64,000 nucleotides of DNA from Bacteroidales bacterium. GTDB lineage: Bacteria > Bacteroidota > Bacteroidia > Bacteroidales > F082. The notes beneath the pieces are model-generated. The model did no database searches. It was not told the origin of the DNA and saw only the letters and a list, made by a program, of their open reading frames with translations. The number at the start of each line of letters is the position of its first letter. Within the stretch, counting starts at the first letter, position 1. Of this stretch, positions 1 through 64,000 are shown in pieces. The position numbers and the translations under genes are program-made. The stretch is from positions 191-64,190 of the forward strand of contig JAFSJF010000142.1 of the NCBI GenBank assembly GCA_017439405.1, given 5' to 3'.

Positions 1-1624
1 TCTGCACGCGGTATTCGCTCAGCGGGGTGCGCTTGATGTAGCCGAGGTGCGAGATGGTGATGACCACGGCGTCGTCGGCGATGATGTCTTCCATGCGGAA
101 CTCGCCGGCGGCGGGCACAATCTTGGTGCGACGTGCGTCGCCATATTTTTCTTTGATGACAGTCAGTTCGTCCTTGATGATCTGGAACTGCAATTCCTCA
201 TTTTGTAGAATATCGTGGAAATGCTTGATGCGTTCGTGGATTTCGTCCAACTCGTCCATGATCTTCTTGATTTCGAGGCCGGCCAACTGACCGAGGCGAT
301 AGGCCACGATGGCGCTGGCTTGCGGGTCATCGAAACCGAACTTGTCCATAATAGCTTGCTTGGCCTCAGGCGTGCCGCCCTTACAGGCGCGGATGGTGGC
401 GATGATTTCGTCCACGATGTCGATGGCGCGGGCCAGACCTTCCAAGATGTGCGCACGGTCTTCGGCCTTCTTCAGCTCGAAGCGGGTGCGGCGCAGGATG
501 ACCTCATGGCGGTGTTCCACGAAGTGCTCAATCAACTGCTTGAGGTTCAAGGTATAAGGACGACCGTTGACCAAAGCTACGTTGTTCACGTTGAACGAGC
601 TTTGCAGCGGCGTCATCATGAAGAGCTTGTTCAGCACCACGTCGGGGTTGGCGTCGCGCTTCAGTTCGTAGACCACGCGAATGCCCTTGCGGTCGCTCTC
701 GTCGCGGATGTCGGCGAGGCCTTCCAGCTTCTTTTCGGTAACGAGGTCGGCGGTCTTTTTGATCATTTCGGCCTTGTTGACCTGATAAGGTATGGAGGTG
801 GCGATGATGCGCTCGTGGCCATTGTGTTCCTCGAAATGGGTCTCGCCGCGAAGGATGATGCGTCCCCTACCCGTCTCAAACGCCTCGCGCACGCCTTCGT
901 AGCCGTAGATGACGCCAGCCGTCGGGAAATCGGGGGCCTTGATGTATTGCATCAGCTCTTGCGTGGTGATTTCACGGTTGTCGATATAGGCGATGATGCC
1001 GTCGACGCATTCGCTGAGGTTGTGGGGAGCCATATTGGTGGCCATACCCACGGCGATGCCATTGGTGCCGTTCACAAGCAATGTGGGGATTTGCGTAGGC
1101 AACACGGTGGGTTCTTGCAGCGAGTCGTCGAAGTTGTTCTGGAAGTCGACGGTGTCTTTGTCCAAGTCGTCGAGCATCTCTTCGGCAATCTTTTGCAGAC
1201 GGGCCTCGGTGTAACGCATGGCGGCGGGGCTGTCGCCGTCGACCGAGCCGAAGTTGCCTTGGCCATCGACCAAAGGATAACGCAATGACCAGTTCTGGGC
1301 CATACGCACCATGGCGTCGTAAACGGATGAGTCGCCGTGCGGGTGGTACTTACCGAGCACCTCACCGACGATACGGGCCGATTTCTTGTAGCCGCTGCGC
1401 GAGGTGACGCCCAGTTCCTTCATGCCGTAGAGCACACGACGGTGTACCGGCTTGAGGCCATCGCGCACGTCGGGCAAGGCACGCGAGATGATGACCGACA
1501 TCGAATAGTCGATGTAGGCCGACTTCATCTGGTTCTCAAGGTTGACCTTGATGATTTTTTCCCCTGTGTTCTCAGGCAAGTTATTATCCTGATTTTCAGG
1601 AGTGATGTTGTTATTTTCGTCCAT
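1..1624 (-). CDS. gyrA: DNA gyrase subunit A, N-terminal ~540 codons (gene continues past the left window edge)
   Basis: The reverse frame is open from ATG (1624-1622) to position 1. My translation reads [102 protein letters not shown], the canonical GyrA N-terminus and active-site region. It is absent from the ORF track because there is no stop in the window. The + ORF 215..1288 is its antisense shadow. Confidence 0.93.
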
Positions 1625-1712
1625 TTTTGGGTTTAGTTTTTCTCTTTAATAAATAAGGATGCAAAAGTAAGAAAAAAAACAATAGGGATTTCAAAAAGTT
1701 GCGTTTTTGACT

Positions 1713-2024
1713 TTACCATAACGCAGCAACGCGCGGAATACTCGACAGCCACTTGCTAATCCTGCTATCATTGCGGGCTGTTTGCATATTATAGCGGGTT
1801 TGAATGTTCATCAGCATATCCGCAGAGATGCCTAAGGCGGCCTCAAACAACAAGGCTGTGGAAGGTGTCAATGGGCGCTTGCCGTTTAGCAGCTCATTCA
1901 ACACTGAATAAGACATACCCACTTGCTTCGCGAAACTGCGCTGCGAAACCTTTCGGGCCTCCAACTCTTCTTTGAGAATGTCGCCCGGATGCGTTGGGCA
2001 AAAAGAATAACCTAAATTTGCCAT
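1713..2024 (-). CDS. higA: HigA-family antitoxin (XRE helix-turn-helix)
   Basis: 103 aa. HPGDILKEELEARKVSQRSFAKQVGMSYSVLNELLNGKRPLTPSTALLFEAALG is the typical HigA/VapI HTH core. Confidence 0.8.
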   Translation of the reverse strand: MANLGYSFCPTHPGDILKEELEARKVSQRSFAKQVGMSYSVLNELLNGKRPLTPSTALLFEAALGISADMLMNIQTRYNMQTARNDSRISKWLSSIPRVAALW

Positions 2025-2030
2025 GAATTT

Positions 2031-2239
2031 TTATTTATAATGTTTTGTCAAATCGATGATGTTACAAACGGTGATCAGTTGCTCGCATTCAATCATTTCC
2101 GAACGGAAAACCACTCGATCCTTGTCGTTGACACGCACAGATTCGTATCCTTTCATGTCGCCTTCAAGCTTTTCATTACTCTTTTTGAAAGACAACTTGC
2201 ATTCCTTCTGTTTTTATCGCTGCAAAAATACGAAATCAT
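2031..2239 (-). pseudogene. Degenerate RelE/HigB-like toxin remnant immediately upstream of higA
   Basis: The reverse frame 2031..2213 reads ..KLEGDMKGYESVRVNDKDRVVFRSEMIECEQLITVCNIIDLTKHYK*, a RelE/HigB-like C-terminal pattern, and stops 6 nt before the higA ATG. It has no usable start except an internal Met. A second frame starting at ATG 2239 gives only 28 aa. The total length is too short for an intact toxin. Confidence 0.4.
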
Positions 2240-2331
2240 CCTAAATGTTCACTTATTTTGCGAACGTTTTTTGCTTGACAAAAAAAAAAATCCCCCAAAC
2301 CCGAAGGCTGGGGATGAGGGTTTTTGTTTCA

Positions 2332-2367
2332 CGCAGAAATCGCAGAATACGCAGAAATCGCAGAATT
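2332..2367. repeat. 4 x 9-nt tandem repeat (cgcagaaat / cgcagaata)
   Basis: Direct reading gives cgcagaaat cgcagaata cgcagaaat cgcagaatt. It is intergenic and abuts the palindrome at 2369. Confidence 0.9.
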
Positions 2368-2368
2368 T

Positions 2369-2396
2369 GTAGAGACACGCCGTGGCGCGTCTCTAC
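2369..2396. repeat. REP-like 28-nt palindrome gtagagaCACGCCGTGGCGCGtctctac (probable terminator of the gene ending at 2400)
   Basis: 13-bp stem with one mismatch. A near-identical copy lies at 13454..13481. Confidence 0.85.
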
Positions 2397-2399
2397 TAT

Positions 2400-3749
2400 T
2401 TATTCCAAATTATCAATGACGTCCTTCAACAGCGCATTGAAGTCGATGGCACGTTCCTTTGGCGAATAACCTAAGATAACGACCACCAAGTCCTTCGACG
2501 GGATGACGAAAATCCTTTGCCCGTCGTGGCCTTTGCAATAGAACATATCCTGCGGCACGTCGGGGAGTTCCTTGCCTTGGTTCAGCCAGAAGAAAGCGCC
2601 ATAGCCCCCCTTGCTGTCGGAGGCCGACGTGGCGGTGTATTCTGTCCAACCTCGGGGAAGCACTCGCAAACTGTCGAAGCAACCGTCGTCGAGGTACAGC
2701 TGCCCGAAGCGAGCAAAATCGGCAGCGGTGATGTAGATATATGACGAGCCGATAGGCGTGCCGCTCATGTCCTGCTCGAAGACCGCGTTGCGGATGCCCA
2801 AGGGGCCGAACAACCTTGTGCGAATGTAGTCAAGGAAGGCTTCGTCGGAGCTGAATTTACTGCGGAGATAGCGCATGACGATGTTGGTGCTGCCGCTGGA
2901 ATAATACCAATAAGTGCCAGGCTCATGTTCGAGTGGCTTTTCTATCGCAAAAAGCCCCATATCCTGTTCGCGGTGTAGCATCAGGTTGACGTCGGAGCGG
3001 GCACCGTAATCTTCGTTCCATTCCAACCCGCTTTGCATTTGCAGCAAGTCGTTGAGGGTGATGTTTTTACGGTCGTCGTTTTGCCATTCGGGAATGTCCA
3101 TTGGCGCATTGACATTTACAAGGCCATCACCTGCCATGACACCCGTCAGGGCGTTAGTGAAGCTCTTGGCCATGCTCCAACTCAGGAGTTTGGTTTCGGG
3201 GCCGATGCCCTTGTCATACCGCTCGGCGACTACTTTGCCCTTGTGGAGCGCCATGAAAGCGAAAGGATGGCCGCTGTAAGTGCGGTCGTCAACCAAAGCC
3301 TTCGCGATAGGCTCCAGTCTTGCCCTCGTGGCGGAATCACCCCAAGCTATCGGTCTGGAAGGCTCGGTTTCAGTAGGAAGCGGAAAAACGTGTTGCCTCA
3401 ATTCGTCGGCAGTGGCGCCGCGCAACAAAGTAACGCCGTAACCATCGCGATAGGCCGCCGTGGACTTGCCCCAAAGGAAACGGCTGGTGACGGTCTTGTT
3501 CTCATAGTCCACCTTGTTGCGATTGAAGCGGATAAAGGAGAACTTGAGATCGAGGGCTTCGACTTCCTTGGCGTCGCGGCCCGAGACGAACACCGCCGAA
3601 GCCAAGTTCTTTGCCGCATAGCCCGTGATGATGGGCATCAGACTGTTCAAATAGATGCAACCGCCGATGATGGCTGCAACAAGCAATGCCCCTACAATGC
3701 GTAAGACTTTTTTCATCTGATTATAGTTTTTTTTAGTATTTAACTGCAT
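2400..3749 (-). CDS. Serine hydrolase, beta-lactamase/PBP4-related family (membrane anchored)
   Basis: 449-aa ORF. It has an S-x-x-K motif in LLSWSMAKSFTNALTG and an N-terminal hydrophobic anchor. An alternative start is MKKVLRIV at 3716. Confidence 0.8.
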   Translation of the reverse strand: MQLNTKKNYNQMKKVLRIVGALLVAAIIGGCIYLNSLMPIITGYAAKNLASAVFVSGRDAKEVEALDLKFSFIRFNRNKVDYENKTVTSRFLWGKSTAAYRDGYGVTLLRGATADELRQHVFPLPTETEPSRPIAWGDSATRARLEPIAKALVDDRTYSGHPFAFMALHKGKVVAERYDKGIGPETKLLSWSMAKSFTNALTGVMAGDGLVNVNAPMDIPEWQNDDRKNITLNDLLQMQSGLEWNEDYGARSDVNLMLHREQDMGLFAIEKPLEHEPGTYWYYSSGSTNIVMRYLRSKFSSDEAFLDYIRTRLFGPLGIRNAVFEQDMSGTPIGSSYIYITAADFARFGQLYLDDGCFDSLRVLPRGWTEYTATSASDSKGGYGAFFWLNQGKELPDVPQDMFYCKGHDGQRIFVIPSKDLVVVILGYSPKERAIDFNALLKDVIDNLE

Positions 3750-3804
3750 GTTCTTTTGACATGGGGCTACGGGACGCAGGACGCAGGACTGGCTTGTGTC
3801 TTTC

Positions 3805-4047
3805 TCATTCCCCAGCGTAATCCACGAAAATCTCGTAGTTTTCGAAAATGATGGTCTCCCCTACCCTGATCTTGGCACGCTTGCGGTATTCCACCTCGCC
3901 GTTGCGGAGTACCATGCCATTGGTGACCACCTCTTGGGCCTCGGCACCGGAATACACCACATCGCAGGCCTTCAATAACGAAATCAAGGGGATGTAGTCT
4001 TCGCCAGCGCGAAGGGAGAAGATGATTCTGTTCAGTTTCCTCGACAT
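3805..4047 (-). CDS. Small S4-domain RNA-binding protein (YbcJ-like)
   Basis: 80 aa. The sequence is ..IPLISLLKACDVVYSGAEAQEVVTNGMVLRNGEVEYRKRAKIRVGETIIFE. Confidence 0.65.
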   Translation of the reverse strand: MSRKLNRIIFSLRAGEDYIPLISLLKACDVVYSGAEAQEVVTNGMVLRNGEVEYRKRAKIRVGETIIFENYEIFVDYAGE

Positions 4048-4114
4048 TTTGACCTGTATTTAGAAAAAAGCCGCCCTCTTTGGGGAAGGCGGCTCAAAAC
4101 TATGATGAATCATT

Positions 4115-6037
4115 TTAATCTGCTTTAGGCTCCTCTTTCGAAGCGGCTTTTTCTTGCTTCTCGAGATTTTCCTTCAGCCCGGCAAGCACTTCGAGGTCGC
4201 CGAGCGTGCTGTGCTCGATGGTCTCGTTGATTTGCTTGACGGCACGTTTGGTCTGCTTGGCGGCTTTCTCTGCTGCTTTGTCTTCCGTTGACTTGGGGGC
4301 TTCCTTCTCTTCAGTCACCTTGGGCAAGGCCAGAATGATCTTCTTGGTGTCCTTGCTGAACTCAAGGATCCTGAATTCGAGGCTGTCGTCAACTTTGGCG
4401 TTGGTGCCGTCTTCCTTCTTCATGTAACGGCTTGGGCAGAAGCCTTCAACACCATAGGGCAACGAGACGAGCAGTCCCTTGTCGTTGGCGCTAATGACAG
4501 TGCCTTGGTGCATGGAGCCGATGGTGAACACGGTCTCGAACACATCCCAAGGATTCTCCTCAAGTTGCTTGTGGCCGAGGCTGAGGCGACGGTTCTCTTG
4601 GTCAACATCGAGGACTACAACGTCAATGGCTTCGCCAATCTTGGTGAATTCGGCAGGGTGCTTGATCTTCTTCGACCAGCTCAGGTCGCTGATGTGTATC
4701 AGGCCATCTACGCCTTCCTCAAGCTCGACGAAGATGCCGAAGTTGGTGAAGTTGCGCACGGTGGCGGTGTGCTTCGATCCGATGGGATAACGGGCTGTGA
4801 TGTTCTCCCACGGGTCGGGCATCAGCTGTTTCATGCCGAGCGACATCTTGCGCTCTTCGCGGTCGAGGGTCAGTATCTTGGCTTCCACCTCGTCGCCCAC
4901 CTTCAGGAAGTCCTGAGCGGTGCGGAGGTGCTGCGACCACGACATTTCAGACACATGGATGAGGCCTTCCACACCAGGGGCAATCTCAACGAATGCACCA
5001 TAGTCGGCGATGACAACGACCTTACCCTTGACAGTGTCGCCCACCTTGAGGTTCGCATCAAGGGCATCCCACGGATGAGGAGTGAGCTGCTTGAGACCGA
5101 GGGCGATACGCTTCTTGTTGTCGTCGAAGTCGAGGATGACGACCTTGATCTTCTCGTCCAACTTGACCACCTCTTCGGGATGGCTGATGCGGCCCCAGCT
5201 GAGGTCGGTGATGTGGATGAGACCGTCAACGCCGCCGAGGTCGATGAACACGCCGTAGCTGGTGATGTTCTTGACCACGCCTTCAAGGACCTGGCCCTTT
5301 TCGAGCTTGCTGATGATTTCGGCCTTCTGGGCTTCAAGCTCGTCTTCGATGAGGGCCTTGTGCGAAACGACCACGTTCTTGAATTCCTGGTTGATCTTCA
5401 CGACCTTGAACTCCATCACGCTGTCAACAAACACGTCGTAGTCGCGGATGGGCTTGACGTCGATTTGCGAGCCGGGCAGGAACGCCTCGAGGCCAAACAC
5501 GTCAACGATGAGACCGCCCTTGGTGCGGCTCTTGACGTAGCCGTTGATGATTTCGCCCGTTTCGTAAGCCTCGTTGATGCGATCCCACGACTTGAGCAGC
5601 AGTGCCTTCTTGTGCGAAAGCACGAGCTGTCCGTTGGGGCCTTCTTGGTTTTCGACATAGACTTCCACCTTGTCGCCAACCTTCAGGTTGGGATTGGTGC
5701 GGAATTCGGCGACGGGAATCACTCCGTCCGACTTGAAGCCGATGTTGACGACCACCTCCCGGTCGGTGATAGAAACCACCGTGCCTTCAATAACTTCGTG
5801 GTCTGCAACTTGGCTCATTGTACCGGCATACTTCTCTTCAAGGTTCTTGCGCTCGTCAGCTGAATAGTTGTCGAACTTCTTGTGCGACGATGTCCAGTCG
5901 AAATCTTCGGCGGGAACGGGTTTCGTCTTAGGGGCCTTAGGTTTCTTTTCCGTGACGGGAGCAGTCTCCACTGGCGTTCCCATGGCGGGTTTTCCCTCGA
6001 CGGGAGCCGCGTTGGTGATGTTTTCGTTTTCTTCCAT
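4115..6037 (-). CDS. rpsA: 30S ribosomal protein S1
   Basis: 640 aa with six repeated S1 OB-fold units, each containing G.V..I..YGAFV.L..GVEGLIH.S-type motifs. The + ORF 4505..5863 is an antisense shadow. Confidence 0.95.
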   Translation of the reverse strand: MEENENITNAAPVEGKPAMGTPVETAPVTEKKPKAPKTKPVPAEDFDWTSSHKKFDNYSADERKNLEEKYAGTMSQVADHEVIEGTVVSITDREVVVNIGFKSDGVIPVAEFRTNPNLKVGDKVEVYVENQEGPNGQLVLSHKKALLLKSWDRINEAYETGEIINGYVKSRTKGGLIVDVFGLEAFLPGSQIDVKPIRDYDVFVDSVMEFKVVKINQEFKNVVVSHKALIEDELEAQKAEIISKLEKGQVLEGVVKNITSYGVFIDLGGVDGLIHITDLSWGRISHPEEVVKLDEKIKVVILDFDDNKKRIALGLKQLTPHPWDALDANLKVGDTVKGKVVVIADYGAFVEIAPGVEGLIHVSEMSWSQHLRTAQDFLKVGDEVEAKILTLDREERKMSLGMKQLMPDPWENITARYPIGSKHTATVRNFTNFGIFVELEEGVDGLIHISDLSWSKKIKHPAEFTKIGEAIDVVVLDVDQENRRLSLGHKQLEENPWDVFETVFTIGSMHQGTVISANDKGLLVSLPYGVEGFCPSRYMKKEDGTNAKVDDSLEFRILEFSKDTKKIILALPKVTEEKEAPKSTEDKAAEKAAKQTKRAVKQINETIEHSTLGDLEVLAGLKENLEKQEKAASKEEPKAD

Positions 6038-6168
6038 TATGTAAAACGATGATGTTGTATTGTACTCGCACGCGTTCCGAAATACGCGATTGAGGTGGTT
6101 AAACTTATTGTTAACTGTCTGAACCGCTGATTTTCAAATCATTCCGGAACGCGGCTCAATTTGGGCTG

Positions 6169-6176
6169 CAAAGATA
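6169..6176 (-). promoter_or_regulatory. Bacteroidetes -7 box TAtcTTTG upstream of rpsA
   Basis: The reverse complement of caaagata is TATCTTTG. It matches the TAnnTTTG consensus, about 130 nt upstream of the rpsA ATG. Confidence 0.4.
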
Positions 6177-6288
6177 CGACTTTTTGGGGTTGCCTTGCAA
6201 AAAAAGCAGTTTTTTTTGATTTTTGTGTATTTGGGAAGGAAGCTGGGCTCGTTTTTGGTTCTTCTTGGCCTCATCTCGTTTTTTTGCC

Positions 6289-6296
6289 TACTTTTG
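6289..6296 (+). promoter_or_regulatory. -7 box TActTTTG upstream of the MscS-family gene
   Basis: TAnnTTTG match 20 nt before ATG 6316. Confidence 0.5.
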
Positions 6297-6315
6297 CAGG
6301 CCAAATTCACAAGCC

Positions 6316-7536
6316 ATGATTGAAAAATACACCCATTGGTTGAAATCCATCGGCGACGCCATGCATCTTTCTGGAGGCATGTCGGTTGCCCTTGCCGAGA
6401 CCATCGTCACGCTTACTTTGGCCTTGGTTTGCGCAATCCTTTACTTTTCAGTGCGTTTCCTCCTGAAGAAGACCGTTTACAAAATCATCCAAAAATCGAC
6501 CAACAAATACGACGATCTTCTCATCAAGAACAAGGTCATCTCGAGACTATGCCTGCTTGTTCCTGCGCTTCTGCTGGGCGCCTACCTGCCCATGGCCCTC
6601 CCCGACTTCCCCGTAACTGCGTCGGCCTTGATGAAGTTGGTCAACATATTCGAAATCATCATCTTCGCCTTGGTAATAAGCGCCATCCTCAGCACCGTCG
6701 AAGACGCCTACAACACCCTGAGAGTCGCCAAGCAGAAGCCCATCACCGGCCTCATACAAGTCTTCAAGATCGTGCTCTACCTCGTTGGTGCCATCGTCGT
6801 CATCGCCTACCTGATGGGCACCAAGATCAGCAACATCCTCATCAGTTTGGGGACGGTTTCGGCGGTCATCATGCTCATTTTCCAAGACACCATCAAGGGC
6901 TTCGTGGGCGGCATACAACTCTCCTCCAACGACATGCTGCGCATCGGCGACTGGATCGTGATGGGCCCCGCCGACGGCACAGTGCTCGAAATCAAGCTCA
7001 CCACCGTGAAGGTGCAGAACTGGGACAACACCATCACCACCATCCCGACCTACAACCTCGTGAGCAACCCGTTCACCAACTGGCGCGGCATGGACGAGTC
7101 GGGCGGCAGGCGCATCGCCCGAACCATCAACATCGACGTGAACACCATACGCTACTGCACGCCCGAAATGCTCGAAAAATACAAGCACTATTCCCTCATC
7201 AAGGACTATCTCGAACAAAAAGAGGAAGACATTCAAGAATACAACAAGGCCAACCGCATCGACACGAGCGAGGTCATGAACGGACGCCAGCAGACCAACC
7301 TCGGCGTGTTCCGCGCCTACATCAAGGCCTACATCGACAACAACCCCAAGCTGAACCACAACCTGACGATGATGGTGCGACAGATGCAGCCCACCGAGTT
7401 TGGCGTGCCGCTGCAAATCTACGCCTTCAGCAGCGACAAGCAATGGACCAACTACGAGGGAATCCAAAGCGACATCTTCGACCACGTCATCGCCGCCGCG
7501 CCCATGTTCGACCTGAAAATCTACCAGAAACACTGA
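6316..7536 (+). CDS. Mechanosensitive ion channel family protein (MscS-like)
   Basis: Multiple TM helices are followed by ..IKGFVGGIQLSSNDMLRIGDWIVMGPADGTVLEIKLTTVKVQNWDNTITTIPTYNL, the MscS beta-domain signature. The start MIEKY is chosen because of the promoter box. The ORF track begins at 6223. Confidence 0.85.
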   Translation: MIEKYTHWLKSIGDAMHLSGGMSVALAETIVTLTLALVCAILYFSVRFLLKKTVYKIIQKSTNKYDDLLIKNKVISRLCLLVPALLLGAYLPMALPDFPVTASALMKLVNIFEIIIFALVISAILSTVEDAYNTLRVAKQKPITGLIQVFKIVLYLVGAIVVIAYLMGTKISNILISLGTVSAVIMLIFQDTIKGFVGGIQLSSNDMLRIGDWIVMGPADGTVLEIKLTTVKVQNWDNTITTIPTYNLVSNPFTNWRGMDESGGRRIARTINIDVNTIRYCTPEMLEKYKHYSLIKDYLEQKEEDIQEYNKANRIDTSEVMNGRQQTNLGVFRAYIKAYIDNNPKLNHNLTMMVRQMQPTEFGVPLQIYAFSSDKQWTNYEGIQSDIFDHVIAAAPMFDLKIYQKH

Positions 7537-7538
7537 CC

Positions 7539-8438
7539 ATGAACGCAGGAAAAGCCTTCACAAAGAAATACCTGAAACTGATGTTCAAACAGCTTCGCGA
7601 CGCCTCGCTCGAAGAGGTGCAGGAAGAACTCGAACACTGCCGCCGCGAGAACCGCAAGCCGGTGCGCGTGCCACGCTATTTCAGGGATTACTTCACGCCT
7701 GCAACCCACACCACCTCGACGGGCCACGAGATGCAATATTTCCTCCACAAACACCCGTCGCGCAAGCTCGTGTTCTACAACCACGGCGGCGCGTTCATCT
7801 ATCCGCCCGTGTTCTTCCATTGGCGCTTCATGCACGACCTGAGCCTACGCGCCCGTTGCGACATACTCATGCCCACCTATCCCAAAGCGCCCGAATACAC
7901 CTGCAAGGACACCGTGCCGGCCCTGCTGGAGTTCTACCACGACGCGGTCGAAAACATGGGCTACGACGAAATCCACTTCATGGGCGACTCGGCCGGTGCG
8001 CACCTCAGCCTCGTGGTGGCGCAAGAAGCCGTCAAGAACGGGTGGAAACGCGCCGACTCGCTGACGCTCCTCTCCCCTTGCCTCGACCTGAGCCACAGCA
8101 AAGAACGGGAAATGAGGGCCTTGCAGCACCTCGACCCCATGCTCCAACTCGACCGCGTCATCGTGCTCAACCGCGTGTGGCAAGGCGACTTGCCCGAAAC
8201 GCATCCTTGGGTCAGTCCCATTTTCGGCGACTTCGGCGGCATCGACAAGCTGAGCGTGTACTACGGCACCGACGAGATCCTCAAGGCCGACGTCGTGATG
8301 CTCAAAGAGAAGCTCGAACAAGAGGGACACCCCGCGCTTTTCCGCGAGTTCGAGGGAATGTTCCACACCTTTGCGATGTTCCCTGTGCCCGAAGGGTTCA
8401 GGGCGGTGCGGGAGATGGCCGCAACCATCAAATCGTAA
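7539..8438 (+). CDS. Alpha/beta hydrolase fold-3 esterase/lipase (HSL family)
   Basis: It has an HGGG-type oxyanion motif (YNHGGAFIY) and a nucleophile elbow (GDSAGAHL). The start is MNAGKAF inside the long composite ORF 6336..8438. Confidence 0.8.
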   Translation: MNAGKAFTKKYLKLMFKQLRDASLEEVQEELEHCRRENRKPVRVPRYFRDYFTPATHTTSTGHEMQYFLHKHPSRKLVFYNHGGAFIYPPVFFHWRFMHDLSLRARCDILMPTYPKAPEYTCKDTVPALLEFYHDAVENMGYDEIHFMGDSAGAHLSLVVAQEAVKNGWKRADSLTLLSPCLDLSHSKEREMRALQHLDPMLQLDRVIVLNRVWQGDLPETHPWVSPIFGDFGGIDKLSVYYGTDEILKADVVMLKEKLEQEGHPALFREFEGMFHTFAMFPVPEGFRAVREMAATIKS

Positions 8439-9131
8439 TCACTTCACAAACTGCGCATTGCATTTCGGATTGGGGCATTTGCCGTCGGCTTCCAGCTTCT
8501 TCCAGTGCGTAGTGAAAGGATACTTCATGCCGCATTTCGGGCAGCAATAGCGCGGCTGATACTTGATCTGGAGTTCGGTAATTTCCTCGTTGATGTCGTG
8601 CTTGCCGCTTTTCGACATCAAGACCAATGTGATTACAACGCCTATCACCAACCCGATGATACGCATAAATCCTAATGATTCTAATGGTATCAAGGAGAAA
8701 ACACCGCCGGCTATCATCGGGACGAAATTCACGATGCGCATCTTCACGTTCTGGCTGTTTTTGAGTTTTGTCTCCTCGGCCTTATACTCCAAATACGCCT
8801 GTTTGATGTCTTCAAACTCCTTGGAATAGTCCGTTTTGGTTTTCTCCTCGGCCTTGCGGCACGAATCGAACACTTTTTTCATGTCGACTTGATAGCCATT
8901 GTCGTCGCCAATGCCACCGAGCCACACCGAATCCGTTTCCTTTACCTTGGCCTTGGCGATGCGCTTGCCGTTGACGAAGGTGCCGTTGGCCGATTCGTTG
9001 TCTTCGATGCTCATCACGCCGTCTTTCCAAAGCAACGAGGCATGGCGACGGCTTACCTTTTTGCAGGATGAAGGCACAAGCAGGACGCTGCCGCCTTCCA
9101 CTTCCCTTCCTATCTTGATTTCGATTTCCAT
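8439..9131 (-). CDS. FHA-domain protein with TM segment and C-terminal Cys4 zinc ribbon
   Basis: MEIEIKIGRE..VSRRHASLLWKDGVMSIEDNESANGTFVNGKRI is the FHA domain. A hydrophobic stretch follows (FVPMIAGGVFSLIPLESLGFMRIIGLVIGVVITLVLM). The tail is CCPKCG...CPNPKC. The upstream part of ORF 8439..9383 overlaps the caspase gene and is rejected. Confidence 0.8.
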   Translation of the reverse strand: MEIEIKIGREVEGGSVLLVPSSCKKVSRRHASLLWKDGVMSIEDNESANGTFVNGKRIAKAKVKETDSVWLGGIGDDNGYQVDMKKVFDSCRKAEEKTKTDYSKEFEDIKQAYLEYKAEETKLKNSQNVKMRIVNFVPMIAGGVFSLIPLESLGFMRIIGLVIGVVITLVLMSKSGKHDINEEITELQIKYQPRYCCPKCGMKYPFTTHWKKLEADGKCPNPKCNAQFVK

Positions 9132-9142
9132 AGTTGTTGTTT

Positions 9143-9946
9143 TTACACTTTTGCGACAATGAGCCGAAGGTCGAACTTCCCGAAAAGCTCGGGCGTTTGC
9201 TTGTGCCTTCGCGATGCCGCCTCGTCCTGGACTTTGTGATACACATAATAATACAACTCCTGGATGGTAACGAACTTGTTGCCGTCGCTGTTGGCTGCGC
9301 CGCCCAAGCCCTCCATCAGGTAATAGGTGAACAAGCCTTGCTGCAAACTGGGAGACTCGATCGAGGTCTCGTCGCCTTGGCACGACATCATCACGGCGAT
9401 GTTCATGTTTCCCGCCGATTTGTGGCCTTTTTCAAGCATTTTCTTCCAATCGGACTTTTGCGTGACGTTTTTCTTCATGCTTCCCGCAAAGCAGGCATCG
9501 GCGAAGAGCAGTTTCGTGTTGCACTTCGCTGCCTTGAAGATCGACTTCACCTCACTGAAATATAGCATGTTGCCTCCCATCAGTGACACGTCATAAGGCA
9601 AAAAACAGCCTTTGTCGCCATGGCCTGAGAAGTAAAAGATGACGCGGTCGTCTTTCTTGGCCTTGGCAAACAAGGCCTTGCCCTTGGCGATGATGTTGGA
9701 CTTCGAGGCATTAGCATCGGTGAGCAGCACAATGTTGGTTGAGGGCACGTTGCCTCCTTTTTTGGATTTCAGGAAGGCGGCGAAGCTGACCGCATCGCTG
9801 ACTGTATAACTGAGGTCGCCGTCGCCAGGGGCGAAATTCTTGTAGTCGGCCACGCCGATGATGAGGGCGTAAGTGTTCTCGTAGGCCGACATGGATGCGT
9901 TCAACCCCATGAGAAACAAAAGCAGAATGACAATCCGTTTTTTCAT
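9143..9946 (-). CDS. Secreted caspase-fold peptidase (C14 family)
   Basis: It has a signal peptide MKKRIVILLLFLMGLNASMSA. The His-Cys dyad sits in canonical contexts: YFSGHGDKG and LLFADACFAGSM. Confidence 0.8.
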   Translation of the reverse strand: MKKRIVILLLFLMGLNASMSAYENTYALIIGVADYKNFAPGDGDLSYTVSDAVSFAAFLKSKKGGNVPSTNIVLLTDANASKSNIIAKGKALFAKAKKDDRVIFYFSGHGDKGCFLPYDVSLMGGNMLYFSEVKSIFKAAKCNTKLLFADACFAGSMKKNVTQKSDWKKMLEKGHKSAGNMNIAVMMSCQGDETSIESPSLQQGLFTYYLMEGLGGAANSDGNKFVTIQELYYYVYHKVQDEAASRRHKQTPELFGKFDLRLIVAKV

Positions 9947-11166
9947 AATTGCATGGTATTTTGTCGGTTAGATTGCTCTTTTCCATTAACAGGTTGCTCG
10001 GTCTGAGGTTTGGTTCCGCTCTTTTCATTCGTTTTCTTGCTGCATTTCCGGAAAGCGAAAGCCACAACTGCAACGATGACTATCAGAACGAGAAGCACAA
10101 ACAACAGTTTTTTCTTTGGGGTTCGGCTATGGTCCATCACCGAAGGCAGGCCATACACCGGCGCGGGACGCTCCTCAATTTTTTCCAATGGTCTCGGCGC
10201 GTTGAAGGATGCATGTTCCTCCTTCCTGGCCTGCTCCACTGGATTTTCTACTATCGGTGTGTCGATTTCGGGTTTCGGCTTCTCTTGGGACTTTGTTTCT
10301 TCCTGAGGCTTTGGCTCTTCTGGCATTTCCTGCTTGAGGGCTTCTTCCTCTGCTTGGCCAGTATCCTTAAGGTATTGTTTGTAGTCTGCCTCCACCTCGG
10401 CGAAGGTCGTCCATAGCAACTCGTCGTTGCTGCCGTAGCTGAACGCATCGGCTTCCTCGATTTCGGCAATAATGGCCGTGTTGTTGTCTTTCGACTTCCC
10501 GGCGCACTGCTGTTTCAGCTTCTCGCATTTCCGCTCGAAACTTAGCGTTTCGTCGGAGAAGAGTTGCACCAACTCCCAATCGCCCCAGCCTTCCACCACG
10601 CCGTCGGAGCAGAGCATGAGGATGTCGCCTGCCTTCAACTCGTCAATTTTCACGATTGACGCGCTGGCGGGCTTGCCGTCTTTCTGCGCCATGATGGCTT
10701 TGGAGATGCGGTTCGACATGGGATGGAACCGGCCCGCCTCGACGGTAATTTCCTTGGTGCGCATCAGTTCGCCGACCAAGGAATGGTCCCAAGTGTGCCA
10801 CAGTTTCTGTTCCGACGGGCGGAACAGGTAGATGCGGCTGTCGCCGATGTGGGCGGCATACCACACGTCGGGCGTGCGGAACACGCCCGTGAAGGTGGTG
10901 CCCATCTTTTCGAGTTCAGGCTCTTTTTCCAAAAGCTGGTTGAGGTCTTGCTGCACCTTGTTCAGTGCTTGCTGTATCTCCATCTTGCCGATGGGTTGCG
11001 GTTCGGCGAAGGCCTTCAGCATGGCCTCCACCACGAAGGCTGAGGCGCGCTCGCCGTAGCTATGGCCGCCCATGCCGTCGCACACGGTGAGCAACGCCGC
11101 GCTCGTGCCGAGGCTGTCTTCGTTGTTGTTGCGTTTCCCTTGCTGGGAGAATGGGTATGTTTTCAT
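9943..11166 (-). CDS. PP2C-family Ser/Thr phosphatase with C-terminal membrane anchor
   Basis: QQGKRNNNEDS..VCDGMGGHSYGERAS..LCSDGV are PP2C motifs. A C-terminal TM segment LLFVLLVLIVIVAVVAFAF is present. There is a 4-nt overlap with the caspase gene. Confidence 0.85.
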   Translation of the reverse strand: MKTYPFSQQGKRNNNEDSLGTSAALLTVCDGMGGHSYGERASAFVVEAMLKAFAEPQPIGKMEIQQALNKVQQDLNQLLEKEPELEKMGTTFTGVFRTPDVWYAAHIGDSRIYLFRPSEQKLWHTWDHSLVGELMRTKEITVEAGRFHPMSNRISKAIMAQKDGKPASASIVKIDELKAGDILMLCSDGVVEGWGDWELVQLFSDETLSFERKCEKLKQQCAGKSKDNNTAIIAEIEEADAFSYGSNDELLWTTFAEVEADYKQYLKDTGQAEEEALKQEMPEEPKPQEETKSQEKPKPEIDTPIVENPVEQARKEEHASFNAPRPLEKIEERPAPVYGLPSVMDHSRTPKKKLLFVLLVLIVIVAVVAFAFRKCSKKTNEKSGTKPQTEQPVNGKEQSNRQNTMQL

Positions 11167-11212
11167 TGTTGAATTGTTGGTTGTTGAATCGTTGAAATGT
11201 TGTTGGTGCGTC

Positions 11213-11280
11213 GCTCAGGAGCAGCCGGGCGGGGCTGGGTAGCTCGCTGCCGCGAGCGCCCCGCCCGACTGCTCCTGAGC
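11213..11280. repeat. Long intergenic hairpin (23-bp arms, 1 mismatch) between kinase and phosphatase genes
   Basis: The arms are gctcaggagcagccgggcggggc and gccccgcccgactgctcctgagc. The loop contains an inner gctcgc/gcgagc stem. Confidence 0.85.
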
Positions 11281-11324
11281 GGATGGGGATGCCCGTCTTG
11301 CCCGTGGGCGCAACGGAACACGGG

Positions 11325-13421
11325 TTAGTTCTGACGGACAGGGCGCACCGTGAAGCCAGTGTAGCGGTAGATGTAGCCGTCCACGTCGCAGTCGTCCGAA
11401 CCGAAGTAGAGGTACCACGCGCGGCCCGGGGTGAACGCGTAGAGCGAGCGCGACCAGTAGTAGCCGTAGGAGCCTGGGTAGTAGAGCTCCGAGTCCCAGC
11501 GGTAGCCGGCGGCGGGCAGGAAAAGCGTAGTCCCGTTCAAATTCGAGGTGAACTCGCGGCCCCACACGCCGTTCCTTTTCGTCCATTGGTCGGTCGTGTT
11601 CGCCCGCAGCTCGTCCCACTGCGCCTTGCTTGGTGTGCGCCAGCCGCTGCCCCAGTTGGCCGCGGCGGGGTCGTCGCCCGTCTGCAAGGCGGTCAGGTTG
11701 TCGGTGAAGCCGTTGTTGCCATAGTCGCTTTTGTTGCAATACTTTGTCAGCTTGTCGTAATTGCCATTGGCGTATTTGTATGAATCCCAATTGTAGGTGC
11801 TCTTCGTGCTGGTCTCGCCCCAGGCATAGTAGTTGCCGTAGCCTTCGGGCTTGCTCGCGCCAAGGTTGCAGGTGGCCCACAGCGTGCCGCTCGGCAGGCC
11901 GAGGTCAACCCATTCGTGGCCGCCCGCACTGCCGTTGCCGCCTTGCTGGGCTTGCAGTTCCTGTTCCAGCTTGGTTTTCTTGGCCTTCACCTCGTCCACA
12001 TACTTGCCTTTGGGATAGGCCTTCAGGTAGCTCTCGCAGGCCGCCACGGTGGTGCATTTCTTGTAGGCGGCCTCTTCTTTCTTCTCCGCATCGGCTTGCG
12101 CCTGGGCTTCGGCCTCGGCCTGTTGCTGGGCTTGGGCGAGGGCAGCGGCTTGCTGCACTTTTGCTGCGCTATCGGCTTCGTGTTGCTCCACGATGGCCTT
12201 GGCTTCATTGTAATGCAGGGCGTTGCGGCCGTAGTCGCGCATGTAGGCGCGGTAGTCCGAGGCCGTCTGGCAGGCTTCGTAGGCAAGCGTGTCGGGATCG
12301 GTGGGCTTGGGCTTGGGTTTCAGGAGAAGCACCAGCAAGAAGACCACGGCGGCTGCGGCGAGGGCTATCCAGAGCACGGGCTTAGGCTTGGCGGTCGTTG
12401 AGCCTGCCGGGGGTGGGGTTTTACTCCCCCCTGCGGTGGGATTGGGTTTACTCCCCCCTGCCCCCCTCTGAGAGGGGGACGGCCTACCGGGGTTCGGTGA
12501 ATCCCTCCTACCCCCCTTTGCAAAGGGGGAGGGCCTACCGGGGGCTGAGGGACCTTCGGTCTCGTCGTCGTCGCCTTTGATGATGGCGAAAAGTTCTGCT
12601 GCGTCCTTGGCGCGTTTTGTCGGGTCAACCACGAGGCATCGCTCAGCCACACGGCGCCATTGCTCGGGCATTTTGTTCAAGCCGCTCACGTTGCCATTCA
12701 CGATTTTGTTGTAGATCTCCATGTCGGCCTGCGCGGTGTTGGCCGCGCCGCTGCCCGCGCTGAAAAGCTGCTGGCCCGTGAAAAGCTCATAGAGGATGGC
12801 GCCATACGACCAAAGGTCGGTGTTGAGGCGCAATGGATTGCCCTGCAACTGCTCCGGCGAACTGTATCTTGGCGTGCCCGCCCCGAAGCTGTTGCTGAAC
12901 ACGCTCCCGTCAACCACGCCGGCGGCCTTGCTCAGGCCGAAGTCGGTGATGAGCGGGATGATTCGGCCTCCGTGCTTCACGATCAGGATGTTGCCAGGCT
13001 TTAGGTCGCGGTGCACCACCTTGTGCTGGTGCAGGAAGTCGATGCCTTCAAGCAATTGTGTGGCGATTTCCTCCTTCTGCTCCACCGTCAGGCCTTGCCT
13101 GATGGCGTTGCCAAGGTTGCCGTCGGGGTAGTATTGCATGACGGCGTAGTCGAAGATGCCGTTGGGCATTTCGTAGGAGTAGAACTCCTCGTAGTTGGCG
13201 ATGTTGGGGTGCTTGGGCACGTGCGCCAAGGCCTCAAACTCGTCTTTCAGCGAGAAGGTCTTCTTGCCGTCGGCAGTGGTCTTCACCTCGCTGACCTTGA
13301 TGGCCACCTCGCGGTGGAGCACGTTGTCGTAGGCCTTATACACCGTCCCGAAGCCGCCTCCGCCTATGCGGTCGCGGCTCGGGCTGTAGGTGTAGCGGCT
13401 GAAAAATTCTTGTTGGGTCAT
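11325..13421 (-). CDS. Ser/Thr protein kinase - Pro/Gly linker - TM - coiled coil - C-terminal FISUMP-type (Fibrobacter paralogous) domain
   Basis: The kinase motifs are GGGGFGTVYKA, AIK, HRDLKPGNIL, DFG and SPE. The TM segment is VLWIALAAAAVVFLLVLLL. The C-terminus reads WVDLGLPSGTLWATCNLGA..YYAWGE..WRTPSKAQWDEL..FLPAAGYR..GYYWS..GFTVRPV. The start MTQQEFF is at 13421. The first 23 codons of ORF 11325..13490 translate the REP hairpin. Confidence 0.88.
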   Translation of the reverse strand: MTQQEFFSRYTYSPSRDRIGGGGFGTVYKAYDNVLHREVAIKVSEVKTTADGKKTFSLKDEFEALAHVPKHPNIANYEEFYSYEMPNGIFDYAVMQYYPDGNLGNAIRQGLTVEQKEEIATQLLEGIDFLHQHKVVHRDLKPGNILIVKHGGRIIPLITDFGLSKAAGVVDGSVFSNSFGAGTPRYSSPEQLQGNPLRLNTDLWSYGAILYELFTGQQLFSAGSGAANTAQADMEIYNKIVNGNVSGLNKMPEQWRRVAERCLVVDPTKRAKDAAELFAIIKGDDDETEGPSAPGRPSPFAKGGRRDSPNPGRPSPSQRGAGGSKPNPTAGGSKTPPPAGSTTAKPKPVLWIALAAAAVVFLLVLLLKPKPKPTDPDTLAYEACQTASDYRAYMRDYGRNALHYNEAKAIVEQHEADSAAKVQQAAALAQAQQQAEAEAQAQADAEKKEEAAYKKCTTVAACESYLKAYPKGKYVDEVKAKKTKLEQELQAQQGGNGSAGGHEWVDLGLPSGTLWATCNLGASKPEGYGNYYAWGETSTKSTYNWDSYKYANGNYDKLTKYCNKSDYGNNGFTDNLTALQTGDDPAAANWGSGWRTPSKAQWDELRANTTDQWTKRNGVWGREFTSNLNGTTLFLPAAGYRWDSELYYPGSYGYYWSRSLYAFTPGRAWYLYFGSDDCDVDGYIYRYTGFTVRPVRQN
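12411..12543. repeat. Two pairs of direct repeats including perfect palindromes, embedded in-frame in the kinase linker
   Basis: gg(t)ttactcccccctgc occurs twice. ccccctctgagaggggg-acggcctaccgg is followed by ccccctttgcaaaggggg-agggcctaccgg. The region translates as GRPSPFAKGG..GRPSPSQRGAGG. Confidence 0.85.
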
Positions 13422-13426
13422 ATAGT

Positions 13427-13454
13427 GTTGAATTGTTGAATTGTTGAATTGTTG
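13427..13454. repeat. 3.5 x 8-nt tandem repeat (gttgaatt; mRNA sense CAACAAUU) forming the kinase 5' leader
   Basis: Direct reading. A degenerate version lies at 11167..11206, directly upstream of the PP2C start. Confidence 0.85.
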
Positions 13455-13481
13455 TAGAGACGCGCCGTGGCACGTCTCTAC
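13454..13481. repeat. REP-like 28-nt palindrome gtagagaCGCGCCGTGGCACGtctctac
   Basis: Second copy of the element at 2369..2396. It lies between the FHA gene stop (13487) and the kinase start. Confidence 0.85.
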
Positions 13482-13486
13482 TGGGT

Positions 13487-14047
13487 TCAACAGGTCAAAT
13501 CATTGTCGTTGCCGGAGCTTTCAGCTATGTTGACGCGGAAGGTGGTTTCGCCGAGGCGAAACGTGTCGCCGTCGCTCAAATAGAGTTCCTCGTCGGCATC
13601 CAAACGGTTGCCGTTGAGCGACACGCCGTTCTTGCTTCCGAGGTCTTTCAGTATGAATCCCGACTTGCCGCGTTTGCGTATGGCGGCGTGTTTGCGGCTC
13701 ATCTTCTTGTCGGCGGTCGCCACTTCCACATCGGGACGGTGTTCCGGTCCCCCGCTGTTCTTGCGTCCGATGGTGTAGTAGTCGGAAGTCAACTCGAAAG
13801 TCTGATAGCTTGTAGTGGCGTTGGCCATCACCTCCAGCAGCAGCGAGCAGTCAGGCTCGTTGCCGCCGAGGGTGGGGTCGCTCTCGAACTTCGAGGCGTA
13901 GGCCATCGGGATAGGCACGTTGTATTTGGCGCCGCATTTGGGGCAGGCCACCTGCTTCGTGTGCCCAAGGTCGCTCTCCGCGATGGGGATGACCATCCGC
14001 GACTTGCACTTGGGGCACGTCTGCGCGATTTTCAGTATTTTGCTCAT
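13487..14047 (-). CDS. Zinc-ribbon (MJ0042-like) plus FHA-domain protein
   Basis: The N-terminus has CPKCKSRM..CPKCGAKY. The C-terminus YTIGRKN..MSRKHAAIRKRGKSGFILKDLGSKNGVSLNGNRL..GDTFRLGETTFRV is the FHA domain. Confidence 0.85.
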   Translation of the reverse strand: MSKILKIAQTCPKCKSRMVIPIAESDLGHTKQVACPKCGAKYNVPIPMAYASKFESDPTLGGNEPDCSLLLEVMANATTSYQTFELTSDYYTIGRKNSGGPEHRPDVEVATADKKMSRKHAAIRKRGKSGFILKDLGSKNGVSLNGNRLDADEELYLSDGDTFRLGETTFRVNIAESSGNDNDLTC

Positions 14048-14063
14048 GACACCTTAATCAATA

Positions 14064-15290
14064 TTATGCGATGAAATCATCCATGTCCATGTGGTTGTCG
14101 ATAGTAACGTCAGGGTCGTTCATTGACAAGGCAGTATCGTCCACATCCTGATTCTCGGCCATAAATTCCTGTTCGGGGTTCTCCAGGGCTTCGTCTGGTG
14201 TAACGATAACGCCACCAATACCTGACACGTTATCCTCATTGATGACGAGGTTGCCATCTTCGTCCACGACTGGGTCAAGGATCAAGGTGTCCAAGTTGCC
14301 GTCACCGGTAGTATCGAGAACAAGGTCTAGGTTCTCGTTGCCATCGGCATCCACTATCAAAGTGTCGATTTGTCCATCACCATCCATGTCGGCAGCCTCA
14401 TAAACATCGCTTTCGTTTAGCACAAGCACATTGTCTTCAACGGGATTCACGGTGTTGGCCTCTGCGTCTGGGGCAATGTTTACGCCTGCAATCTCAACCA
14501 CTTGTCCGTCGAGGTTTTCGTTCGCGTCAAGGATAAGGGTGTCGAAGTTGCCATCACCCGTGGTGTCAATGATAACATCTGGTATTTCGTTGCCATTAGC
14601 ATCGACAACAGCTGCATCAGGAGTTCCGTTGCCATCAAGGTCGAATACCTCAATAACATCGCTTTCTTGGAGATTGAGTGTTTCTGGTTCGGGATTGGGC
14701 TCTGGCTCTGGATTGGGTGTTGGTGTAGGATCAGGTTCGGGTGTTTCTGGTTCATACTCGATATTTGAAGTGGTGTGATGCACGTCAGCCCAATACTGGT
14801 CGTGCTCCTCGGGCGACATGGCGTTCCACTCGTTAGCGTAGTAGGTGCCGTAGGTGTTGCCGTGCCAAACGAACAGTCCGCCCGATCCCACCTCTTGCCT
14901 TGCAGCGGCGAAGGCTTGGTTGAAACTCATTGAGTCGTTCACGCCCGTGGCTACGGGCATGTCGTGGCCTTGCAGGTGGGTTGATGCCGATGGGGTCGGT
15001 TCGGGCGACAGGCCTTCCTCGCTGATGTCGCCATGGTCATCGGGAGCGTCGGGGAACACGTTGACGGGCGTGAGGATGCCGAGGGCAACACCTGCCGCTG
15101 CGCCCGCTCCGGCAATGCCTGCCGTCTTGATGTCTTTCTTGCGGATCTCATCGGGAATCCGTTTTCCTCCGTTTTGAGTTTCGGCTGCGGTGTCGGCCAC
15201 CGTTTCCTCGTTCATCGCAAAGCCCTCGTTCTTCGGAGCTTGCTTTTCGTCATTGACCTCTTTCGGGTCGAAAATCGTTTCGTCGTTCAT
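14064..15290 (-). CDS. Single-pass membrane protein with highly acidic, duplicated DxDGDG (EF-hand/dockerin-like) repeat ectodomain
   Basis: The TM segment is IKTAGIAGAGAAAGVALGILTPV. A PEPxP linker follows, then two ~70-aa repeats (..DLDGNGTPDAAVVDANGNEIPDVIIDTTGDGNFDTLILD.. and ..DMDGDGQIDTLIVDADGNENLDLVLDTTGDGNLDTLILD..). I recognise no family name. Confidence 0.6.
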   Translation of the reverse strand: MNDETIFDPKEVNDEKQAPKNEGFAMNEETVADTAAETQNGGKRIPDEIRKKDIKTAGIAGAGAAAGVALGILTPVNVFPDAPDDHGDISEEGLSPEPTPSASTHLQGHDMPVATGVNDSMSFNQAFAAARQEVGSGGLFVWHGNTYGTYYANEWNAMSPEEHDQYWADVHHTTSNIEYEPETPEPDPTPTPNPEPEPNPEPETLNLQESDVIEVFDLDGNGTPDAAVVDANGNEIPDVIIDTTGDGNFDTLILDANENLDGQVVEIAGVNIAPDAEANTVNPVEDNVLVLNESDVYEAADMDGDGQIDTLIVDADGNENLDLVLDTTGDGNLDTLILDPVVDEDGNLVINEDNVSGIGGVIVTPDEALENPEQEFMAENQDVDDTALSMNDPDVTIDNHMDMDDFIA

Positions 15291-15541
15291 AATTGGTTGA
15301 TTTTTTTGTTAAGTGACTGTTCAAAACAAAAAACGGGACGCGAAACGCACACGCGCGCCTCGCATCCCGCTGTTGGAAGTTGGACTAAGGAAGAGGGAAA
15401 CTACCCTCCAATGTAAAATATTTTAACTATTTGGTGGTCAATCATATAAATTGTTAATTTGTCTGTTTCGTGTCGATTAGGCCGCAAAGACAGGCATAAT
15501 GCCGTAGAAAACCAAATTTTGGCGGAAAAATCCCAAGAAAA

Positions 15542-19906
<4,365 letters not shown>

Positions 19907-19911
19907 TTTAG

Positions 19912-19953
19912 TTTAGAGTTTTGAGTTTAGAGTTTAGAGTTGAGGGTGAGGAG
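19912..19953. repeat. 6 x 7-nt degenerate tandem repeat (tttagag family) filling the nadE-thioesterase spacer
   Basis: The units are tttagag ttttgag tttagag tttagag ttgaggg tgaggag. Confidence 0.8.
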
Positions 19954-19955
19954 CA

Positions 19956-20705
19956 TTACTTCATCTCGAAATGCGGGATCGGCTGGAGCTTGAAGAGGTT
20001 AGTCACATGCTTGTGGTCGATGTGAGCCTTGGTGTCGGGGTCTTCACAAATGCCTGTGCGGATGTAACGGTCGAGGACGGCATAGGTGAAGCCAAGGTTG
20101 TCCTCGTCGCTTTTGTTGGTAAGGCCGTCTGAAGGAGTCTTCTCCACCAACTCGACAGGAAGGCCAAGCTCCTTCCCTATCGCCTTGACTTCCTGTACGG
20201 TAAGTCCGCCGAGGGGCGAGAAGTCTCCAGCAGCATCGCCATAGCGGGTCGAATAGCCCACCCAGTCCTCGGAGAGGTTGCAGGTATTGGCCACACGACC
20301 GTTCATCGATTGCGAAACGGCATACAAGGTACTCATTCTCAGGCGCGGCGGAAGGTTGATGGTGGTCTGGCGGCTGACTTCGGCATCCAAAGTGCCAAGT
20401 TGCTCCTTCACGGCAGCGATTAATGTATTGTATGTGTTTCCGATGTTGACGCAGCAATGGCGGATGCCGAGGTGGTTGATGAGCTTCATGCTGTCGTCGA
20501 TGTCGGGTTGCACGCCGTTGGGCATGGTCACGCCAATGACGCGCTCCTTGCCGAGGGCTTCGACACAGAGGCCTGCCACGACACTGCTATCCTTGCCGCC
20601 CGAAATGCCGATGACGGCGTTGCAGCCTTTTCCGTTCACTTCAAACCAATCGCGAATCCATTGCACGACTTGGTCTTTGACTTGTTTTGCATTGAATGGT
20701 TCCAT
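19956..20705 (-). CDS. nadE: NH3-dependent NAD+ synthetase
   Basis: It has the PP-loop GISGGKDSSVVAGL and is of nadE-like length. ATG 20705 is preferred because the ORF-track TTG start at 20738 overlaps the promoter box. Confidence 0.88.
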   Translation of the reverse strand: MEPFNAKQVKDQVVQWIRDWFEVNGKGCNAVIGISGGKDSSVVAGLCVEALGKERVIGVTMPNGVQPDIDDSMKLINHLGIRHCCVNIGNTYNTLIAAVKEQLGTLDAEVSRQTTINLPPRLRMSTLYAVSQSMNGRVANTCNLSEDWVGYSTRYGDAAGDFSPLGGLTVQEVKAIGKELGLPVELVEKTPSDGLTNKSDEDNLGFTYAVLDRYIRTGICEDPDTKAHIDHKHVTNLFKLQPIPHFEMK

Positions 20706-20735
20706 TTTGACAAAGTTTGTTCGTTGTATTTCGGG

Positions 20736-20743
20736 CAAATATA
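20736..20743 (-). promoter_or_regulatory. -7 box TAtaTTTG for nadE
   Basis: The reverse complement of caaatata is TATATTTG, 30 nt upstream of ATG 20705. Confidence 0.5.
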
Positions 20744-20808
20744 GGGGTTTTTCGTCTCCGTTCTTGAGAATTATGAAATTTTTGCCTATCGGTGCGGAGA
20801 AAAATCCC

Positions 20809-20816
20809 TATCTTTG
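20809..20816 (+). promoter_or_regulatory. -7 box TAtcTTTG for parC-like gene
   Basis: TAnnTTTG match 20 nt upstream of ATG 20837. It is divergent from the nadE promoter. Confidence 0.5.
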
Positions 20817-20836
20817 CAAGCATTAGAACACGAAAT

Positions 20837-23608
20837 ATGGATATTGAAGACAAGACAGAATTGGAGAACAACATATTGGAAGAACAGCCGAAAGAAGAAC
20901 CATTGGACGGAGTTCAAGACGCTCATGCTCAGGATGATGAGTATCATGTGATACCGCTGAAGGGGATGTTCGAGAACTGGTTTCTCGACTACGCCTCTTA
21001 CGTCATTCTGGAACGTGCCGTGCCCGCCATTGAGGATGGCCTGAAGCCCGTGCAACGCCGAATCCTGCACTCGATGGACGAGCTCGACGACGGACGTTTC
21101 AACAAGGTGGCCAACATCGTGGGCAACACGATGAAATACCACCCGCACGGCGATGCCTCCATCGGCGACGCCTTGGTGCAATTGGCTCAGAAAGACCTGC
21201 TTATCGAAACCCAAGGCAACTTCGGCAACATCCTCACGGGCGACGATGCCGCCGCGCCGCGTTACATCGAGGCGCGTCTGTCGAAATTCGCCAAGGAAGT
21301 CGTCTTCAACCATAAGACCACCGACTGGACGCGCTCTTACGACAACCGCAACGCCGAGCCTGTGTCGCTGCCGGTGAAATTCCCGCTGCTGCTCGCGCAA
21401 GGCACCGAAGGCATCGCCGTGGGCTTGGCCTCCAAGTTCCTGCCGCACAACTTCAACGAACTGATTGACGCTTCGATAGCCTATCTGAAGGACGAGCCGT
21501 TTACGCTCTATCCCGACTTCCCGACGGGCGGCCTGATGGACGTGACCAACTACAACGACGGACTGCGCGGCGGCAAAGTGAGGATTCGTGCCCGCATCAG
21601 CCAACAAGACAAGAAAACGCTTGTTATCAGCGAGATACCATACGGAACCACTACGGGCAGCCTCATCGAGAGCATCGTCAAATGCAACGACAAGGGGAAA
21701 ATCAAAATCAAGAAAATCGACGACAACACCGCCGAGAATTGCGAAATCGTGATTTACTTGAACCCTGGTGTTTCACCCGACCAGACCATTGACGCGCTCT
21801 ATGCCTTCACCGATTGCGAGGTCTCGATTTCGCCCAACGCCTGCGTCATCGTCAACCAGCATCCGGCCTTCCTCGGCGTGAGCGAAATCCTCAAACTCAG
21901 CACCGACCGCACGATGGAACTGCTCAGCCTCGAACTGCGCATCCTGATTGACGAGCTCGAGAACAGCTGGCACTGGATCTCGTTGGAGAAGATCTTCTTC
22001 GAGAAAGGGATTTATAAGGAACTCGAAAACCGCGACTATGCCACTTGGGACGACCAACTCACTGGCATTGAACGCCGTTTCGACCCCTATAGGAGTCTAC
22101 TGAAACGCGAAGTGACGCGCGAGGACGTGGAGAAACTCTGCGAGAAACCCGTCCGCAAAATCTCGAAGTTCGACATCAAAAAGGCCGACGAGCAGTTGGC
22201 CGACCTCGAAAAACGGATGGAGGAAGCCCGCTACAACCTCGACCACATCGTCGAATACACCATCGACTATTTCCAACGCATCAAGGAGAAATACGGCGAA
22301 GGGCGCTATCGCAAGACCGAAATCCGCAACTTCGACAATATTTCCGCCGTGGCCGTGGCCGCCAACAACGAGAAGCTGTACGTCAACAGGGAAGAGGGTT
22401 TCGTTTGCACGGGCGAGGGCCTGAAGCGCGAGAAGAACAAGGAAGCCTACGAGTTTGTCTGCGACTGCTCCGACCTCGACGACATCATCGTTTTCCATGA
22501 TGACGGCAAGTATTCCGTAGTCAAATTACAGCCAAAACTCTTTGTGGGCCAAAAAGTTATACACGTTGATGTATTCCACAAGAACGACGACCGCACGACC
22601 TACAACGCCGTGTATCGCGACGGCAAGAACGGCTCTCCGCACTATGTGAAGCGTTTTGCAGTGAAAGGTGTCACCCGCGACAAGGAATACGACCTCACGC
22701 AAGGCAAGCCCAACTCCAAGGTGCGCTATTTCTCGTCGAACCCGAATGGCGAGGCGGAGGTCATCAAGGTGACTCTGGTGCTGTTTAACAAGAAGCAGAA
22801 AACCATCGACTACGACTTTGCCAATCTGACCGTCAAGGGGCGCGACGCACGCGGCAATCTGCTCACGAAATACGAGGTCAAGGAGATCAAGAAGGGTGGC
22901 GAAGGTGTCTCGACGCTTGAGGCACGTGAGATCTGGTATGACGATACGGTACGCCGCCTCAACGCCGACAAGCGTGGACAATGCCTTGGTGCCTTCAAGG
23001 GCGAGGACAAGATTTTGCAGGTTTTCAGCAACGGCGAGTTCAAGATTTCGGGTTTCGACCTCAGTACGCATTTCGACGACGACATGGTGGACATCCGCAA
23101 GTTCGATCCGGACGAAGTCTTCTCCGTCGTCTATGTCGAAGGCGAAACGCAGAAGATGTACCTGAAGCGTTTCTGCATCGAGGCCGAGACCAAGCTGAAC
23201 AGCAGGATTTCCTTCATCGGAGAACATGCTGAGGCAAAATACTTGGGCTTGAATACCGACACCTTGCCGCGCCTGAACTTGAGCTTCAAGGTCAGCGATG
23301 CAGGCAACAGCTTCCCCGATGAAGAGCTAAACGTGGCTGAGTTTATTGGAATAAAGAGCTACAAGGCAAAAGGCAAACGACTGTCAACCAGAGAGATAGA
23401 TAATTTTAGGTTTTTGGAGCCTTTCCAACCAGAACCAAGCGAAGAAGGATTGGAGACGGCTGAAAACGAATGCGAAGAACTGCTCAAGGAAAGCAGCGAA
23501 AAAATGTCCGTCAATCCTGCCGACGTCCCATTGGTAATTGTCGAACCTAAGGGCGACGGAGTCCAGATGGATCTGTTTAATGAGTTAAGTGATGGAGAAA
23601 ATGAATGA
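20837..23608 (+). CDS. parC: DNA topoisomerase IV subunit A (GyrA paralogue)
   Basis: FLDYASYVILERAVPAIEDGLKPVQRRILHSM..MKYHPHGDASIGDALVQLAQ..GNFG..AAPRYIEARL is the type IIA topoisomerase A-subunit core. It is a second paralogue in addition to gyrA at the window start. The parC versus gyrA assignment is by inference. Confidence 0.85.
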   Translation: MDIEDKTELENNILEEQPKEEPLDGVQDAHAQDDEYHVIPLKGMFENWFLDYASYVILERAVPAIEDGLKPVQRRILHSMDELDDGRFNKVANIVGNTMKYHPHGDASIGDALVQLAQKDLLIETQGNFGNILTGDDAAAPRYIEARLSKFAKEVVFNHKTTDWTRSYDNRNAEPVSLPVKFPLLLAQGTEGIAVGLASKFLPHNFNELIDASIAYLKDEPFTLYPDFPTGGLMDVTNYNDGLRGGKVRIRARISQQDKKTLVISEIPYGTTTGSLIESIVKCNDKGKIKIKKIDDNTAENCEIVIYLNPGVSPDQTIDALYAFTDCEVSISPNACVIVNQHPAFLGVSEILKLSTDRTMELLSLELRILIDELENSWHWISLEKIFFEKGIYKELENRDYATWDDQLTGIERRFDPYRSLLKREVTREDVEKLCEKPVRKISKFDIKKADEQLADLEKRMEEARYNLDHIVEYTIDYFQRIKEKYGEGRYRKTEIRNFDNISAVAVAANNEKLYVNREEGFVCTGEGLKREKNKEAYEFVCDCSDLDDIIVFHDDGKYSVVKLQPKLFVGQKVIHVDVFHKNDDRTTYNAVYRDGKNGSPHYVKRFAVKGVTRDKEYDLTQGKPNSKVRYFSSNPNGEAEVIKVTLVLFNKKQKTIDYDFANLTVKGRDARGNLLTKYEVKEIKKGGEGVSTLEAREIWYDDTVRRLNADKRGQCLGAFKGEDKILQVFSNGEFKISGFDLSTHFDDDMVDIRKFDPDEVFSVVYVEGETQKMYLKRFCIEAETKLNSRISFIGEHAEAKYLGLNTDTLPRLNLSFKVSDAGNSFPDEELNVAEFIGIKSYKAKGKRLSTREIDNFRFLEPFQPEPSEEGLETAENECEELLKESSEKMSVNPADVPLVIVEPKGDGVQMDLFNELSDGENE

Positions 23609-23696
23609 TAAGTTGAAGGACGCAAGAGTTCGAGACGCGAGGCGCGAAACGGTGACCCCAAGTCCCTTTTACCGTGTCTCGCAGTTCCGTGTCAAT

Positions 23697-24458
23697 ATGC
23701 TGATTTTGTTTGTTTTGGTGTCTTCCTTGTTCACAAGTTGCCAAACCGAGTTGAAATTGGCCAAGACCTTCATGGCCGAGCAATCCCAAACCCGAGTGGC
23801 GGTGTATTTCCCCGAAAAGGCCGACGTGAGGGTGGAATACAACACCCAGTACGGCAAGCAAACCGATGTGCTTCAAGGATTTAGCTACGACTTGTTCTTG
23901 GATGTGCTGTATGGTGCATATGCGGACGAACTTCGTGCCTACGGACTTGACGTATATGTCCCTGAAGACGCTGACAACGTGCAAGTTGACTCCGTCCATT
24001 GGCTCGTGATGCTCTCGCGCATGGAGATTTCGGGGCGCATCACTGAATATGAGGACTATCTGTTCAGCGACACGGACGAGTTCAGCTACAAGCACCCGCT
24101 GAACACCGTCAACGTGGCTTCGTGGTTCGAGATCAACGATGGCGAGTGGCGACCCGTACAGTTTTGCGAGCACAACCTCATAGACGGCTTCGACTCCAAG
24201 ACGGACTATTCGTTTTGGTCGGGCAACTTGGATTATTCGTATTCCATCGACACACTTGAGCTTAAAGACGTTTACAATTATGCCGTCTATCTCGGAAAGC
24301 TTTACGCTGGCTACACCTATGACTACATGTTGAACGACTATGTGAAAGCCAAACTACAGAAACAGAATGCCATGTATCAGCTTCTGCTGCGCTACGACCC
24401 TTACAAGAAGCAGTTGCGCTATGCCCAAGAAGACGACTGCTTTATCGAAGTGAAATGA
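23697..24458 (+). CDS. Hypothetical lipoprotein
   Basis: MLILFVLVSSLFTSCQ is a lipobox-type leader. The ORF track starts upstream at 23589, overlapping the parC end. No recognisable domain. Confidence 0.55.
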   Translation: MLILFVLVSSLFTSCQTELKLAKTFMAEQSQTRVAVYFPEKADVRVEYNTQYGKQTDVLQGFSYDLFLDVLYGAYADELRAYGLDVYVPEDADNVQVDSVHWLVMLSRMEISGRITEYEDYLFSDTDEFSYKHPLNTVNVASWFEINDGEWRPVQFCEHNLIDGFDSKTDYSFWSGNLDYSYSIDTLELKDVYNYAVYLGKLYAGYTYDYMLNDYVKAKLQKQNAMYQLLLRYDPYKKQLRYAQEDDCFIEVK

Positions 24459-24528
24459 ATCGCTGAACCCATGTGGAAAAGCCATATTCCAAAACGCCTT
24501 TTGCCCGACGATTCCCAATCGCCAAGGA

Positions 24529-26553
24529 TTATTTCCAGAACCGCAGCACTGCCAATTCGGCCAACAATGCCAACAATGCGATGAGTACAAAGAGCTTCCA
24601 TTGCGAAGACTGCCGCGCCATGGCATCAACCCAATCATTGGTGGCGAAGTCGGTGATGTCCAAGACGGCGGCCACGTTGAAGCCGGCTTCCTTCATGGCC
24701 GACTCGATTTCGGCACGATCGATGAAGTCCATGCGCGACTCCACACGACTCTCATTCCAAGCCGTCACTCGATTCAGTGTGTCGTTGACGATCAGGTCGT
24801 AGAAACCAGCCGAAGGCAGGTCGTCATTGAGATAAAGACAGACCTTGTTGTTCCTCACTTCCGTGGCGGGCATCAACTCAAAGCTGCGATCGGCGTTGGC
24901 AAATAGGAACTGACGGTCACCCAAAAGACTGATATCACTTAAAACCAGGACTTTATCAGCTCCTATGGTATAAAAGGCCTTTCCCGTTTGCGCTCCCAAC
25001 AAAGCCGCCTTGACCATCGTTGGGACAAACAAAGCGTTGTCGGCCAAGTTGCTGCATTCGGGGCGCAGCGCCGTGGCGAAAACGAAGACATGTCCCTTCC
25101 CTACTTGCTCCGTAAGCAGCAAGGGGTCGGCATTCTGCAATGTCAGCAAAGGTGTGGCAAGACCGTTTGATTTCAGCCTGATATGACGTTTCACTTTCGG
25201 CAAATCAGGGTGTTGGGGCAGGTCGAGAATCATGTCGCTGAAAAACGCGTGTTGCAAAGCCAAGTCTTCTGCCGCCGTGGCGTTGGTGTCGGTTTCCATC
25301 AACGCAAGTCCCAATCGATCAAAAAGATAACGATTGTTTTCAGGGTCGTCCAAAGAGGCGAACACCACGAGGCTTGCCCCGTCTGAAACGACATCGAGGA
25401 GTGTCTGTTGCAAGGTCTCATTGAGGTTGGCGTTCTCGTTCACGATGAGCAATTGGGCTTGTGAGAGGGTGTTCAAATCGAAGCGAGAAGGTTCCATCAA
25501 GGTGTAGCGGAACTGTTCATCGTCACCGAAAATCAGTGGGCAATATGGGCTATCGCTGCCTAATTCAACAACGGAAAGGCTTGGTTTTATGCTGATTACG
25601 AAAAGGAAGGAATCATCAAAGGTGATTGGGTGATCCATCAAGCCGACGCTACAGCGTTTCTCGTCAGTGCCATCGGCCACAAACTGCATCGCGATTTCGG
25701 CATCGCCATTCTTCTCCAAGTCAACCGTGGTTGAGGCCGCCGTCGAGCCATTCATCGTAAAGCTGACGGGAAGGCCTTTCACTTCCTTGTCGCTTTGGTT
25801 GACGACGTGGACGTTGATTTCGTTAGCCAAACCAGGTTGCACAATCGGCGAGCTGAGCCACACCGTGTCGATATAGACATTGCTTGTAAACTCGGGAATC
25901 ATGGGAACCACCACGACCTGCATGGAAGAGTCGGCCTTGGCCGCCGAAAGGTCAGATGTATTACGCTGAAAGTCAGAATATACAAACAAAGTCGAGGTCT
26001 CAAAACCTTGCTGCTTTGTGAGCATCACGAATCGGTCAATCACCTCGCCCATTGGCACAGGAGGGCCGTCAGGATTCATGCGGTCAAGTTGGTCGAGCAT
26101 CTCTTCCTGATTCATCGGGTATTCGTTCTGCACCTCGAAGTTGTTGGTCATCAACAAGTAACGGTTCGAGGGATTGAGCTTGTGCACCAAGTCTCTTGCC
26201 GACTGCCTTGCGTCCTCCAACAAAGTGGTGCGCTGCGATAGGCTCTTCATGCTCATCGAATTGTCAATGTAGATGCCTACAAGGTTGTCTGCCGTGTTCA
26301 CATTCAGTTGCTTGTCAGGTCGATAGGGGAAAGCGAAGGCAAATACCAAGGCCACGATAAAGAGGCATCGCAACAGCAGCGTCACCAAGTATTTCAGTTT
26401 GCGTGTCTTGGCATTTTCCTGTTGGATGCTGCGCAACACAGCTGTGTTGCTGAAATACACGAGCCTGTGTCGCCTGAAGTTGAACAGGTGGATGGCTATC
26501 GGGATGAGCAGGGCGAACAAGCCCCAAAGCATATTGGGATAGAGGAATCGCAT
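24529..26553 (-). CDS. BatA/aerotolerance-regulator N-terminal domain membrane protein
   Basis: The N-terminus MRFLYPNMLWGLFALLIPIAIHLFNFRRHR is the characteristic BatA_N motif. It is 674 aa with a C-terminal TM segment. Confidence 0.7.
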   Translation of the reverse strand: MRFLYPNMLWGLFALLIPIAIHLFNFRRHRLVYFSNTAVLRSIQQENAKTRKLKYLVTLLLRCLFIVALVFAFAFPYRPDKQLNVNTADNLVGIYIDNSMSMKSLSQRTTLLEDARQSARDLVHKLNPSNRYLLMTNNFEVQNEYPMNQEEMLDQLDRMNPDGPPVPMGEVIDRFVMLTKQQGFETSTLFVYSDFQRNTSDLSAAKADSSMQVVVVPMIPEFTSNVYIDTVWLSSPIVQPGLANEINVHVVNQSDKEVKGLPVSFTMNGSTAASTTVDLEKNGDAEIAMQFVADGTDEKRCSVGLMDHPITFDDSFLFVISIKPSLSVVELGSDSPYCPLIFGDDEQFRYTLMEPSRFDLNTLSQAQLLIVNENANLNETLQQTLLDVVSDGASLVVFASLDDPENNRYLFDRLGLALMETDTNATAAEDLALQHAFFSDMILDLPQHPDLPKVKRHIRLKSNGLATPLLTLQNADPLLLTEQVGKGHVFVFATALRPECSNLADNALFVPTMVKAALLGAQTGKAFYTIGADKVLVLSDISLLGDRQFLFANADRSFELMPATEVRNNKVCLYLNDDLPSAGFYDLIVNDTLNRVTAWNESRVESRMDFIDRAEIESAMKEAGFNVAAVLDITDFATNDWVDAMARQSSQWKLFVLIALLALLAELAVLRFWK

Positions 26554-26589
26554 TTCGGTTTGTTTAGGGCGGCAAATTTACGAAAATCT

Positions 26590-27432
26590 TCAGAAACCGA
26601 ACCAATGTCCTCGGCTTCGGTGTCGGATTCGGTCGCGGGCGAAGGTGGCACAGGCGTCCATGTCGTGCGATTTCAGCGACAGGCCGATGCCCAAAGTCAG
26701 CTCAAGGCCCTGCGGCAGCCTGCTTCCCGTGATTTGGTAGGCATTTACGTTGACTGCGTTTGAGGAGCCTTGTCTCTCCTTGGCGGAATAGGTGTCGGTC
26801 AGGCCCTGATGATAGCTTGCGGAGAGTTTCAACAGCACGTCGCGACCGCCCACTTCCACCTTGCTGCGAAGACCCAGCCCGACAAAGGCCCCAGCATGAA
26901 GCAGGCTCATGTTGGCCTCACCTACGGCGATGGTGGAGTTGAGAGCTATGTCACTATAGGCAGAAGGTGGGGTTCGTAACATGCGAATGGAGTCGCCGAG
27001 GCAAATGCCCCCCTCCAAGCCGACGGCCAAATAGGGTTGAAGCCACGGAGCCACAGGCCAGCGCAATTCCAAAGGAACACGCAAGTCGAGGTGCTTCAGA
27101 CGCATCGTGTAGTCCACATGCACACCCGAATAATGCGAATAACTCATGCCGATGCCATGTTTCACAAACATCACCTCTGGCGCAACGGAAAGCGCCGAAC
27201 CCAACGGAATGTCGGCAAAAACTCCAAATACGGGAGAGAGAACCGTATCCTGAGGCAGTCGGGCCAAGGCTTCATTGTGCCAATATAGCATTTGAGAGAC
27301 AGTTACGCCACCTTTCACGCCCATGCTAATCCATTGGTTCTCAAATTGCTTTCGAGAGTTACGACTGCTCTGTGCCTGTGTCTCCACAGACATTGTCGCC
27401 AACACCAAAAGAAGAATCCAAGTCCTTTTCAT
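26590..27432 (-). CDS. Outer-membrane beta-barrel protein (porin-like)
   Basis: The signal peptide is MKRTWILLLVLATMSVETQAQ. It shows an alternating amphipathic strand pattern and a terminal aromatic (..HWFGF). Confidence 0.6.
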   Translation of the reverse strand: MKRTWILLLVLATMSVETQAQSSRNSRKQFENQWISMGVKGGVTVSQMLYWHNEALARLPQDTVLSPVFGVFADIPLGSALSVAPEVMFVKHGIGMSYSHYSGVHVDYTMRLKHLDLRVPLELRWPVAPWLQPYLAVGLEGGICLGDSIRMLRTPPSAYSDIALNSTIAVGEANMSLLHAGAFVGLGLRSKVEVGGRDVLLKLSASYHQGLTDTYSAKERQGSSNAVNVNAYQITGSRLPQGLELTLGIGLSLKSHDMDACATFARDRIRHRSRGHWFGF

Positions 27433-27436
27433 ACGC

Positions 27437-28072
27437 TCAATTTGTCAAACGTTCCGCCAAGTTGTCACTGTCTTTATATATAAAATATGAGCCGACTTCC
27501 TGAATGGGTGCACCTGTCGGCTGGCTTTCCGCCGCCATGACAATCGTGGCATAGCGGAAGTCGGAAATCCCGGTTGTCGTGACCTTTCCCGACATGACGA
27601 TGCCTCGCCTGCAATCCACATGGTAGCTTATGCCGCCCAAAGTCATGTCGTAGCTCTTGTCCTCGATGCAATAGGCCGTGAAATCTGATCCGCTACCCAT
27701 CACAAAGACTGTATCCGTCACGTTTCCAGAAGTTTCGTTCAAATCCATTACAACAATGCCATTGTGCTGCTTGTTGAAACAAAGATTGACGTTAGGCTCC
27801 ACCAATTCAGCGGGCAATCCTGGCACATTGGTTCCGACGCGCAGCCGTGGGGCAATCAAATACGAGCCTGCAATACTGGGCGGTACAGGGCCTCGATGGA
27901 CGTTCCCGAAACTGGCCCAAAACGCCGAATCGGGCACCACCGCGAGGATGTCTTCGATGTAATACTCCGTCCCGATGGGAATGAGGGTGGTGTCGTCGTT
28001 TTTGGTGCATGAACCTAACGACACTCCTGACAAGAGGAACGCGAGACCCAAAATGACGTTGTTTGCTTTCAT
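27437..28072 (-). CDS. Hypothetical lipoprotein
   Basis: The leader MKANNVILGLAFLLSGVSLGSC has a lipobox Cys. Confidence 0.55.
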   Translation of the reverse strand: MKANNVILGLAFLLSGVSLGSCTKNDDTTLIPIGTEYYIEDILAVVPDSAFWASFGNVHRGPVPPSIAGSYLIAPRLRVGTNVPGLPAELVEPNVNLCFNKQHNGIVVMDLNETSGNVTDTVFVMGSGSDFTAYCIEDKSYDMTLGGISYHVDCRRGIVMSGKVTTTGISDFRYATIVMAAESQPTGAPIQEVGSYFIYKDSDNLAERLTN

Positions 28073-28084
28073 CTCTTCGTGGCT

Positions 28085-30703
28085 TTATCGTTCAACGACT
28101 ATCTTTCTGCCCACCGTCCCCTCCTTGCCTGTCGCGACAAAGAAATAAACGCCCGAAGCATGGCCTTGCAAGTTGTAAGGCAACGTCTGCCCCTCCGGTT
28201 CCTGTAGGGTTTCAAACTGGTCCACCAGATTGCCGGTCATGTCGTAGATTTTGACGCTGGTGTTTCCCGAAAAGCCCTCCAAGCGCAGCTCCATATCGCC
28301 ATTGTTGGGGTTGGGCACGACTGTGAACCTGGGGCTGACGCTTTCCCTCTCCTCCACTTCGAGGAACGACGACTTGAGGTAAAAGGCGTATTCTTCGGCT
28401 CCGCACTCGTTCTTCACCCTGGCCTTCAGCACAACGTAGTCCTCGTCGCGGTCGGCAACAAACACCCTGCAATGGCTTTGGTATTTCCCGTTCACAAGCT
28501 CGGGAACAGGGGTGCTCTCAATGGCCCACGACGGCTTGCTGATGCTCCAAACGCACGTGTCCCATACGCACTCCGAGTGCTTCTCCCTGACCATGAAGTC
28601 GTATTGGAACGAGAAGAACTCCGTGTTGGTGACCACCGCGACGGTGTCGCCCCACACCACTGCGCCCGCGTCGGAGCATCGGATGCCGTCCGACTCCGGA
28701 GTGTACCGCATGTTCTCTATGTAGTAGGTCTGCTCGCGGTAGCATCCGTCCTCCGTATAGCCGGTGAACTGGTGTACCGTATTCTGGTAGAACACCGTGT
28801 CGTGACCGAACCAGTTCACCGAAACGCTGTCGCACCCTCCGTCGCTGATGTGGACGGGGTCGAGGTGCTCCTGCTGGTTGACGGTCAGGTGCAGATGGTA
28901 GGTCCGTTGGCACGGATAGGGCGACATCGATTCGTAATAATAGTCGTCGCACGTCGTCGTGTAGGTCTGCCCGTTGACGGGCCAGGTGTAGCTGTCGCAA
29001 ACGACAGGCTCGTACAGGACCTCTTCGGGAACCTTCATAAAGTTCAAATCGAGGGTGAAGACACCCTCGCAGTTGTCTGTCGGCAGCGTGTCGGTGTAGA
29101 AGCCGCTCTCGGTGAAGGTGAATTGGTAGTCTCCGATGGGGGTCCAGGTGTATGACGGAGTGGTCTCGTAGCAGCTGTAAACCACTTCGGTTGGCGGCAC
29201 GTAGTAGTCGTTCACGGTCAGCACCAGCCGAACCGCGCTGTCGCAGCCATGGATGTCCGTGTCCGTCACCGTCACGTCCGTCGCACCGTAGTATTCCTCG
29301 CCGTAGAAGCTGTAGGGCAGCTGCTCGGGGCAAACCGACACCTCCATGACCGTCACCTCGTGTTCGGGCCAAACGGTCAGATCCAATCGGACAATGCTGT
29401 CGCAACCGTGAATGGTTTGGTCGGTATAGGCCTGCTGGCAGGTCTCGTTGTAGGTGGTGCCATAGAAAGTGTAAGTCTCACCCGGACAGATGGATGCCCT
29501 GATGGTAGTCTCATCGTATGTAGGCCAGTGGTCAAGGTCCAGAAAAATGGCCTTGTCACAGCCGAATTGGGTCAGCTCATGGTGTTCATACAGGCCTGGC
29601 TCGCTCACTGCCGTGCCGTAGAAATCGTAACTGTCGCCTGGGCAAATGGTCTGATGCTCATGCTCTTCCTCGTCAGGATGGACCATGACAGTGACGCTCA
29701 CGTCCTGAGCGTTGCCCCAACTGTTGTCCGTGATGTGGCAAGTATAGGTCGTGGTGCCCACGGGCGGCATGGCTTCGGGATGCTGCGTGTTGGGATTATT
29801 GAGCGAGTTGGCTGGAGTCCAGCTGTAGGAGTAGTTGCCCGAGCCGCCGGTGGGTAGTGCATGAAGCGTGGTCGTTTCGCCTTCGCATAACTCGGCGTCA
29901 TCGGCAGTGGCAGTGGCGGTCATGGCATTCACATATACCGTGCAAGTCGGGTTGCCGACCATCACCAACTCACGGAACGAGATGTCGTCCAAACCGAAGT
30001 CGTTGCCGTCGCCGCCCGTGTTTTGGTTCAGGATGGTGATGGTCGCCGTTGTGGAGTTGCCACTATGCCAAAGCTCATAGAATTGCTCCCAAACCATGGT
30101 CTGCGGAGGTGCCGAGAACACCTCGCCGATTTGATTGCCGTTGATGCTGAACTGGAGCAAAGCCACTTGATTGGCGCTACCGGCCAACGTACAGGCCCAA
30201 GTCGAGAAAGCGTACCATTTGTTGGGCTGGACGTTAATCTGCTGGGTCCAGACGTTGGTGCCTGGATTGGTGGCGCCGTTTACCATCATGAAGTTGCCTG
30301 AACCGCCATGGCCATAGCCGTGGAAATTCTCATGGTGCAGGCTGGCGTCACTGTCGATGTAATAGGTACCCTCAGACCAGAGGTTGCTGTTGTATTGGTA
30401 TGCCGACGTAAAGCCCGTGTTGCCTTGTTCGAAGTCACCGTTGTTGACGCTCTCGGCACCAGGGGCATAACCCTCGCAGGTATAAGTGGTCGTCACCATG
30501 GGCGAAGCCACCGTTACGGGGCCTTCCGTCGTTGACAAGCCCGTTGCGGGCGACCATTGGTAATAGGTGGCCCCTGAGGCCGTTAGCGTCACCGACCCAC
30601 CCGGCTCGATGTTAGCCGAGGGCGGCGTGATGACGACGGGCTGGCCAAAACCCATCAAACCTAACAAAGCGAATACGGCCAATAGGAAAAAATGCTTGCT
30701 CAT
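28085..30703 (-). CDS. T9SS-sorted large surface protein with jelly-roll-like N-domain and Cys-containing repeats
   Basis: The signal peptide is MSKHFFLLAVFALLGLMGFGQ. The N-domain reads NGDFEQGNTGF..GNDFGLDDISF. Repeated ..GCDS.V.L.L.V.. modules follow. The C-terminal Por-secretion tail is VVPNPNNGDMELRL..VKIYDMTGNLV..GVYFFVA. The start at 30703 is preferred over 30775. Confidence 0.8.
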   Translation of the reverse strand: MSKHFFLLAVFALLGLMGFGQPVVITPPSANIEPGGSVTLTASGATYYQWSPATGLSTTEGPVTVASPMVTTTYTCEGYAPGAESVNNGDFEQGNTGFTSAYQYNSNLWSEGTYYIDSDASLHHENFHGYGHGGSGNFMMVNGATNPGTNVWTQQINVQPNKWYAFSTWACTLAGSANQVALLQFSINGNQIGEVFSAPPQTMVWEQFYELWHSGNSTTATITILNQNTGGDGNDFGLDDISFRELVMVGNPTCTVYVNAMTATATADDAELCEGETTTLHALPTGGSGNYSYSWTPANSLNNPNTQHPEAMPPVGTTTYTCHITDNSWGNAQDVSVTVMVHPDEEEHEHQTICPGDSYDFYGTAVSEPGLYEHHELTQFGCDKAIFLDLDHWPTYDETTIRASICPGETYTFYGTTYNETCQQAYTDQTIHGCDSIVRLDLTVWPEHEVTVMEVSVCPEQLPYSFYGEEYYGATDVTVTDTDIHGCDSAVRLVLTVNDYYVPPTEVVYSCYETTPSYTWTPIGDYQFTFTESGFYTDTLPTDNCEGVFTLDLNFMKVPEEVLYEPVVCDSYTWPVNGQTYTTTCDDYYYESMSPYPCQRTYHLHLTVNQQEHLDPVHISDGGCDSVSVNWFGHDTVFYQNTVHQFTGYTEDGCYREQTYYIENMRYTPESDGIRCSDAGAVVWGDTVAVVTNTEFFSFQYDFMVREKHSECVWDTCVWSISKPSWAIESTPVPELVNGKYQSHCRVFVADRDEDYVVLKARVKNECGAEEYAFYLKSSFLEVEERESVSPRFTVVPNPNNGDMELRLEGFSGNTSVKIYDMTGNLVDQFETLQEPEGQTLPYNLQGHASGVYFFVATGKEGTVGRKIVVER

Positions 30704-30765
30704 CAAAAACCATTTTACAATTTCGTGCAAATGTATGAAAAATCTTCCAATGCCACAAAAAGATT

Positions 30766-33700
30766 TCATTTGCACAACACGAACCTTCGCATCGTCCTTC
30801 CTTTTTCCGTTTGGATTTCAAGCAGATACACTGAAGACGGCAGGGAGTGGAGCTGAATCGTGGCATTTTCGGAGCCACCGAACTGTTCCTCAAGGCACGT
30901 TTGGCCCAGCATGTCGATGACGCGGACACGTCGGATGTCTTCGGCTTCCACCGTCAGCGAACCTTGCGTCGGATTGGGGAACACTCTTGCCGCAACCGAC
31001 AGACGATCATCAAGGTCGAAAAACCCAGATTGGATGTCGAAGGTGCGTTCCACCTCGCCACAGTCCAAGCGGAATGTCGCCTTGAGCGTTGCATGGCCCG
31101 ATGTGGTCACCAATATACGGCATGTCATCGAGTCTTGGTCCACAATGGCCCAGTCAGGATGGCTCAAGCTCCATTGCACATTGCCTATAATTCCATCAAC
31201 ATCAAGCGTATAGCTATAGATTCCAGAGATAAGGTTCGTGGCCACAAAGACGTTGCTCTCGCCTTGGATTTCACCGACATCGTCCATCGAGCGGACGAAA
31301 AGGTTGATGGTGACAATGCTGTCGCAGCCATTTTGTCCCACCATGGGATCAAGTGGAATCAGGTAGTTTCCAGGCCCATAAAACACCCCAAACAGGGTCA
31401 CGCTGTCGCAAACTGTCCTGAACTGCTGTCCCGAATATGGCTTGCCAACCGTCAAGTGCAGAAAAACCGTGCTGTCGCACTCTTCAGGGGTCATGAAAGT
31501 ATGCGAATAGGTAGCGCCGTCGGTGTCGCACCAGTTGCCGTACCAATCGAAAGGCATGCAAATGGTGGTATCCTTATCCACCTTTATCTCTTCCGCAAAG
31601 CTGAAATGCATGGTCAGGACAAGGCTGTCGCAACCTTGCTGCGACTCAAAGACATGAGTGTAGTCGCCTTCCTCGCCACAATACTGGCCGTGCCAAACAA
31701 TCTGCTTGCATGAGGTACGGTAAAATGCCGAGTCGCGAGGCTGCAAGATGGTCAAGGGATGCGAAACGACACTGTCGCAATGCGTGACGGCTGTTTGCAG
31801 GGTCTCATAAACGATGCCATCTTCGTAGTAAGTAATCCCATTCCATTCAAAACCAGCGCATTCCGTCCACGGATCGCCCTCCGTGCTGACATCATGCCCT
31901 ATCGTAAGGTTGAGGTAAATCATTGAGTCGCATACCGTCCCGCTACCTTGAATGAACAATGAATCCAATTGGCTTTCAAAGTATTGCGCCCCCGTCCTTG
32001 GCCAAGTGTACTCTTCGCAAGCCGTCACCGTCTCAGTGATGGCAGCATAGTCGCCGAAACTCAGCCGAAGTTCCACCACGCTGTCGCAACCATATATGTT
32101 GGATGTCTCCCAATAGGCGATTTGCATCTCATCGCTGCGTTCAAAGGTCTGCCCGTGCCATTCAAACACATCCTGGCACGAGATAACCGGTTCCGGCACC
32201 GTGTCGCTATGATGAATCATAACGTACTGGTGCAGCAAGTGCGGACAAGGCTCTACTATCTCAGTGTCAATCATTTGGCTTTGTGTAATCGTCTCACCCC
32301 AAGGTAAGACATAATTGTTGCAGGCAGGGATGGTGTCCCAAATGTCATCGACGACCAAAACCGACACCACGACTGGACCCAAATAGCCCTCACCGCAGGA
32401 GTTGCGCGCCATGAAGCGCACCCAATAGCCGTCGTGCATGGCCTGCATGGGCATGGCCGGGTCGAATGCAGCATAGTTGTCGCCGTCGGGCGAGAGCTGC
32501 CATTGCGTCAGGCGGTCGCTCTCGTCCACGTTTTTCCAAACGACCTCAGGATCGGGCAAGTCCATGGGGAAGCCCTCGCAAACCTCCAACGCGGACAAAG
32601 TCCCATGCACCTCGGGCACGTCGTTCACCCTGAAAGGCACCACGTTGGAAGAGTCAGCGCCGCAACCGTTATGTACCGTGAAACGGAGGTAATAGTCGCC
32701 GTATGGCAGGCCGTTTCCTGAAGGATCGAGCAAGCTGAACGGGCCTTCGGGTGCTGTGGCGTATTCCCATTGCGGCAAGCCTCCCTCTGAATGGTTCAGT
32801 TCGTATTGAGGCTCAACGACTTGAATTACATCTCCCGCACAAATTCCAGGGGGCGGTACGATGTCGCCCACGATTTCCGGCTCATGGTTGATGGTCAGGT
32901 AAAGGATATAGACACTGTCGCACTCAATGGGATTGGGATTATAGACCGTATCGTTATAAACACCTGACACATAGTGTGTTTCGTTTCGCCAAACAAATTC
33001 ATTGCAAGAAGTCTCCGTTTGCGACTCGATGAAATAGTCCTCATTCAACGTGAAATGCAGATGCGCGGTTATTTCGCAACCGTACTCGGTGTTCACTTGC
33101 GCAGTGGTATCGCATGTGTGGTCGCAAACGATGTCATTCCAAACGTAGGTGTCGCAGGCCGTAATGGCCTCGTAAGTCGGATCGGTGGGAAAGACCGTCA
33201 CTTGCACCACATCGGAACAACCAGTGCCACAGCTGTTTATGGCCACGTATCGAAGATAGTGGCCGTTGTAGTCAAAAGGAATGTCGTTGTTGGTCAACGG
33301 CACAAACGGCCCCGTCGGCGAAGGAGCGATTTCCCAGCCTTGACCCATAAGACCGGAGCCGTTGTCTTCGATGGAAGGCAAGGTCAAGTCGAAACTCTCG
33401 CCCGCGCAGATACCGCTGGGGGCTGTGACGTTGCCCACCGTAGGCAGCCGGCACAAGCTGACAGTCACCATGGCCTCGCTTGTCACACCGTGGTTGTTCA
33501 CACGGTATTGGAACTGGTCGGTGAAGCCCGCAAAACTTCCGTCGGTGTAAGTGAATCTTATCTTTTTGTCCGTCAGCACGGCAGCCGTTCCATGCAAGGG
33601 ATTGTTCGTCACGCTGACGATGACATCGGTGGCATTGGGCTGAATGTCGTCGTTTGCCAAGACATCAATGTCAACCGAAGCACTCAGGCATACTGGCCCG

Positions 33701-34338
33701 GCCTGGTCGCCGTTTGCTGTGGCGTCGTAAACCACACTCGGGACGAAGGATATCTCGTCGAGGCCGAAGTCGTCGCCAAGACCGGGGTTGCTTTGGTAAA
33801 GATCACAGATCTCAATTTCGACTGGCCCGAAATAATTTCCGCTGTTCCACGTACGGGTCATGAGTTGCCAATTATAGTTGGTGGGGTTCAAAGAAAGCGA
33901 TTCACCCACATTGGCCCCGTTGATTTTCAACTGGATGACTGCAGGCAAAGGGTCGAGAAACAGCAATTCTTGCGACAAGTTGGCCAACTGGCAGGAGAAA
34001 GTATAATCGGTTTGGGCAGTCACGTTGACCGTTTGTTTCCAGACCGCTTTCGGATAAGTCGCCGTATTGCCAAATCCATTGACAAGCATATACATGCCGG
34101 AACCACCATAGCCCACAACAGGATACCATGCGACGCCGCCTGCATGACCCGAGGCCGTGTTGTCAACGCAATAGCAGCCCTCGCCCACGGTCCCTGAACC
34201 GACATAGTTGTATTCCGTATCAAACCCCGTATTCCCTTGTTCAAAGCCACCATTGACGATGATGTTCTGAGCGACAAGAGGCAGCGTGCCCAAAAGCGCC
34301 GCCATAACCATGACAAGATCCAAAAGTCTGTTTTTCAT
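30766..34338 (-). CDS. T9SS-sorted giant surface protein, paralogue of 28085..30703
   Basis: It has the same N-domain (NGGFEQGNTGF..GDDFGLDEISF), more than 12 CDS-containing repeats, and the C-terminal tail VFPNPTQGSLTVEAE..VRVIDMLGQ..SVYLLEIQT. Confidence 0.8.
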   Translation of the reverse strand: MKNRLLDLVMVMAALLGTLPLVAQNIIVNGGFEQGNTGFDTEYNYVGSGTVGEGCYCVDNTASGHAGGVAWYPVVGYGGSGMYMLVNGFGNTATYPKAVWKQTVNVTAQTDYTFSCQLANLSQELLFLDPLPAVIQLKINGANVGESLSLNPTNYNWQLMTRTWNSGNYFGPVEIEICDLYQSNPGLGDDFGLDEISFVPSVVYDATANGDQAGPVCLSASVDIDVLANDDIQPNATDVIVSVTNNPLHGTAAVLTDKKIRFTYTDGSFAGFTDQFQYRVNNHGVTSEAMVTVSLCRLPTVGNVTAPSGICAGESFDLTLPSIEDNGSGLMGQGWEIAPSPTGPFVPLTNNDIPFDYNGHYLRYVAINSCGTGCSDVVQVTVFPTDPTYEAITACDTYVWNDIVCDHTCDTTAQVNTEYGCEITAHLHFTLNEDYFIESQTETSCNEFVWRNETHYVSGVYNDTVYNPNPIECDSVYILYLTINHEPEIVGDIVPPPGICAGDVIQVVEPQYELNHSEGGLPQWEYATAPEGPFSLLDPSGNGLPYGDYYLRFTVHNGCGADSSNVVPFRVNDVPEVHGTLSALEVCEGFPMDLPDPEVVWKNVDESDRLTQWQLSPDGDNYAAFDPAMPMQAMHDGYWVRFMARNSCGEGYLGPVVVSVLVVDDIWDTIPACNNYVLPWGETITQSQMIDTEIVEPCPHLLHQYVMIHHSDTVPEPVISCQDVFEWHGQTFERSDEMQIAYWETSNIYGCDSVVELRLSFGDYAAITETVTACEEYTWPRTGAQYFESQLDSLFIQGSGTVCDSMIYLNLTIGHDVSTEGDPWTECAGFEWNGITYYEDGIVYETLQTAVTHCDSVVSHPLTILQPRDSAFYRTSCKQIVWHGQYCGEEGDYTHVFESQQGCDSLVLTMHFSFAEEIKVDKDTTICMPFDWYGNWCDTDGATYSHTFMTPEECDSTVFLHLTVGKPYSGQQFRTVCDSVTLFGVFYGPGNYLIPLDPMVGQNGCDSIVTINLFVRSMDDVGEIQGESNVFVATNLISGIYSYTLDVDGIIGNVQWSLSHPDWAIVDQDSMTCRILVTTSGHATLKATFRLDCGEVERTFDIQSGFFDLDDRLSVAARVFPNPTQGSLTVEAEDIRRVRVIDMLGQTCLEEQFGGSENATIQLHSLPSSVYLLEIQTEKGRTMRRFVLCK

Positions 34339-34528
34339 GACAAAAGTTTTATTTCCAACTCAATACGAGGCGTTTTATTGTGCAGAGGTCGAAACAATGG
34401 AACTGCCTTTCACAAAAACAACACATAACAGGTGGGAAAAACCATCTTTTTGAATGTCAAATATTCAACACTTTCAAATTACGCATCAAAAACACACTTT
34501 TTCCGAGAAATAGAGGCTCAAAAACCAC

Positions 34529-34583
34529 ATTTTTTTCGAAAAAAGGAACAAAAAAGCCAAGAAGCACTTTCGCATTCCTTGGC
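34529..34583 (-). repeat. Orphan copy of the clpB terminator hairpin (left copy of an island-flanking direct repeat)
   Basis: gccaagaagcactttcgcattccttggc (34556..34583) matches 50631..50658 at 26 of 28 positions. The preceding tttttt(c/g)gaaaaaa tract is also shared. No minus-strand gene ends just upstream of it. Confidence 0.7.
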
Positions 34584-34713
34584 ACTAAGCGGCATGGCTA
34601 TGCAATGCTTTATAAGGAATCTTCGATAAACAACAGGATGCTCATTCTATATTAAAAAGTGTGTTTTTACTGAAATTTATCATTTTAAAATGGATTTATT
34701 CAAAATTGTTTCC

Positions 34714-34721
34714 TATCTTTG
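34714..34721 (+). promoter_or_regulatory. -7 box TAtcTTTG for the decayed TA module
   Basis: TAnnTTTG match 21 nt upstream of ATG 34742. Confidence 0.45.
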
Positions 34722-34741
34722 CAGCGCAAACTCAATCATTC

Positions 34742-34837
34742 ATGATTAGGACAAAACAAGAAGTCGAGGCTTTTCTCGGACTGTTTTTTCTGCATTTCGT
34801 TCCACATCGCGGAGCATCCTATAAACTACGCATATAG
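34742..34837 (+). pseudogene. 31-codon remnant resembling the N-terminus of an MqsR-type toxin
   Basis: My translation is MIRTKQEVEAFLGLFFLHFVPHRGASYKLRI*. It sits exactly where a toxin gene precedes MqsA-type antitoxins. The resemblance is from memory of M..K.EI..FL N-termini and is weak. Confidence 0.3.
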
Positions 34838-34842
34838 AAAGG

Positions 34843-35848
34843 ATGAATAACATGGAAAAATACGTCGACATCAAAAGCCCTTTTACCGGTGGAAAAGTCA
34901 AGGAAATCAGCACCGTGGAAGTGCATGAATTCAGGAAAGAACGGCTTTCGGTTCATGTACGCTATTATGTCTGCGAAGACACCGGCGAACGCTTTACGAC
35001 AACCGAGCAAGACGAACTCCTATTCAACGAACTCTATTCCCAATACCGCGTGAACCATGGCATTCCGTTTCCAGAGGAAATCAAAGGTATACGATTGCAT
35101 TATGGTTTGAATTACCAACAAATCAACAAGATTCTCGGTTTTGGAGTCAACCAATATGCGCAATACGAAAAGGGGCAGATGCCTTCCGAATCCAACGGAA
35201 AGTTGCTTTCGGCAGCCATGAACCGCCAGTTTATGCTTCATCTGTTGGAAGACAGCCGAGCCGAATTTGACGAAACCGAATACACTAAGGTGTATCAATC
35301 CATCTTGGCCTCGGAAGTAAAGCCCGAAAACGAGGCCCAAAAACGGCTCATCTACCGCGACATACGCCGCTCCGTGTATAATGGATTTGGCCAGATGAAC
35401 GTCGAAAAAGTATCCGAGATGGTCAAATTCTTCATTTTCAAGGAAGGCAGCCTGTTTCCCACAAAGCTCAACAAGGAGATGTTCTACGCCGATTTCCTAC
35501 ACTACAAACTGCACGGCCAATCGATCAACGGGCTGCAATACCAAGCCATCCAATATGGTCCCGTTCCCGTCCATTACGACACCGTCTACGACAACATCGA
35601 CGGCATCAGCAAGGAGGATCGTGGTGGCGCACGACATGGAAAGCACCCGTTTGAGTTGCAGTTCATGCGACACAAGCGTATTTAACAAACAGGAACTTGA
35701 AACGCTTGGCGCAGTTTTGGCCAAAATCCAGCCCATCAGCTCACAAGAGGTGATAGACAAAAGCCACTTGGAAGACGCTTGGAAGCATTACCGCGAGGGA
35801 AACCAGTTGATTCCTTATTCTGAGGCGTTTTCTATCCAACTTGTTTAA
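34843..35848 (+). pseudogene. MqsA-like zinc-ribbon/HTH plus Panacea (DUF4065/SocA) antitoxin-type protein, frameshifted near 35.6 kb
   Basis: ORF 34843..35685 carries the ribbon/HTH region (..YYVCEDTGERFTT..IKGIRLHYGLNYQQINKILGFGVNQYAQYEKG) and the DUF4065-like region (TKLNKEMFYADFLHYKLHGQSINGLQYQAIQYGPVP). The expected C-terminal continuation (..VFNKQELETLGAVLAKIQPISSQEVIDKSHLEDAWKHYREG) is in another frame (ORF 35555..35848). Confidence 0.6.
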
Positions 35849-35945
35849 CTTTAAACAGTCAACTTTCTTTTAAGCTCTAGTAATAAATGTCATTTCCCGA
35901 ATCAGAGATGCCAATACCTTTTCTAAAATTTGACCATTCAAGAGA

Positions 35946-36345
35946 TTATCCAACCGCCTCATAAGCAACATACTCCGCAAACCATTTATCAAGAGTTTGT
36001 TCTACTTGTTCCTCCATTTCAGACGTGATGTTCTGACGGATTTTCTGAAAAGCTACGGCGATGGAAGCCGCCTCGTCAAACCAACCAATGATAGGATGCC
36101 GTCTCATCGAAATCAGGTTGATGGGCAGAATGAGATAGGCCAAAGCCGAGTAAACTATCAATTTGGTCACCCCGTGGCGTTTCCTTGCTTTTCAGCACAT
36201 AATACATCAGCAGCACCTGGCGCGTTGTGCCACGACCAAAACGTATTGCGTTGGCCTTGATTTTCTCCCAAAGGCTGGAAAGATTCCATCCATTTGAGCC
36301 TTCATTGTTCGATTGTGTCATACCTTTAAGATTTGAATTTGTCAC
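35946..36345 (-). pseudogene. DUF1232 (YkvA-like) membrane protein split by a 1-nt frameshift in a G4 run
   Basis: ORF 36076..36345 ends ..LLMYYVLKSKETPRG. ORF 35946..36170 continues TKLIVYSALAYLILPINLIS..IIGWFDEA, the DUF1232 core. Removing one G of cacgggg near 36170 fuses them in frame. Confidence 0.6.
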
Positions 36346-36749
36346 TCCTCTTTTTCCTTTTTATATCCAATGGACACAACACCAGCATCCGATTCCGAAA
36401 CACACATTTTCCCTATTGTTTCCTCATCCTCCCAACGGAAGAAATGATAGATGTCGTCATCATCATCTTTCTTGCCGGCATAGGTCAGGTTCTCGTAGAT
36501 GATTTCCGTCACTAATTTGGCATTTCGGAAATCATAAACGCCACCTTTGCCATCTTGAAACACGATGCCGAAAGGATATTCTTTGAGGTCGCCGTACATG
36601 ACGCTATCATATTGATGCAATGCGACTTCGATTTTCACCCTGTCGAAGTCCAAATAGTCCGGTGAAAGCTGCACGGTGATGGTGTCAATGGATTGGGCTG
36701 AGGCAGCAAGTGCCAGCATCAGCATAACTGTTACTAATGTAGTTTTCAT
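36342..36749 (-). CDS. Hypothetical secreted protein
   Basis: The signal peptide is MKTTLVTVMLMLALAASAQS. There is a 4-nt overlap with the DUF1232 gene. Confidence 0.5.
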   Translation of the reverse strand: MKTTLVTVMLMLALAASAQSIDTITVQLSPDYLDFDRVKIEVALHQYDSVMYGDLKEYPFGIVFQDGKGGVYDFRNAKLVTEIIYENLTYAGKKDDDDDIYHFFRWEDEETIGKMCVSESDAGVVSIGYKKEKEE

Positions 36750-36776
36750 ACGATTCAGTTTTTAATTCAATTCTTC

Positions 36777-38006
36777 TTAAATCGGGCTGCAAGCCGTCGT
36801 CACGGCCTTGCAGCCCTTCAAAATATCATAATCTTTATAGTTTCTCCCCACATTCGTTCCCCTGCTGTCCAAAATCACCGAGCCGTTGGAGCCGTCGCAA
36901 TGGTAGCGGTCTGGACCAATGGCCTCAATGCTCGAATAGGATGGTGGCGTGATGATGTTGCCGTTCCTGTCCATCAAACCGTAGCTCCAATCTGCGGTGC
37001 GGTATCTCAGACAGTTGGCCGTGGCTGATTTCAGTATGCCTTCCTCGTCATACTCATCGGTGGAATACTCCATTTTCTCGACCTCATCGAAGTTGCATGG
37101 ATTGATGATGTTGCATTCAAAGTCCAGCACCTGGTTGAGATGGTCGAGGCGGCACACGAAAATGCGGCTATCCTCATGGTGAACGGTGATGTTGTCGTAC
37201 TCTATCGGCAGAAGCATCTGACCTTTCGCATCAAACAGGCCATAGTTCCACTCGCGGTCTTGAACCAACCAAAAGCCTTTCGTGTCGAATGCCATTTCAT
37301 AGTATTCAGGACTGACCACCCAATGGCCTTGCTTGTCGATGAGGCCAATACGGTCGCCGTCGCCCAACATCTGGCACAAACCGTTGTGGAAGCAGTAGTC
37401 ATCGATGCGATTGGTATAAGGGAAATCTTTGTCTATCGCTTTCCGTCCCCTGTGGTCGATGAAATGCAGTGTTCCCTTCTCCATCACGCAGGCTACACCT
37501 TCAGAGAAGATCCAAGCCTTTTCGTATTGTGCTGGAATTGCCACCTCACCCGTGAAACGGTTGAAATAGCCACGCTTGCGTTCTTCGGAGGAAGAGAAGC
37601 AACTCAGGCTGTCGCCATCGGATGACTTGCAGACCCATTGGATGCCTGTTGCCGTGCGCTGTCCAAGGGTCGTGTTGTAAAGGTAGCCCGGATAGTCGTC
37701 GTGATAGATTACGAAGGGGCTGACATACTGGTTGCCATAAGGGTGAAGATAGGTCGGGCTGTTCACCATGCGCCGATATTCACGCCGCTTGCATGCACGG
37801 TCTATACCGTTATAGACATTGATGACAAGAACGATGGAGACTATCAGCGCGACAACCGCCGCACTTGTTGCAAACACACGCCACACGAATCTTCCGAACT
37901 TGCTTTCGGCCTTGTAGCCGAACATCTTGGCCACCCAACGGGCAGCTTGCTTAAGGGCTCCGTCTTTTTTCGGATTGCCCATCTCTGTTTTTTGTTTGTT
38001 GCTCAT
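36777..38006 (-). CDS. WG-repeat (KWG) containing membrane-anchored protein
   Basis: The N-terminal TM segment is VFATSAAVVALIVSIVLVI. It has repeated ..GL(I/F/M)D..G..(V/L).P.EY.. units typical of WG-containing repeats. Confidence 0.65.
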   Translation of the reverse strand: MSNKQKTEMGNPKKDGALKQAARWVAKMFGYKAESKFGRFVWRVFATSAAVVALIVSIVLVINVYNGIDRACKRREYRRMVNSPTYLHPYGNQYVSPFVIYHDDYPGYLYNTTLGQRTATGIQWVCKSSDGDSLSCFSSSEERKRGYFNRFTGEVAIPAQYEKAWIFSEGVACVMEKGTLHFIDHRGRKAIDKDFPYTNRIDDYCFHNGLCQMLGDGDRIGLIDKQGHWVVSPEYYEMAFDTKGFWLVQDREWNYGLFDAKGQMLLPIEYDNITVHHEDSRIFVCRLDHLNQVLDFECNIINPCNFDEVEKMEYSTDEYDEEGILKSATANCLRYRTADWSYGLMDRNGNIITPPSYSSIEAIGPDRYHCDGSNGSVILDSRGTNVGRNYKDYDILKGCKAVTTACSPI

Positions 38007-38172
38007 AATCTTTACTGTTTTAATGGATTAGTTTTGAGTGTATTATTCCCGTGCAGCCTTCCCTCGTATTAGGGGAAGGTGCAAAATTGATTCAGATTTG
38101 CTTTATTGTCGTTTTCTGACAATATAGACAGAAACGACGGGCAAAACCTATCACCTTAGATCAAATTTTTGG

Positions 38173-38202
38173 AAAAAAAGAGCCGTGCTATTCGAACACG
38201 GC
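38173..38202 (-). terminator. Candidate intrinsic terminator ending the nine-gene operon
   Basis: The minus-strand RNA has GCCGUG-loop-CACGGC followed by UCUUUUUUU. A T-run also occurs on the plus side, so it may be bidirectional. Confidence 0.45.
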
Positions 38203-38262
38203 ACAATTCCTTTTTTAGATGAAGTATCCACCAATATCAGTCAGGTTTTTGTCCTAACATTA

Positions 38263-38511
38263 TTACCAATCCGTTACCGACCATGTGCCTCCACACATAA
38301 GGCATTTGTATGTCTTTTTTGCACTTTTATTAAAATCCATGTTTTTTTGTGTCACATACTTACCTGCGGCATAATGAAGTCCACGAACAAGACAACCAAG
38401 CGAGCCAACTGCAATACATAAGGCATCCCCAACCTTTTTTGTTACCGTAGTTTCAGCCTTTTTTAGCACAATCACATTCGTGCTCTTACAACTTTCATTG
38501 ATGCATTCCAT
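38263..38511 (-). CDS. Small split zinc-ribbon protein with central hydrophobic segment
   Basis: 82 aa. It has CINESC at the N-terminus and CLMCG at the C-terminus, flanking VGDALCIAVGSLGCLV. It is the last gene of the operon. Confidence 0.5.
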   Translation of the reverse strand: MECINESCKSTNVIVLKKAETTVTKKVGDALCIAVGSLGCLVRGLHYAAGKYVTQKNMDFNKSAKKTYKCLMCGGTWSVTDW

Positions 38512-38519
38512 AACTTTGA

Positions 38520-39179
38520 TTATTTTGCTTTAATACAATATAATAAAGCGATGTTTTTTGGCCTGTTTTCATTGTCTGCCTTTACTTTTCCATAATTAGA
38601 ACTAACCGCCCCAGATGTACCTGCATCAATCTTCAAACGCATATTATGTGTATGACTGCCTTCTGAAGTCGTTCCTTTGCCTGAATCCGAATAAGAGAAA
38701 TCACTATCGCTATACGACACTTCAAAAACCGTGTATGAACTGAACGCACCATTAGTAATTGCATGAGAATGATAATATACTTTATGGTGGTGTTCTCCTG
38801 AAGAATCGGTTTTCAAGGTTTTATCAATATATACTTTGTGTGAATGCCCTTGTATTGCATCTTCTTGGTAATCTCCCAGCTCCCGTTCTGGATCTACATT
38901 TCCTTCCATATCCCAACCACGAATGAATCTTCCTTGCAAGTCAGGAACGCAGAAAAATCCTAACGTTGTTTCTTCTGGAGTAAAAGTTGTTCCGATAGTA
39001 TCAAACAACTCTTGAAAGAGTTCAATTCTATATTCTTTCCCATCGCATATCAACCATCCCTTTGGAACTTTTTCCATTGCAAATGCTCCAATTGTACCAA
39101 TAGGCACAACTGATTGTTTAAGTTCCTCAATTTCTTGTTTTAACAATTCTAATTGCTGAATTATCTCTGAATGTTCCAT
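38520..39179 (-). CDS. Coiled-coil plus phage tail-collar domain protein (MdpB-like)
   Basis: PIGTIGAFAMEKVPKGWLICDGKEY..LFQELFDTIGTTF..FCVPDLQGRFIRGW matches the tail-collar motif. The N-terminus QQLELLKQEIEELKQ is a coiled coil. Confidence 0.75.
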   Translation of the reverse strand: MEHSEIIQQLELLKQEIEELKQSVVPIGTIGAFAMEKVPKGWLICDGKEYRIELFQELFDTIGTTFTPEETTLGFFCVPDLQGRFIRGWDMEGNVDPERELGDYQEDAIQGHSHKVYIDKTLKTDSSGEHHHKVYYHSHAITNGAFSSYTVFEVSYSDSDFSYSDSGKGTTSEGSHTHNMRLKIDAGTSGAVSSNYGKVKADNENRPKNIALLYCIKAK

Positions 39180-40768
39180 AATAAATGAAATTTTGAATTA
39201 TATACCATTTCTATTTGTGTTTGTGAAGCCATGCCGACCAACACATTGTACAAGACACTCGCTTTGTCTTTTACAGTTTTATTATTGAAACCGAGTCCAA
39301 AAAATTTCTTCGCGTATTCTAATGCGTTTGTATCATTTTTTTTAACCCCTTCTCCCCTAAAATACATCAATGCAACCATGAACAAGCACAATGGATCATT
39401 ATTCAACATTGAAAAGATTTCAAATGCCTTGCGATAAGACTTTCTTCTTCCCAATCCTTCGTACTCCATCAATCCAAGCCAATAATACTGGCTTCCTTCT
39501 GTGAATTGAAACTCCGCTTCATCATACTCTTTATTGTTTAGGCATTGTAGACCAAATTGTAACCTCTGAGCTGGCGTAGGCTTCAATACCTCAAACATCG
39601 CGGCTCCTTTTGCAACTGCATAAAGATAATCGTATGAATCAAAAGAAGGAATTTCAAACATGGCACCCTCTATGGTCTTCTTTCGTACCAGTTTTTTCTT
39701 TATCAATGGGATAACGCTTGATCCTCCAACTAAAAATACCTTTTTGATGTCTTTCCATTCCCAGCCATAATCAGCCAACAGAACATCACAACATTGAATT
39801 GTGTCATCAATAAGAGGTTCTATCATTTCGTTATAATCATCAAGAGAAAGGTGATAATCAAATAATCCAAACTCTTGTTTGTGGTATTCCGTTATTCCAG
39901 TTGATAATTGGTGTTTAGCATCTATGGGAATTTGGGATAGTTTGTCAACATCCCTCATTGCAGCAACATAGTCTCTAATGGAAACAGTTTCATTGCGAAT
40001 CGGGCGGCCATATTCATCCATAGGCATAGACATCAACAAATCCACTACTTCCTGAAAAAAGGGTGTCATTTGAACTAAATCCTTATTAATTAACGCATCA
40101 ATGTAAATACCGCCAATATTCTTCCCACGTGGAATTGCAGAGTCTCTTTCGCCAATGACACGAAGTGTTCCATTATAAAACTGCAATAATGCTGGATCAA
40201 AAGTACCTCCACCTAAATCATAAACAAGAAACTTGTCGTTGTTATTTATGGTTGATTTCTCTTTAATGATGGAATAGGCAGCCGCTTCTGGTTCCTTAAT
40301 TATTTCGATGCCATTATAATCTATTTGGGCCAAATGTGCTGCTGACATCATGGCATTCCATCTATAATCGTTGCAAATTGTGGATGAAGGTATGGTTAGA
40401 ACAACCTTGTTAAACGAATTGACTTTTGCAGTTTGACAAGCCCTATCGTGAACATTTTTCAGAACATAAGCGACATCAGCCACCCATCTACCTGCTTCTG
40501 GGCCTGATAAAAATGGCTTGAATTTATCATGATAGTTTTCAGGGTCTTGATTGCGGCTTCTGACAGCCTTTTTTCCTGTATAATAAACATTATTGGCTTT
40601 ATCAAAAAAAACAGCGGTTGGGCAAGCATATTGACCACCGTATAATTCAAAATCGGTGTTTGCTGCCACACTATCTTCCATGTTAACCAACACTCCCCTT
40701 CCCGTGTCTGTGTCATAAACCGCAGCTTTCGTCCAGATGGTGCCGAAATCTATTCCTAAGTATTTCAT
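39161..40768 (-). CDS. Hsp70-family ATPase (nucleotide-binding domain only) fused to Sel1-type repeats
   Basis: The actin-fold phosphate motifs are MKYLGIDFGTIWTKAAV, VYDLGGGTFD and VFLVGGSSVIPLI. There is no DnaK substrate-binding domain. The C-terminus reads YWLGLMEYEGLGRRKSYRKAFEIF..ALMYFRGEGVKKNDTNALEYAKK (Sel1-like). Confidence 0.8.
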   Translation of the reverse strand: MKYLGIDFGTIWTKAAVYDTDTGRGVLVNMEDSVAANTDFELYGGQYACPTAVFFDKANNVYYTGKKAVRSRNQDPENYHDKFKPFLSGPEAGRWVADVAYVLKNVHDRACQTAKVNSFNKVVLTIPSSTICNDYRWNAMMSAAHLAQIDYNGIEIIKEPEAAAYSIIKEKSTINNNDKFLVYDLGGGTFDPALLQFYNGTLRVIGERDSAIPRGKNIGGIYIDALINKDLVQMTPFFQEVVDLLMSMPMDEYGRPIRNETVSIRDYVAAMRDVDKLSQIPIDAKHQLSTGITEYHKQEFGLFDYHLSLDDYNEMIEPLIDDTIQCCDVLLADYGWEWKDIKKVFLVGGSSVIPLIKKKLVRKKTIEGAMFEIPSFDSYDYLYAVAKGAAMFEVLKPTPAQRLQFGLQCLNNKEYDEAEFQFTEGSQYYWLGLMEYEGLGRRKSYRKAFEIFSMLNNDPLCLFMVALMYFRGEGVKKNDTNALEYAKKFFGLGFNNKTVKDKASVLYNVLVGMASQTQIEMVYNSKFHLLWNIQR

Positions 40769-41472
40769 TTCGTATTTTCCTTATACTGATATATGACAAC
40801 TTCCTGCTCTTTCAGGCATTGGTCTCCTTTTCTAAAGCCTTTGCCCAATGACTCAGCAACGATGTTGTTTTTTGAGAGGTCGTCGGTTTCTTGGATTGTA
40901 ATGATTTTCTGGAACTGGTTGTCAAAAGGCATACCAACACCAGAGACAGGCGTTATTTCAACTATTGACAATAAGTGTTCTATCTGTTGTTCCATGTTTT
41001 GCAGAATGATGTCTGACGTCTGACGTTTATAGCCTGCCGTCTCAAGATAAACAGCAGAAGATATCGCACTTTCAGTCATGGCAGAAATGTTTTTGCCCTG
41101 TTTTTGAATCTCGATTTTGTAGTTGGCTATTGTTTCATTAGCAGTTTGAATCAATTCGTCTTTTCCACAACAATCTTGTTGTAGTGATGTTATAGATTCA
41201 TTAGCTTGGTTCAATTCATTTTCAAGTTGTTCTATTTTCTCTTTGGCTACATCCAATTCTGCTGAACTGGTTGATTGAGGTCGTGGCCGATTGTCTGTTT
41301 GTTCGTTTATATGGTCTTTCCAATAATCAAATAAACCATCAATCAAATCATCAAGACTATCACATCGTTTGCCAACTACATAGGCCTCCAATTTATTCCA
41401 CTTTTCAATCGTTTGTCTGTTTTTCGATGTGGCAATAGTCAGTTTGCCAAGTTCTATCTTTTTCATGATCAC
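40765..41472 (-). CDS. GrpE-like nucleotide-exchange-factor homologue (coiled coil plus beta domain)
   Basis: It has a long coiled coil. The C-terminus is ..VSGVGMPFDNQFQKIITIQET..IVAESLGKGFRKGDQCLKEQEVVIY, which follows the GrpE G..FDP..H.A....V..V...GY......R.A.V.V pattern. 4-nt overlaps on both sides. Confidence 0.6.
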   Translation of the reverse strand: MIMKKIELGKLTIATSKNRQTIEKWNKLEAYVVGKRCDSLDDLIDGLFDYWKDHINEQTDNRPRPQSTSSAELDVAKEKIEQLENELNQANESITSLQQDCCGKDELIQTANETIANYKIEIQKQGKNISAMTESAISSAVYLETAGYKRQTSDIILQNMEQQIEHLLSIVEITPVSGVGMPFDNQFQKIITIQETDDLSKNNIVAESLGKGFRKGDQCLKEQEVVIYQYKENTK

Positions 41473-42965
41473 AAGTTGTTAGAATATGATTGTATTATTC
41501 TTGCTATTTGCAGCGAAACTTCGTTAGCTCGCGTATTTCCAATAAAGCCGAATTTTACAGCGCGTTTTTGCCAAGTTTTGCACAATGAGTCGTATGCGCT
41601 TTGTATTTCGGTTTTAGTTGTGTCCTTTGAAACATTCAGCCTTTCAAAATCTTCGCTACCGTATTCACCAAGTACACATTTCACCTCTTCCCACTCGTCT
41701 TCAGTAAAATAATCCTCCCCATTATAATAATCATTCAATATGTAATACTCAGCATAATGCTGATGCAATTCAAAATCCAATTGATTGATTCTTTGAGTAA
41801 TTCCTTGAATAACTATTCTTACATCATGCCCAATTTCTTTTTGTTGTATAGTTCTAGCACAAACTTTCCTCAACCGAGATAAAACCCTATTGCATTTGTG
41901 AAAATCTGCTCTACCGCCAAAATGGTCTATGACAATTGATTTCAATAACTCGACTCTTGAAAAATCATACAAATACGATTTGTAGGCTTCGGCGGTTGCG
42001 ATAGGGTTTTGTTCGAAATACTCAATTGAGAGACGAACACCGTCTATTGATAGCAATGTGCATAAATGAGAACGAATCTCCTTTGTTTGCCAATCAAACT
42101 TGTCAACAAAAGTATTATAATCTGCCGTAAAGGTTGCAATATTGTTTATTTTCGGAAGTTCCCGAAGCAATTCTATATCGTAGTCATTCAACATGAATGA
42201 TGCTTGGGCGGGTAATGCAGCAATGGGATAAATGTTTAGGAAATAGTACCTAATGTCTGCGTACCTTTCCTTATTGCTTCGGATCTTTTCTTCCGCTTCT
42301 TCAAACTTTTGAACCATCATGTCGGCACGAGTTAAGGCGGCAATAGAATTCAAACCTGAAATCAAACCTGTTGATTCGTGGAAGTCGGCTACCGCAGTAA
42401 TATCTTTGCTTTTAAACTCAGGATATACCAAATAAATAATGGCATCAGGGCGGTTCTCTTCTTTGGTCAATAAATCTCGAGTATGCTGGGAATCAGTACC
42501 CATTAAAGAATCCAACCCAGGAGTATCTATCAAATCAAACACTTCCAATAACGGATGGTTTAAATACACATCAACCCAATGCACACTATCCAGCAATTCC
42601 TTATGAGTACTACTATATCCAACAAATTCAGACAGTTTTTCGATTGAGTATTCCGATTTCACCCCATCTAACATACGAACAACTATTTTTTCTTTCCCGT
42701 CATCAGAGTGTTTTACATGATGAAACCAATTGACATTATATGTCATTACTTCAACAGCAGTAGGTACAATATACCTCCCAAGGAATGCATTTAACAGAGT
42801 GGATTTGCCCGTTTTGATTACGCCAGTAATAGCAACACGAAGTGGACCTTGTAAATCAACAAGTGCCATTTTACATGAATCATACACCGCAGACAATTTG
42901 GGGTTGTTTTGCACTTCGATTTGTAACGATTCAATAAAAGCTTTTATACCTGCTTTTTCATTCAT
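41469..42965 (-). CDS. Bacterial dynamin-like GTPase (soluble partner)
   Basis: G1 is GVIKTGKSTLLNAFLG, G3 is LIDTPGLDS and G4 is LTRADM. A helical stalk follows. No TM paddle is evident. Confidence 0.8.
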   Translation of the reverse strand: MNEKAGIKAFIESLQIEVQNNPKLSAVYDSCKMALVDLQGPLRVAITGVIKTGKSTLLNAFLGRYIVPTAVEVMTYNVNWFHHVKHSDDGKEKIVVRMLDGVKSEYSIEKLSEFVGYSSTHKELLDSVHWVDVYLNHPLLEVFDLIDTPGLDSLMGTDSQHTRDLLTKEENRPDAIIYLVYPEFKSKDITAVADFHESTGLISGLNSIAALTRADMMVQKFEEAEEKIRSNKERYADIRYYFLNIYPIAALPAQASFMLNDYDIELLRELPKINNIATFTADYNTFVDKFDWQTKEIRSHLCTLLSIDGVRLSIEYFEQNPIATAEAYKSYLYDFSRVELLKSIVIDHFGGRADFHKCNRVLSRLRKVCARTIQQKEIGHDVRIVIQGITQRINQLDFELHQHYAEYYILNDYYNGEDYFTEDEWEEVKCVLGEYGSEDFERLNVSKDTTKTEIQSAYDSLCKTWQKRAVKFGFIGNTRANEVSLQIARIIQSYSNNL

Positions 42966-44824
42966 TTTGTCAAATCTTTATGAAGTGTAGCCGCTTGTGC
43001 CAAATACTTGTCACATTCTCGTTTCTTATCACTTATCTGTTTACGCTGCTGACTATCGCTATCAAGACCTCTCAAGACGTTGGCACAAGTCGCACTTTCA
43101 TTATCCAACTCCTTGCTAAAGGTAATCATTAATTGTGTTTCTCCATCAGTAATAATTTCAGCAACTTTTGTTGATATGTTGCTTTGTGAGGTACTTAACT
43201 GAGGAGTAATTGCCTCCATGATTTTTCGTCTTTTCTCTGCTTTTACTCGTTCAGCCCCTTTAATAAAAGCTCTTACACCGCCAATTAATGTTCCAACAGC
43301 ACCTGCAATTGCAGCGCCGATTTCAGCCCCAGCTAAAGTTCCAACACCAGGAAAGAATACCGTACCAACAACAGCTCCAACCACACCGCCGACTACACTT
43401 CCTCCTAATGTACCATACATAAATACATTGCTTAAAAATGCATTTCTGTATATTGAGACCTTATCGATTTTAATATCATCGCTTACTGTATATTTCTCGG
43501 CATCACCTCCTATATTGTCAAGTTGTTCTTGAATAATTGAAAGGCCTGTTTCCTTTTTCAACCATGAATATGTATGGGCAAATTCATCAGAAAGATAATC
43601 TTGTAATTTGTTGGTTTTGTTAATTACAGCACCAGAAACAACACCTCCTAATTGCTCGGGATTATTGATGAATTCATCCATTTGCAGCTTTTCTTCAATG
43701 GAAGATTTCACATCTACAAAATCTGCTTTAATTCGATTATTAGCTCTAGCATTTAACTTTTTAATCTCCCCATTCAGCTTGGTTTTCCAAGCTCCTGATT
43801 CTTTCTTTATTTCGTTTAGGCGTGCTGCAGCATCCTCCAACTGTTTCTTCTTTGCAGCAGCTTTTTCAGGGCTTGAAAATGATTGGAGTAAAGTGTTCAA
43901 GATGTTACCGTAATCACGAAGCGCATTCAACAGACATTCTACTTGTCTCTTTGCCATTATCACTTCAATGTTATTCTCTATTGTCTCCAACAAAGGGAAA
44001 AACTTGTCAAATCCAGTAGTAGAATAGTCAGTAACGACACCTGCTTTGTGTTTTTTTAGATTTTCATTCGACACCATACAGAATTGCAATTCTCCTTCTT
44101 TCCAATCTTTTACTTCAGAAAGATGTTCTTTGTTTTTTGTAAGAACAACAGATGGATTTCCTTGATCCATGTGAGTCAAGACATGTATGACACTCTGACA
44201 CTTTGAACACTCCAACAACTGTTTGACGTAAGATATTTCAGATTCTGTCAGTTCACTTTCCCCGCTACCAACCAAAAAAATAACATCGGCTAATGGAGCC
44301 ATTGAAAAAGTTGTGGCAGCATGGAGCGGATTAAGAGAGCCAAGACCAGGAGTATCGATAAGTACCAACCCGCCTTTCAAATGTTCATTTGGCAACTCAA
44401 CAACTATCAGGCGGACATTTTTTTTGTTGTTTTTGTTTTTTTTCTCAGATACATAGTTATCAATACTAGTTCTATCAATAATATCTGGTCGGGGTTCTGC
44501 CGATTCACCATCTTTGGCGGCATAATACACTGTAATTCTTTCTTCTGTTCCATAACGCACGATGGTATTTGTGTTGGTACAGACTCCTCCATCCACCGTG
44601 CAAATGTTTTCACCAAGAATACTATTAATTAAAGAAGACTTCCCCGTTTTCACTTCTCCAGAAAAAAGAGCATAATACTCCTTTTTGTTGTATATTGAGG
44701 TCATCTTCTCCAATACATCCAAAATCCCAGTTCCCTTTGCCAAAGCATCATTGGCTTCCATTTGCCTTGAGAACTCTATAACTTTAGTGGTGAGTTCGTT
44801 AACTCGTTTACGGATGTTTTCCAT
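42962..44824 (-). CDS. Bacterial dynamin-like GTPase with Gly-rich membrane paddle
   Basis: G1 is GEVKTGKSSLINSILG, G3 is LIDTPGLGS and G4 is LTHMD. The hydrophobic hairpin is GTLGGSVVGGVVGAVVGTVFFPGVGTLAGAEIGAAIAGAVGTLIGGV. Confidence 0.82.
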   Translation of the reverse strand: MENIRKRVNELTTKVIEFSRQMEANDALAKGTGILDVLEKMTSIYNKKEYYALFSGEVKTGKSSLINSILGENICTVDGGVCTNTNTIVRYGTEERITVYYAAKDGESAEPRPDIIDRTSIDNYVSEKKNKNNKKNVRLIVVELPNEHLKGGLVLIDTPGLGSLNPLHAATTFSMAPLADVIFLVGSGESELTESEISYVKQLLECSKCQSVIHVLTHMDQGNPSVVLTKNKEHLSEVKDWKEGELQFCMVSNENLKKHKAGVVTDYSTTGFDKFFPLLETIENNIEVIMAKRQVECLLNALRDYGNILNTLLQSFSSPEKAAAKKKQLEDAAARLNEIKKESGAWKTKLNGEIKKLNARANNRIKADFVDVKSSIEEKLQMDEFINNPEQLGGVVSGAVINKTNKLQDYLSDEFAHTYSWLKKETGLSIIQEQLDNIGGDAEKYTVSDDIKIDKVSIYRNAFLSNVFMYGTLGGSVVGGVVGAVVGTVFFPGVGTLAGAEIGAAIAGAVGTLIGGVRAFIKGAERVKAEKRRKIMEAITPQLSTSQSNISTKVAEIITDGETQLMITFSKELDNESATCANVLRGLDSDSQQRKQISDKKRECDKYLAQAATLHKDLTK

Positions 44825-44835
44825 GATTTGTAGAT

Positions 44836-46140
44836 TTAGAATATGTCAAAACTATTGTCTTCTATTGTGAAACTATCATCATTGTCATCTTCAAAGTCAG
44901 GATCATCTTCTTCAAAACTCATTTCTTCGTGGGAATCCAACGAATCATCTTCATCAAAAAACGAATCCTCAAAATCATCTTCTCCATCGAAGTTGTATTC
45001 CCGGTCATCCAATAATTCATTGGCAATGCTATCATTTTCCATATCCATCCAATTATTCAATATCTCATTCACATCAAAAGTCAAATGTTCATAATCGTGG
45101 ATATTGTTCGCTGCAAGAAATGAATCCAAAGAAACTCCTTGTATTGTTCCAAGAGCAATATGCTGCATGTTAAAGTCTGGAGTGGGTATGTCTGTTGATA
45201 CCATAAAACATTGAGAGTCTTTCCATGCATCAATGAATTGTTCGAGTGGGTAGGGCTTAGCGACATCACCTGTGCCAGGGTCTTTCAATACAACATAAGA
45301 ATGATTTGGATCTGACAAGTCGATGCCGGCAACAATTAGAGCGTGGTCAGGAGTACCTCCCAAGAAAAAATCCCTTAAAGTTTCTCTTATTGGTCCATGA
45401 TGTAGTTCTCCTGAATCAACCCCAACGATGATTTGATGGCCTTGCGCAAGCTCGGCAACTAAATTACCCACATTAGCTCCTACTACTGATGTTGTGGGAA
45501 TATTGTAGTACTCTAATAGATTTCCGATACAATTCATTGGCGTACCCATACCACCATCTACATGATACCATCCATTGTTTTCAGCAATTTCCATAAGCAT
45601 TTCTTGGGGAACATCTATGCCAAAACGTTCCAAAACAAGTTGTTGCGATTTGACTGCGCAAGTGTCTTGATACCATTGATAAACTTCTCCCGATACATCA
45701 ATTAACGGGTCTTCCCCAAAGTGAGCATTTGCATAATAGATTTCTCTTTCCATATTTATTAGTTTTTTTTCATTGTTTCTTTCATTTTCTATAGACCCTG
45801 TTTCCTCCTCAAAACTATCACTTTCAAGAGAAAAAATTTCATCAATGAAGCCGCTTTGCTCAATAGGCGAATACAAATCGAGTGTGGGAAGTTCAATAGA
45901 CGGCAATTCCATCTCAAAAGGAACAGGCTCATTATCAATCAAATCCAAATCAAAATCGGCCTCAATATTGCTGTCAGTCTCCAAAACCGCCTGCATCTCA
46001 GAATCATTGTCGATGAAAGCCTTCATCTGCCGTATTTCCTCATCCGGCAAGTTGCAGTCGAGATACGCGGCATATTTCTCTATGCTGATATGTGGCAAGT
46101 GCTTAACCATAACATTCCTCCTTTCTGAGCGTCTTTTCAA
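44836..46140 (-). CDS. Acidic-tailed protein with central papain-fold (C39-like) cysteine-peptidase-type domain, in anti-sigma position
   Basis: The motif order is Cys (YQDTCAVKSQQLVLERFG), then His (TPDHALIVAGID), then VVLKDPGTG. There is no TM segment. The C-terminal ~60 aa are almost entirely D/E/F/S. The alternative start MVKHLPH at 46110 overlaps the sigma stop as ATGGTTAA. Confidence 0.5.
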   Translation of the reverse strand: MKRRSERRNVMVKHLPHISIEKYAAYLDCNLPDEEIRQMKAFIDNDSEMQAVLETDSNIEADFDLDLIDNEPVPFEMELPSIELPTLDLYSPIEQSGFIDEIFSLESDSFEEETGSIENERNNEKKLINMEREIYYANAHFGEDPLIDVSGEVYQWYQDTCAVKSQQLVLERFGIDVPQEMLMEIAENNGWYHVDGGMGTPMNCIGNLLEYYNIPTTSVVGANVGNLVAELAQGHQIIVGVDSGELHHGPIRETLRDFFLGGTPDHALIVAGIDLSDPNHSYVVLKDPGTGDVAKPYPLEQFIDAWKDSQCFMVSTDIPTPDFNMQHIALGTIQGVSLDSFLAANNIHDYEHLTFDVNEILNNWMDMENDSIANELLDDREYNFDGEDDFEDSFFDEDDSLDSHEEMSFEEDDPDFEDDNDDSFTIEDNSFDIF

Positions 46141-46723
46141 ACATCTCCTTCGCCAATCTATGTTTGTTATAATAATTGTCCATAGTCATGCCAAGCGCCT
46201 CAGCCGTTTCCCTGTCAGTCCTCAATTCAACATGACGCAGACGGATGATTTGGCTATAGCGTTTGTTTTTCATCAGACCAAGAATCACCTCCACATCCTC
46301 GCGTTGGAACATACTGAGATCTTCTTCTATAGACGGCTCTTCGGGCCAAATTCTATCACTTGGCTTGCCTTTTTCTGGGTTTTTCGGTGAAATCGTTTCA
46401 GTTTCAGGCTTTTTGCTTTTCACCTCAAACTGGCTGTAACAGTAGAACTTGCAGACCACCTTCAGCCATTGCGTCAGGGTGCTTTCGCCATGGTAACCCA
46501 TCAGGCGGCACCGTCCCGTCCTTCGGCTTGGGGTCATGATGAGCACATAGATTTCATTGATGAACTCAATGCAGCTCTCGCAATCGGTATAGTAGCCGTC
46601 AAAATATCGCTTGAAAAGCGGATAGCAATGCTGGTACAGGTATCGCTTCGTGGTGGCTTCATCCCTACGTAAGATGGCCTGGGCTATTTTCAAGTCCTCG
46701 GTAAAGATTCGTATGTCGGGCAT
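46103..46723 (-). CDS. Sigma-70 family (ECF-like) RNA polymerase sigma factor
   Basis: The region 2-like part is ..YLYQHCYPLFKRYF..FINEIYVLIM..STLTQWLKVVCKFY. The region 4-like HTH is ..RYSQIIRLRHVELRTDRETAEALGMTMDNYYNKHRLAKEMFEKTL. Confidence 0.65.
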   Translation of the reverse strand: MPDIRIFTEDLKIAQAILRRDEATTKRYLYQHCYPLFKRYFDGYYTDCESCIEFINEIYVLIMTPSRRTGRCRLMGYHGESTLTQWLKVVCKFYCYSQFEVKSKKPETETISPKNPEKGKPSDRIWPEEPSIEEDLSMFQREDVEVILGLMKNKRYSQIIRLRHVELRTDRETAEALGMTMDNYYNKHRLAKEMFEKTLRKEECYG

Positions 46724-47098
46724 AGGTCAAGGTCGCGCTTCTCGCGGTTCGTTTTTTTGCCGTCAGAGGCTCCCATGGCCAGCCGATTGTATTGAAGTCT
46801 AAGAGCATAAAGAAAAGCGTGGGAGCAAGAACTCTTGCCTATCCCGGTTGCTCGGGCTCTCGCATTGCCCACCTATCGAGGATAAGCAATGCTCGCAGCC
46901 CACGCTGGATCATATATACACAGATTGTTGGTATTATACAAACACAACACCAACATCGGATATACGAATCCCATGAACGCGAATCATTGCTTTACCGTGC
47001 GATAGGTTAGGAATTTGCGAGATTCAAGCAACCCGCAGATAAAACGCCAATTCGACGCTATTCTTATATGTCTGTCACCATCTTATTAAAGAGGTATG
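46724..47098 (-). promoter_or_regulatory. ~375-nt GC-rich untranslated leader of the sigma operon (candidate structured cis-regulatory RNA)
   Basis: No credible ORF is present. Nested helices are visible: GCGUGGG...CCCACGC followed by UUUUCUUU, enclosing GGCUGCGAGCAUUGC/GCAAUGCGAGAGCC and GCAAGAGUUCUUGC. Further hairpins are GUUGGU..ACCAAC and CGCGAGAAGCGCG. Confidence 0.45.
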
Positions 47099-47104
47099 AC
47101 GGTG

Positions 47105-47112
47105 CAAATTTA
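47105..47112 (-). promoter_or_regulatory. -7 box TAaaTTTG, likely promoter of the sigma/dynamin/Hsp70 operon
   Basis: The reverse complement of caaattta is TAAATTTG. It lies between the upstream cassette terminator and the leader. Confidence 0.5.
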
Positions 47113-47169
47113 CATTATTAATCCATCGGTACATTATTCTCTTTGAAAAAAAACACTTCATCGGATCCA

Positions 47170-47207
47170 CAAAAAAGCCTTGACACAAAAATGATTGTAT
47201 CAAGGCT
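47170..47207 (-). terminator. Intrinsic terminator of the SIR2 cassette
   Basis: The minus-strand RNA has AGCCUUGAUAC-loop-GUGUCAAGGCU (11 bp including one G-U pair) followed by UUUUUGU. It lies 34 nt after the 110-aa gene stop. Confidence 0.7.
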
Positions 47208-47240
47208 TCCATAGTGCAACCAAAGAGTTTTGATTGTTGA

Positions 47241-47573
47241 TTACTTTCCTGTCGGATTAGGCTCTTTTATCCAAACACTAACGCGATACTTTTGCTCTTT
47301 CTCCATTTGTTTTTCCGATGCCACCCAGCGGCACTCAAGAAGGTCTTCATTATACGAAAGTATTGCAAAGATAAATTTTTGCTCCAATTCATTCAATTTT
47401 AGGCTTCCAAACACATCGTCATCCTTATAGACATAGGCTTTTTTGTTATTTTCAACATAACAAATTCTTAGCTTATCATCACGTTTAATCTCTGTGCAAA
47501 AACATGGATAATCATCCACGTAAAAAACTCCTAAATGCCTGTTGATTTTTTTAATGATATCTTCTTTGTTCAT
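47241..47573 (-). CDS. Hypothetical 110-aa protein, third gene of the SIR2 cassette
   Basis: The ORF lies 20 nt downstream of the ATPase gene. I see no recognisable motif. Confidence 0.5.
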   Translation of the reverse strand: MNKEDIIKKINRHLGVFYVDDYPCFCTEIKRDDKLRICYVENNKKAYVYKDDDVFGSLKLNELEQKFIFAILSYNEDLLECRWVASEKQMEKEQKYRVSVWIKEPNPTGK

Positions 47574-47593
47574 ATTTAAATTATTTGGAATAG

Positions 47594-49378
47594 TTATTGA
47601 TTGCCCACTAATTGTTTGATGGTTTCATAGTGCGGTATGTTGTTGTTTGTACACACGAAAGAAAGTCTAACGAATACTTCTCGGTCATTCTCGTCAAATC
47701 CCAAGCACATGGAAGCATTTTTGCATATATTAGCAATTACTGGGATGAGGAGTCGCTCTCTTTCCATCAGCGGGAAAAGATTGATATTCGCAAAGTCATC
47801 AAAAACAATATGAAGATTTTTGTGTTTGGATAGCCTTTTCCATCTATACACATATTCCTTAATAATTGAAGTATACTCTTCTGCCCAGATGCAGCCCAAA
47901 CTTGTTTCCCAATAGTGAATATTTCGTAAAGCGAATTCCGACAAGTCATATTTCTGAATTATTCTTCTAAAATGCTGTTCTGTCTTGCCCAATAGAAAAA
48001 CAGCAATAGTTGTATCATTTTGTTGTGCCTGTCTCGATATTTCATCGAACAATCTGTCATACCCCTGTTTGTCGATCAAATTGATACTATGCGTTATGTT
48101 TTGGGCATTATATGAAACAGTTTTTTCGCTATGGTCTGACATCACATCATTAATAACATTGGCAAACCTGATTGGCTTGTCCTCCATCTTTTGTGAGCAA
48201 TTATATCGAAATCTATTAAGCAATGATTGAGGGTATCGCAAATTACCTTGTTCAAGTCGAAGGCCTGCGTTGTCGGATGAAAAACGTCTGGTAAGCAGTG
48301 AGTGCATACTAGGATATATCTTCACACTTAAATCTCTCAATTTGCGGTATTTATGCCATCCATGAACATGCTGTTGAAGGTCGCTCTTTATAATTTGAAG
48401 CTCATAATATGTGTATTCGGCTGCCTTGTCTGTGTTGCTTCGCATATTAATGATAATGTCAGCGTTTAGATGAAGCGTTCTTCCTCGCTTGTCAAGTACC
48501 AATATGGATACAGCCGATGTCTTTCTCAGTTTTAAAATAAGGTCAGTGAACGGTAATCTTTCAAGTTCGTCATCTCTGAAAGCTGTAAAACCCTCTATTA
48601 CATAAGAACTCCATACAAATCCCACTTTATCATCGCACGAGGTCGTTGCAAGGTTTTCGGCCTTATCTGTTATCTCTTTTTGGAAGTCTTTAAATTGGCG
48701 AATGGCAATAGATGTGTAACTATTTGAAACGAAATCATCTTTGTTTTGGTCAAAAATATCTTTTTTGTCAATGGCATCATCTTTCAAATAAGCCAAAAGG
48801 TTGTCGGAGTTGCTAGTATCTCCGTATGTCCAGTGCATAGATTGCGACCGGTCACTATAATTGATAATTTCATGACGTAGAAGTTTACATATAGGACACG
48901 AGACTATCTCAGAGGCATCACAATCTTGTTCGAATGATGGGCAAGTACTTACAAGACCATTCAACTTCTCTCGCATATCGGGGAAATATTTGCAAAGTTT
49001 GCACCTATGAGTTGCATCTGCCTTGATGTTTGGCAGTTTTATATCGTCAATCATTTTACCCACCTCAAGGCCTATGTATTTTTTCATCAACTCGCTTTCG
49101 CGCTGGTTCAATGTTCGATATTTTGGAGACATTTGATAATCCTTACCATACAATCTGGCGAAATAATCGTCAACTCCACGCATAATCTGCATAGCCAGAT
49201 CGGATTTACTGATGCCACGATCTCCATATATCACAATGCATATTCCATCCCTGCTCTTGTTTTCTCCTCGCTTGCCAGGCAAACGCAATCCTCCATAAAA
49301 CAGGTCGTCAAACCCCGAGACCCCTGTGATTATTTTGTCAATGTCTAATATACTATTGTTTTCCATATTACTTTTCAT
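47594..49378 (-). CDS. KaiC/RadA-like double RecA-fold ATPase with inserted Cys-rich zinc-ribbon module
   Basis: ITGVSGFDDLFYGGLRLPG..CIVIYGDRGISKSDLAMQI is a KaiC-type N-terminus with a Walker A-like GDRGISKS. The insert carries CKLC..C..C..CPIC. The KaiC-like strand YELQIIKSDLQQHVHGWHKY is present. The second half (IAVFLLGKTE.., HIVFDDF..) looks like a degenerate second RecA domain. Confidence 0.6.
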   Translation of the reverse strand: MKSNMENNSILDIDKIITGVSGFDDLFYGGLRLPGKRGENKSRDGICIVIYGDRGISKSDLAMQIMRGVDDYFARLYGKDYQMSPKYRTLNQRESELMKKYIGLEVGKMIDDIKLPNIKADATHRCKLCKYFPDMREKLNGLVSTCPSFEQDCDASEIVSCPICKLLRHEIINYSDRSQSMHWTYGDTSNSDNLLAYLKDDAIDKKDIFDQNKDDFVSNSYTSIAIRQFKDFQKEITDKAENLATTSCDDKVGFVWSSYVIEGFTAFRDDELERLPFTDLILKLRKTSAVSILVLDKRGRTLHLNADIIINMRSNTDKAAEYTYYELQIIKSDLQQHVHGWHKYRKLRDLSVKIYPSMHSLLTRRFSSDNAGLRLEQGNLRYPQSLLNRFRYNCSQKMEDKPIRFANVINDVMSDHSEKTVSYNAQNITHSINLIDKQGYDRLFDEISRQAQQNDTTIAVFLLGKTEQHFRRIIQKYDLSEFALRNIHYWETSLGCIWAEEYTSIIKEYVYRWKRLSKHKNLHIVFDDFANINLFPLMERERLLIPVIANICKNASMCLGFDENDREVFVRLSFVCTNNNIPHYETIKQLVGNQ

Positions 49379-50384
49379 TAGCTGTTAATTCCTCTAATAT
49401 TTGATGATAGAGGTCCTGATATCCCTCTGCATCATTGACAATGCATAAATGCTGAGACTCATAATATTCAGTTTTCAATCTTGACAGGAGTTCGCCATCT
49501 GGATCATCGCGTCCGCCTCTAAGCCAATAAACTCGTTCACTATTGTTTTCAAGTTTGGCATGACGTAAAAGACGTGCGGTTGTCATGTCATCTAATGAGA
49601 GGCCAAGTATGATACATGTGTGATGTGTTAGAAAGTGCAGTTGTGTCGCATTCTGCCAAGAATACACGTCTTTGCTAAGTTGGTAAAATTCTTCGTCTGA
49701 CAATACAATATAATTGCTCTCTTTACTAGGCAGCATTTCAGAAGGCGGAGGAATGTAACCATGAACATGATAGATAAAAAAACAATTCTCATTGTAAGGT
49801 TCTTCTTTCCATCCTGCGTATACATCAAGGGGAATCATCTTTCTTCTTGTTTCACTATATGACATTCCTCTATTATCCAACAATATCTTAATGGCCTCAG
49901 AAAGAAAGTTGTTATAATTCTGAGTAATTACTGTACGGATTGATGTTTGCCTAAGAATGAAATCGGCAATAGAGAATAAGGATCCAAATGGAACTTTTTT
50001 TAGGTTTTCAACGGTCGGATTGTCTTTATACTGCTTAAACTTATCATAGGATTTAGTAAGGATTCTCCTGTTGCACCTCGTATAAAGCCAATTGCGAATA
50101 ATCGGAATATAGCTGTTTCCCAATCTATTTTTTAAAATAGCAGCTTTCAGAGGAGCATTTGCCAAATTGTTCAAAGTGTTTTTTTCCTCATTATTAATAC
50201 AAGCAGCCTCTGTTAACTCTTCTAATAGATATTTCCACGATAATGTTTTACCTCTTAATCCATCAAATTCATGTCCTTCTGGATACACACTAGAAAAGTC
50301 AGTGCCTGCACCAAGGAACAAAGCCATCGCTTTGTTATCTCTAATATCCTTTTTCAGTTCTTCTATATTCTGACTCGGGAACAT
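49368..50384 (-). CDS. SIR2_2-family (ThsA/DSR-type) putative NADase
   Basis: The motifs are ALFLGAGTDFS (GAG), VITQNYNNF (TxNYD-like), FIYHVHGY (catalytic His), IVLSDEEFY and IILGLSLDD. The start MFPSQN is at 50384. The first 86 codons of ORF 49368..50642 cover the promoter region and are rejected. Confidence 0.7.
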   Translation of the reverse strand: MFPSQNIEELKKDIRDNKAMALFLGAGTDFSSVYPEGHEFDGLRGKTLSWKYLLEELTEAACINNEEKNTLNNLANAPLKAAILKNRLGNSYIPIIRNWLYTRCNRRILTKSYDKFKQYKDNPTVENLKKVPFGSLFSIADFILRQTSIRTVITQNYNNFLSEAIKILLDNRGMSYSETRRKMIPLDVYAGWKEEPYNENCFFIYHVHGYIPPPSEMLPSKESNYIVLSDEEFYQLSKDVYSWQNATQLHFLTHHTCIILGLSLDDMTTARLLRHAKLENNSERVYWLRGGRDDPDGELLSRLKTEYYESQHLCIVNDAEGYQDLYHQILEELTANEK

Positions 50385-50442
50385 TATGCCTATCTGTCTA
50401 TTCCTATGAATTTTGAAATAAAAATGTACAATTTTTATGCTG

Positions 50443-50450
50443 CAAATATA
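50443..50450 (-). promoter_or_regulatory. -7 box TAtaTTTG for the SIR2 cassette
   Basis: The reverse complement of caaatata is TATATTTG, 59 nt upstream of ATG 50384. Confidence 0.45.
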
Positions 50451-50611
50451 ATGAATAATTGATTTAGCTCTACAAAAAAAACTTATTTTCAAAATTACTA
50501 CTACAAATGATACAAAATACAATCGTAGCAGGGTAGCATAAATAACGAAAATGAGCAACTGAACAACTCCTAACTGATAACTCCTATAATAAATACGGCA
50601 AACTTGCAGAA

Positions 50612-50658
50612 TTTTTTGGAAAAAAATAAAGCCAAGAAGCACTTTTGCGTTCCTTGGC
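50612..50658 (-). terminator. clpB intrinsic terminator (right copy of the island-flanking repeat)
   Basis: The minus-strand RNA has GCCAAGGAACGC-AAAA-GUGCUUCUUGGC followed by UUUAUUUUUUU. It lies 26 nt after the clpB stop. Confidence 0.65.
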
Positions 50659-50683
50659 TTTTCAATCGTATTGGCAAAGGCTT

Positions 50684-53272
50684 TTAATTCCTGAAAACCA
50701 ATCCCTCGCCGTTCACGTCCACGATGATGGTCTTGCTCTTATCCACCGACTCGGCCAGGATCATCTTCGAGAGCGAGTTGAGCAACTCACGCTGCATCAT
50801 ACGCTTCACAGGACGCGCACCATACTGCGGGTTGTAGCTCTGGCGGGCGATGAAGTCGACGGCGGCATCGGTGATGTCGATGCTGATGTCGTTGGCCTTC
50901 AGCATCTTCTGCACGCTGCGGAACTGCATCCTGACGATGTCGGCAATCTGGTTCTCGTCCAAAGGCTTGAACATGATGATGTCGTCGACACGGTTCAAGA
51001 ACTCAGGCCGCATGAACTGCTTCAGTTGCTCCATCACCTCGTTGCGGGTCTTCTCGAAGACTTCCTCGGCGTTGGCATCGGTCAGGTGGGCGAAGTTGTC
51101 CTGGATGATGTTGGCGCCAATGTTGGAGGTCATGATGACGATGGTGTTCTTGAAGTCCACCGTACGTCCCTTGTTGTCGGTCAGACGACCATCGTCCAGC
51201 ACCTGCAACAGGATGTTGAACACGTCGGGGTGAGCCTTCTCTATTTCATCCAACAGGATGACGCTGTAAGGCTTACGGCGCACGGCCTCAGTCAGTTGGC
51301 CACTCTCTTCATAGCCCACATATCCTGGAGGCGCTCCGATGAGTCGCGACACTGTGTGACGCTCTTGGTACTCCGACATGTCGATACGCACCATGGCGTT
51401 CTCGTCGTCGAACAGGAACTCAGCCAAAGCCTTGGCCAACTCGGTCTTACCCACACCCGTGGTACCCATGAAGATGAAGGAACCGATAGGACGTTTGGCA
51501 TCTTGCAGACCCGCACGGCTACGACGGATGGCGTCGCTCACGGCAGTGATGGCCTCGTCCTGACCCACCACACGCTTGTGCAGCTCGTCTTCGAGGTGCA
51601 GCAGCTTCTCACGCTCGCTCTGCATCATCTTGTTGACCGGGATGCCCGTCCAACGCGACACAATCTCAGCCACATCGTCGGCCCCGACTTCCTCGTCCAC
51701 AAGCGGATGGTCGCCTTGGGCCTCACGCAAGTCGGCCTTGGCCTTCTCGATGGCAGCCTCAGCCTCGCGTATCTTGCCGTAACGCAGTTCTGCCACACGG
51801 CCATAGTCGCCATCGCGCTCAGCCACCTCGGCTTGGTGCTTGTAGGTCTCGATGTTGCTCTTTTCCTTCTGGATGAGTTCCACGTAGTTGCGTTCGGTCT
51901 CCCACTTGGCCTTGATGGCGGAGCGTTTGTCGTTGAGTTCGGCAATCTCCTTCCCTATCTCCTCCACCTTCTTGGTGTCGTTCTCGCGCTTGATGGCCTC
52001 ACGCTCGATCTCCAACTGGCGGATGGCGCGTTCCACGTCCTCAAGCTCCTCAGGCATCGAGTCGATTTGCAGCCTCAGTCGCGAGGCGGCCTCGTCGATC
52101 AGGTCGATGGCCTTGTCGGGCAGGAAACGGTCGCTGATGTAACGCACCGAGAGTTGCACGGCGGCGATGATGGCCTCGTCCAAGATACGGATGTGGTGGT
52201 GGGTTTCGTAACGCTCCTTCAAGCCACGCAAGATGCTGATAGCCGAAGCCTCGTCAGGCTCGTCAATCATGACCTTCTGGAAACGACGCTCCAACGCTTT
52301 GTCCTTCTCGAAATACTGCTGGTATTCCTTCAAGGTGGTGGCACCGATGGCACGCAGCTCGCCACGGCTCAGGGCCGGCTTCAGGATGTTGGCCGCGTCC
52401 ATAGCGCCTTCGCCACCGCCTGCGCCTACCAAGGTGTGGATCTCATCGATGAACAGGATGACCTCGCCATCGCTGTCGACGACTTCCTTGACGACGTTCT
52501 TCAAACGTTCCTCAAACTCGCCCTTGTATTTTGCGCCGGCGAGCAAGGCACCCATGTCCAAGCTGAACACGGTCTTGCTTTTCAGGTTCTCAGGCACGTC
52601 GCGGTTAACGATTCGCTGGGCCAAGCCCTCCACGATGGCGGTCTTACCCACACCAGGCTCACCAATTAATATAGGGTTGTTTTTGGTGCGTCGGCTCAGG
52701 ATTTGCAGCACACGACGGATTTCCTCGTCACGGCCAATCACGGGGTCGAGCTTGCCTTGTTGGGCCAACTCGTTCAGGTTCTTGGCGAAGCGGTTCAGGC
52801 TGTCGTAGTTCTGTTCGGCATCCTGCGAGTCCACTTTCTTGCCCTTGCGGAACTGTTGGATGGCCTTTTCGAGGTCATCCTTGCGGATGCCTTGGTCTTT
52901 CATCATCTGCGAGGTCATGCTGTTGCTCTCGAAGATGGCAAGCAGCAGGTGTTCGATGGAGACGTACTCGTCGCCCATCTTCTTGGCCAAGGTCAAAGCG
53001 TCGTTGAAAACGCGGCTGACCTCGGAGGAATAGTACAATTCGGTGCCGCTTGAGCGCGGTTGCGACTTGATGGTCTGGTCGAGGGCCTCGTTGAGCCGCG
53101 TCATGTTGACGCCCAACTTTTTCATCAGGTTGGGCACCAAGTAGTCGTCGCTCAGGATCATGCCCTTGAGCAGGTGGAAGCTCTCAATCGTCTGGCTTTG
53201 GTGCGACTGCGCGATTTCCATGGCCTTGTTGATGGCTTCCTGCGATTTGATTGTGAATTGGTTGAAGTTCAT
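50684..53272 (-). CDS. clpB: ATP-dependent chaperone ClpB
   Basis: 862 aa. It has a Clp N-domain, two AAA+ modules ([30 protein letters not shown]) and a long coiled-coil middle domain. The + ORF 50645..52669 is an antisense shadow. Confidence 0.96.
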
Positions 53273-53367
53273 ATTTCGTTTTTCCTTTCTGATTTTCGCA
53301 TTTGAAACGCCCGGACTCCATCAAAATCCTAACCAATTCCGCTTTGGCGAAATTTTGGCTTAATTTA

Positions 53368-53422
53368 TGACAAAATGACAGAGAATTAAAGGTTTAAGCA
53401 TTAGTTTCGTGACAAAATGACA
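53368..53422 (-). promoter_or_regulatory. Two copies of tgacaaaatgaca 42 nt apart upstream of clpB (candidate operator)
   Basis: Exact 13-nt direct repeat at 53368..53380 and 53410..53422, 96-150 nt upstream of the clpB ATG. Confidence 0.3.
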
Positions 53423-53492
53423 ACAAACAACCATATCCATCTGTTATTTCATATCAACGATGGATTGTATGCTGTCTGACTCTCAAATATAC

Positions 53493-53892
53493 CTATGCCT
53501 GCAAATAATCCAAGTCGCCCAACATACGAGTGATGACGTTGCGGAAATCCACCTTGAAACCTTCGTTTTGCTGGTACTCTTTGTATAACGACATGTCGCC
53601 CTTGCGCTTTTTGCGGATGATACGGTCGATGATTTGCACCATGAGGGCATTCACGGCTTGCTGGTCGGGATTGCCCACCACCAGCGATTTGTAGTCTTCG
53701 TCTTCAGCCACCGCCTGTGCAACGCTTATCATCTTCATTTTCTGGTCGTCAGGGGTGGCATCGTTGCGCATCGGGCGACTGGGTGTCCACGTCGTTCTGC
53801 CCATTGGCCATGCGTTCCTCATGGGTGCTGCCCACCAAGGCTTTTTCTATCAGTGCCTCGAAGGCTTGTTCGTTGGTTTTGCTGGTGTTCAT
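53493..53892 (-). pseudogene. hsdR: Type I restriction enzyme R subunit remnant (N-terminal ~45 codons joined out of frame to C-terminal ~85 codons)
   Basis: From ATG 53892 the sequence reads MNTSKTNEQAFEALIEKALVGSTHEERMANGQ.. and stops at 53749. ORF 53493..53822 ends ..LYKEYQQNEGFKVDFRNVITRMLGDLDYLQA. The helicase/nuclease body (about 2.5-3 kb expected) is absent. The assignment is by context and end-motif resemblance. Confidence 0.45.
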
Positions 53893-54404
53893 TTTTCCGT
53901 TTTTAATATAAGCCAACGACCTCCTTTATTAGGACCATCGTGACGTATGTAACCTAATTTCTGTAGCACTGACAAATCTCTTTTAATTGTAATAATTGAT
54001 ACATTAAAATATGCAGATAAAGTCCCTGCATTTTCGGTATCATTTATGGTATCATTTATGGTATCATTTACCATGATACCTTTCTTGCTTGTATCAACAA
54101 GCCTATATAATATTTTAACCTGTCTTTCAGTTAGTTGATTATTATTTTCTAGGACATTTCCTACGACATTTTCTAGGACGTTTTCTACGACATCCCCATC
54201 CTCAGCTTCGCCCTCTTCAGGTATCCCATTGTAAGGCACAATCATACGGATATAGTTGCCGCCGAACTCAAAATTCTTGCGTCCGTATATGCGCATAATG
54301 CCGCCTTCCCGGTAGTTGAGAAACGCCACCACCTCACGCTCCAAATCAAGCTCGCGCGTCAGTTCCCTCTTAAATTCTATGCGGTTGGTCTCTGTCATTT
54401 GCAT
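53889..54404 (-). pseudogene. AlbA_2/Schlafen-type putative DNA-binding regulator, apparently internally deleted; C-terminal wHTH retained
   Basis: The N-terminus TETNRIEFKRELTRELDLEREVVAFLNYREGG jumps directly to a C-terminal-type segment. It is 171 aa, whereas I expect more than 400 aa for this family. Low-complexity VENVLENVVGNVLEN and INDTINDTINDT tracts are present. Confidence 0.4.
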
Positions 54405-54431
54405 CTATGTTCATCTTTGCAAAAATAGCGC

Positions 54432-54550
54432 TTTTGTCGAATCCCCCAAAATTTTTTCGCCCGTTTTGTCGAATCCCCCAAAATTTTTTCGCCCGTTTTG
54501 TCAAATCCCCCAAATTTTTTTCGCCCGTTTTGTCAAATCCCCCAAAATTT
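54432..54550. repeat. 3.7 x 32-nt intergenic tandem repeat (ttttgtcgaatcccccaaaattttttcgcccg)
   Basis: The copies are at 54432-54463, 54464-54495, 54496-54527 (3 substitutions) and 54528-54550 (partial). The + ORF 54407..54616 is merely its translation. Confidence 0.9.
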
Positions 54551-54555
54551 CCCTT

Positions 54556-55806
54556 TCATCCCACCTTCACCTTTCCAGTCACCACTTCATTGATGATAAT
54601 CTGCTTCCGCTCCTGAAGAAGAGAAATCATATTGTTTGCCTCATCAATCGCTACATCTATCTTACTTGTCCGTTTGCTCAAATAATCCAAAATTACCTTT
54701 TGCTCTTCTAATGGTGGAATCGGCAGTTTTACGCAATTCAAATTGGCCTAACTTAACTTTGGTTGAGCCGAACCCGTTATGAACAATGTATAGTCAGCCG
54801 CCTCCATCACATAAGCCAAATAGTCATAATCATCTCTAATAGGTTTGAGAATATGAGCATGATTATTGACCCAAAACTTACCTTCTGCTTTATAAATTAT
54901 TGGCAAGTTCCTCATTAGCAGATTCGCTCCATCTTCGCCAATCAACAAAACCTTATCATCAACATTATAATAGTCAATTTTGTCAATAACTCCAGATGCT
55001 CCATAATAATCGTACTGTGGATTATTCCGAGAGCGTTGGTCTGCCGTTATTGGCATTCTCAATTTATCCAAATTGTAAAATAGATACCTATATGGCAATA
55101 GTTTCCAATGTTCCGGCACCTCTCCGATCCATTCCACGCCGCTGTCCTTCATGCGGGCGTTGGGGTTGAGACCACGGGTTACGGCACGGTTGATGATAAT
55201 TTGCTTGCGCTCGTTCAAGAGGTCTATCATCTTCTGCTGCTGCGCTATGGCGGCGTCTATCTTCGAGGTGGCGGTGTCGAGGTAGTTGGCGATGGCGGCT
55301 TGCTCTTCAAGTGGCGGCACGGCAAGTTTTATCATCTTCATTTCATCGTATCGCGTTGTCCACAAATCCGCAACAATACCTCTGCCATTCCTATAGTATT
55401 CTTCAATAAACTTGTATGATTTCAATAAATAGTTCGAGAAATCAGCCCTTATCGTATTTCGTGGTTTCAATACTATGTTAATCAAAGATACAGAGCCATC
55501 CCTATCAGCAACCCCACTTGAACCTTTTCTATCCGAACGACTATTTATCACAAAATCACCTTTCTTCACCAGTTTTCGGTTGTCACCATCGTTAGTTTTA
55601 GCAACATTTTCCCATTGTGGGAAAACACCCAGCTTGGTTACAGACAATGGTTCGTATTCTTTATCAGAGACTTTCACGCGTCTTTCTGTGAAATAACTGG
55701 CAAGTCGCTTCACTTCCCAATGGCTTGGAATCTCCCCGAGCCATTTCACGCCGCTGTCCTTGTATGTATCGTATCGTTGCATGGCTATTTCTTTATAATC
55801 TTCCAA
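54556..55806 (-). pseudogene. hsdS: Type I R-M specificity subunit interrupted by an in-frame TAG
   Basis: ORFs 54748..55806 and 54556..54741 are in the same frame: ..GSAQPKLS*ANLNCVKLPIPPLEEQKVILDYL... It has two target-recognition halves with the conserved PPLEEQ..I..YLD spacers. The likely start MQRYDTYKDSGVKWLGEIPSHW is at 55782. Confidence 0.75.
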
Positions 55807-56837
55807 TATCCGGTTTTATTGCCGCCCACCCGCTCTATCAACATGGCCTCACGAAGCATGGCGATGTGCTTGCGAACCATTCGGTCACTAATATCCAAAA
55901 CCACACCGATTTCTCCAGCTGACCCGTATGGATTCGCCTTGATTTGCATATACACATCCCAAGTAGCATCGGATAATTCTGGATACATATTCCTTAGTTT
56001 ATTAGGAACTTTATTAGGAATTTTATTAGGAACTTCTTCCTGAACTTTATTAGGCAGCGGTTCCCCTTGGTGCGCCTTCAATGTCTTGAAGATTTCGGCT
56101 AACATAAAGTCGATGAACGGCCCCGACTGCCCTTGCTTGCTGCTCTCACCGATGGCATCGTAATAGGTCTGCTGGTTGGCATACACCATATTCTCAACAG
56201 GCAGATGCCCAAACAAAGGATGCAGTTTGCCAAGAATCAAGGATTGCCACAAGCGCCCCGTCCTGCCGTTGCCGTCAACAAAAGGATGGATAAACTCAAA
56301 CTCGTAGTGGAACACGCATGAGCGGATGAGCAAATGGTCCTTACTGTGTTTCAGCCAGTTGAAAAGGTCGCTCATCAAAACCGGGACCCTTTCGGCAGGC
56401 GGTGCCATGTGTACCAAGCCTTTTTCGCCAAACACGCCCACATTACCACGACGGTAACAGCCTGGCTGGTCAACCAAGGCTTGCATCATCACGCCATGAG
56501 CCTTCAGCAGGTCTTTCTCCTTGAAGGCGTCCAGCGTAGGATAAAGATTGTAGGTGGCGATGGCGTTCTTCACTTCCTGAATCTGACGGATGGGGGCCAC
56601 CACGGTCTTGCCATCGACAATGTCGCGCACCTCGTCCTCACTCAAGGTGTTGCCCTCAATGGCCAACGAAGAGTGGATGGTCTTGATACGGTTGGCCTTG
56701 CGCAGCCTCAAGCCGTCTTCCTGTTCAAGACGAATGGCATAGCGCTCTATCTGGGCCGAAATCTCTGCTATCAGATTGATGGCTTCCGCACTCACCGTAA
56801 ACGGCGGGACGTATGTTAAAGTTTCTTGCTTTGCCAT
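55785..56837 (-). CDS. fic: Fic/DOC family protein with C-terminal wHTH
   Basis: The intact Fic motif is HPFVDGNGRTGRLW. It is inserted between hsdM and hsdS. It contains a PNK(I/V) tandem tetrapeptide tract. Confidence 0.85.
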   Translation of the reverse strand: MAKQETLTYVPPFTVSAEAINLIAEISAQIERYAIRLEQEDGLRLRKANRIKTIHSSLAIEGNTLSEDEVRDIVDGKTVVAPIRQIQEVKNAIATYNLYPTLDAFKEKDLLKAHGVMMQALVDQPGCYRRGNVGVFGEKGLVHMAPPAERVPVLMSDLFNWLKHSKDHLLIRSCVFHYEFEFIHPFVDGNGRTGRLWQSLILGKLHPLFGHLPVENMVYANQQTYYDAIGESSKQGQSGPFIDFMLAEIFKTLKAHQGEPLPNKVQEEVPNKIPNKVPNKLRNMYPELSDATWDVYMQIKANPYGSAGEIGVVLDISDRMVRKHIAMLREAMLIERVGGNKTGYWKIIKK

Positions 56838-56841
56838 GGCG

Positions 56842-57969
56842 TTACATGAGATTAAACAGTGACTGGATGAAGCCTTGGCTCTGGCGGTCGAGTTCGAGGA
56901 TGTCGCGCTCGTTCTCCTCCAAGGTGCGCAGCGGCGCGGGCTTGTAGAAATACTTGTTGAACGAGATTTCGCAGCCTATCTTGGTCGGTGGAAAGTCCAT
57001 GAAGACCTCTGTGCCGATGGCATGCATCAGTTGTTTGGCCGCATCCATCAGCTCGCGGCGGCCCTGCCATTCCTTGACGCTGATGAGTTTCGCCAGCTTC
57101 TTGTCGGTCAGCTTTATCTCGTTGTCGTTCAAATACTCCTTGGTGCCCGGCAGTTCGGCATCCAAGCCCTCAAAGACCTTTTCGCCGTAGGTTTGGTAGA
57201 GCCATTTCGAGAGTTCCGGCTCGCCGTTGTCGTAAAGCATCTCATCAATTTTCAGGGCGTTGAACTGACTCTTCAAACGCAAAGGCCGCTCGATGGTGAC
57301 GTTGTAGAAGCGGAAATCGTCGCCGTCGAAAATCTTGGAGGCCACCTTGTCGCCATCGGCTTCCTTTTTCACGAAGTCCATGTAGGTCTTCAGGATGGCA
57401 TTGCGATGTTCGGGCGTGATGGTGCAGTTGCGCGAGCCTTGGTTTTTCCTCAGTTTCTCAAAGGCCTGCGAAGCGTCGATCAGCTGCACCTTGCCTTTGC
57501 GGTTGTCGGCCTTCTTGTTGGTCAAAAGCCAAACGTAGGTAGTGATGCCTGTGTTATAGAAGATGTTGTTTGGCAGTTGAATAATGGCATCCACCAAGTC
57601 ATTCTCAATCAGATAACGTCGGATATTGCTCTCGCCACTACCCGCATCGCCCGTGAAGAGCGACGAGCCGTTATGAATGGAAGCCACGCGGCTGCCTTGT
57701 GGCTGGAACTCCAAAGGCTTCATCTTGTCGACTTCTTCGAGCATAATATCCATAAGGTATTCACGGCTTTCCGTCAACATTCCACCAGAGCCACAGGCCG
57801 GATCATACAATGAGATAATCTTGGGCAGATTGTCCTTCACGGGTTCAAAAACGAGATGCGCCAACAGCGAAATGGCATCACGGTATTGCCCACGCAAAAA
57901 AACATCGCGCAGCACATCGTCGGCAATCGACCAAATAAAAGAAACTATTTGATTATGTGATATTTCCAT
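56842..57969 (-). pseudogene. hsdM: Type I R-M methyltransferase subunit lacking the catalytic NPPF/Y motif (internal deletions)
   Basis: The HsdM N-terminus is SHNQIVSFIWSIADDVLRD and motif I is DPACGSGGML. The sequence then runs almost directly to ..IHNGSSLFTGDAGSGESNIRRYLIENDLVDAIIQLP. No NPP[FY] occurs anywhere in the 375 aa. Confidence 0.55.
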
Positions 57970-58092
57970 AAATTACCAATTATTCAATACAATGTTCTCT
58001 ACAACGTTTCAAAAATACAAAGAAAATCCGATTCCACCAAATATTAAGTTGCCAAAACATAAAAAATACAAGCCCGCAAGCCTATTTTTCCC

Positions 58093-58100
58093 TACCTTTG
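58093..58100 (+). promoter_or_regulatory. -7 box TAccTTTG
   Basis: TAnnTTTG match 20 nt upstream of ATG 58121. Confidence 0.45.
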
Positions 58101-58120
58101 TCCCCCAAAAACCATCCATC

Positions 58121-59014
58121 ATGGAAAACGAAATACAAACCGCTCCTGAGACCCAAACCGAGGTCGCTGATTGCGAAGCCACCGTCACAACGAAATGCCT
58201 CAACTGCGGCACAGAGTTCGAGGGGAACTACTGCCCAGAATGTGGACAAAAGGCCGACACAAGACGCTTCACGATGAGGTTCATCTTCCAGAACCTGCTC
58301 ACCGCCATCCTCAGCAACGACGGTGGCGTGTGGTTCTCCTTGAAAAACCTTTTCACAAGGCCTGGCGCAATGATTGTCGAGATCTTGGACGGCAAGCGCA
58401 AACGCTACTTCTCGCCCTTCCCCATGCTGTTTCTCGCCCTGACGGTTTACATCCTTTTGTTCTCGCTGACTGGCAGTCGGAACAGTTACAACGAACTTGA
58501 AAACGAAATGACCCACAAAAAGGAGTCTGTCGAGGTAGAAACCGAGCTAAACGACAGCAACAGAGGAATAGTGTATGGCGAGAAAATCAGGAGACTGATT
58601 GGCAATGGCCTCAAGATTTATAACAACCATTACACAGCGGTTTACATGCTCACCTTGCCCTTGTTTGCCATAGCGACAAGGGCCGCCTACGGAAAGAAAA
58701 ACCGCAAGCGCTACAACTGGGCGGAATACTTGGTAGCCATCACTTATTCGATGGTCATGGTTGTCCTCTACCGTTGCCTGACCAGCCTGATGTTCCTTGT
58801 TTCGGAAAGCGTTTCCGACAGGATGGGGACACTGATGCCTCTCGTCATCACCATCGCGTTCACGGCTTGTTTCCGAAAGATGTTGGGGTTCGGCATCGCA
58901 AAGACCGCTTGGCGAAGCATACTGACGGTGCTCTTATACTATGCGATTTTGGGTCTCATTTTCGCTGCCGGAATAGCCATTTTGGCTTTCATCATAGTCC
59001 GTAAATACTACTAA
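58121..59014 (+). CDS. DUF3667-type zinc-ribbon membrane protein
   Basis: It has CLNCGTEFEGNYCPECGQK followed by RRFTMRFIFQNLL and several TM helices. The start is MENEIQT. Confidence 0.7.
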   Translation: MENEIQTAPETQTEVADCEATVTTKCLNCGTEFEGNYCPECGQKADTRRFTMRFIFQNLLTAILSNDGGVWFSLKNLFTRPGAMIVEILDGKRKRYFSPFPMLFLALTVYILLFSLTGSRNSYNELENEMTHKKESVEVETELNDSNRGIVYGEKIRRLIGNGLKIYNNHYTAVYMLTLPLFAIATRAAYGKKNRKRYNWAEYLVAITYSMVMVVLYRCLTSLMFLVSESVSDRMGTLMPLVITIAFTACFRKMLGFGIAKTAWRSILTVLLYYAILGLIFAAGIAILAFIIVRKYY

Positions 59015-59048
59015 GACAGTCATTTCGCCGCTATTGATTGGAAGAAGA

Positions 59049-59822
59049 TCATGACACCCTACCCTCAAGCAAGAACGTCACGTCGGAATTCGGGTCGATC
59101 TCGACGGCTTCCTTGCCATAGCGCATCACTATCATCTTCTTGCCGCCCTTAAGCATCATCTTTCCATCGGTCACCCAAAGGGCTGTGGCTTCGCGCAGAC
59201 CGACCACCGTCATGTGCTGGTTCACGGCAAGATATTCGTTGATGCGGTCTTGGCGCGTCTCGCCGCCGTGCTTGATCATCTTGTCGATTTCGGGGTGCGG
59301 GTCCAGGTAGTGCGGGTTGATTTGGAACGGCACGAGGTTGAGGCATTTGAACGAAGCGGGCTGCACGATGGGCATGTCGTTAGTGGTGCAGAGCGTGGGG
59401 CAGGCGACGTTGCTTCCGGCACTCCAACCCATATAAGGCACGCCCGCCAGGGCACGCTCACGGATGGCCTCCATCAGGCCGTAGCGATGCATCTCGGCCA
59501 CGAGGTGGAAAGTGTTGCCACCACCGACCACGATGCAGTCGGCCTCGTTGACGGCCTTCACCTTGTCGTCGAAATGATGCACAGAGGTGAAGTTCTCCAA
59601 GCCGAACTTGGTGCGAAACACGTTCCTCACTTTCGACTCGTAGGCATCGTAGCTCTCAGGATACACCATGCCGCCGATGTTGACACCCGCGAAAGGCACG
59701 AAGATGATGCGCGACTCCTTATTAATATGGTTCTGCAAGCAGAAAAGCTCGATTTGGCTCGTCGCCCAAGCCAGGTAATTCTCGCCGAAATTGGTCGAGT
59801 TGCTGATCAGTAATAGTCTCAT
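59049..59822 (-). CDS. pepE: Dipeptidase E (peptidase S51)
   Basis: The sequence reads MRLLLISNST..VPFAG..VVGGGNTFHL..GWSAGSNVACPT..HYLDP, which is the PepE layout. The start at 59822 is preferred over 59882. Confidence 0.8.
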   Translation of the reverse strand: MRLLLISNSTNFGENYLAWATSQIELFCLQNHINKESRIIFVPFAGVNIGGMVYPESYDAYESKVRNVFRTKFGLENFTSVHHFDDKVKAVNEADCIVVGGGNTFHLVAEMHRYGLMEAIRERALAGVPYMGWSAGSNVACPTLCTTNDMPIVQPASFKCLNLVPFQINPHYLDPHPEIDKMIKHGGETRQDRINEYLAVNQHMTVVGLREATALWVTDGKMMLKGGKKMIVMRYGKEAVEIDPNSDVTFLLEGRVS

Positions 59823-59940
59823 AAGCGTAAAATTTGATTGATGATGGGGCAAAATTAGGAAAAAAAACGACGCGACAACCATTCCGAGGATGAACCGGAA
59901 AAAAATTCACCTTATTTTGCATCCTAAACAAATTTCTCCC

Positions 59941-59948
59941 TATATTTG
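59941..59948 (+). promoter_or_regulatory. -7 box TAtaTTTG
   Basis: TAnnTTTG match 50 nt upstream of ATG 59999. Confidence 0.45.
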
Positions 59949-59998
59949 CCCATAATTAATCAACAAATCTAAAAACTAAGATTAATATTTGCAAAACA

Positions 59999-62900
59999 AT
60001 GAAGAAAAGAGTTTTACATCTGAAAAGAGTAATGCAAAACATCCTGATTACCATTCTATTGAGCGTGGTAGGCCAATTAAACGCCCAAGACTTCACTGTG
60101 GGCAACTTGAATTATTCTGTCCACAGCGGAACCGATGTGATAGTAACTGGCCACGTGGATGGCACTGCCGCCACAGGCCCACTTGTCATTCCTGAAACCG
60201 TCACTACAAGTAATGGCATCGTTTGTACCGTCGTCTGGATTGGTCGTGATGCTTTCCAAAATTGTAGCGGCTTGACAGGTACGCTTACCATTCCTCATAG
60301 TGTGAGTTTGATTGGAGGCAATGCTTTCAAAAACTGCAGTGGTTTCACTTCTATTAACGTTTGGGCTGAAGCTCCGCCCACCATCGGGATAGATGCATTC
60401 GTCGGTGTGGATCATGACATCCCTATTACGGTGTTTTGCGGCTCACTTGGTGCTTATCAGAACTCATGGTACTGGAGCCAGTTCAACAACATTCAGGAGC
60501 CAGATCAATGTTTTTTGGTTACGGCCACGGCTAATCTTGCAGCAGGCGGCACGGTAACGGGTGGTAACCAATACCCACAAGGCTATACCTGCACACTTAC
60601 GGCCACGCCCAACCCTGGCTATATCTTCACTAATTGGACAGAGAACGGTGAGGAGGTTTCCACCAACCCCTCCTATTCCTTTGTAGTTGAAGGAGGCAGA
60701 AATCTCGTGGCTAATTTTGTTTATACAGCTTTTCGTCCTTATGTGGACCTCGGTCTGCCGAGCGGCACGCTTTGGGCCACCTACAACCTCGGTGCCGAAT
60801 CGCCTGAAGGCTATGGCGACAGTTTCACATGGGGACAGACCCAACCTGACGTAGTCACCGCCAACTGGGGCGGCGATTGGCGTATGCCCACTGGTGTAGA
60901 GTTGCAGGAACTGTGTGACAACACGACCTTTTCTTGGACGATTTGGAATGGTGTGAATGGTGCCCTTTTCACCGCCTCGAATGGCAATAGCGTTTTTTTC
61001 CCCGCTGCCGGTATACGCTATGAGAGTGCTATCTACAACAGAGGCAGTGCCGGCTACTATTGGTCGAATGAGACACTATGGCTTTTGATCGTTGTTCAGA
61101 ATGGATCTAGTATGTACCATTTTGAAGAATACGATTACTATGATCATGGTCTCTCAGTCCGGCCAGTGCGCACTTCAACGCAAATTCCACCCCATGTCAT
61201 CAATGTTACTGCCAACCATGCAGATTTCGGTGAGGTAAGCGGTGGAGGATCTTATCCGGAATGCAGTGAGTGTACAGTCACCGCGACGACCTCAAACGAA
61301 GACTGTATGTTTGCCTATTGGAAAGAAAACGATGAAATCGTCTCTATGGATACTACCTACACCTTCATGGTGACTGAAGACAGGAATCTCGTGGCCTGCT
61401 TTTTCCATCCCGACTTTCATGAATACGTTGACCTTGGTTTGCCAAGCGGCACCATGTGGGCCACCTGCAATGTGGGATCATGCTATCCAGAACAGGACTA
61501 TAGTACGACACCTTACTATTCATGGGGTTGCGACTACTGTGAGGATTCAGGACTTACAAAATACTGCAACAATCCTGACTACGGTGTAAATGGCTATAGC
61601 GATACCCTGACCACGCTGTTGCCGGAAGACGACGTTGCCACATGTGAATGGGGTATCGGCTGGCGTACGCCCACGGCGGAAGAGTGGGAAGAACTGACAC
61701 AAAACACCACCTTTACATGGAAGTTGGTTTATAATAATGGAGAAGTTGTCGGAAGTGGCGCATTGTTCACTGCTCCCAATGGCAATAGTGTCTTTTTGCC
61801 TGCCATTAACCGAAAATATAATCCAACAATGACCTTTTTTGACAACGAACAAGGGCCTTTCTATTACTGGACGAGTTCTCTCGACACTATTAATCCATTG
61901 AACGCCTACCATATTTCGGGAGGCCCCGCTACCTATGAGATGGGTTCATCCAGTCGCTGTGAAGGTCTTTGCGTCCGTCCCGTTCTTTCTACAGTGCCGA
62001 GTGACTTTTACACCGTCAGCGTCACGGTTCATCCCGAAGAAGGCGGCACGGTGACTGGCACTGGAGAATACTCTTTCGGTGAATTATGTTCGCTTACGGC
62101 CATCCCTAACGAGGATTTCGTTTTTACTAACTGGAAAAAGGCCGGAGTAGTGGTTTCTACGGATGCCACTTATTCCTTCAGGGTGTACGGTAACTGTAGC
62201 TATGAGGCATGTTTTGTCCATAGTAATCCTACTTATGTGGACCTTGGCCTGCCAAGTGGTTTGTTGTGGGCCGATTGCAATGTGGGTGCCAACGCACCAG
62301 AAGAGTGTGGCGACTATTTTGCATGGGGAGAGACCCAACCTAAGAGAAAATACGATTGGGATACTTACAGATACTGTACAAAAGACTACATTACCCCAAG
62401 TGACTTTATTTATATTCTTACAAAATACAATGCTACCGACTCCTTGACCATCCTTGAGCCTGGCGATGACGCAGCCACCATGCTTTATGACAACATTTCG
62501 CACACCCCCACCAAGGAAGAATGGCAGGAACTGTTAGACAATTGCACTTCCTCGTGGACTACGCTGAACGGTGTGGAAGGGAGGCAATTCATTGGTCCAA
62601 GTGGAGACAGTATCTTCCTGCCTGCTGCGGGTTTCCGTGCGGAAAGCACTCTCTCACAAAGTTCTGTTGTCGGGGCATACCATTCGAGTTCTATTGTGTC
62701 AGAGGACCCATCCGCGTACTACTCGTATTACGACGGATGGGTCTTCTATTTCCATCCGTATGCATACTACATGAATGACTACTGCCAACGCAGTGTCGGT
62801 CGTTCTGTCAGAGCAGTGCGTCCTGCGGGTCTAACCTATGTCATCAACGCCACGGCCAATCCTACGGGGAGCGGAACCATAAGCGGCACAGGAAGCTATC

Positions 62901-64000
62901 TTGAAAACTCAACCTGCACTCTGACAGCCTCCGCCAACGAAGGCTACAGCTTCATCAACTGGACGAAGGACGGCACCGAGGTTTCAACCAGTGCAATCTA
63001 TAGCTTCACGGTGACCGAAAATGCAGATTTTGTGGCGAACTTTGCCCCGAGCACATGCACTATTACCACGACCGCCAACCCGACAGACGGTGGCACCGTG
63101 ACCGGCGCAGGCACATACGACTACGGCACAACGGCCATTTTGTCGGCCACGCCCAACGAGGGCTACAGATTCTCCCGCTGGACAAAGAACGGCACGACGG
63201 TTTCCACCAATGCGAACTATAGCTTCACGGTGACCGAAGACGCTGCATTTGTGGCGAATTTCACCGCATACAATCCAGACGAAGACATCATCCAAACCAC
63301 CAACTTCGCCCAAGGCTGGAACTGGTGGAGCAGCTACGTTGAGATGGACGCGGGTAGCCTCCAGAGCTTGCAAGACGGCCTCGGCACGAGCGGCACAATG
63401 ATCAAGTCGCAGAACGACGGCTACGCCTCTTATCTCGAAGGTTTTGGCTGGTACGGCTCGCTGGCTGCCATCAACAACCAATCCACCTATCAGGTGAAGA
63501 CGAGCGCGGCCTGCACCGTGGAAATGACGGGCAATGCAGCCAATTCTGAAGACCACCCGATAACCCTCAACAGCGGCTGGACGTGGGTCGGCTATCCCGT
63601 GAACGCCAGCATGGCCATCGCCGACGCCTTGTCGGGCATTGAGCCGCAGAACGGCGATATGCTGAAGTCGCAAAACAATGGCTATGCCTCCTACCTCGAC
63701 GGCTTCGGCTGGTATGGCTCACTGAGTACGTTGCAGCCCGGCATGGGCCTGATGTTCAAGTCGAACAACAGCAGTGCGGTAACGCTTGTGTATCCCAACA
63801 ACGGCACGAGAACTGACCTGAGGGACAACCAAACCACCGAGAACAACCATTGGCAACCCAACCTGAACGCCTATCCCGACAACATGAGCGTGATGGCCGT
63901 CGTCGAGCTTGATGGCGAGGAACTTGCCAGCGAGCGCTACGAGCTGGCCGCCTTCGCCAACGGCGAATGCCGCGGCAGCGCGAGGCTGATGTATGTGGAG
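59999..64000 (+). CDS. Large secreted mosaic surface protein: BspA-type LRR, Listeria-Bacteroides (InlB B-type) repeats and multiple FISUMP-type domains; 3' end beyond the window
   Basis: The frame is open from ATG 59999 to the window end (1334 codons), so it is absent from the ORF track. My translation reads MKKRVLHLKRVMQNILITILLSVVGQLNAQ..IPETVT..IGRDAFQNCSGLTG.LTIPHSV..IGGNAFKNCSGF (LRR_5-like). The GYIFTNWTENGEEVS-type units repeat at least 6 times. VDLGLPSG(T/L)(L/M)WA..N(L/V)GA blocks repeat 3 times. The minus-strand ORFs at 60077..63673 are antisense shadows. Confidence 0.8.
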   Translation, partial: MKKRVLHLKRVMQNILITILLSVVGQLNAQDFTVGNLNYSVHSGTDVIVTGHVDGTAATGPLVIPETVTTSNGIVCTVVWIGRDAFQNCSGLTGTLTIPHSVSLIGGNAFKNCSGFTSINVWAEAPPTIGIDAFVGVDHDIPITVFCGSLGAYQNSWYWSQFNNIQEPDQCFLVTATANLAAGGTVTGGNQYPQGYTCTLTATPNPGYIFTNWTENGEEVSTNPSYSFVVEGGRNLVANFVYTAFRPYVDLGLPSGTLWATYNLGAESPEGYGDSFTWGQTQPDVVTANWGGDWRMPTGVELQELCDNTTFSWTIWNGVNGALFTASNGNSVFFPAAGIRYESAIYNRGSAGYYWSNETLWLLIVVQNGSSMYHFEEYDYYDHGLSVRPVRTSTQIPPHVINVTANHADFGEVSGGGSYPECSECTVTATTSNEDCMFAYWKENDEIVSMDTTYTFMVTEDRNLVACFFHPDFHEYVDLGLPSGTMWATCNVGSCYPEQDYSTTPYYSWGCDYCEDSGLTKYCNNPDYGVNGYSDTLTTLLPEDDVATCEWGIGWRTPTAEEWEELTQNTTFTWKLVYNNGEVVGSGALFTAPNGNSVFLPAINRKYNPTMTFFDNEQGPFYYWTSSLDTINPLNAYHISGGPATYEMGSSSRCEGLCVRPVLSTVPSDFYTVSVTVHPEEGGTVTGTGEYSFGELCSLTAIPNEDFVFTNWKKAGVVVSTDATYSFRVYGNCSYEACFVHSNPTYVDLGLPSGLLWADCNVGANAPEECGDYFAWGETQPKRKYDWDTYRYCTKDYITPSDFIYILTKYNATDSLTILEPGDDAATMLYDNISHTPTKEEWQELLDNCTSSWTTLNGVEGRQFIGPSGDSIFLPAAGFRAESTLSQSSVVGAYHSSSIVSEDPSAYYSYYDGWVFYFHPYAYYMNDYCQRSVGRSVRAVRPAGLTYVINATANPTGSGTISGTGSYLENSTCTLTASANEGYSFINWTKDGTEVSTSAIYSFTVTENADFVANFAPSTCTITTTANPTDGGTVTGAGTYDYGTTAILSATPNEGYRFSRWTKNGTTVSTNANYSFTVTEDAAFVANFTAYNPDEDIIQTTNFAQGWNWWSSYVEMDAGSLQSLQDGLGTSGTMIKSQNDGYASYLEGFGWYGSLAAINNQSTYQVKTSAACTVEMTGNAANSEDHPITLNSGWTWVGYPVNASMAIADALSGIEPQNGDMLKSQNNGYASYLDGFGWYGSLSTLQPGMGLMFKSNNSSAVTLVYPNNGTRTDLRDNQTTENNHWQPNLNAYPDNMSVMAVVELDGEELASERYELAAFANGECRGSARLMYVE

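Follow-up and report, generated by a model that had tools for sequence, protein, structure and literature searches.

The locus described here raises the question of whether a pair of dynamin-like GTPases, an Hsp70-GrpE couple, a tail-collar protein and a sigma factor, all encoded side by side in a Bacteroidales genome, belong to a single system, and what such a system might do. Within the whole stretch of DNA that was analysed (64,000 nucleotides, hereafter the window), we found an array of eight co-directional ORFs spanning positions 38263 to 46723 on the minus strand, which is the strand of all array features given below. A previous sequence-only reading had counted nine genes, but there is no credible ORF in 46724-47240, and NCBI likewise annotates eight proteins in a row (MBQ6772094-101) in the same MAG. 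Its picture of one tight operon-like array, with every gene on the minus strand and overlapping junctions, was borne out by the ORF coordinates: there are 4-nt overlaps at 42962-42965, 41469-41472 and 40765-40768, the Hsp70 and Collar genes overlap by 19 nt, and the sigma and C39-like genes overlap by 38 nt (TTG start) or 8 nt (alternative ATG start of the C39-like gene at 46110). The overlap between the second dynamin gene and the GrpE-like gene hinges on a GTG start and is absent from the 233-aa GrpE call of NCBI.

Both dynamin-like GTPases match Dynamin_N, and one of them has a membrane paddle, as had been proposed. DLP1 (620 aa, 42962-44824; Dynamin_N E 9e-23) conserves the G1, G3 and G4 motifs, and its nearest solved relatives are IniA (1e-18), the Nostoc BDLP (3e-13) and Cj-DLP1. 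It also resembles the LeoA/LeoBC defence dynamins, whose PADLOC models match it at ~1e-19. Its glycine-zipper hydrophobic paddle (aa ~462-520, 43265-43441) is supported by hydropathy, with a peak at aa 473-491, and by matches to DUF6861 and glycine-zipper profiles; a paddle of this type is found in cyanobacterial and Clostridia DLP1 too. DLP2 (498 aa, 41469-42965; Dynamin_N E 2e-13) is soluble, its G1, G3 and G4 motifs are invariant across 87 relatives, and the nearest solved relative is Cj-DLP2 (5owv_C, 4e-8).

Downstream of the dynamin pair, a GrpE-like nucleotide-exchange factor (235 aa, 40765-41472) scores over the Pfam GrpE cutoff (E 7e-8, 32.7 bits versus 25.8), and the alignment spans profile positions 10-163 of 165. 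In every Bacteroidota locus whose contig includes this region, the gene is flanked by DLP2 and Hsp70. The Hsp70 gene (39161-40768) codes for a nucleotide-binding domain (NBD, aa 1-~397) followed by a Sel1-like helical C-terminus (aa ~405-535; Sel1 at 32.3 bits, over cutoff). The HSP70 match (E 7e-24) is restricted to profile positions 115-377 of 599, which upholds the claim that the protein has no substrate-binding domain; the interdomain linker is missing as well. The ATPase residues D7, K84, E159 and D184 and the GGGTFD motif are invariant, and no J-domain partner is present at the locus. The protein has 36 close representatives in 1.84 billion proteins. Across phyla, the NBD is constant and the C-terminal repeat domain is swapped, being Sel1, TPR x11, WD40, a DUF5050 or YNCE propeller, a second actin fold, a zinc ribbon, GUN4, FHA, WG and others. 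None of the adjacent Hsp70s tested has a substrate-binding domain, with the sole exception of a contig-truncated ORF in L015, in which the HSP70 match extends to profile position 488. The mechanism of NBD-only Hsp70s has not been characterised (PMC13580251).

Homologous genes are co-localised elsewhere, and the dynamin pair, the GrpE-like gene and the NBD-only Hsp70 are linked in several phyla. The set DLP1-DLP2-GrpE-Hsp70(NBD)-Collar is encoded in 10 or more independent loci of Bacteroidota. It is present in L003, L004, L005-7, L009, L090, L091, L092/93 and L102 (the contig of the last being cut at DLP1), further loci, on cut contigs, are L001/2, L101 and L103, and L010 has the core with the sigma and C39-like genes and lacks Collar. 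The four-gene set without Collar, often with the C39-like gene, is found in Cyanobacteria (Gloeothece PCC 7424, L008, and MAG L011, with L012 and L013 partial), Clostridia (L058), Bacillota (L015), Acidobacteriota (Bryobacterales L016), an Actinomycetes MAG (L014) and an unclassified MAG (L025). In Chloroflexota and at most other Actinomycetota loci, the two DLP genes are accompanied by an NBD-only Hsp70. When loci were retrieved with DLP2 only (80 loci), an NBD-only Hsp70 lay within 1 kb in 30 and within 10 kb in 14 more. The core gene set recurs across phyla, and a juxtaposition by chance is excluded. From one locus to another, the core components have diverged in step, while the identities of the sigma and C39 proteins are discordant; this points to a core inherited as a unit and a head that can be exchanged.

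That head begins with a divergent ECF-type sigma factor (206 aa, 46103-46723). The protein has no match in Pfam, its TIGR02937 match (E 2e-7) is under cutoff, and a profile search against the PDB reached SigW at E 2e-3. Despite the absent Pfam match, the predicted fold confirms the sigma assignment: with the AF2 model (pLDDT 80), the ~30 best Foldseek matches in the PDB are almost all ECF sigmas, sigma-4 alone gives TM 0.6-0.8 (rmsd 1.5-1.7 A), and Sigma70_r4_2 is found in homologues. The next gene (434 aa, 44836-46140) codes for a fusion of an anti-sigma-like N-terminal motif, an acidic linker, a C39-like peptidase and an acidic tail, with no predicted TM segment. The motif (aa 17-45, 46006-46092, IEKYAAYLDCNLPDEE), which contains AAYLDGNL, is a standalone small gene beside the sigma gene in L004, L005, L010 and L095, in agreement with the anti-sigma position proposed for this protein. 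Weak matches to the anti-sigma family zf-HC2 of Pfam were found in five of nine motif sequences (best E 0.0015), and the copy in the window gave none. We call it anti-sigma-like on the basis of a short motif, gene position and these weak matches.

For the C39-like domain (45181-45693), the Peptidase_C39_2 match (PF13529, E 7e-4) is under the Pfam cutoff, yet the papain fold suggested earlier is confirmed by the predicted structure and the catalytic triad. The triad (C161, H266, D287) and Q166 are invariant in 11 of 11 homologues, and the AF2 model (pTM 0.77) has as its best Foldseek match 3ERV, a C39-like peptidase, and also matches the ComA PEP domain (TM 0.79), the PCAT1 peptidase domain and papain-like toxins. 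The C-terminal tail (44839-45018) is 50% D+E and ends in EDNSFDIF; acidic tails with hydrophobic termini are also present in homologous anti-sigma-like and C39 proteins. The sigma and C39 genes do head the array, but the notion of a sigma factor of its own holds only in part, since the head made up of sigma, anti-sigma motif and C39 is a regulatory module that has been shuffled within Bacteroidales and stands in front of other, unrelated cassettes as well. Outside Bacteroidales, the C39-like protein is present without any sigma; hence, anti-sigma cleavage cannot be its sole role.

The last two genes are less constant. The Collar protein (219 aa, 38520-39179; Collar E 2e-14) is a coiled coil with a T4 gp12-like short-tail-fibre tip, made up of the Collar domain and a His-rich head with conserved His motifs. 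In the PDB, it matches the short tail fibre 9cuy (3e-9) and aligns end to end with 1ocy (T4 gp12). The Collar proteins of the cassette form a specific subclade with one to three tandem copies per locus. The domain assignment was therefore right, but the gene is an accessory confined to Bacteroidota, absent beyond them even though the core persists. It has no signal peptide, and an LPS-binding or surface role is consequently hard to picture. The terminal gene (38263-38511) codes for a lineage-specific 82-aa Cys-rich protein (Cx4C...CxxC, hydrophobic middle) without family matches in Pfam/profile and PADLOC searches. Other loci have no homologue of it at this position but unrelated small genes, and the zinc-ribbon gene of the earlier reading does not belong to the conserved set.

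The operon was acquired horizontally. The AT-rich island noticed earlier has a GC content of 0.37-0.39 over ~38-50.6 kb, versus ~0.52 in the flanks, and is bracketed by a ~50-nt direct repeat. The SIR2 neighbour is real (SIR2_2, 49368-50642), and type I RM/Fic and a Panacea antitoxin within the window add to the defence flavour of the neighbourhood. Among relatives, L003 has an integrase and IS elements, L091 an IS insertion, PDC-S01 and an IetA-like ATPase adjoin L001 and L009, and a single RelA/GATase_7 site holds different cassette variants in L009 and L098. Against a defence role, some loci, such as L092, sit amid ordinary metabolic genes.

None of the PADLOC models extends to the Hsp70, GrpE-like, Collar or C39 components, and the whole system is named neither in PADLOC models nor in the literature. 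The novelty claimed for the full set stands on this point, but its theme has precedents, namely a "chaperone group" linking dynamin with Hsp70 among cyanobacterial dynamin-like proteins (PMC5827413) and the analogous GTPase, HSP70, GrpE and NBD-only-HSP70 combination of DO-GTPase conflict systems (PMC7159879). The relative L098-100 is physically linked to such GTPases: it has the same sigma (76% identity), the anti-sigma-C39 fusion, DLP1-like and DLP2-like proteins, an Hsp70 NBD and two DO-GTPases (PF19975/PF19993), together with a gene that, judged by eye only, is weakly GrpE-like.

We tentatively read the operon as a self-contained module, mobile by horizontal transfer, that serves a stress response or defence directed at the membrane. 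The biological role, the trigger and all the protein-protein relationships that we infer are as follows. The core would be a heterotypic pair of membrane-inserting DLP1 and soluble DLP2, coupled to an ATPase-only Hsp70 and its dedicated GrpE-like exchange factor, usually with a cytoplasmic papain-fold (C39-like) cysteine peptidase as a further partner. The Hsp70 NBD may act as an ATP/ADP switch or adaptor rather than a foldase, with the C-terminal repeat domain, which varies by lineage (Sel1 in this locus), binding a partner or trigger and the GrpE-like protein resetting the switch by ADP release; a constant NBD with variable C-termini would be a sensor-like grammar. The output would be control of DLP1-DLP2 assembly and disassembly on the cytoplasmic membrane, where GTP-driven remodelling might seal damage or, in an abortive-infection reading, breach the membrane. 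There are precedents for such a role: DynA, a dynamin of B. subtilis, protects against phage and pore-formers, VIPP1 oligomers are remodelled by HSP70B-CDJ2-CGE1, and clathrin is uncoated by Hsc70/auxilin after dynamin scission. In Bacteroidales, the head would add a private ECF-type sigma and an anti-sigma-like peptide. Cleavage of this peptide, which in our locus is part of the C39-like protein, could free the sigma and induce the operon. The gp12-like protein, an accessory specific to Bacteroidota, may confer specificity or act as a sensor or decoy.

The alternative of an operon for housekeeping-type repair of the envelope or membrane, with no immune role and with defence-like neighbours incidental to the island, appears rather unlikely to us. 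The ECF sigma/anti-sigma pair would sense envelope damage and induce the dynamin pair, the latter would reseal the membrane as IniA/IniC or DynA do, and the Hsp70 NBD/GrpE pair would recycle dynamin oligomers. This would fit the ECF sigma/anti-sigma logic, typical of envelope stress, the isoniazid-induced IniA as closest solved relative of DLP1, the core genes surrounding some loci, and the IniA/IniC-like pairs of Mycobacteriales, 2-6 kb from canonical dnaK-grpE. However, the system is patchy, rare (the 36 representatives above) and horizontal (the AT-rich island), the Hsp70 C-termini vary, Collar genes come in one to three tandem copies, DO-GTPases are physically linked to one relative and one chromosomal hotspot holds different cassettes, all of which argues for an accessory conflict module rather than housekeeping repair. 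Canonical DnaK-GrpE lies a few kb from the dynamin pair in Nocardia and other Mycobacteriales, as would be expected of an ordinary dnaK-grpE operon beside dynamin genes or of chance juxtaposition on the island. We give this practically no credence, since gene order and overlapping junctions recur in many unrelated genomes of several phyla, the adjacent Hsp70s tested have no substrate-binding domain (L015 excepted) and the core components co-diverge; the neighbourhood data refute it.

An export, vesiculation or bacteriocin-like system, in which the C39-like peptidase would process cargo, the dynamin pair would drive vesicle release, as proposed for LeoABC, and the tail-fibre-like Collar protein would be the delivered receptor-binding cargo, is quite improbable. 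In its favour, the classical substrates of C39 peptidases are double-glycine leader peptides, the peptidase domains of ComA and PCAT1 match structurally, DLP1 is LeoA/LeoBC-like, and the Collar protein, with its one to three gene copies, corresponds to a receptor-binding tail-fibre tip. Against this, the locus lacks an ABC transporter, a T9SS C-terminal domain and any further tail or tailocin gene, and Collar has neither a signal peptide nor a double-glycine leader; the core persists outside Bacteroidota without Collar, and the C39-like protein is cytoplasmic and fused to the anti-sigma-like motif.

As for the expression of the favoured stress-response or defence module, the leader between a 110-aa gene and the sigma gene (46724-47104) has no ORF >60 aa, no Rfam family and no conservation in related loci. 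Upstream of it, ~380 nt from the sigma ATG, is a candidate Bacteroidetes-type -7 box (TAAATTTG, 47105-47112). The array had been credited with one TAnnTTTG box, but the interval has five minus-strand matches (40198, 42107, 44847, 45810, 47105), of which only the last is intergenic. With modest enrichment in the window (49 observed versus 32.5 expected), this box is statistically not distinctive, and it is not conserved in relatives. The regions preceding the sigma genes of the different loci gave no conserved promoter motif, so autoregulation by the sigma is unsupported. At the opposite end, the array is closed, as described earlier, by a single intrinsic terminator at 38202-38182, an 8-bp stem followed by a T-run.

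The cassette comprises eight tightly packed ORFs on the minus strand, within 38263-46723, encoding a sigma-like protein (206 aa, 46103-46723), an acidic C39-like protein (434 aa, 44836-46140), two dynamin-like proteins, DLP1 (42962-44824) and DLP2 (41469-42965), a GrpE-like protein (235 aa, 40765-41472), an Hsp70-like protein (535 aa, 39161-40768), a Collar-domain protein (219 aa, 38520-39179), and a Cys-rich protein (82 aa, 38263-38511). The sequence-only reading had counted nine genes, but the 517 nt upstream of the sigma gene (46724-47240) contain no credible ORF, no ninth gene was found there, and the NCBI annotation of the same MAG gives eight consecutive proteins. The overlapping junctions are as described in that reading: 4 nt at 42962-42965 (the tandem, translationally coupled DLP1 and DLP2 genes), 41469-41472, and 40765-40768, 19 nt between the Hsp70 and Collar genes, and a further overlap between the sigma and acidic protein genes. 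The single terminator proposed for the bottom of the operon is a clean intrinsic terminator at 38202-38182 (minus).

Neither Rfam families nor tRNAs were found in the window, including the 517-nt leader upstream of the sigma gene, so this long leader is not a known RNA element; it shows no conservation in related loci. Where one TAnnTTTG box had been proposed, we counted five minus-strand matches in the interval, the proposed box being the sole intergenic one, and the motif is barely enriched across the window. A search for a common promoter motif upstream of eight sigma genes gave nothing above shuffled controls. A second TAnnTTTG match (44847-44854, minus) falls within the last part of the C39-like gene, 23 nt ahead of the DLP1 start codon, and could be an internal promoter for the five-gene core. 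In one of the retrieved relative loci (labeled L001 to L103), L003, this core occurs without any sigma gene.

Both GTPases are dynamins by Pfam, as first proposed (Dynamin_N, 9e-23 for DLP1 and 2e-13 for DLP2), and both conserve the G1 (GxxxxGKS/T), G3 (DxxG), and G4 motifs, the G4 of DLP1 being THMD in the window and TKxD in most relatives. DLP1, but not DLP2, carries a hydrophobic paddle, a glycine-zipper segment at about aa 462-520 with its hydropathy peak at aa 473-491. The nearest solved relatives are IniA, the Nostoc bacterial dynamin-like protein (BDLP), and Campylobacter jejuni DLP1 for DLP1, and C. jejuni DLP2 for DLP2. Considering the Dynamin_N matches, the conserved G motifs, the paddle, and these relatives, the two proteins look like a classical heterotypic BDLP pair. 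The likeness to C. jejuni DLP1/DLP2, Bacillus subtilis DynA, Nostoc BDLP, and mycobacterial IniA/IniC lies in the tandem Dynamin_N GTPases with one hydrophobic paddle; identity is low and limited to the GTPase domain, and those operons have not been described with an NBD-only Hsp70 (one reduced to its nucleotide-binding domain), a GrpE-like gene, a C39-like peptidase, a Collar protein, or a private sigma factor. Among the PADLOC (2023) models, DLP1 gave Leo-type matches (LeoA, 6e-19; LeoBC, 1e-18) and DLP2 matched LeoA only, weakly (E 0.005), while nothing was found for the Hsp70, GrpE-like, C39, Collar, or SIR2 proteins or for a neighboring 594-aa protein. The cassette shares a dynamin-like pair and a defense-type neighborhood with Eleos, or "Dynamins" (LeoA plus LeoBC), which, unlike the window, has no Hsp70, GrpE, peptidase, Collar, or sigma components.

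The assignments of an Hsp70(NBD)-Sel1 protein and a GrpE-like partner were upheld by Pfam. For the Hsp70, the match to the 599-position HSP70 model is confined to positions 115-377, and a Sel1 repeat comes next; the ATPase residues D7, K84, E159, and D184 and the GGGTFD motif are invariant, and neither a substrate-binding domain (SBD) nor an interdomain linker is present. The GrpE-like protein, at 32.7 bits, exceeds the Pfam cutoff of 25.8 and aligns with almost all of the model. No J-domain or DnaJ match was found in the window proteins or in the Pfam lists of homologous cassettes. Compared with the canonical DnaK-DnaJ-GrpE machine, the cassette shares the NBD catalytic residues and a GrpE-family protein but lacks the SBD, the linker, and the J-domain cochaperone. 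The close Hsp70-Sel1 family is rare, with 36 representatives at E <= 1e-30 among 1.84 billion proteins. A SBD profile built from canonical DnaKs did not match the DLP-adjacent Hsp70s, and by Pfam 9 of 10 sampled linked Hsp70s stop at the NBD, the tenth being a contig-truncated ORF (L015) with a match up to profile position 488. What follows the NBD varies: Sel1, eleven TPRs, WD40, a DUF5050 propeller, a YNCE/Vgb-type propeller, or a second actin fold, to which cyanobacterial relatives add GUN4, FHA, FGE-sulfatase, and WG repeats.

Independent Bacteroidota loci (L001/2, L003, L004, L005-7, L009, L090, L091, and L092/93) retain the order DLP1-DLP2-GrpE-Hsp70-Collar, with Hsp70s 31 to 56% identical to that of the window; most have the C39-like gene ahead, often with the sigma gene too. 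In the cyanobacterium Gloeothece citriformis PCC 7424, two Hsp70(NBD) genes, one with TPRs, precede C39-like - x - x - DLP1 (paddle) - DLP2 - GrpE. A DLP2 profile scan of 185,579 species genomes, with locally built profiles for the neighbors, recovered 80 loci, in nearly all of which DLP1 adjoins DLP2, with clear GrpE-like and/or C39-like genes in Muribaculaceae, cyanobacteria, Clostridia, Bacillota, Bryobacterales, and an Actinomycetes MAG. Once canonical DnaKs had been set apart with the SBD profile, an NBD-only Hsp70 was counted at <= 1 kb from a DLP gene in 30 of the 80 loci and within 10 kb in a further 14; 25 had no detected Hsp70 (several on short contigs), and the remaining 11, Mycobacteriales IniA/IniC-like pairs with only canonical dnaK-grpE nearby, were set aside. 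The dynamins, GrpE-like protein, and NBD-only Hsp70 thus colocalize in many genomes of several phyla, so the gene set is more than coincidence, and a chance juxtaposition is excluded. Across loci, the core components also show parallel divergence, which would be expected of genes inherited as one unit. The finding of the sequence-only reading is real, and more general than could be known from one sequence.

A canonical DnaK as the linked Hsp70 holds only for the Mycobacteriales IniA/IniC-like loci. In Nocardia and relatives (L066, L073, L075, L077, L081, L082, L084, L085, L088, and L089), these pairs lie 2 to 6 kb from canonical dnaK-grpE, a looser synteny that is perhaps, but not necessarily, related to the tight NBD-only linkage.

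The protein heading the operon had been called a sigma-70-family factor, a call borne out by its predicted fold. At the sequence level, there was no Pfam match and TIGR02937 scored 30.8 bits, under its cutoff of 42.9, while the family profile finds SigW. An AF2 model, built with database homologs, has a pLDDT of 80, and the top Foldseek matches are almost all ECF sigmas, with the sigma-4 domain reaching TM 0.6 to 0.8 and superposing at 1.5 to 1.7 Å; the gene product is thus predicted to have sigma-2 and sigma-4 domains of ECF type. Its family comprises 193 clusters and is not confined to the dynamin cassette.

The second protein opens with the motif L(A/G)AY(L/I)(D/E)GNL..(E/S)E. In three loci (L004, L005, and L010), the same motif is encoded on its own, by a small gene located between those for the sigma and C39 proteins; in L095 it directly follows the sigma gene. 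Of nine motif sequences, five weakly match the anti-sigma family zf-HC2 (best E 0.0015), the window copy being unmatched, and a search against PDB sequences returned no anti-sigma match. The protein was assigned a papain fold in the sequence-only reading, and the evidence agrees: Peptidase_C39_2 matches at 7e-4, below threshold, but homologs carry PF13529; C161, H266, D287, and Q166 are invariant (the Cys-His-Asp triad and oxyanion Gln); and the AF2 model (pTM 0.77) matches 3ERV, the ComA PEP domain, the PCAT1 peptidase domain, and papain-like toxins. A search of the C39 domain sequence against PDB gave nothing useful. By its modeled fold, this is a papain-fold C39-like peptidase with an intact triad. 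The C39 family is also annotated in Bacteroides caecimuris. C39 peptidases paired with an ABC exporter and a double-glycine leader substrate differ in this respect, since neither an exporter nor a leader-bearing gene is found in the operon. The arrangement resembles ECF sigma/anti-sigma pairs with regulated proteolysis in having a two-domain ECF-like sigma followed by a protein with an anti-sigma-like N-terminal motif; unlike those pairs, the sigma falls below family cutoffs, and the anti-sigma-like segment has neither zinc ligands nor a transmembrane (TM) segment and is fused to, or encoded beside, a cytoplasmic papain-fold peptidase, an arrangement for which we found no description.

The C39-like protein ends in an acidic tail (44839-45018, ending ...EDNSFDIF). 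Anti-sigma-like and C39-like homologs in L004, L005, L010, L090, L091, and L095 also have strongly acidic tails with hydrophobic last residues, such as ...DIDIDL, ...IMETDL, ...LNDLDL, and ...YDDISF. These recall the EEVD and SSB-type C-terminal peptides bound by TPR-like domains, and by analogy they could be a ligand of the Sel1/TPR domain of the Hsp70. A Clostridia MAG (L058, 4765-7140) encodes a C39-like protein with four PG_binding_1 domains and neither signal peptide nor TM segment, an architecture that hints that the peptidase could sense peptidoglycan fragments in the cytoplasm.

The tail-collar call for the seventh gene is well founded, with a Pfam Collar match at E 2e-14 and an end-to-end alignment with the tip of T4 gp12 (1ocy); another short tail fiber, 9cuy, matches at 3e-9. 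Three histidines of its head (H112, H114, and H130) are invariant, and three more (H132, H176, and H178) are almost invariant. The gene is limited to the Bacteroidota cassettes, in one to three tandem copies, and among the best 80 metagenome relatives only the closest five are in a cassette context. The protein shares the Collar domain and His head of T4 gp12-like fibers but not their phage or tailocin gene context; no other tail or baseplate genes were found in the window island or in homologous cassettes. A phage origin was rejected, as no DLP2 relatives were found in 2.9 million viral contigs. The small zinc-ribbon protein described as the last member (82 aa, two Cys pairs around a hydrophobic stretch, no family match) was dropped as a conserved component, since it has no counterpart elsewhere and the other loci end with unrelated small, often acidic proteins.

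The regulatory head, in turn, appears to travel separately from the core. Sigma and C39 identities are discordant (in L099, 76% for the sigma and 25% for the DLPs; in L091, 78% for C39 and 22% for the sigma). In L095-97 (about 1-17200), a conjugative element (relaxase, T4CP) carries an array with the sigma in first place, followed by an acidic 136-aa motif protein, a C39-like gene, and genes for Ser/Thr kinases, PP2C phosphatases, and FHA proteins; this array appears to be another uncharacterized cassette sharing the same head. The cassette of L098-100 is headed by a 76%-identical sigma and encodes an anti-sigma-C39 fusion, proteins resembling DLP1 and DLP2, an Hsp70 NBD that carries a zinc ribbon, two DO-GTPases (PF19975/PF19993), and a TM protein; one further gene is weakly GrpE-like, as judged by eye only. 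Its chromosomal location, a RelA/GATase_7 site, is also that of the Collar-type cassette in L009, and its gene content shows that dynamin-type and DO-GTPase-type components are combined in nature.

DO-GTPase/GAP1-N2 conflict systems, described by Kaur, Burroughs, Iyer, and Aravind in 2020, include a subset in which HSP70 and GrpE are joined by an HSP70 without its peptide-binding domain, and consist of paired GTPases near the membrane with variable components, mainly in Actinobacteria and Firmicutes (PMC7159879). The window shares the theme of GrpE and an NBD-only HSP70. However, its GTPases gave no match to PF19975 or PF19993 at E <= 0.1, models that do detect the DO-GTPases of L098-100, and no Pfam match to GAP1 (GAP1-N/M/C) was found in the eight proteins; since the GTPases are not DO-GTPases and GAP1 is missing, the cassette falls outside this family. 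N-terminal zinc ribbons on the GTPases, FNIII-DnaJ, and a tubulin component are also lacking, and the phyla differ. A second precedent is the "chaperone group" of Jilly et al. 2018 (PMC5827413), a subset of cyanobacterial BDLPs with a DnaK-domain protein encoded alongside; for DLP1, DLP2, GrpE, Hsp70, and C39, the window has homologs in the Gloeothece PCC 7424 locus (L008). Those authors record adjacency only; GrpE-like or C39-like partners, versions from Bacteroidota or with sigma or Collar genes, and the missing SBD and variable repeats of the Hsp70 do not feature in their account. The cassette, which has no assigned function, is best grouped with BDLP operons and GTPase/HSP70/GrpE conflict-type systems. 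The sequence-only reading knew of no described system with this combination, and our full-text literature search indeed found no paper naming or describing it, but with these two precedents it is somewhat less unprecedented than first claimed.

Outside bacterial conflict systems, HSP70B-CDJ2-CGE1 remodels VIPP1, and Hsc70/auxilin uncoats clathrin. The likeness, an Hsp70 and exchange factor acting on a membrane-remodeling polymer, is a functional analogy only and implies no shared descent. Those Hsp70s are full length and J-protein dependent; the window Hsp70 has no SBD, linker, or J-domain gene.

Protein identities, intact active sites, the structure and conserved linkage of the operon, its modularity, and its island setting are observed; every interaction, trigger, and outcome in the following model is one that we infer. 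The core would be a membrane-directed stress or defense module in which the Hsp70 NBD acts as an ATP/ADP switch or adaptor, its variable repeat domain binding a partner or trigger, and the GrpE-like protein resets it; the switch would control DLP1-DLP2 assembly or disassembly on the cytoplasmic membrane. In Bacteroidales, the private ECF-type sigma would be held by the anti-sigma-like peptide fused to or beside the C39-like peptidase and freed by proteolysis of that peptide, and the gp12-like protein would supply lineage-specific recognition. Taken as a whole, this mechanism is a tentative proposal to which we give slightly less than an even chance. A defense role is favored by the rarity and horizontal acquisition of the cassette, its grammar of constant NTPases and variable repeats, the DO-GTPase link in L098-100, the exchange of cassettes at one chromosomal site, and its neighbors: in the window, a Panacea antitoxin, SIR2, and type I RM/Fic genes; next to relatives, PDC-S01 and an IetA-like ATPase. 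Envelope repair with no immune function seems unlikely to us beside these features, and export or vesiculation as the role of the Collar protein, which has no signal peptide, is quite improbable.

A wider form of the defense or damage-response reading is that of a multiphylum, unnamed machine in which the Hsp70 ATPase domain would be a STAND-like switch with swappable sensors, gating a membrane dynamin pair. Such a machine would serve immunity, abortive infection, or the response to damage, and would be the bacterial equivalent of the Hsp70-dynamin partnership of eukaryotes. We regard this as possible but on the doubtful side; if true, it would give many orphan "DnaK derivative" proteins their first functional context. 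Little is known of the roles of two widespread protein classes, bacterial dynamin-like proteins and NBD-only "DnaK derivatives," and a 2026 review describes the latter as functionally unexplored and asks for their functional analysis (PMC13580251). An operon coupling dynamins, an NBD-only Hsp70, a GrpE-like factor, and a cysteine peptidase offers a testable hypothesis for both classes; with it, the combination of GTPases with HSP70 and GrpE seen in predicted conflict systems now takes in dynamins and reaches the Bacteroidales of gut and rumen. The compact eight-gene cassette can be cloned for phage or membrane-stress challenge, and if the NBD proves to be a switch over dynamin assembly, this would be a new mode of Hsp70 action in bacteria.

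The cassette lies, as had been noted, in an AT-rich island (GC of 0.37 to 0.39, versus about 0.52 outside) and adjoins a SIR2_2 gene. An imperfect direct repeat of ~50 nt (37-nt core, 89% identical) at 34529-34583 and 50608-50658, formed by the ClpB terminator hairpin and an A/T run, brackets a 16-kb segment with a Panacea/MqsA-like antitoxin, a DUF1232 pseudogene, a WG-repeat protein, the dynamin cassette, and the SIR2 operon, and looks like the boundary of an inserted island. No integrase was found inside the segment, and no empty site was recovered, all seven contigs with an identical ClpB carrying the same island. On the other side of ClpB, a second AT-rich stretch (~53300-57000; also in L094, 5304-8525) holds a type I RM methylase and specificity subunit with an inserted Fic gene, so ClpB is flanked on both sides by accessory or defense DNA.

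Upstream of the cassette and separate from it is a co-directional array of three genes (47241-50642, minus) encoding SIR2_2 (49368-50642), the 594-aa protein with no family or PDB match (47594-49378), and a 110-aa protein (47241-47573), all on the minus strand. The array drew no PADLOC match; it co-occurs with the cassette only in close relatives of the window MAG and may be an undescribed SIR2-based system. A TM-anchored WG_beta_rep protein is encoded 0.2 to 4 kb downstream of Collar in three cassettes (window, 36777-38006, minus; L001, 7578-8642; L009, 16381-17448), with about 30% identity over 290 aa; it may be a loosely linked accessory, and cyanobacteria have Hsp70 NBD-WG_beta_rep fusions (P0069, P0113, and P0119). 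The DUF1232 (YkvA-like) gene (35946-36345, minus) is split by a frameshift into two overlapping ORFs, and an intact homolog lies just downstream of the cassette in L092/L093.

Follow-up and report, generated by a model that had tools for sequence, protein, structure and literature searches.

Three consecutive genes on the minus strand occupy positions 47170-50450 of the window, that is, of the whole stretch of 64,000 nucleotides of DNA from a gut Bacteroidales bacterium that was analysed. They are ordered SIR2, KaiC-like ATPase and a protein of 110 amino acids (aa). The features of this cassette and of the region around it are as follows:

50443..50450, minus strand: candidate -7 promoter box of the Bacteroidetes type, TATATTTG (sequence and motif search)
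49368..50384, minus strand: gene 1, SIR2_2-family protein of 338 aa, predicted NADase effector (Pfam and homologue alignment)
47594..49378, minus strand: gene 2, KaiC-like double RecA-fold ATPase of 594 aa (PDB profile, AF2, Foldseek and column statistics)
47241..47573, minus strand: gene 3, protein of 110 aa from a small conserved family, possibly HIRAN-like (family HMM, AF2 and Foldseek)
47167..47210, minus strand: intrinsic terminator, 16-bp hairpin and U-run, closing the three-gene unit (RNA folding)
35833..50622, no strand: strain-variable, mostly low-GC region of 14.8 kb (GC scan and sister-contig comparison)

Layout and genomic setting

The cassette is enclosed by signals of its own, as the promoter-type box and the strong terminator described in the earlier note are both present. 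The TATATTTG box lies 59-66 nt 5' of the SIR2 ATG. Since matches to TAnnTTTG are common across the window (49 in the motif search vs 32.5 expected), the match alone is little proof of a promoter and the argument for it is positional only. In the terminator, a U-run follows a 16-bp stem (47173-47210), and the folding energy of -30.9 kcal/mol (z = -7.4) was equalled by none of 200 shuffled sequences. Direct folding found this hairpin, which a simple terminator scan did not call, probably because the scan only counted loops of 3-8 nt and a shorter perfect stem. The open reading frame of the SIR2 gene spans 49368..50642 on the minus strand, and the ATG at 50384 (MFPSQNIEEL...) was taken as the real start since it agrees with the N-termini of the homologues. 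The ATPase gene overlaps the SIR2 stop by 11 nt, as had been noted before. Alternatively, a start at its second ATG (49366), which is used in the public annotation of 590 aa, would place it 1 nt past this stop. Between the ATPase stop and gene 3 there is a gap of 20 nt.

The variable region is bounded by the clpB terminator and a SocA/Panacea antitoxin gene, with the cassette at its clpB-proximal end. Its GC content is 0.32-0.40 over the cassette (47000-50599) and over 38200-46199, and 0.41-0.53 elsewhere, compared to 0.51-0.60 in clpB and about 0.52-0.58 in the host. A sister contig (L030) is 95% identical to window positions 53425-50623 and 88.5% identical to 35832-34789, and between these matches it carries 8.6 kb of other genes without similarity to the window. 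The neighbours of the cassette in the window are of a defence type and include, besides the antitoxin gene, dynamin-like proteins that match the PADLOC LeoA/LeoBC models at 1e-18 to 1e-19. The flanks of related loci match IetA, LeoA/LeoBC, type II restriction-modification, NsnB/C, PifA and AriA, which are given here as occurrences and not as enrichment. Other flanks contain a DNA methylase with HD-CE and ORC-CDC6-like genes, a transposase, or a faint TIR_2 match alongside Peptidase_C14 (caspase-family) proteins. As a side observation, the dynamin-like flank genes correspond to Eleos, and PARIS-type genes are likewise found in the flanks of related loci.

Capsular-polysaccharide loci hold a co-directional cassette in at least three independent lineages (L002/L005/L014, L021 and L023), where it is surrounded by epimerases, UDP-glucose dehydrogenases, Wzz/Poly_export proteins, glycosyltransferases and flippases. 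The capsule loci with a cassette also carry small accessory genes (PDDEXK_3, GIY-YIG, AAA_15/21 and DUF4143), and a SIR2-less relative (L028) lies in such a locus as well. This frequent placement inside capsule-biosynthesis loci had not been foreseen. Other settings comprise the clpB hotspot with its dynamin cluster, a methylase/HD-CE/transposase region, an M48-peptidase block, a CHAT-TPR gene, and efflux or PBP genes; the copy in the window is far from any capsule gene. In the examined loci, neither integrase nor transfer genes travel with the cassette and no repair genes are linked to it, nor are kaiA or kaiB linked to gene 2. The best reading of the cassette is that of a self-contained, horizontally acquired operon, and the case for it is built on the tight spacing, the own terminator, the low GC content, the strain-variable site at clpB and the defence-type flanks.

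The three proteins and their linkage

Gene 1 matches the Pfam family SIR2_2 (PF13289) with an E-value of 4e-11 and 43.6 bits at a gathering cut-off of 24.5, and this domain is present in all 55 clusters homologous to it. All SIR2_2 hallmarks named in the earlier note were found (FLGAGTD, ITQNYNN, YHVHGY and LGLSLDD), and they fall on columns that are invariant in an alignment of 31 family sequences (G25, G27, N156, Y157, H206, H208, G209, G261, S263 and D266). The NAD-binding GxG, the catalytic Asn (TQN) and the catalytic His (HG) are all intact, and the NCBI record MBQ6772104.1 calls the protein 'SIR2 family protein'. Searches of PDB sequences with the single protein and with the family profile detected no similarity to solved SIR2 structures. 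Judged by its family and its catalytic residues, gene 1 probably encodes an NAD-cleaving effector.

Gene 2 contains the two motifs ITGVSGFDDLFYGGL and GDRGISKS. The latter is the Walker A motif (K58) of an N-domain that also has a Walker B acid (E262), candidate catalytic glutamates and, within an insert, a C4 cysteine cluster (C126, C129, C161 and C164). Among 40 family members K58 is invariant, S/T59 is found in 31 and E/D262 in 34, with domain 1 following the pattern G-x-R-G-x-[SGA]-K. The second RecA domain had been described as degenerate, which agrees with the column statistics: a P-loop is absent, with only LLGKTEQ in place of GxxxxGK[ST], and DD is conserved. Both the Walker B acid and the residue following the Walker A lysine are missing from a distant CHAT-linked clade, so that ATP hydrolysis would not be required universally.

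The relationship of gene 2 to KaiC rather than to HerA/FtsK, which had been proposed before, is borne out by profile and structure. The family profile matched only KaiC among PDB sequences (best E-value 0.016). The AF2 model (pLDDT 79.8) comprises two RecA-like domains, and the best 50 Foldseek matches listed against the PDB were all full-length KaiC with E-values around 1e-13. The full-length alignments reach an E-value of 3.6e-14 with TM-scores of only 0.32/0.40, which is due to a different domain orientation. When the single sequences of genes 1 and 2 were searched against the PDB, only chance matches were obtained (malic enzyme and mandelate racemase, E-value around 1). The gene 2 protein of the window does not match Pfam KaiC (PF06745), which is weakly matched by 19 of the 40 family members (best E-value 2.2e-4), and two distant relatives (P0245 and P0263) reach 51.6 and 51.5 bits at a cut-off of 26.6 (1e-13). 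The putative membership of gene 2 in PF06745 rests on transitive homology.

Gene 3 shows no sequence-recognisable motif, as had been stated before: none of the 31 + 7 family members matches Pfam, including HIRAN (PF08797), even with lenient cut-offs, and a PDB profile search returned only a chance match to a TNF ligand. In its AF2 model (pLDDT 76), six strands form a beta-barrel-like arrangement with two to three helices, in an order compatible with a HIRAN-like barrel. The Foldseek matches include Rad5 (E-value 0.019), 3k2y_C (TM-scores 0.58/0.62, rmsd 3.4), the HIRAN domain of HLTF (E-value 0.14) and a phage protein named 'HIRAN domain' (probability 0.93), with E-values of 0.02-0.2, none of them at or below 0.001, and with comparable scores for SmpB-like barrels. 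A comparison to the HLTF HIRAN domain with hhalign, for which an approximate query sequence was used, yielded a probability of 1.4%. The resemblance of gene 3 to HIRAN is weak, being marginal at the level of the fold and not significant at that of the sequence.

The ATPase family comprises about 395 cluster representatives at E <= 1e-3. In each of the 27 loci whose upstream sequence is long enough, a SIR2 gene lies directly 5' of the ATPase gene, and this linkage extends to ATPase relatives of 780-1080 aa. The SIR2 proteins beside ATPases of 783, 932 and 1077 aa match the gene 1 family profile at 1e-59 to 1e-91, which indicates that both genes diverged while staying linked. Exceptions and additions occur, as the relative in L028 is SIR2-less and a CHAT-TPR gene neighbours the cassette in one clade. 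The family HMM places a copy of gene 3 immediately 3' of the ATPase in 16 loci, one of them in the window, and a divergent copy occurs in L021. Gene 3 is confined to the main Bacteroidales clade and missing from several others, and the universal core thus consists of two genes, not three. Conservation as a unit holds for the SIR2-ATPase pair and not for gene 3. Fusions of SIR2 and ATPase among the long relatives were considered and rejected since the extra length consists of inserts within the KaiC domain. The family is found mainly in Bacteroidales of the gut and the rumen. No relatives were found in viral contigs scanned with the ATPase profile, a result without bearing on the model either way.

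Possible function of the cassette

With a probability of roughly 0.55, the cassette is a SIR2 abortive-infection anti-phage operon in which a KaiC-type ATPase replaces the HerA, STAND or pAgo partner. PADLOC 2.0 matched no system with the three proteins, its HerA and SIR2-HerA models gave nothing at E <= 1, NCBIfam gave nothing for the three cassette proteins, and a literature search found no paper linking KaiC with SIR2 in defence. The absence of a PADLOC match agrees with the earlier statement that none of the listed SIR2 defence architectures pairs SIR2 with a KaiC-type ATPase and makes the defence assignment one of guilt by association, with genomic context and homology pointing to a defence role and to NAD depletion. 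The cassette is a credible candidate for an anti-phage system. In the proposed mechanism, the ATPase would form a ring oligomer, as do KaiC, RadA and HerA, that binds SIR2 subunits and holds them silent. Its N-domain would bind or hydrolyse ATP and receive an infection cue, and the C4 insert may be zinc-ribbon-like. The gene 3 barrel could provide or adjust the recognition of this cue, which might be a phage protein or the free 3' ends of DNA. Once triggered, SIR2 would cleave NAD+ and growth would stop.

If the KaiC-like call for the ATPase were wrong, the cassette could be a plain SIR2-HerA (Nezha) system, which has the same gene order, a SIR2 gene tightly coupled to one for a RecA-superfamily ATPase with about 600 aa. 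However, this explanation is effectively refuted by the KaiC matches in both the Foldseek list and the PDB profile, by the distant relatives exceeding the Pfam KaiC threshold, by the silent PADLOC HerA models, and by two RecA-like domains in place of a HAS barrel with one FtsK/HerA domain. A DNA-repair or replication-fork module, in which a RadA/KaiC-like zinc-finger ATPase and a HIRAN-like protein that binds 3' ends act together and SIR2 serves as a regulatory ADP-ribosyltransferase, is very improbable. The C4 cysteine cluster together with the RecA-like fold is reminiscent of RadA/Sms, and the best folds for gene 3 are the HIRAN-containing Rad5 and HLTF. Nevertheless, the HIRAN signal is weak, the cassette is patchy, strain-variable and not core, no repair genes are linked to it, and the strict SIR2 linkage suits an effector role.

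The placement in capsule loci raises the question of a regulatory or metabolic module in which a SIR2 deacylase or ADP-ribosyltransferase tunes capsular-polysaccharide synthesis. Co-directional embedding in several of these loci and the SIR2-less relative in L028 favour it, and KaiC-like ATPases have been proposed as archaeal signalling hubs. It is nonetheless unlikely since other copies occupy unrelated settings, the copy in the window lies far from capsule genes and possesses a terminator and a candidate promoter of its own, the studied SIR2_2-type members are NADase effectors, and capsule loci with their other accessory genes may be mere insertion hotspots. Slightly more probable, and still improbable overall, is a selfish module of the addiction or toxin-antitoxin-like type, or one for mobile-element exclusion, with a SIR2 toxin held by the ATPase and/or gene 3. 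Low GC content, patchy spread and variable regions beside SocA/Panacea antitoxin would fit, the small gene 3 could serve as inhibitor, and a precedent for exclusion exists in SIR2-pAgo systems, which act on plasmids besides phages (PMC11452484). Against this, the conserved two-domain ATPase of 600-1000 aa exceeds the needs of an antitoxin, several clades do without gene 3, and no integrase or transfer genes accompany the cassette.

SIR2 NADases rank with the commonest effectors in bacterial immunity, and the means by which each is silenced and then triggered are under active study. ATPases of the KaiC family work slowly and cooperatively and respond to nucleotide state. If the abortive-infection reading is true, a KaiC-type ring as controlling partner would be a new regulatory scaffold for SIR2 NADases, and KaiC-like ATPases, which are abundant and mostly obscure outside cyanobacteria, would gain a concrete bacterial role. 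Few defence systems of gut and rumen Bacteroidales have been tested, and phage resistance in these bacteria is relevant to microbiome ecology and phage therapy. A further lead is that the cassette recurs in capsule loci, which are major determinants of phage susceptibility. More tentatively, the pairing of SIR2 with a KaiC-type ATPase might represent a widespread, uncatalogued form of immunity and the first known case of a KaiC-family double-RecA ring acting as both sensor and gate of an NADase. Bacteroidales might have added a HIRAN-like reader of DNA 3' ends from phage replication, and the accessories might be interchangeable: one clade has CHAT-TPR, and L028 may have another effector.

Comparison with known systems

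The cassette shares a SIR2_2-type domain with conserved catalytic Asn and His with Thoeris ThsA, DSR1/DSR2, SIR2-APAZ/pAgo SPARSA and Avs5, and the SIR2 of one distant relative weakly matches the ThsA model (E-value 1.9e-5). It differs from them in that its SIR2 is a stand-alone protein of 338 aa and in that Pfam and PADLOC found no SLOG, TIR, pAgo/APAZ, STAND NTPase or long sensor repeats. For gene 3, the best fold matches point tentatively to HIRAN (PF08797; HLTF and Rad5) and include Rad5, the DNA-bound HLTF HIRAN domain and the phage protein; it differs in that its family has neither a Pfam HIRAN match nor more than the 1.4% obtained with the approximate HLTF query.

In SIR2-HerA, an oligomeric RecA-like ATPase is coupled to a SIR2 NADase that is subject to an ATP checkpoint and is activated by end-exposed DNA (PMC11514289, PMC11472057 and PMC13434337); PMC13434337 describes the NADase as ATP-gated and switched on by such DNA. 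The cassette is likewise a compact operon in a defence-type neighbourhood, with a SIR2 gene immediately 5' of the gene for a RecA-superfamily ATPase that is predicted to oligomerise. Abortive infection is predicted for it as well, and ATP gating would fit the proposed logic. Unlike SIR2-HerA, its ATPase is a KaiC-type double RecA protein with a cysteine insert instead of a HAS-barrel HerA/FtsK protein, and the main clade adds a third small protein. With KaiC, gene 2 shares two tandem RecA-like domains and the pattern K-I-x-T-G-x-x-G-(F/L)-D-(D/E)-L-x-x-G-G-L followed by the P-loop, which aligns to KaiC CI. Since its second domain has no P-loop, a clock cycle with a CII-type autokinase is unlikely. 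Gene 2 is further set apart from KaiC by a C4 cysteine insert of roughly 50-100 aa, with larger inserts in relatives, and by its strict linkage to a SIR2 gene.

Layout of the three-gene cassette

The ORF scan of the window placed three minus-strand ORFs, all in one direction, where the earlier note had located its three genes, and every sequence motif quoted there is present.

Features of the cassette in the window
49368-50384, minus strand: gene 1, SIR2 protein, 338 aa from ATG 50384 (MFPSQNIEEL...)
47594-49378, minus strand: gene 2, ATPase, 594 aa, with an 11-nt overlap with the SIR2 stop codon
47241-47573, minus strand: gene 3, 110 aa, starting 20 nt after the gene 2 stop
47167-47210, minus strand: terminator, 16-bp hairpin and U-run; -30.9 kcal/mol, z = -7.4 (RNA folding)
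59-66 nt upstream of the SIR2 start, minus strand: candidate promoter, TATATTTG box (motif search)
47105-47112: second TAnnTTTG, preceding the gene downstream of the cassette

The mechanical ORF of gene 1 (49368-50642) opens at an upstream GTG. Since 30 homologues open with the same M-x-P-x-Q-N-I motif, ATG 50384 was taken as the biological start. The public annotation starts gene 2 at the next ATG (590 aa), 1 nt past the SIR2 stop. NCBI lists the proteins MBQ6772102-105 of this Bacteroidales MAG as hypothetical, hypothetical, 'SIR2 family protein' and ClpB. The cassette is an autonomous operon. The folding energy of the hairpin agrees with the strong terminator that had been claimed. The proposed promoter box is indeed found upstream of the SIR2 gene, but its motif is frequent in the window (49 matches versus 32.5 expected), so it provides positional evidence only. 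The second TAnnTTTG fits a separate downstream transcription unit.

The SIR2-ATPase pair and the small third protein

Gene 1 matches Pfam SIR2_2 with 43.6 bits (cut-off 24.5). This score, together with motifs that are invariant in its family, bears out the earlier SIR2_2 call. These motifs are G25 and G27 (GxG), N156-Y157 (within T154-Q155-N156, 'TQN') and H206-V-H208-G209; from general sirtuin knowledge, we take the GxG, TQN and HG positions to be the NAD-binding loop, the catalytic Asn and the catalytic His. Judged by its sequence, gene 1 belongs to the SIR2_2 proteins, and its active site is intact. With 55 clusters at 90% identity, all of them carrying PF13289, its family is small; it is also divergent. 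No solved SIR2 structure was matched by the gene 1 sequence or the family profile, and none of the PADLOC SIR2 models was matched by gene 1.

The single gene 2 sequence had no Pfam match at threshold. A 40-member family profile searched against the PDB retrieved KaiC chains only (35 matches, best E 0.016), with the profile alignment placing K-I-x-T-G-x-x-G-(F/L)-D-(D/E)-L-x-x-G-G-L and the P-loop on KaiC CI, and weak Pfam KaiC matches occur in 19 of the 40 members. Two Rossmann-like alpha/beta domains are predicted by the AlphaFold2 model (pLDDT 79.8, pTM 0.64), for which the best 50 Foldseek matches listed among solved structures were all full-length KaiC (E 3.6e-14 to 2e-12, ~600 aligned columns); the low TM-scores (0.3-0.4) reflect a different orientation of the two domains to each other. 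In an exhaustive profile search, 395 representative clusters were obtained at E<=1e-3, 103 of them at E<=1e-30. Distant relatives of 900-1000 aa exceed the Pfam KaiC gathering score (51.6 bits versus 26.6), and the family is thus tied to KaiC through transitive homology. Gene 2 is KaiC-like, not HerA-like. The description of a KaiC/RadA-like protein with a degenerate second RecA domain was therefore correct, given these matches and a second domain without a P-loop.

Conserved positions of gene 2 (column statistics over 40 sequences)
G52-x-R-G-[IV]-[SGA]-K58: Walker A; K58 in 40/40, following residue S/T in 31/40
E94 and E96: candidate catalytic glutamates; E94 is E in 31/40, E96 is E in 34/40 and D in 4/40
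Position 262: Walker B acid; E/D in 34/40, Gly in the six most distant members
C126, C129, C161, C164, C153: cysteine cluster; C126, C129 and C161 each 40/40, C164 and C153 each 39/40
Domain 2: no P-loop (LLGKTEQ); D527-D528 conserved

The SIR2 gene lies directly upstream of the ATPase gene in all 27 fetched loci with an ATPase and enough upstream DNA, a count that includes some near-duplicate loci. A SIR2_2 gene is also found immediately upstream of three distant ATPase relatives, P0143 (783 aa), P0245 (932 aa, itself above the Pfam KaiC threshold) and P0168 (1077 aa), and these SIR2 proteins match the gene 1 family profile at 1e-59 to 1e-91. Across loci, SIR2 and ATPase identities drop in parallel, and therefore the pair is inherited as a unit. 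Since this linkage is general whereas gene 3 is limited to the main Bacteroidales clade, the universal core consists of two genes. Hence, the trio suggested earlier holds as a conserved unit for the pair, but not for gene 3, which is confined to one clade. Loci L007-L009 and L027 are without gene 3. In the most distant full-length clade (L016-L018, ~35% identity), a protease-like TPR-CHAT protein of 1109-1146 aa and a CHASE2 protein are encoded downstream instead of gene 3, and the ATPase retains neither the Walker B acid nor the Ser/Thr that follows the Walker A lysine.

Positions given for this arrangement
L016, 5897-10353
L017 and L018, 9671-14238

A further locus, L028 (338-3435), encodes a 687-aa KaiC-like relative with no SIR2 gene within the 337 nt of upstream sequence. 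This ATPase gene overlaps by 13 nt with that of a downstream 348-aa protein, which has no precomputed Pfam match on record and no PADLOC match. This arrangement may represent an effector swap.

In most loci, a small ORF follows 10-30 nt after the ATPase. These ORFs form one alignable family ([LI]-G-[DE]-[YF]...Y-G...I-G-x-L...C-[KR]...R-[VI]-[ST]-[IV]-W), to which a database search added 22 clusters, none with a Pfam domain. The family HMM places a copy immediately behind the ATPase gene in 16 loci, one of them that of the window; a divergent copy occurs in L021. The AlphaFold2 model of gene 3 (pLDDT 76.4) combines six strands with two to three helices. Its top Foldseek match among solved structures was K. 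lactis Rad5 (E 0.019), along with 3k2y_C (E 0.024, TM 0.58/0.62, rmsd 3.4 A) and the DNA-bound HLTF HIRAN domain (E 0.14); SmpB scores in the range between these matches. Rad5 presumably includes a HIRAN domain, and 3k2y is presumably one. In a viral structure library, a protein named 'HIRAN domain' matched as well (prob 0.93, TM 0.50). Sequence methods gave no support for HIRAN, in line with the earlier remark that gene 3 carries no recognisable motif. The modelled fold makes a HIRAN-like gene 3 a lead with about even odds.

Genomic setting

The cassette is mobile. Its GC content (0.32-0.40) contrasts with that of the adjoining clpB (0.51-0.60), with a sharp step at ~50600. The contig L030 comes from a close relative with a ClpB of the same 90%-identity cluster. 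It shares 95.3% identity with window 53425-50623 (clpB through its terminator) and 88.5% with 35832-34789 (a SocA/Panacea antitoxin gene). The interval enclosed by these two anchors measures 14.8 kb in the window, whereas in L030 it is 8.6 kb long and contains unrelated genes, which places the cassette at the edge of a strain-variable hotspot. All related contigs bearing an organism title are from Bacteroidales, Bacteroidia or Bacteroidetes MAGs.

At its far end, the variable region is bounded by a conserved SocA/Panacea and MqsA-like HTH antitoxin gene (window 34789-35832), after which L030 has an MqsR-like toxin gene. Strain variation is also seen on the other side of clpB (window 53425-58083 versus L030 2003-9837), with a type I restriction-modification system, Fic and DUF1016 in L030 and different genes in the window; thus, clpB lies between two hotspots. 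A 409-aa WG beta-repeat protein (36777-38006, minus strand; Pfam WG_beta_rep, E 6.7e-23) is encoded in the variable region at host-like GC, and the domain recurs in two flank ORFs of related loci. The 674-aa ORF antisense to clpB (50645-52669, plus strand), in a GC-rich stretch, is almost certainly spurious, produced by composition, and not a gene.

Block adjoining the cassette
38520-46723, minus strand: seven-gene block, directly downstream of the cassette

The products of this block are a sigma-like protein of 206 aa, a Peptidase_C39_2-like protein of 434 aa that has an acidic tail, two dynamin-like GTPases (one matching PADLOC LeoA at 6e-19 and LeoBC at 1e-18), a GrpE-like and an Hsp70-like protein, the latter with a Sel1 repeat, and a phage tail-collar-domain protein. 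In L001 and L013, the pair is likewise followed by the core of the block (peptidase, dynamin-like and second-GTPase genes); in L024, a near-identical locus, part of the block adjoins the pair. An Eleos-like system that brings its own pair of chaperones is one possibility for the block; a functional link to the cassette is another.

Among 136 flanking ORFs from 15 loci compared with PADLOC, matches were obtained for IetA (3 ORFs), LeoA (3), LeoBC (2), TRIP13 (2), type II methyltransferases, a restriction enzyme, NsnB, NsnC, PifA, AriA and several candidate families. Pfam matches included integrases, RHS repeats and an M48-peptidase block that recurs. The presence of defence-type genes in these flanks is supportive, not quantitative.

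A recurrent block upstream of SIR2 (L004 108-2762, L006 4953-8941, L010 4107-6922) is directly beside it in L006 and L010 and ~6 kb off in L004. It encodes a ~220-aa protein, a ~120-aa protein and two to three ~270-aa paralogues, which are probably the Peptidase_M48 matches counted in seven flank ORFs. Upstream of the cassette, L021 (1052-5368) encodes a protein with a faint TIR_2 match and two Peptidase_C14 (caspase-family) proteins, and L022 (1003-6837) carries DNA methylase, HD-CE and ORC-CDC6-like genes and a DDE transposase.

Proposed function and relation to known systems

On the reading with the most support, and by analogy with SIR2-HerA, the cassette would be a SIR2-effector defence system acting by NAD depletion (abortive infection), to which a probability of roughly 0.55 is assigned. 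The ATPase would assemble into a KaiC-type ring that binds SIR2 and serves as its scaffold and gate, SIR2 would act as an NADase once triggered, and gene 3 might contribute to DNA-end sensing.

Other explanations are less probable. A toxin or addiction/exclusion module is an unlikely reading, though the foremost of these. Slightly behind it stands a capsule-linked regulatory module: the SIR2-KaiC module lies co-directionally inside capsular-polysaccharide biosynthesis loci in L002/L005/L014, L021, L023 and L028 (epimerases, UDP-glucose dehydrogenase, Wzz, Poly_export, glycosyltransferases, flippase), and the same loci also hold small accessory genes (PDDEXK_3, GIY-YIG, AAA_15/21, DUF4143). A role as a DNA-repair accessory is improbable. 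A plain SIR2-HerA system is effectively refuted; the earlier note had named a HerA/FtsK-type gene 2 as the case to check, and such an ATPase is contradicted by the KaiC profile, Foldseek and Pfam matches.

No PADLOC 2.0.0 system was matched by the three cassette proteins or six distant-relative proteins; the sole signals were a weak ThsA SIR2-domain match (1.9e-5) and a P-loop-region match to mad8 (2.6e-8). Full-text literature searches found no paper that brings up both KaiC and SIR2 in connection with defence, and the recent discovery and classification papers checked for KaiC do not mention it. The earlier statement that none of the SIR2 defence architectures it listed pairs SIR2 with a KaiC-type ATPase is consistent with both results. 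The SIR2 and KaiC-like module, a candidate defence system, is well-defined, testable and apparently uncatalogued, with a family of several hundred clusters.

The kind of system, a SIR2 effector with an oligomeric P-loop ATPase, is already known. SIR2-HerA is described as a supramolecular complex of a RecA-like ATPase and a SIR2 NADase (PMC11514289, PMC11472057), and a recent study describes an NADase that is subject to an ATP checkpoint and is activated by end-exposed DNA (PMC13434337). The cassette would follow an analogous logic of SIR2 and a predicted oligomeric ATPase, but its partner is KaiC-type; relative to PADLOC 2.0.0 and the literature searched, this partner family is new, and so is the third component.
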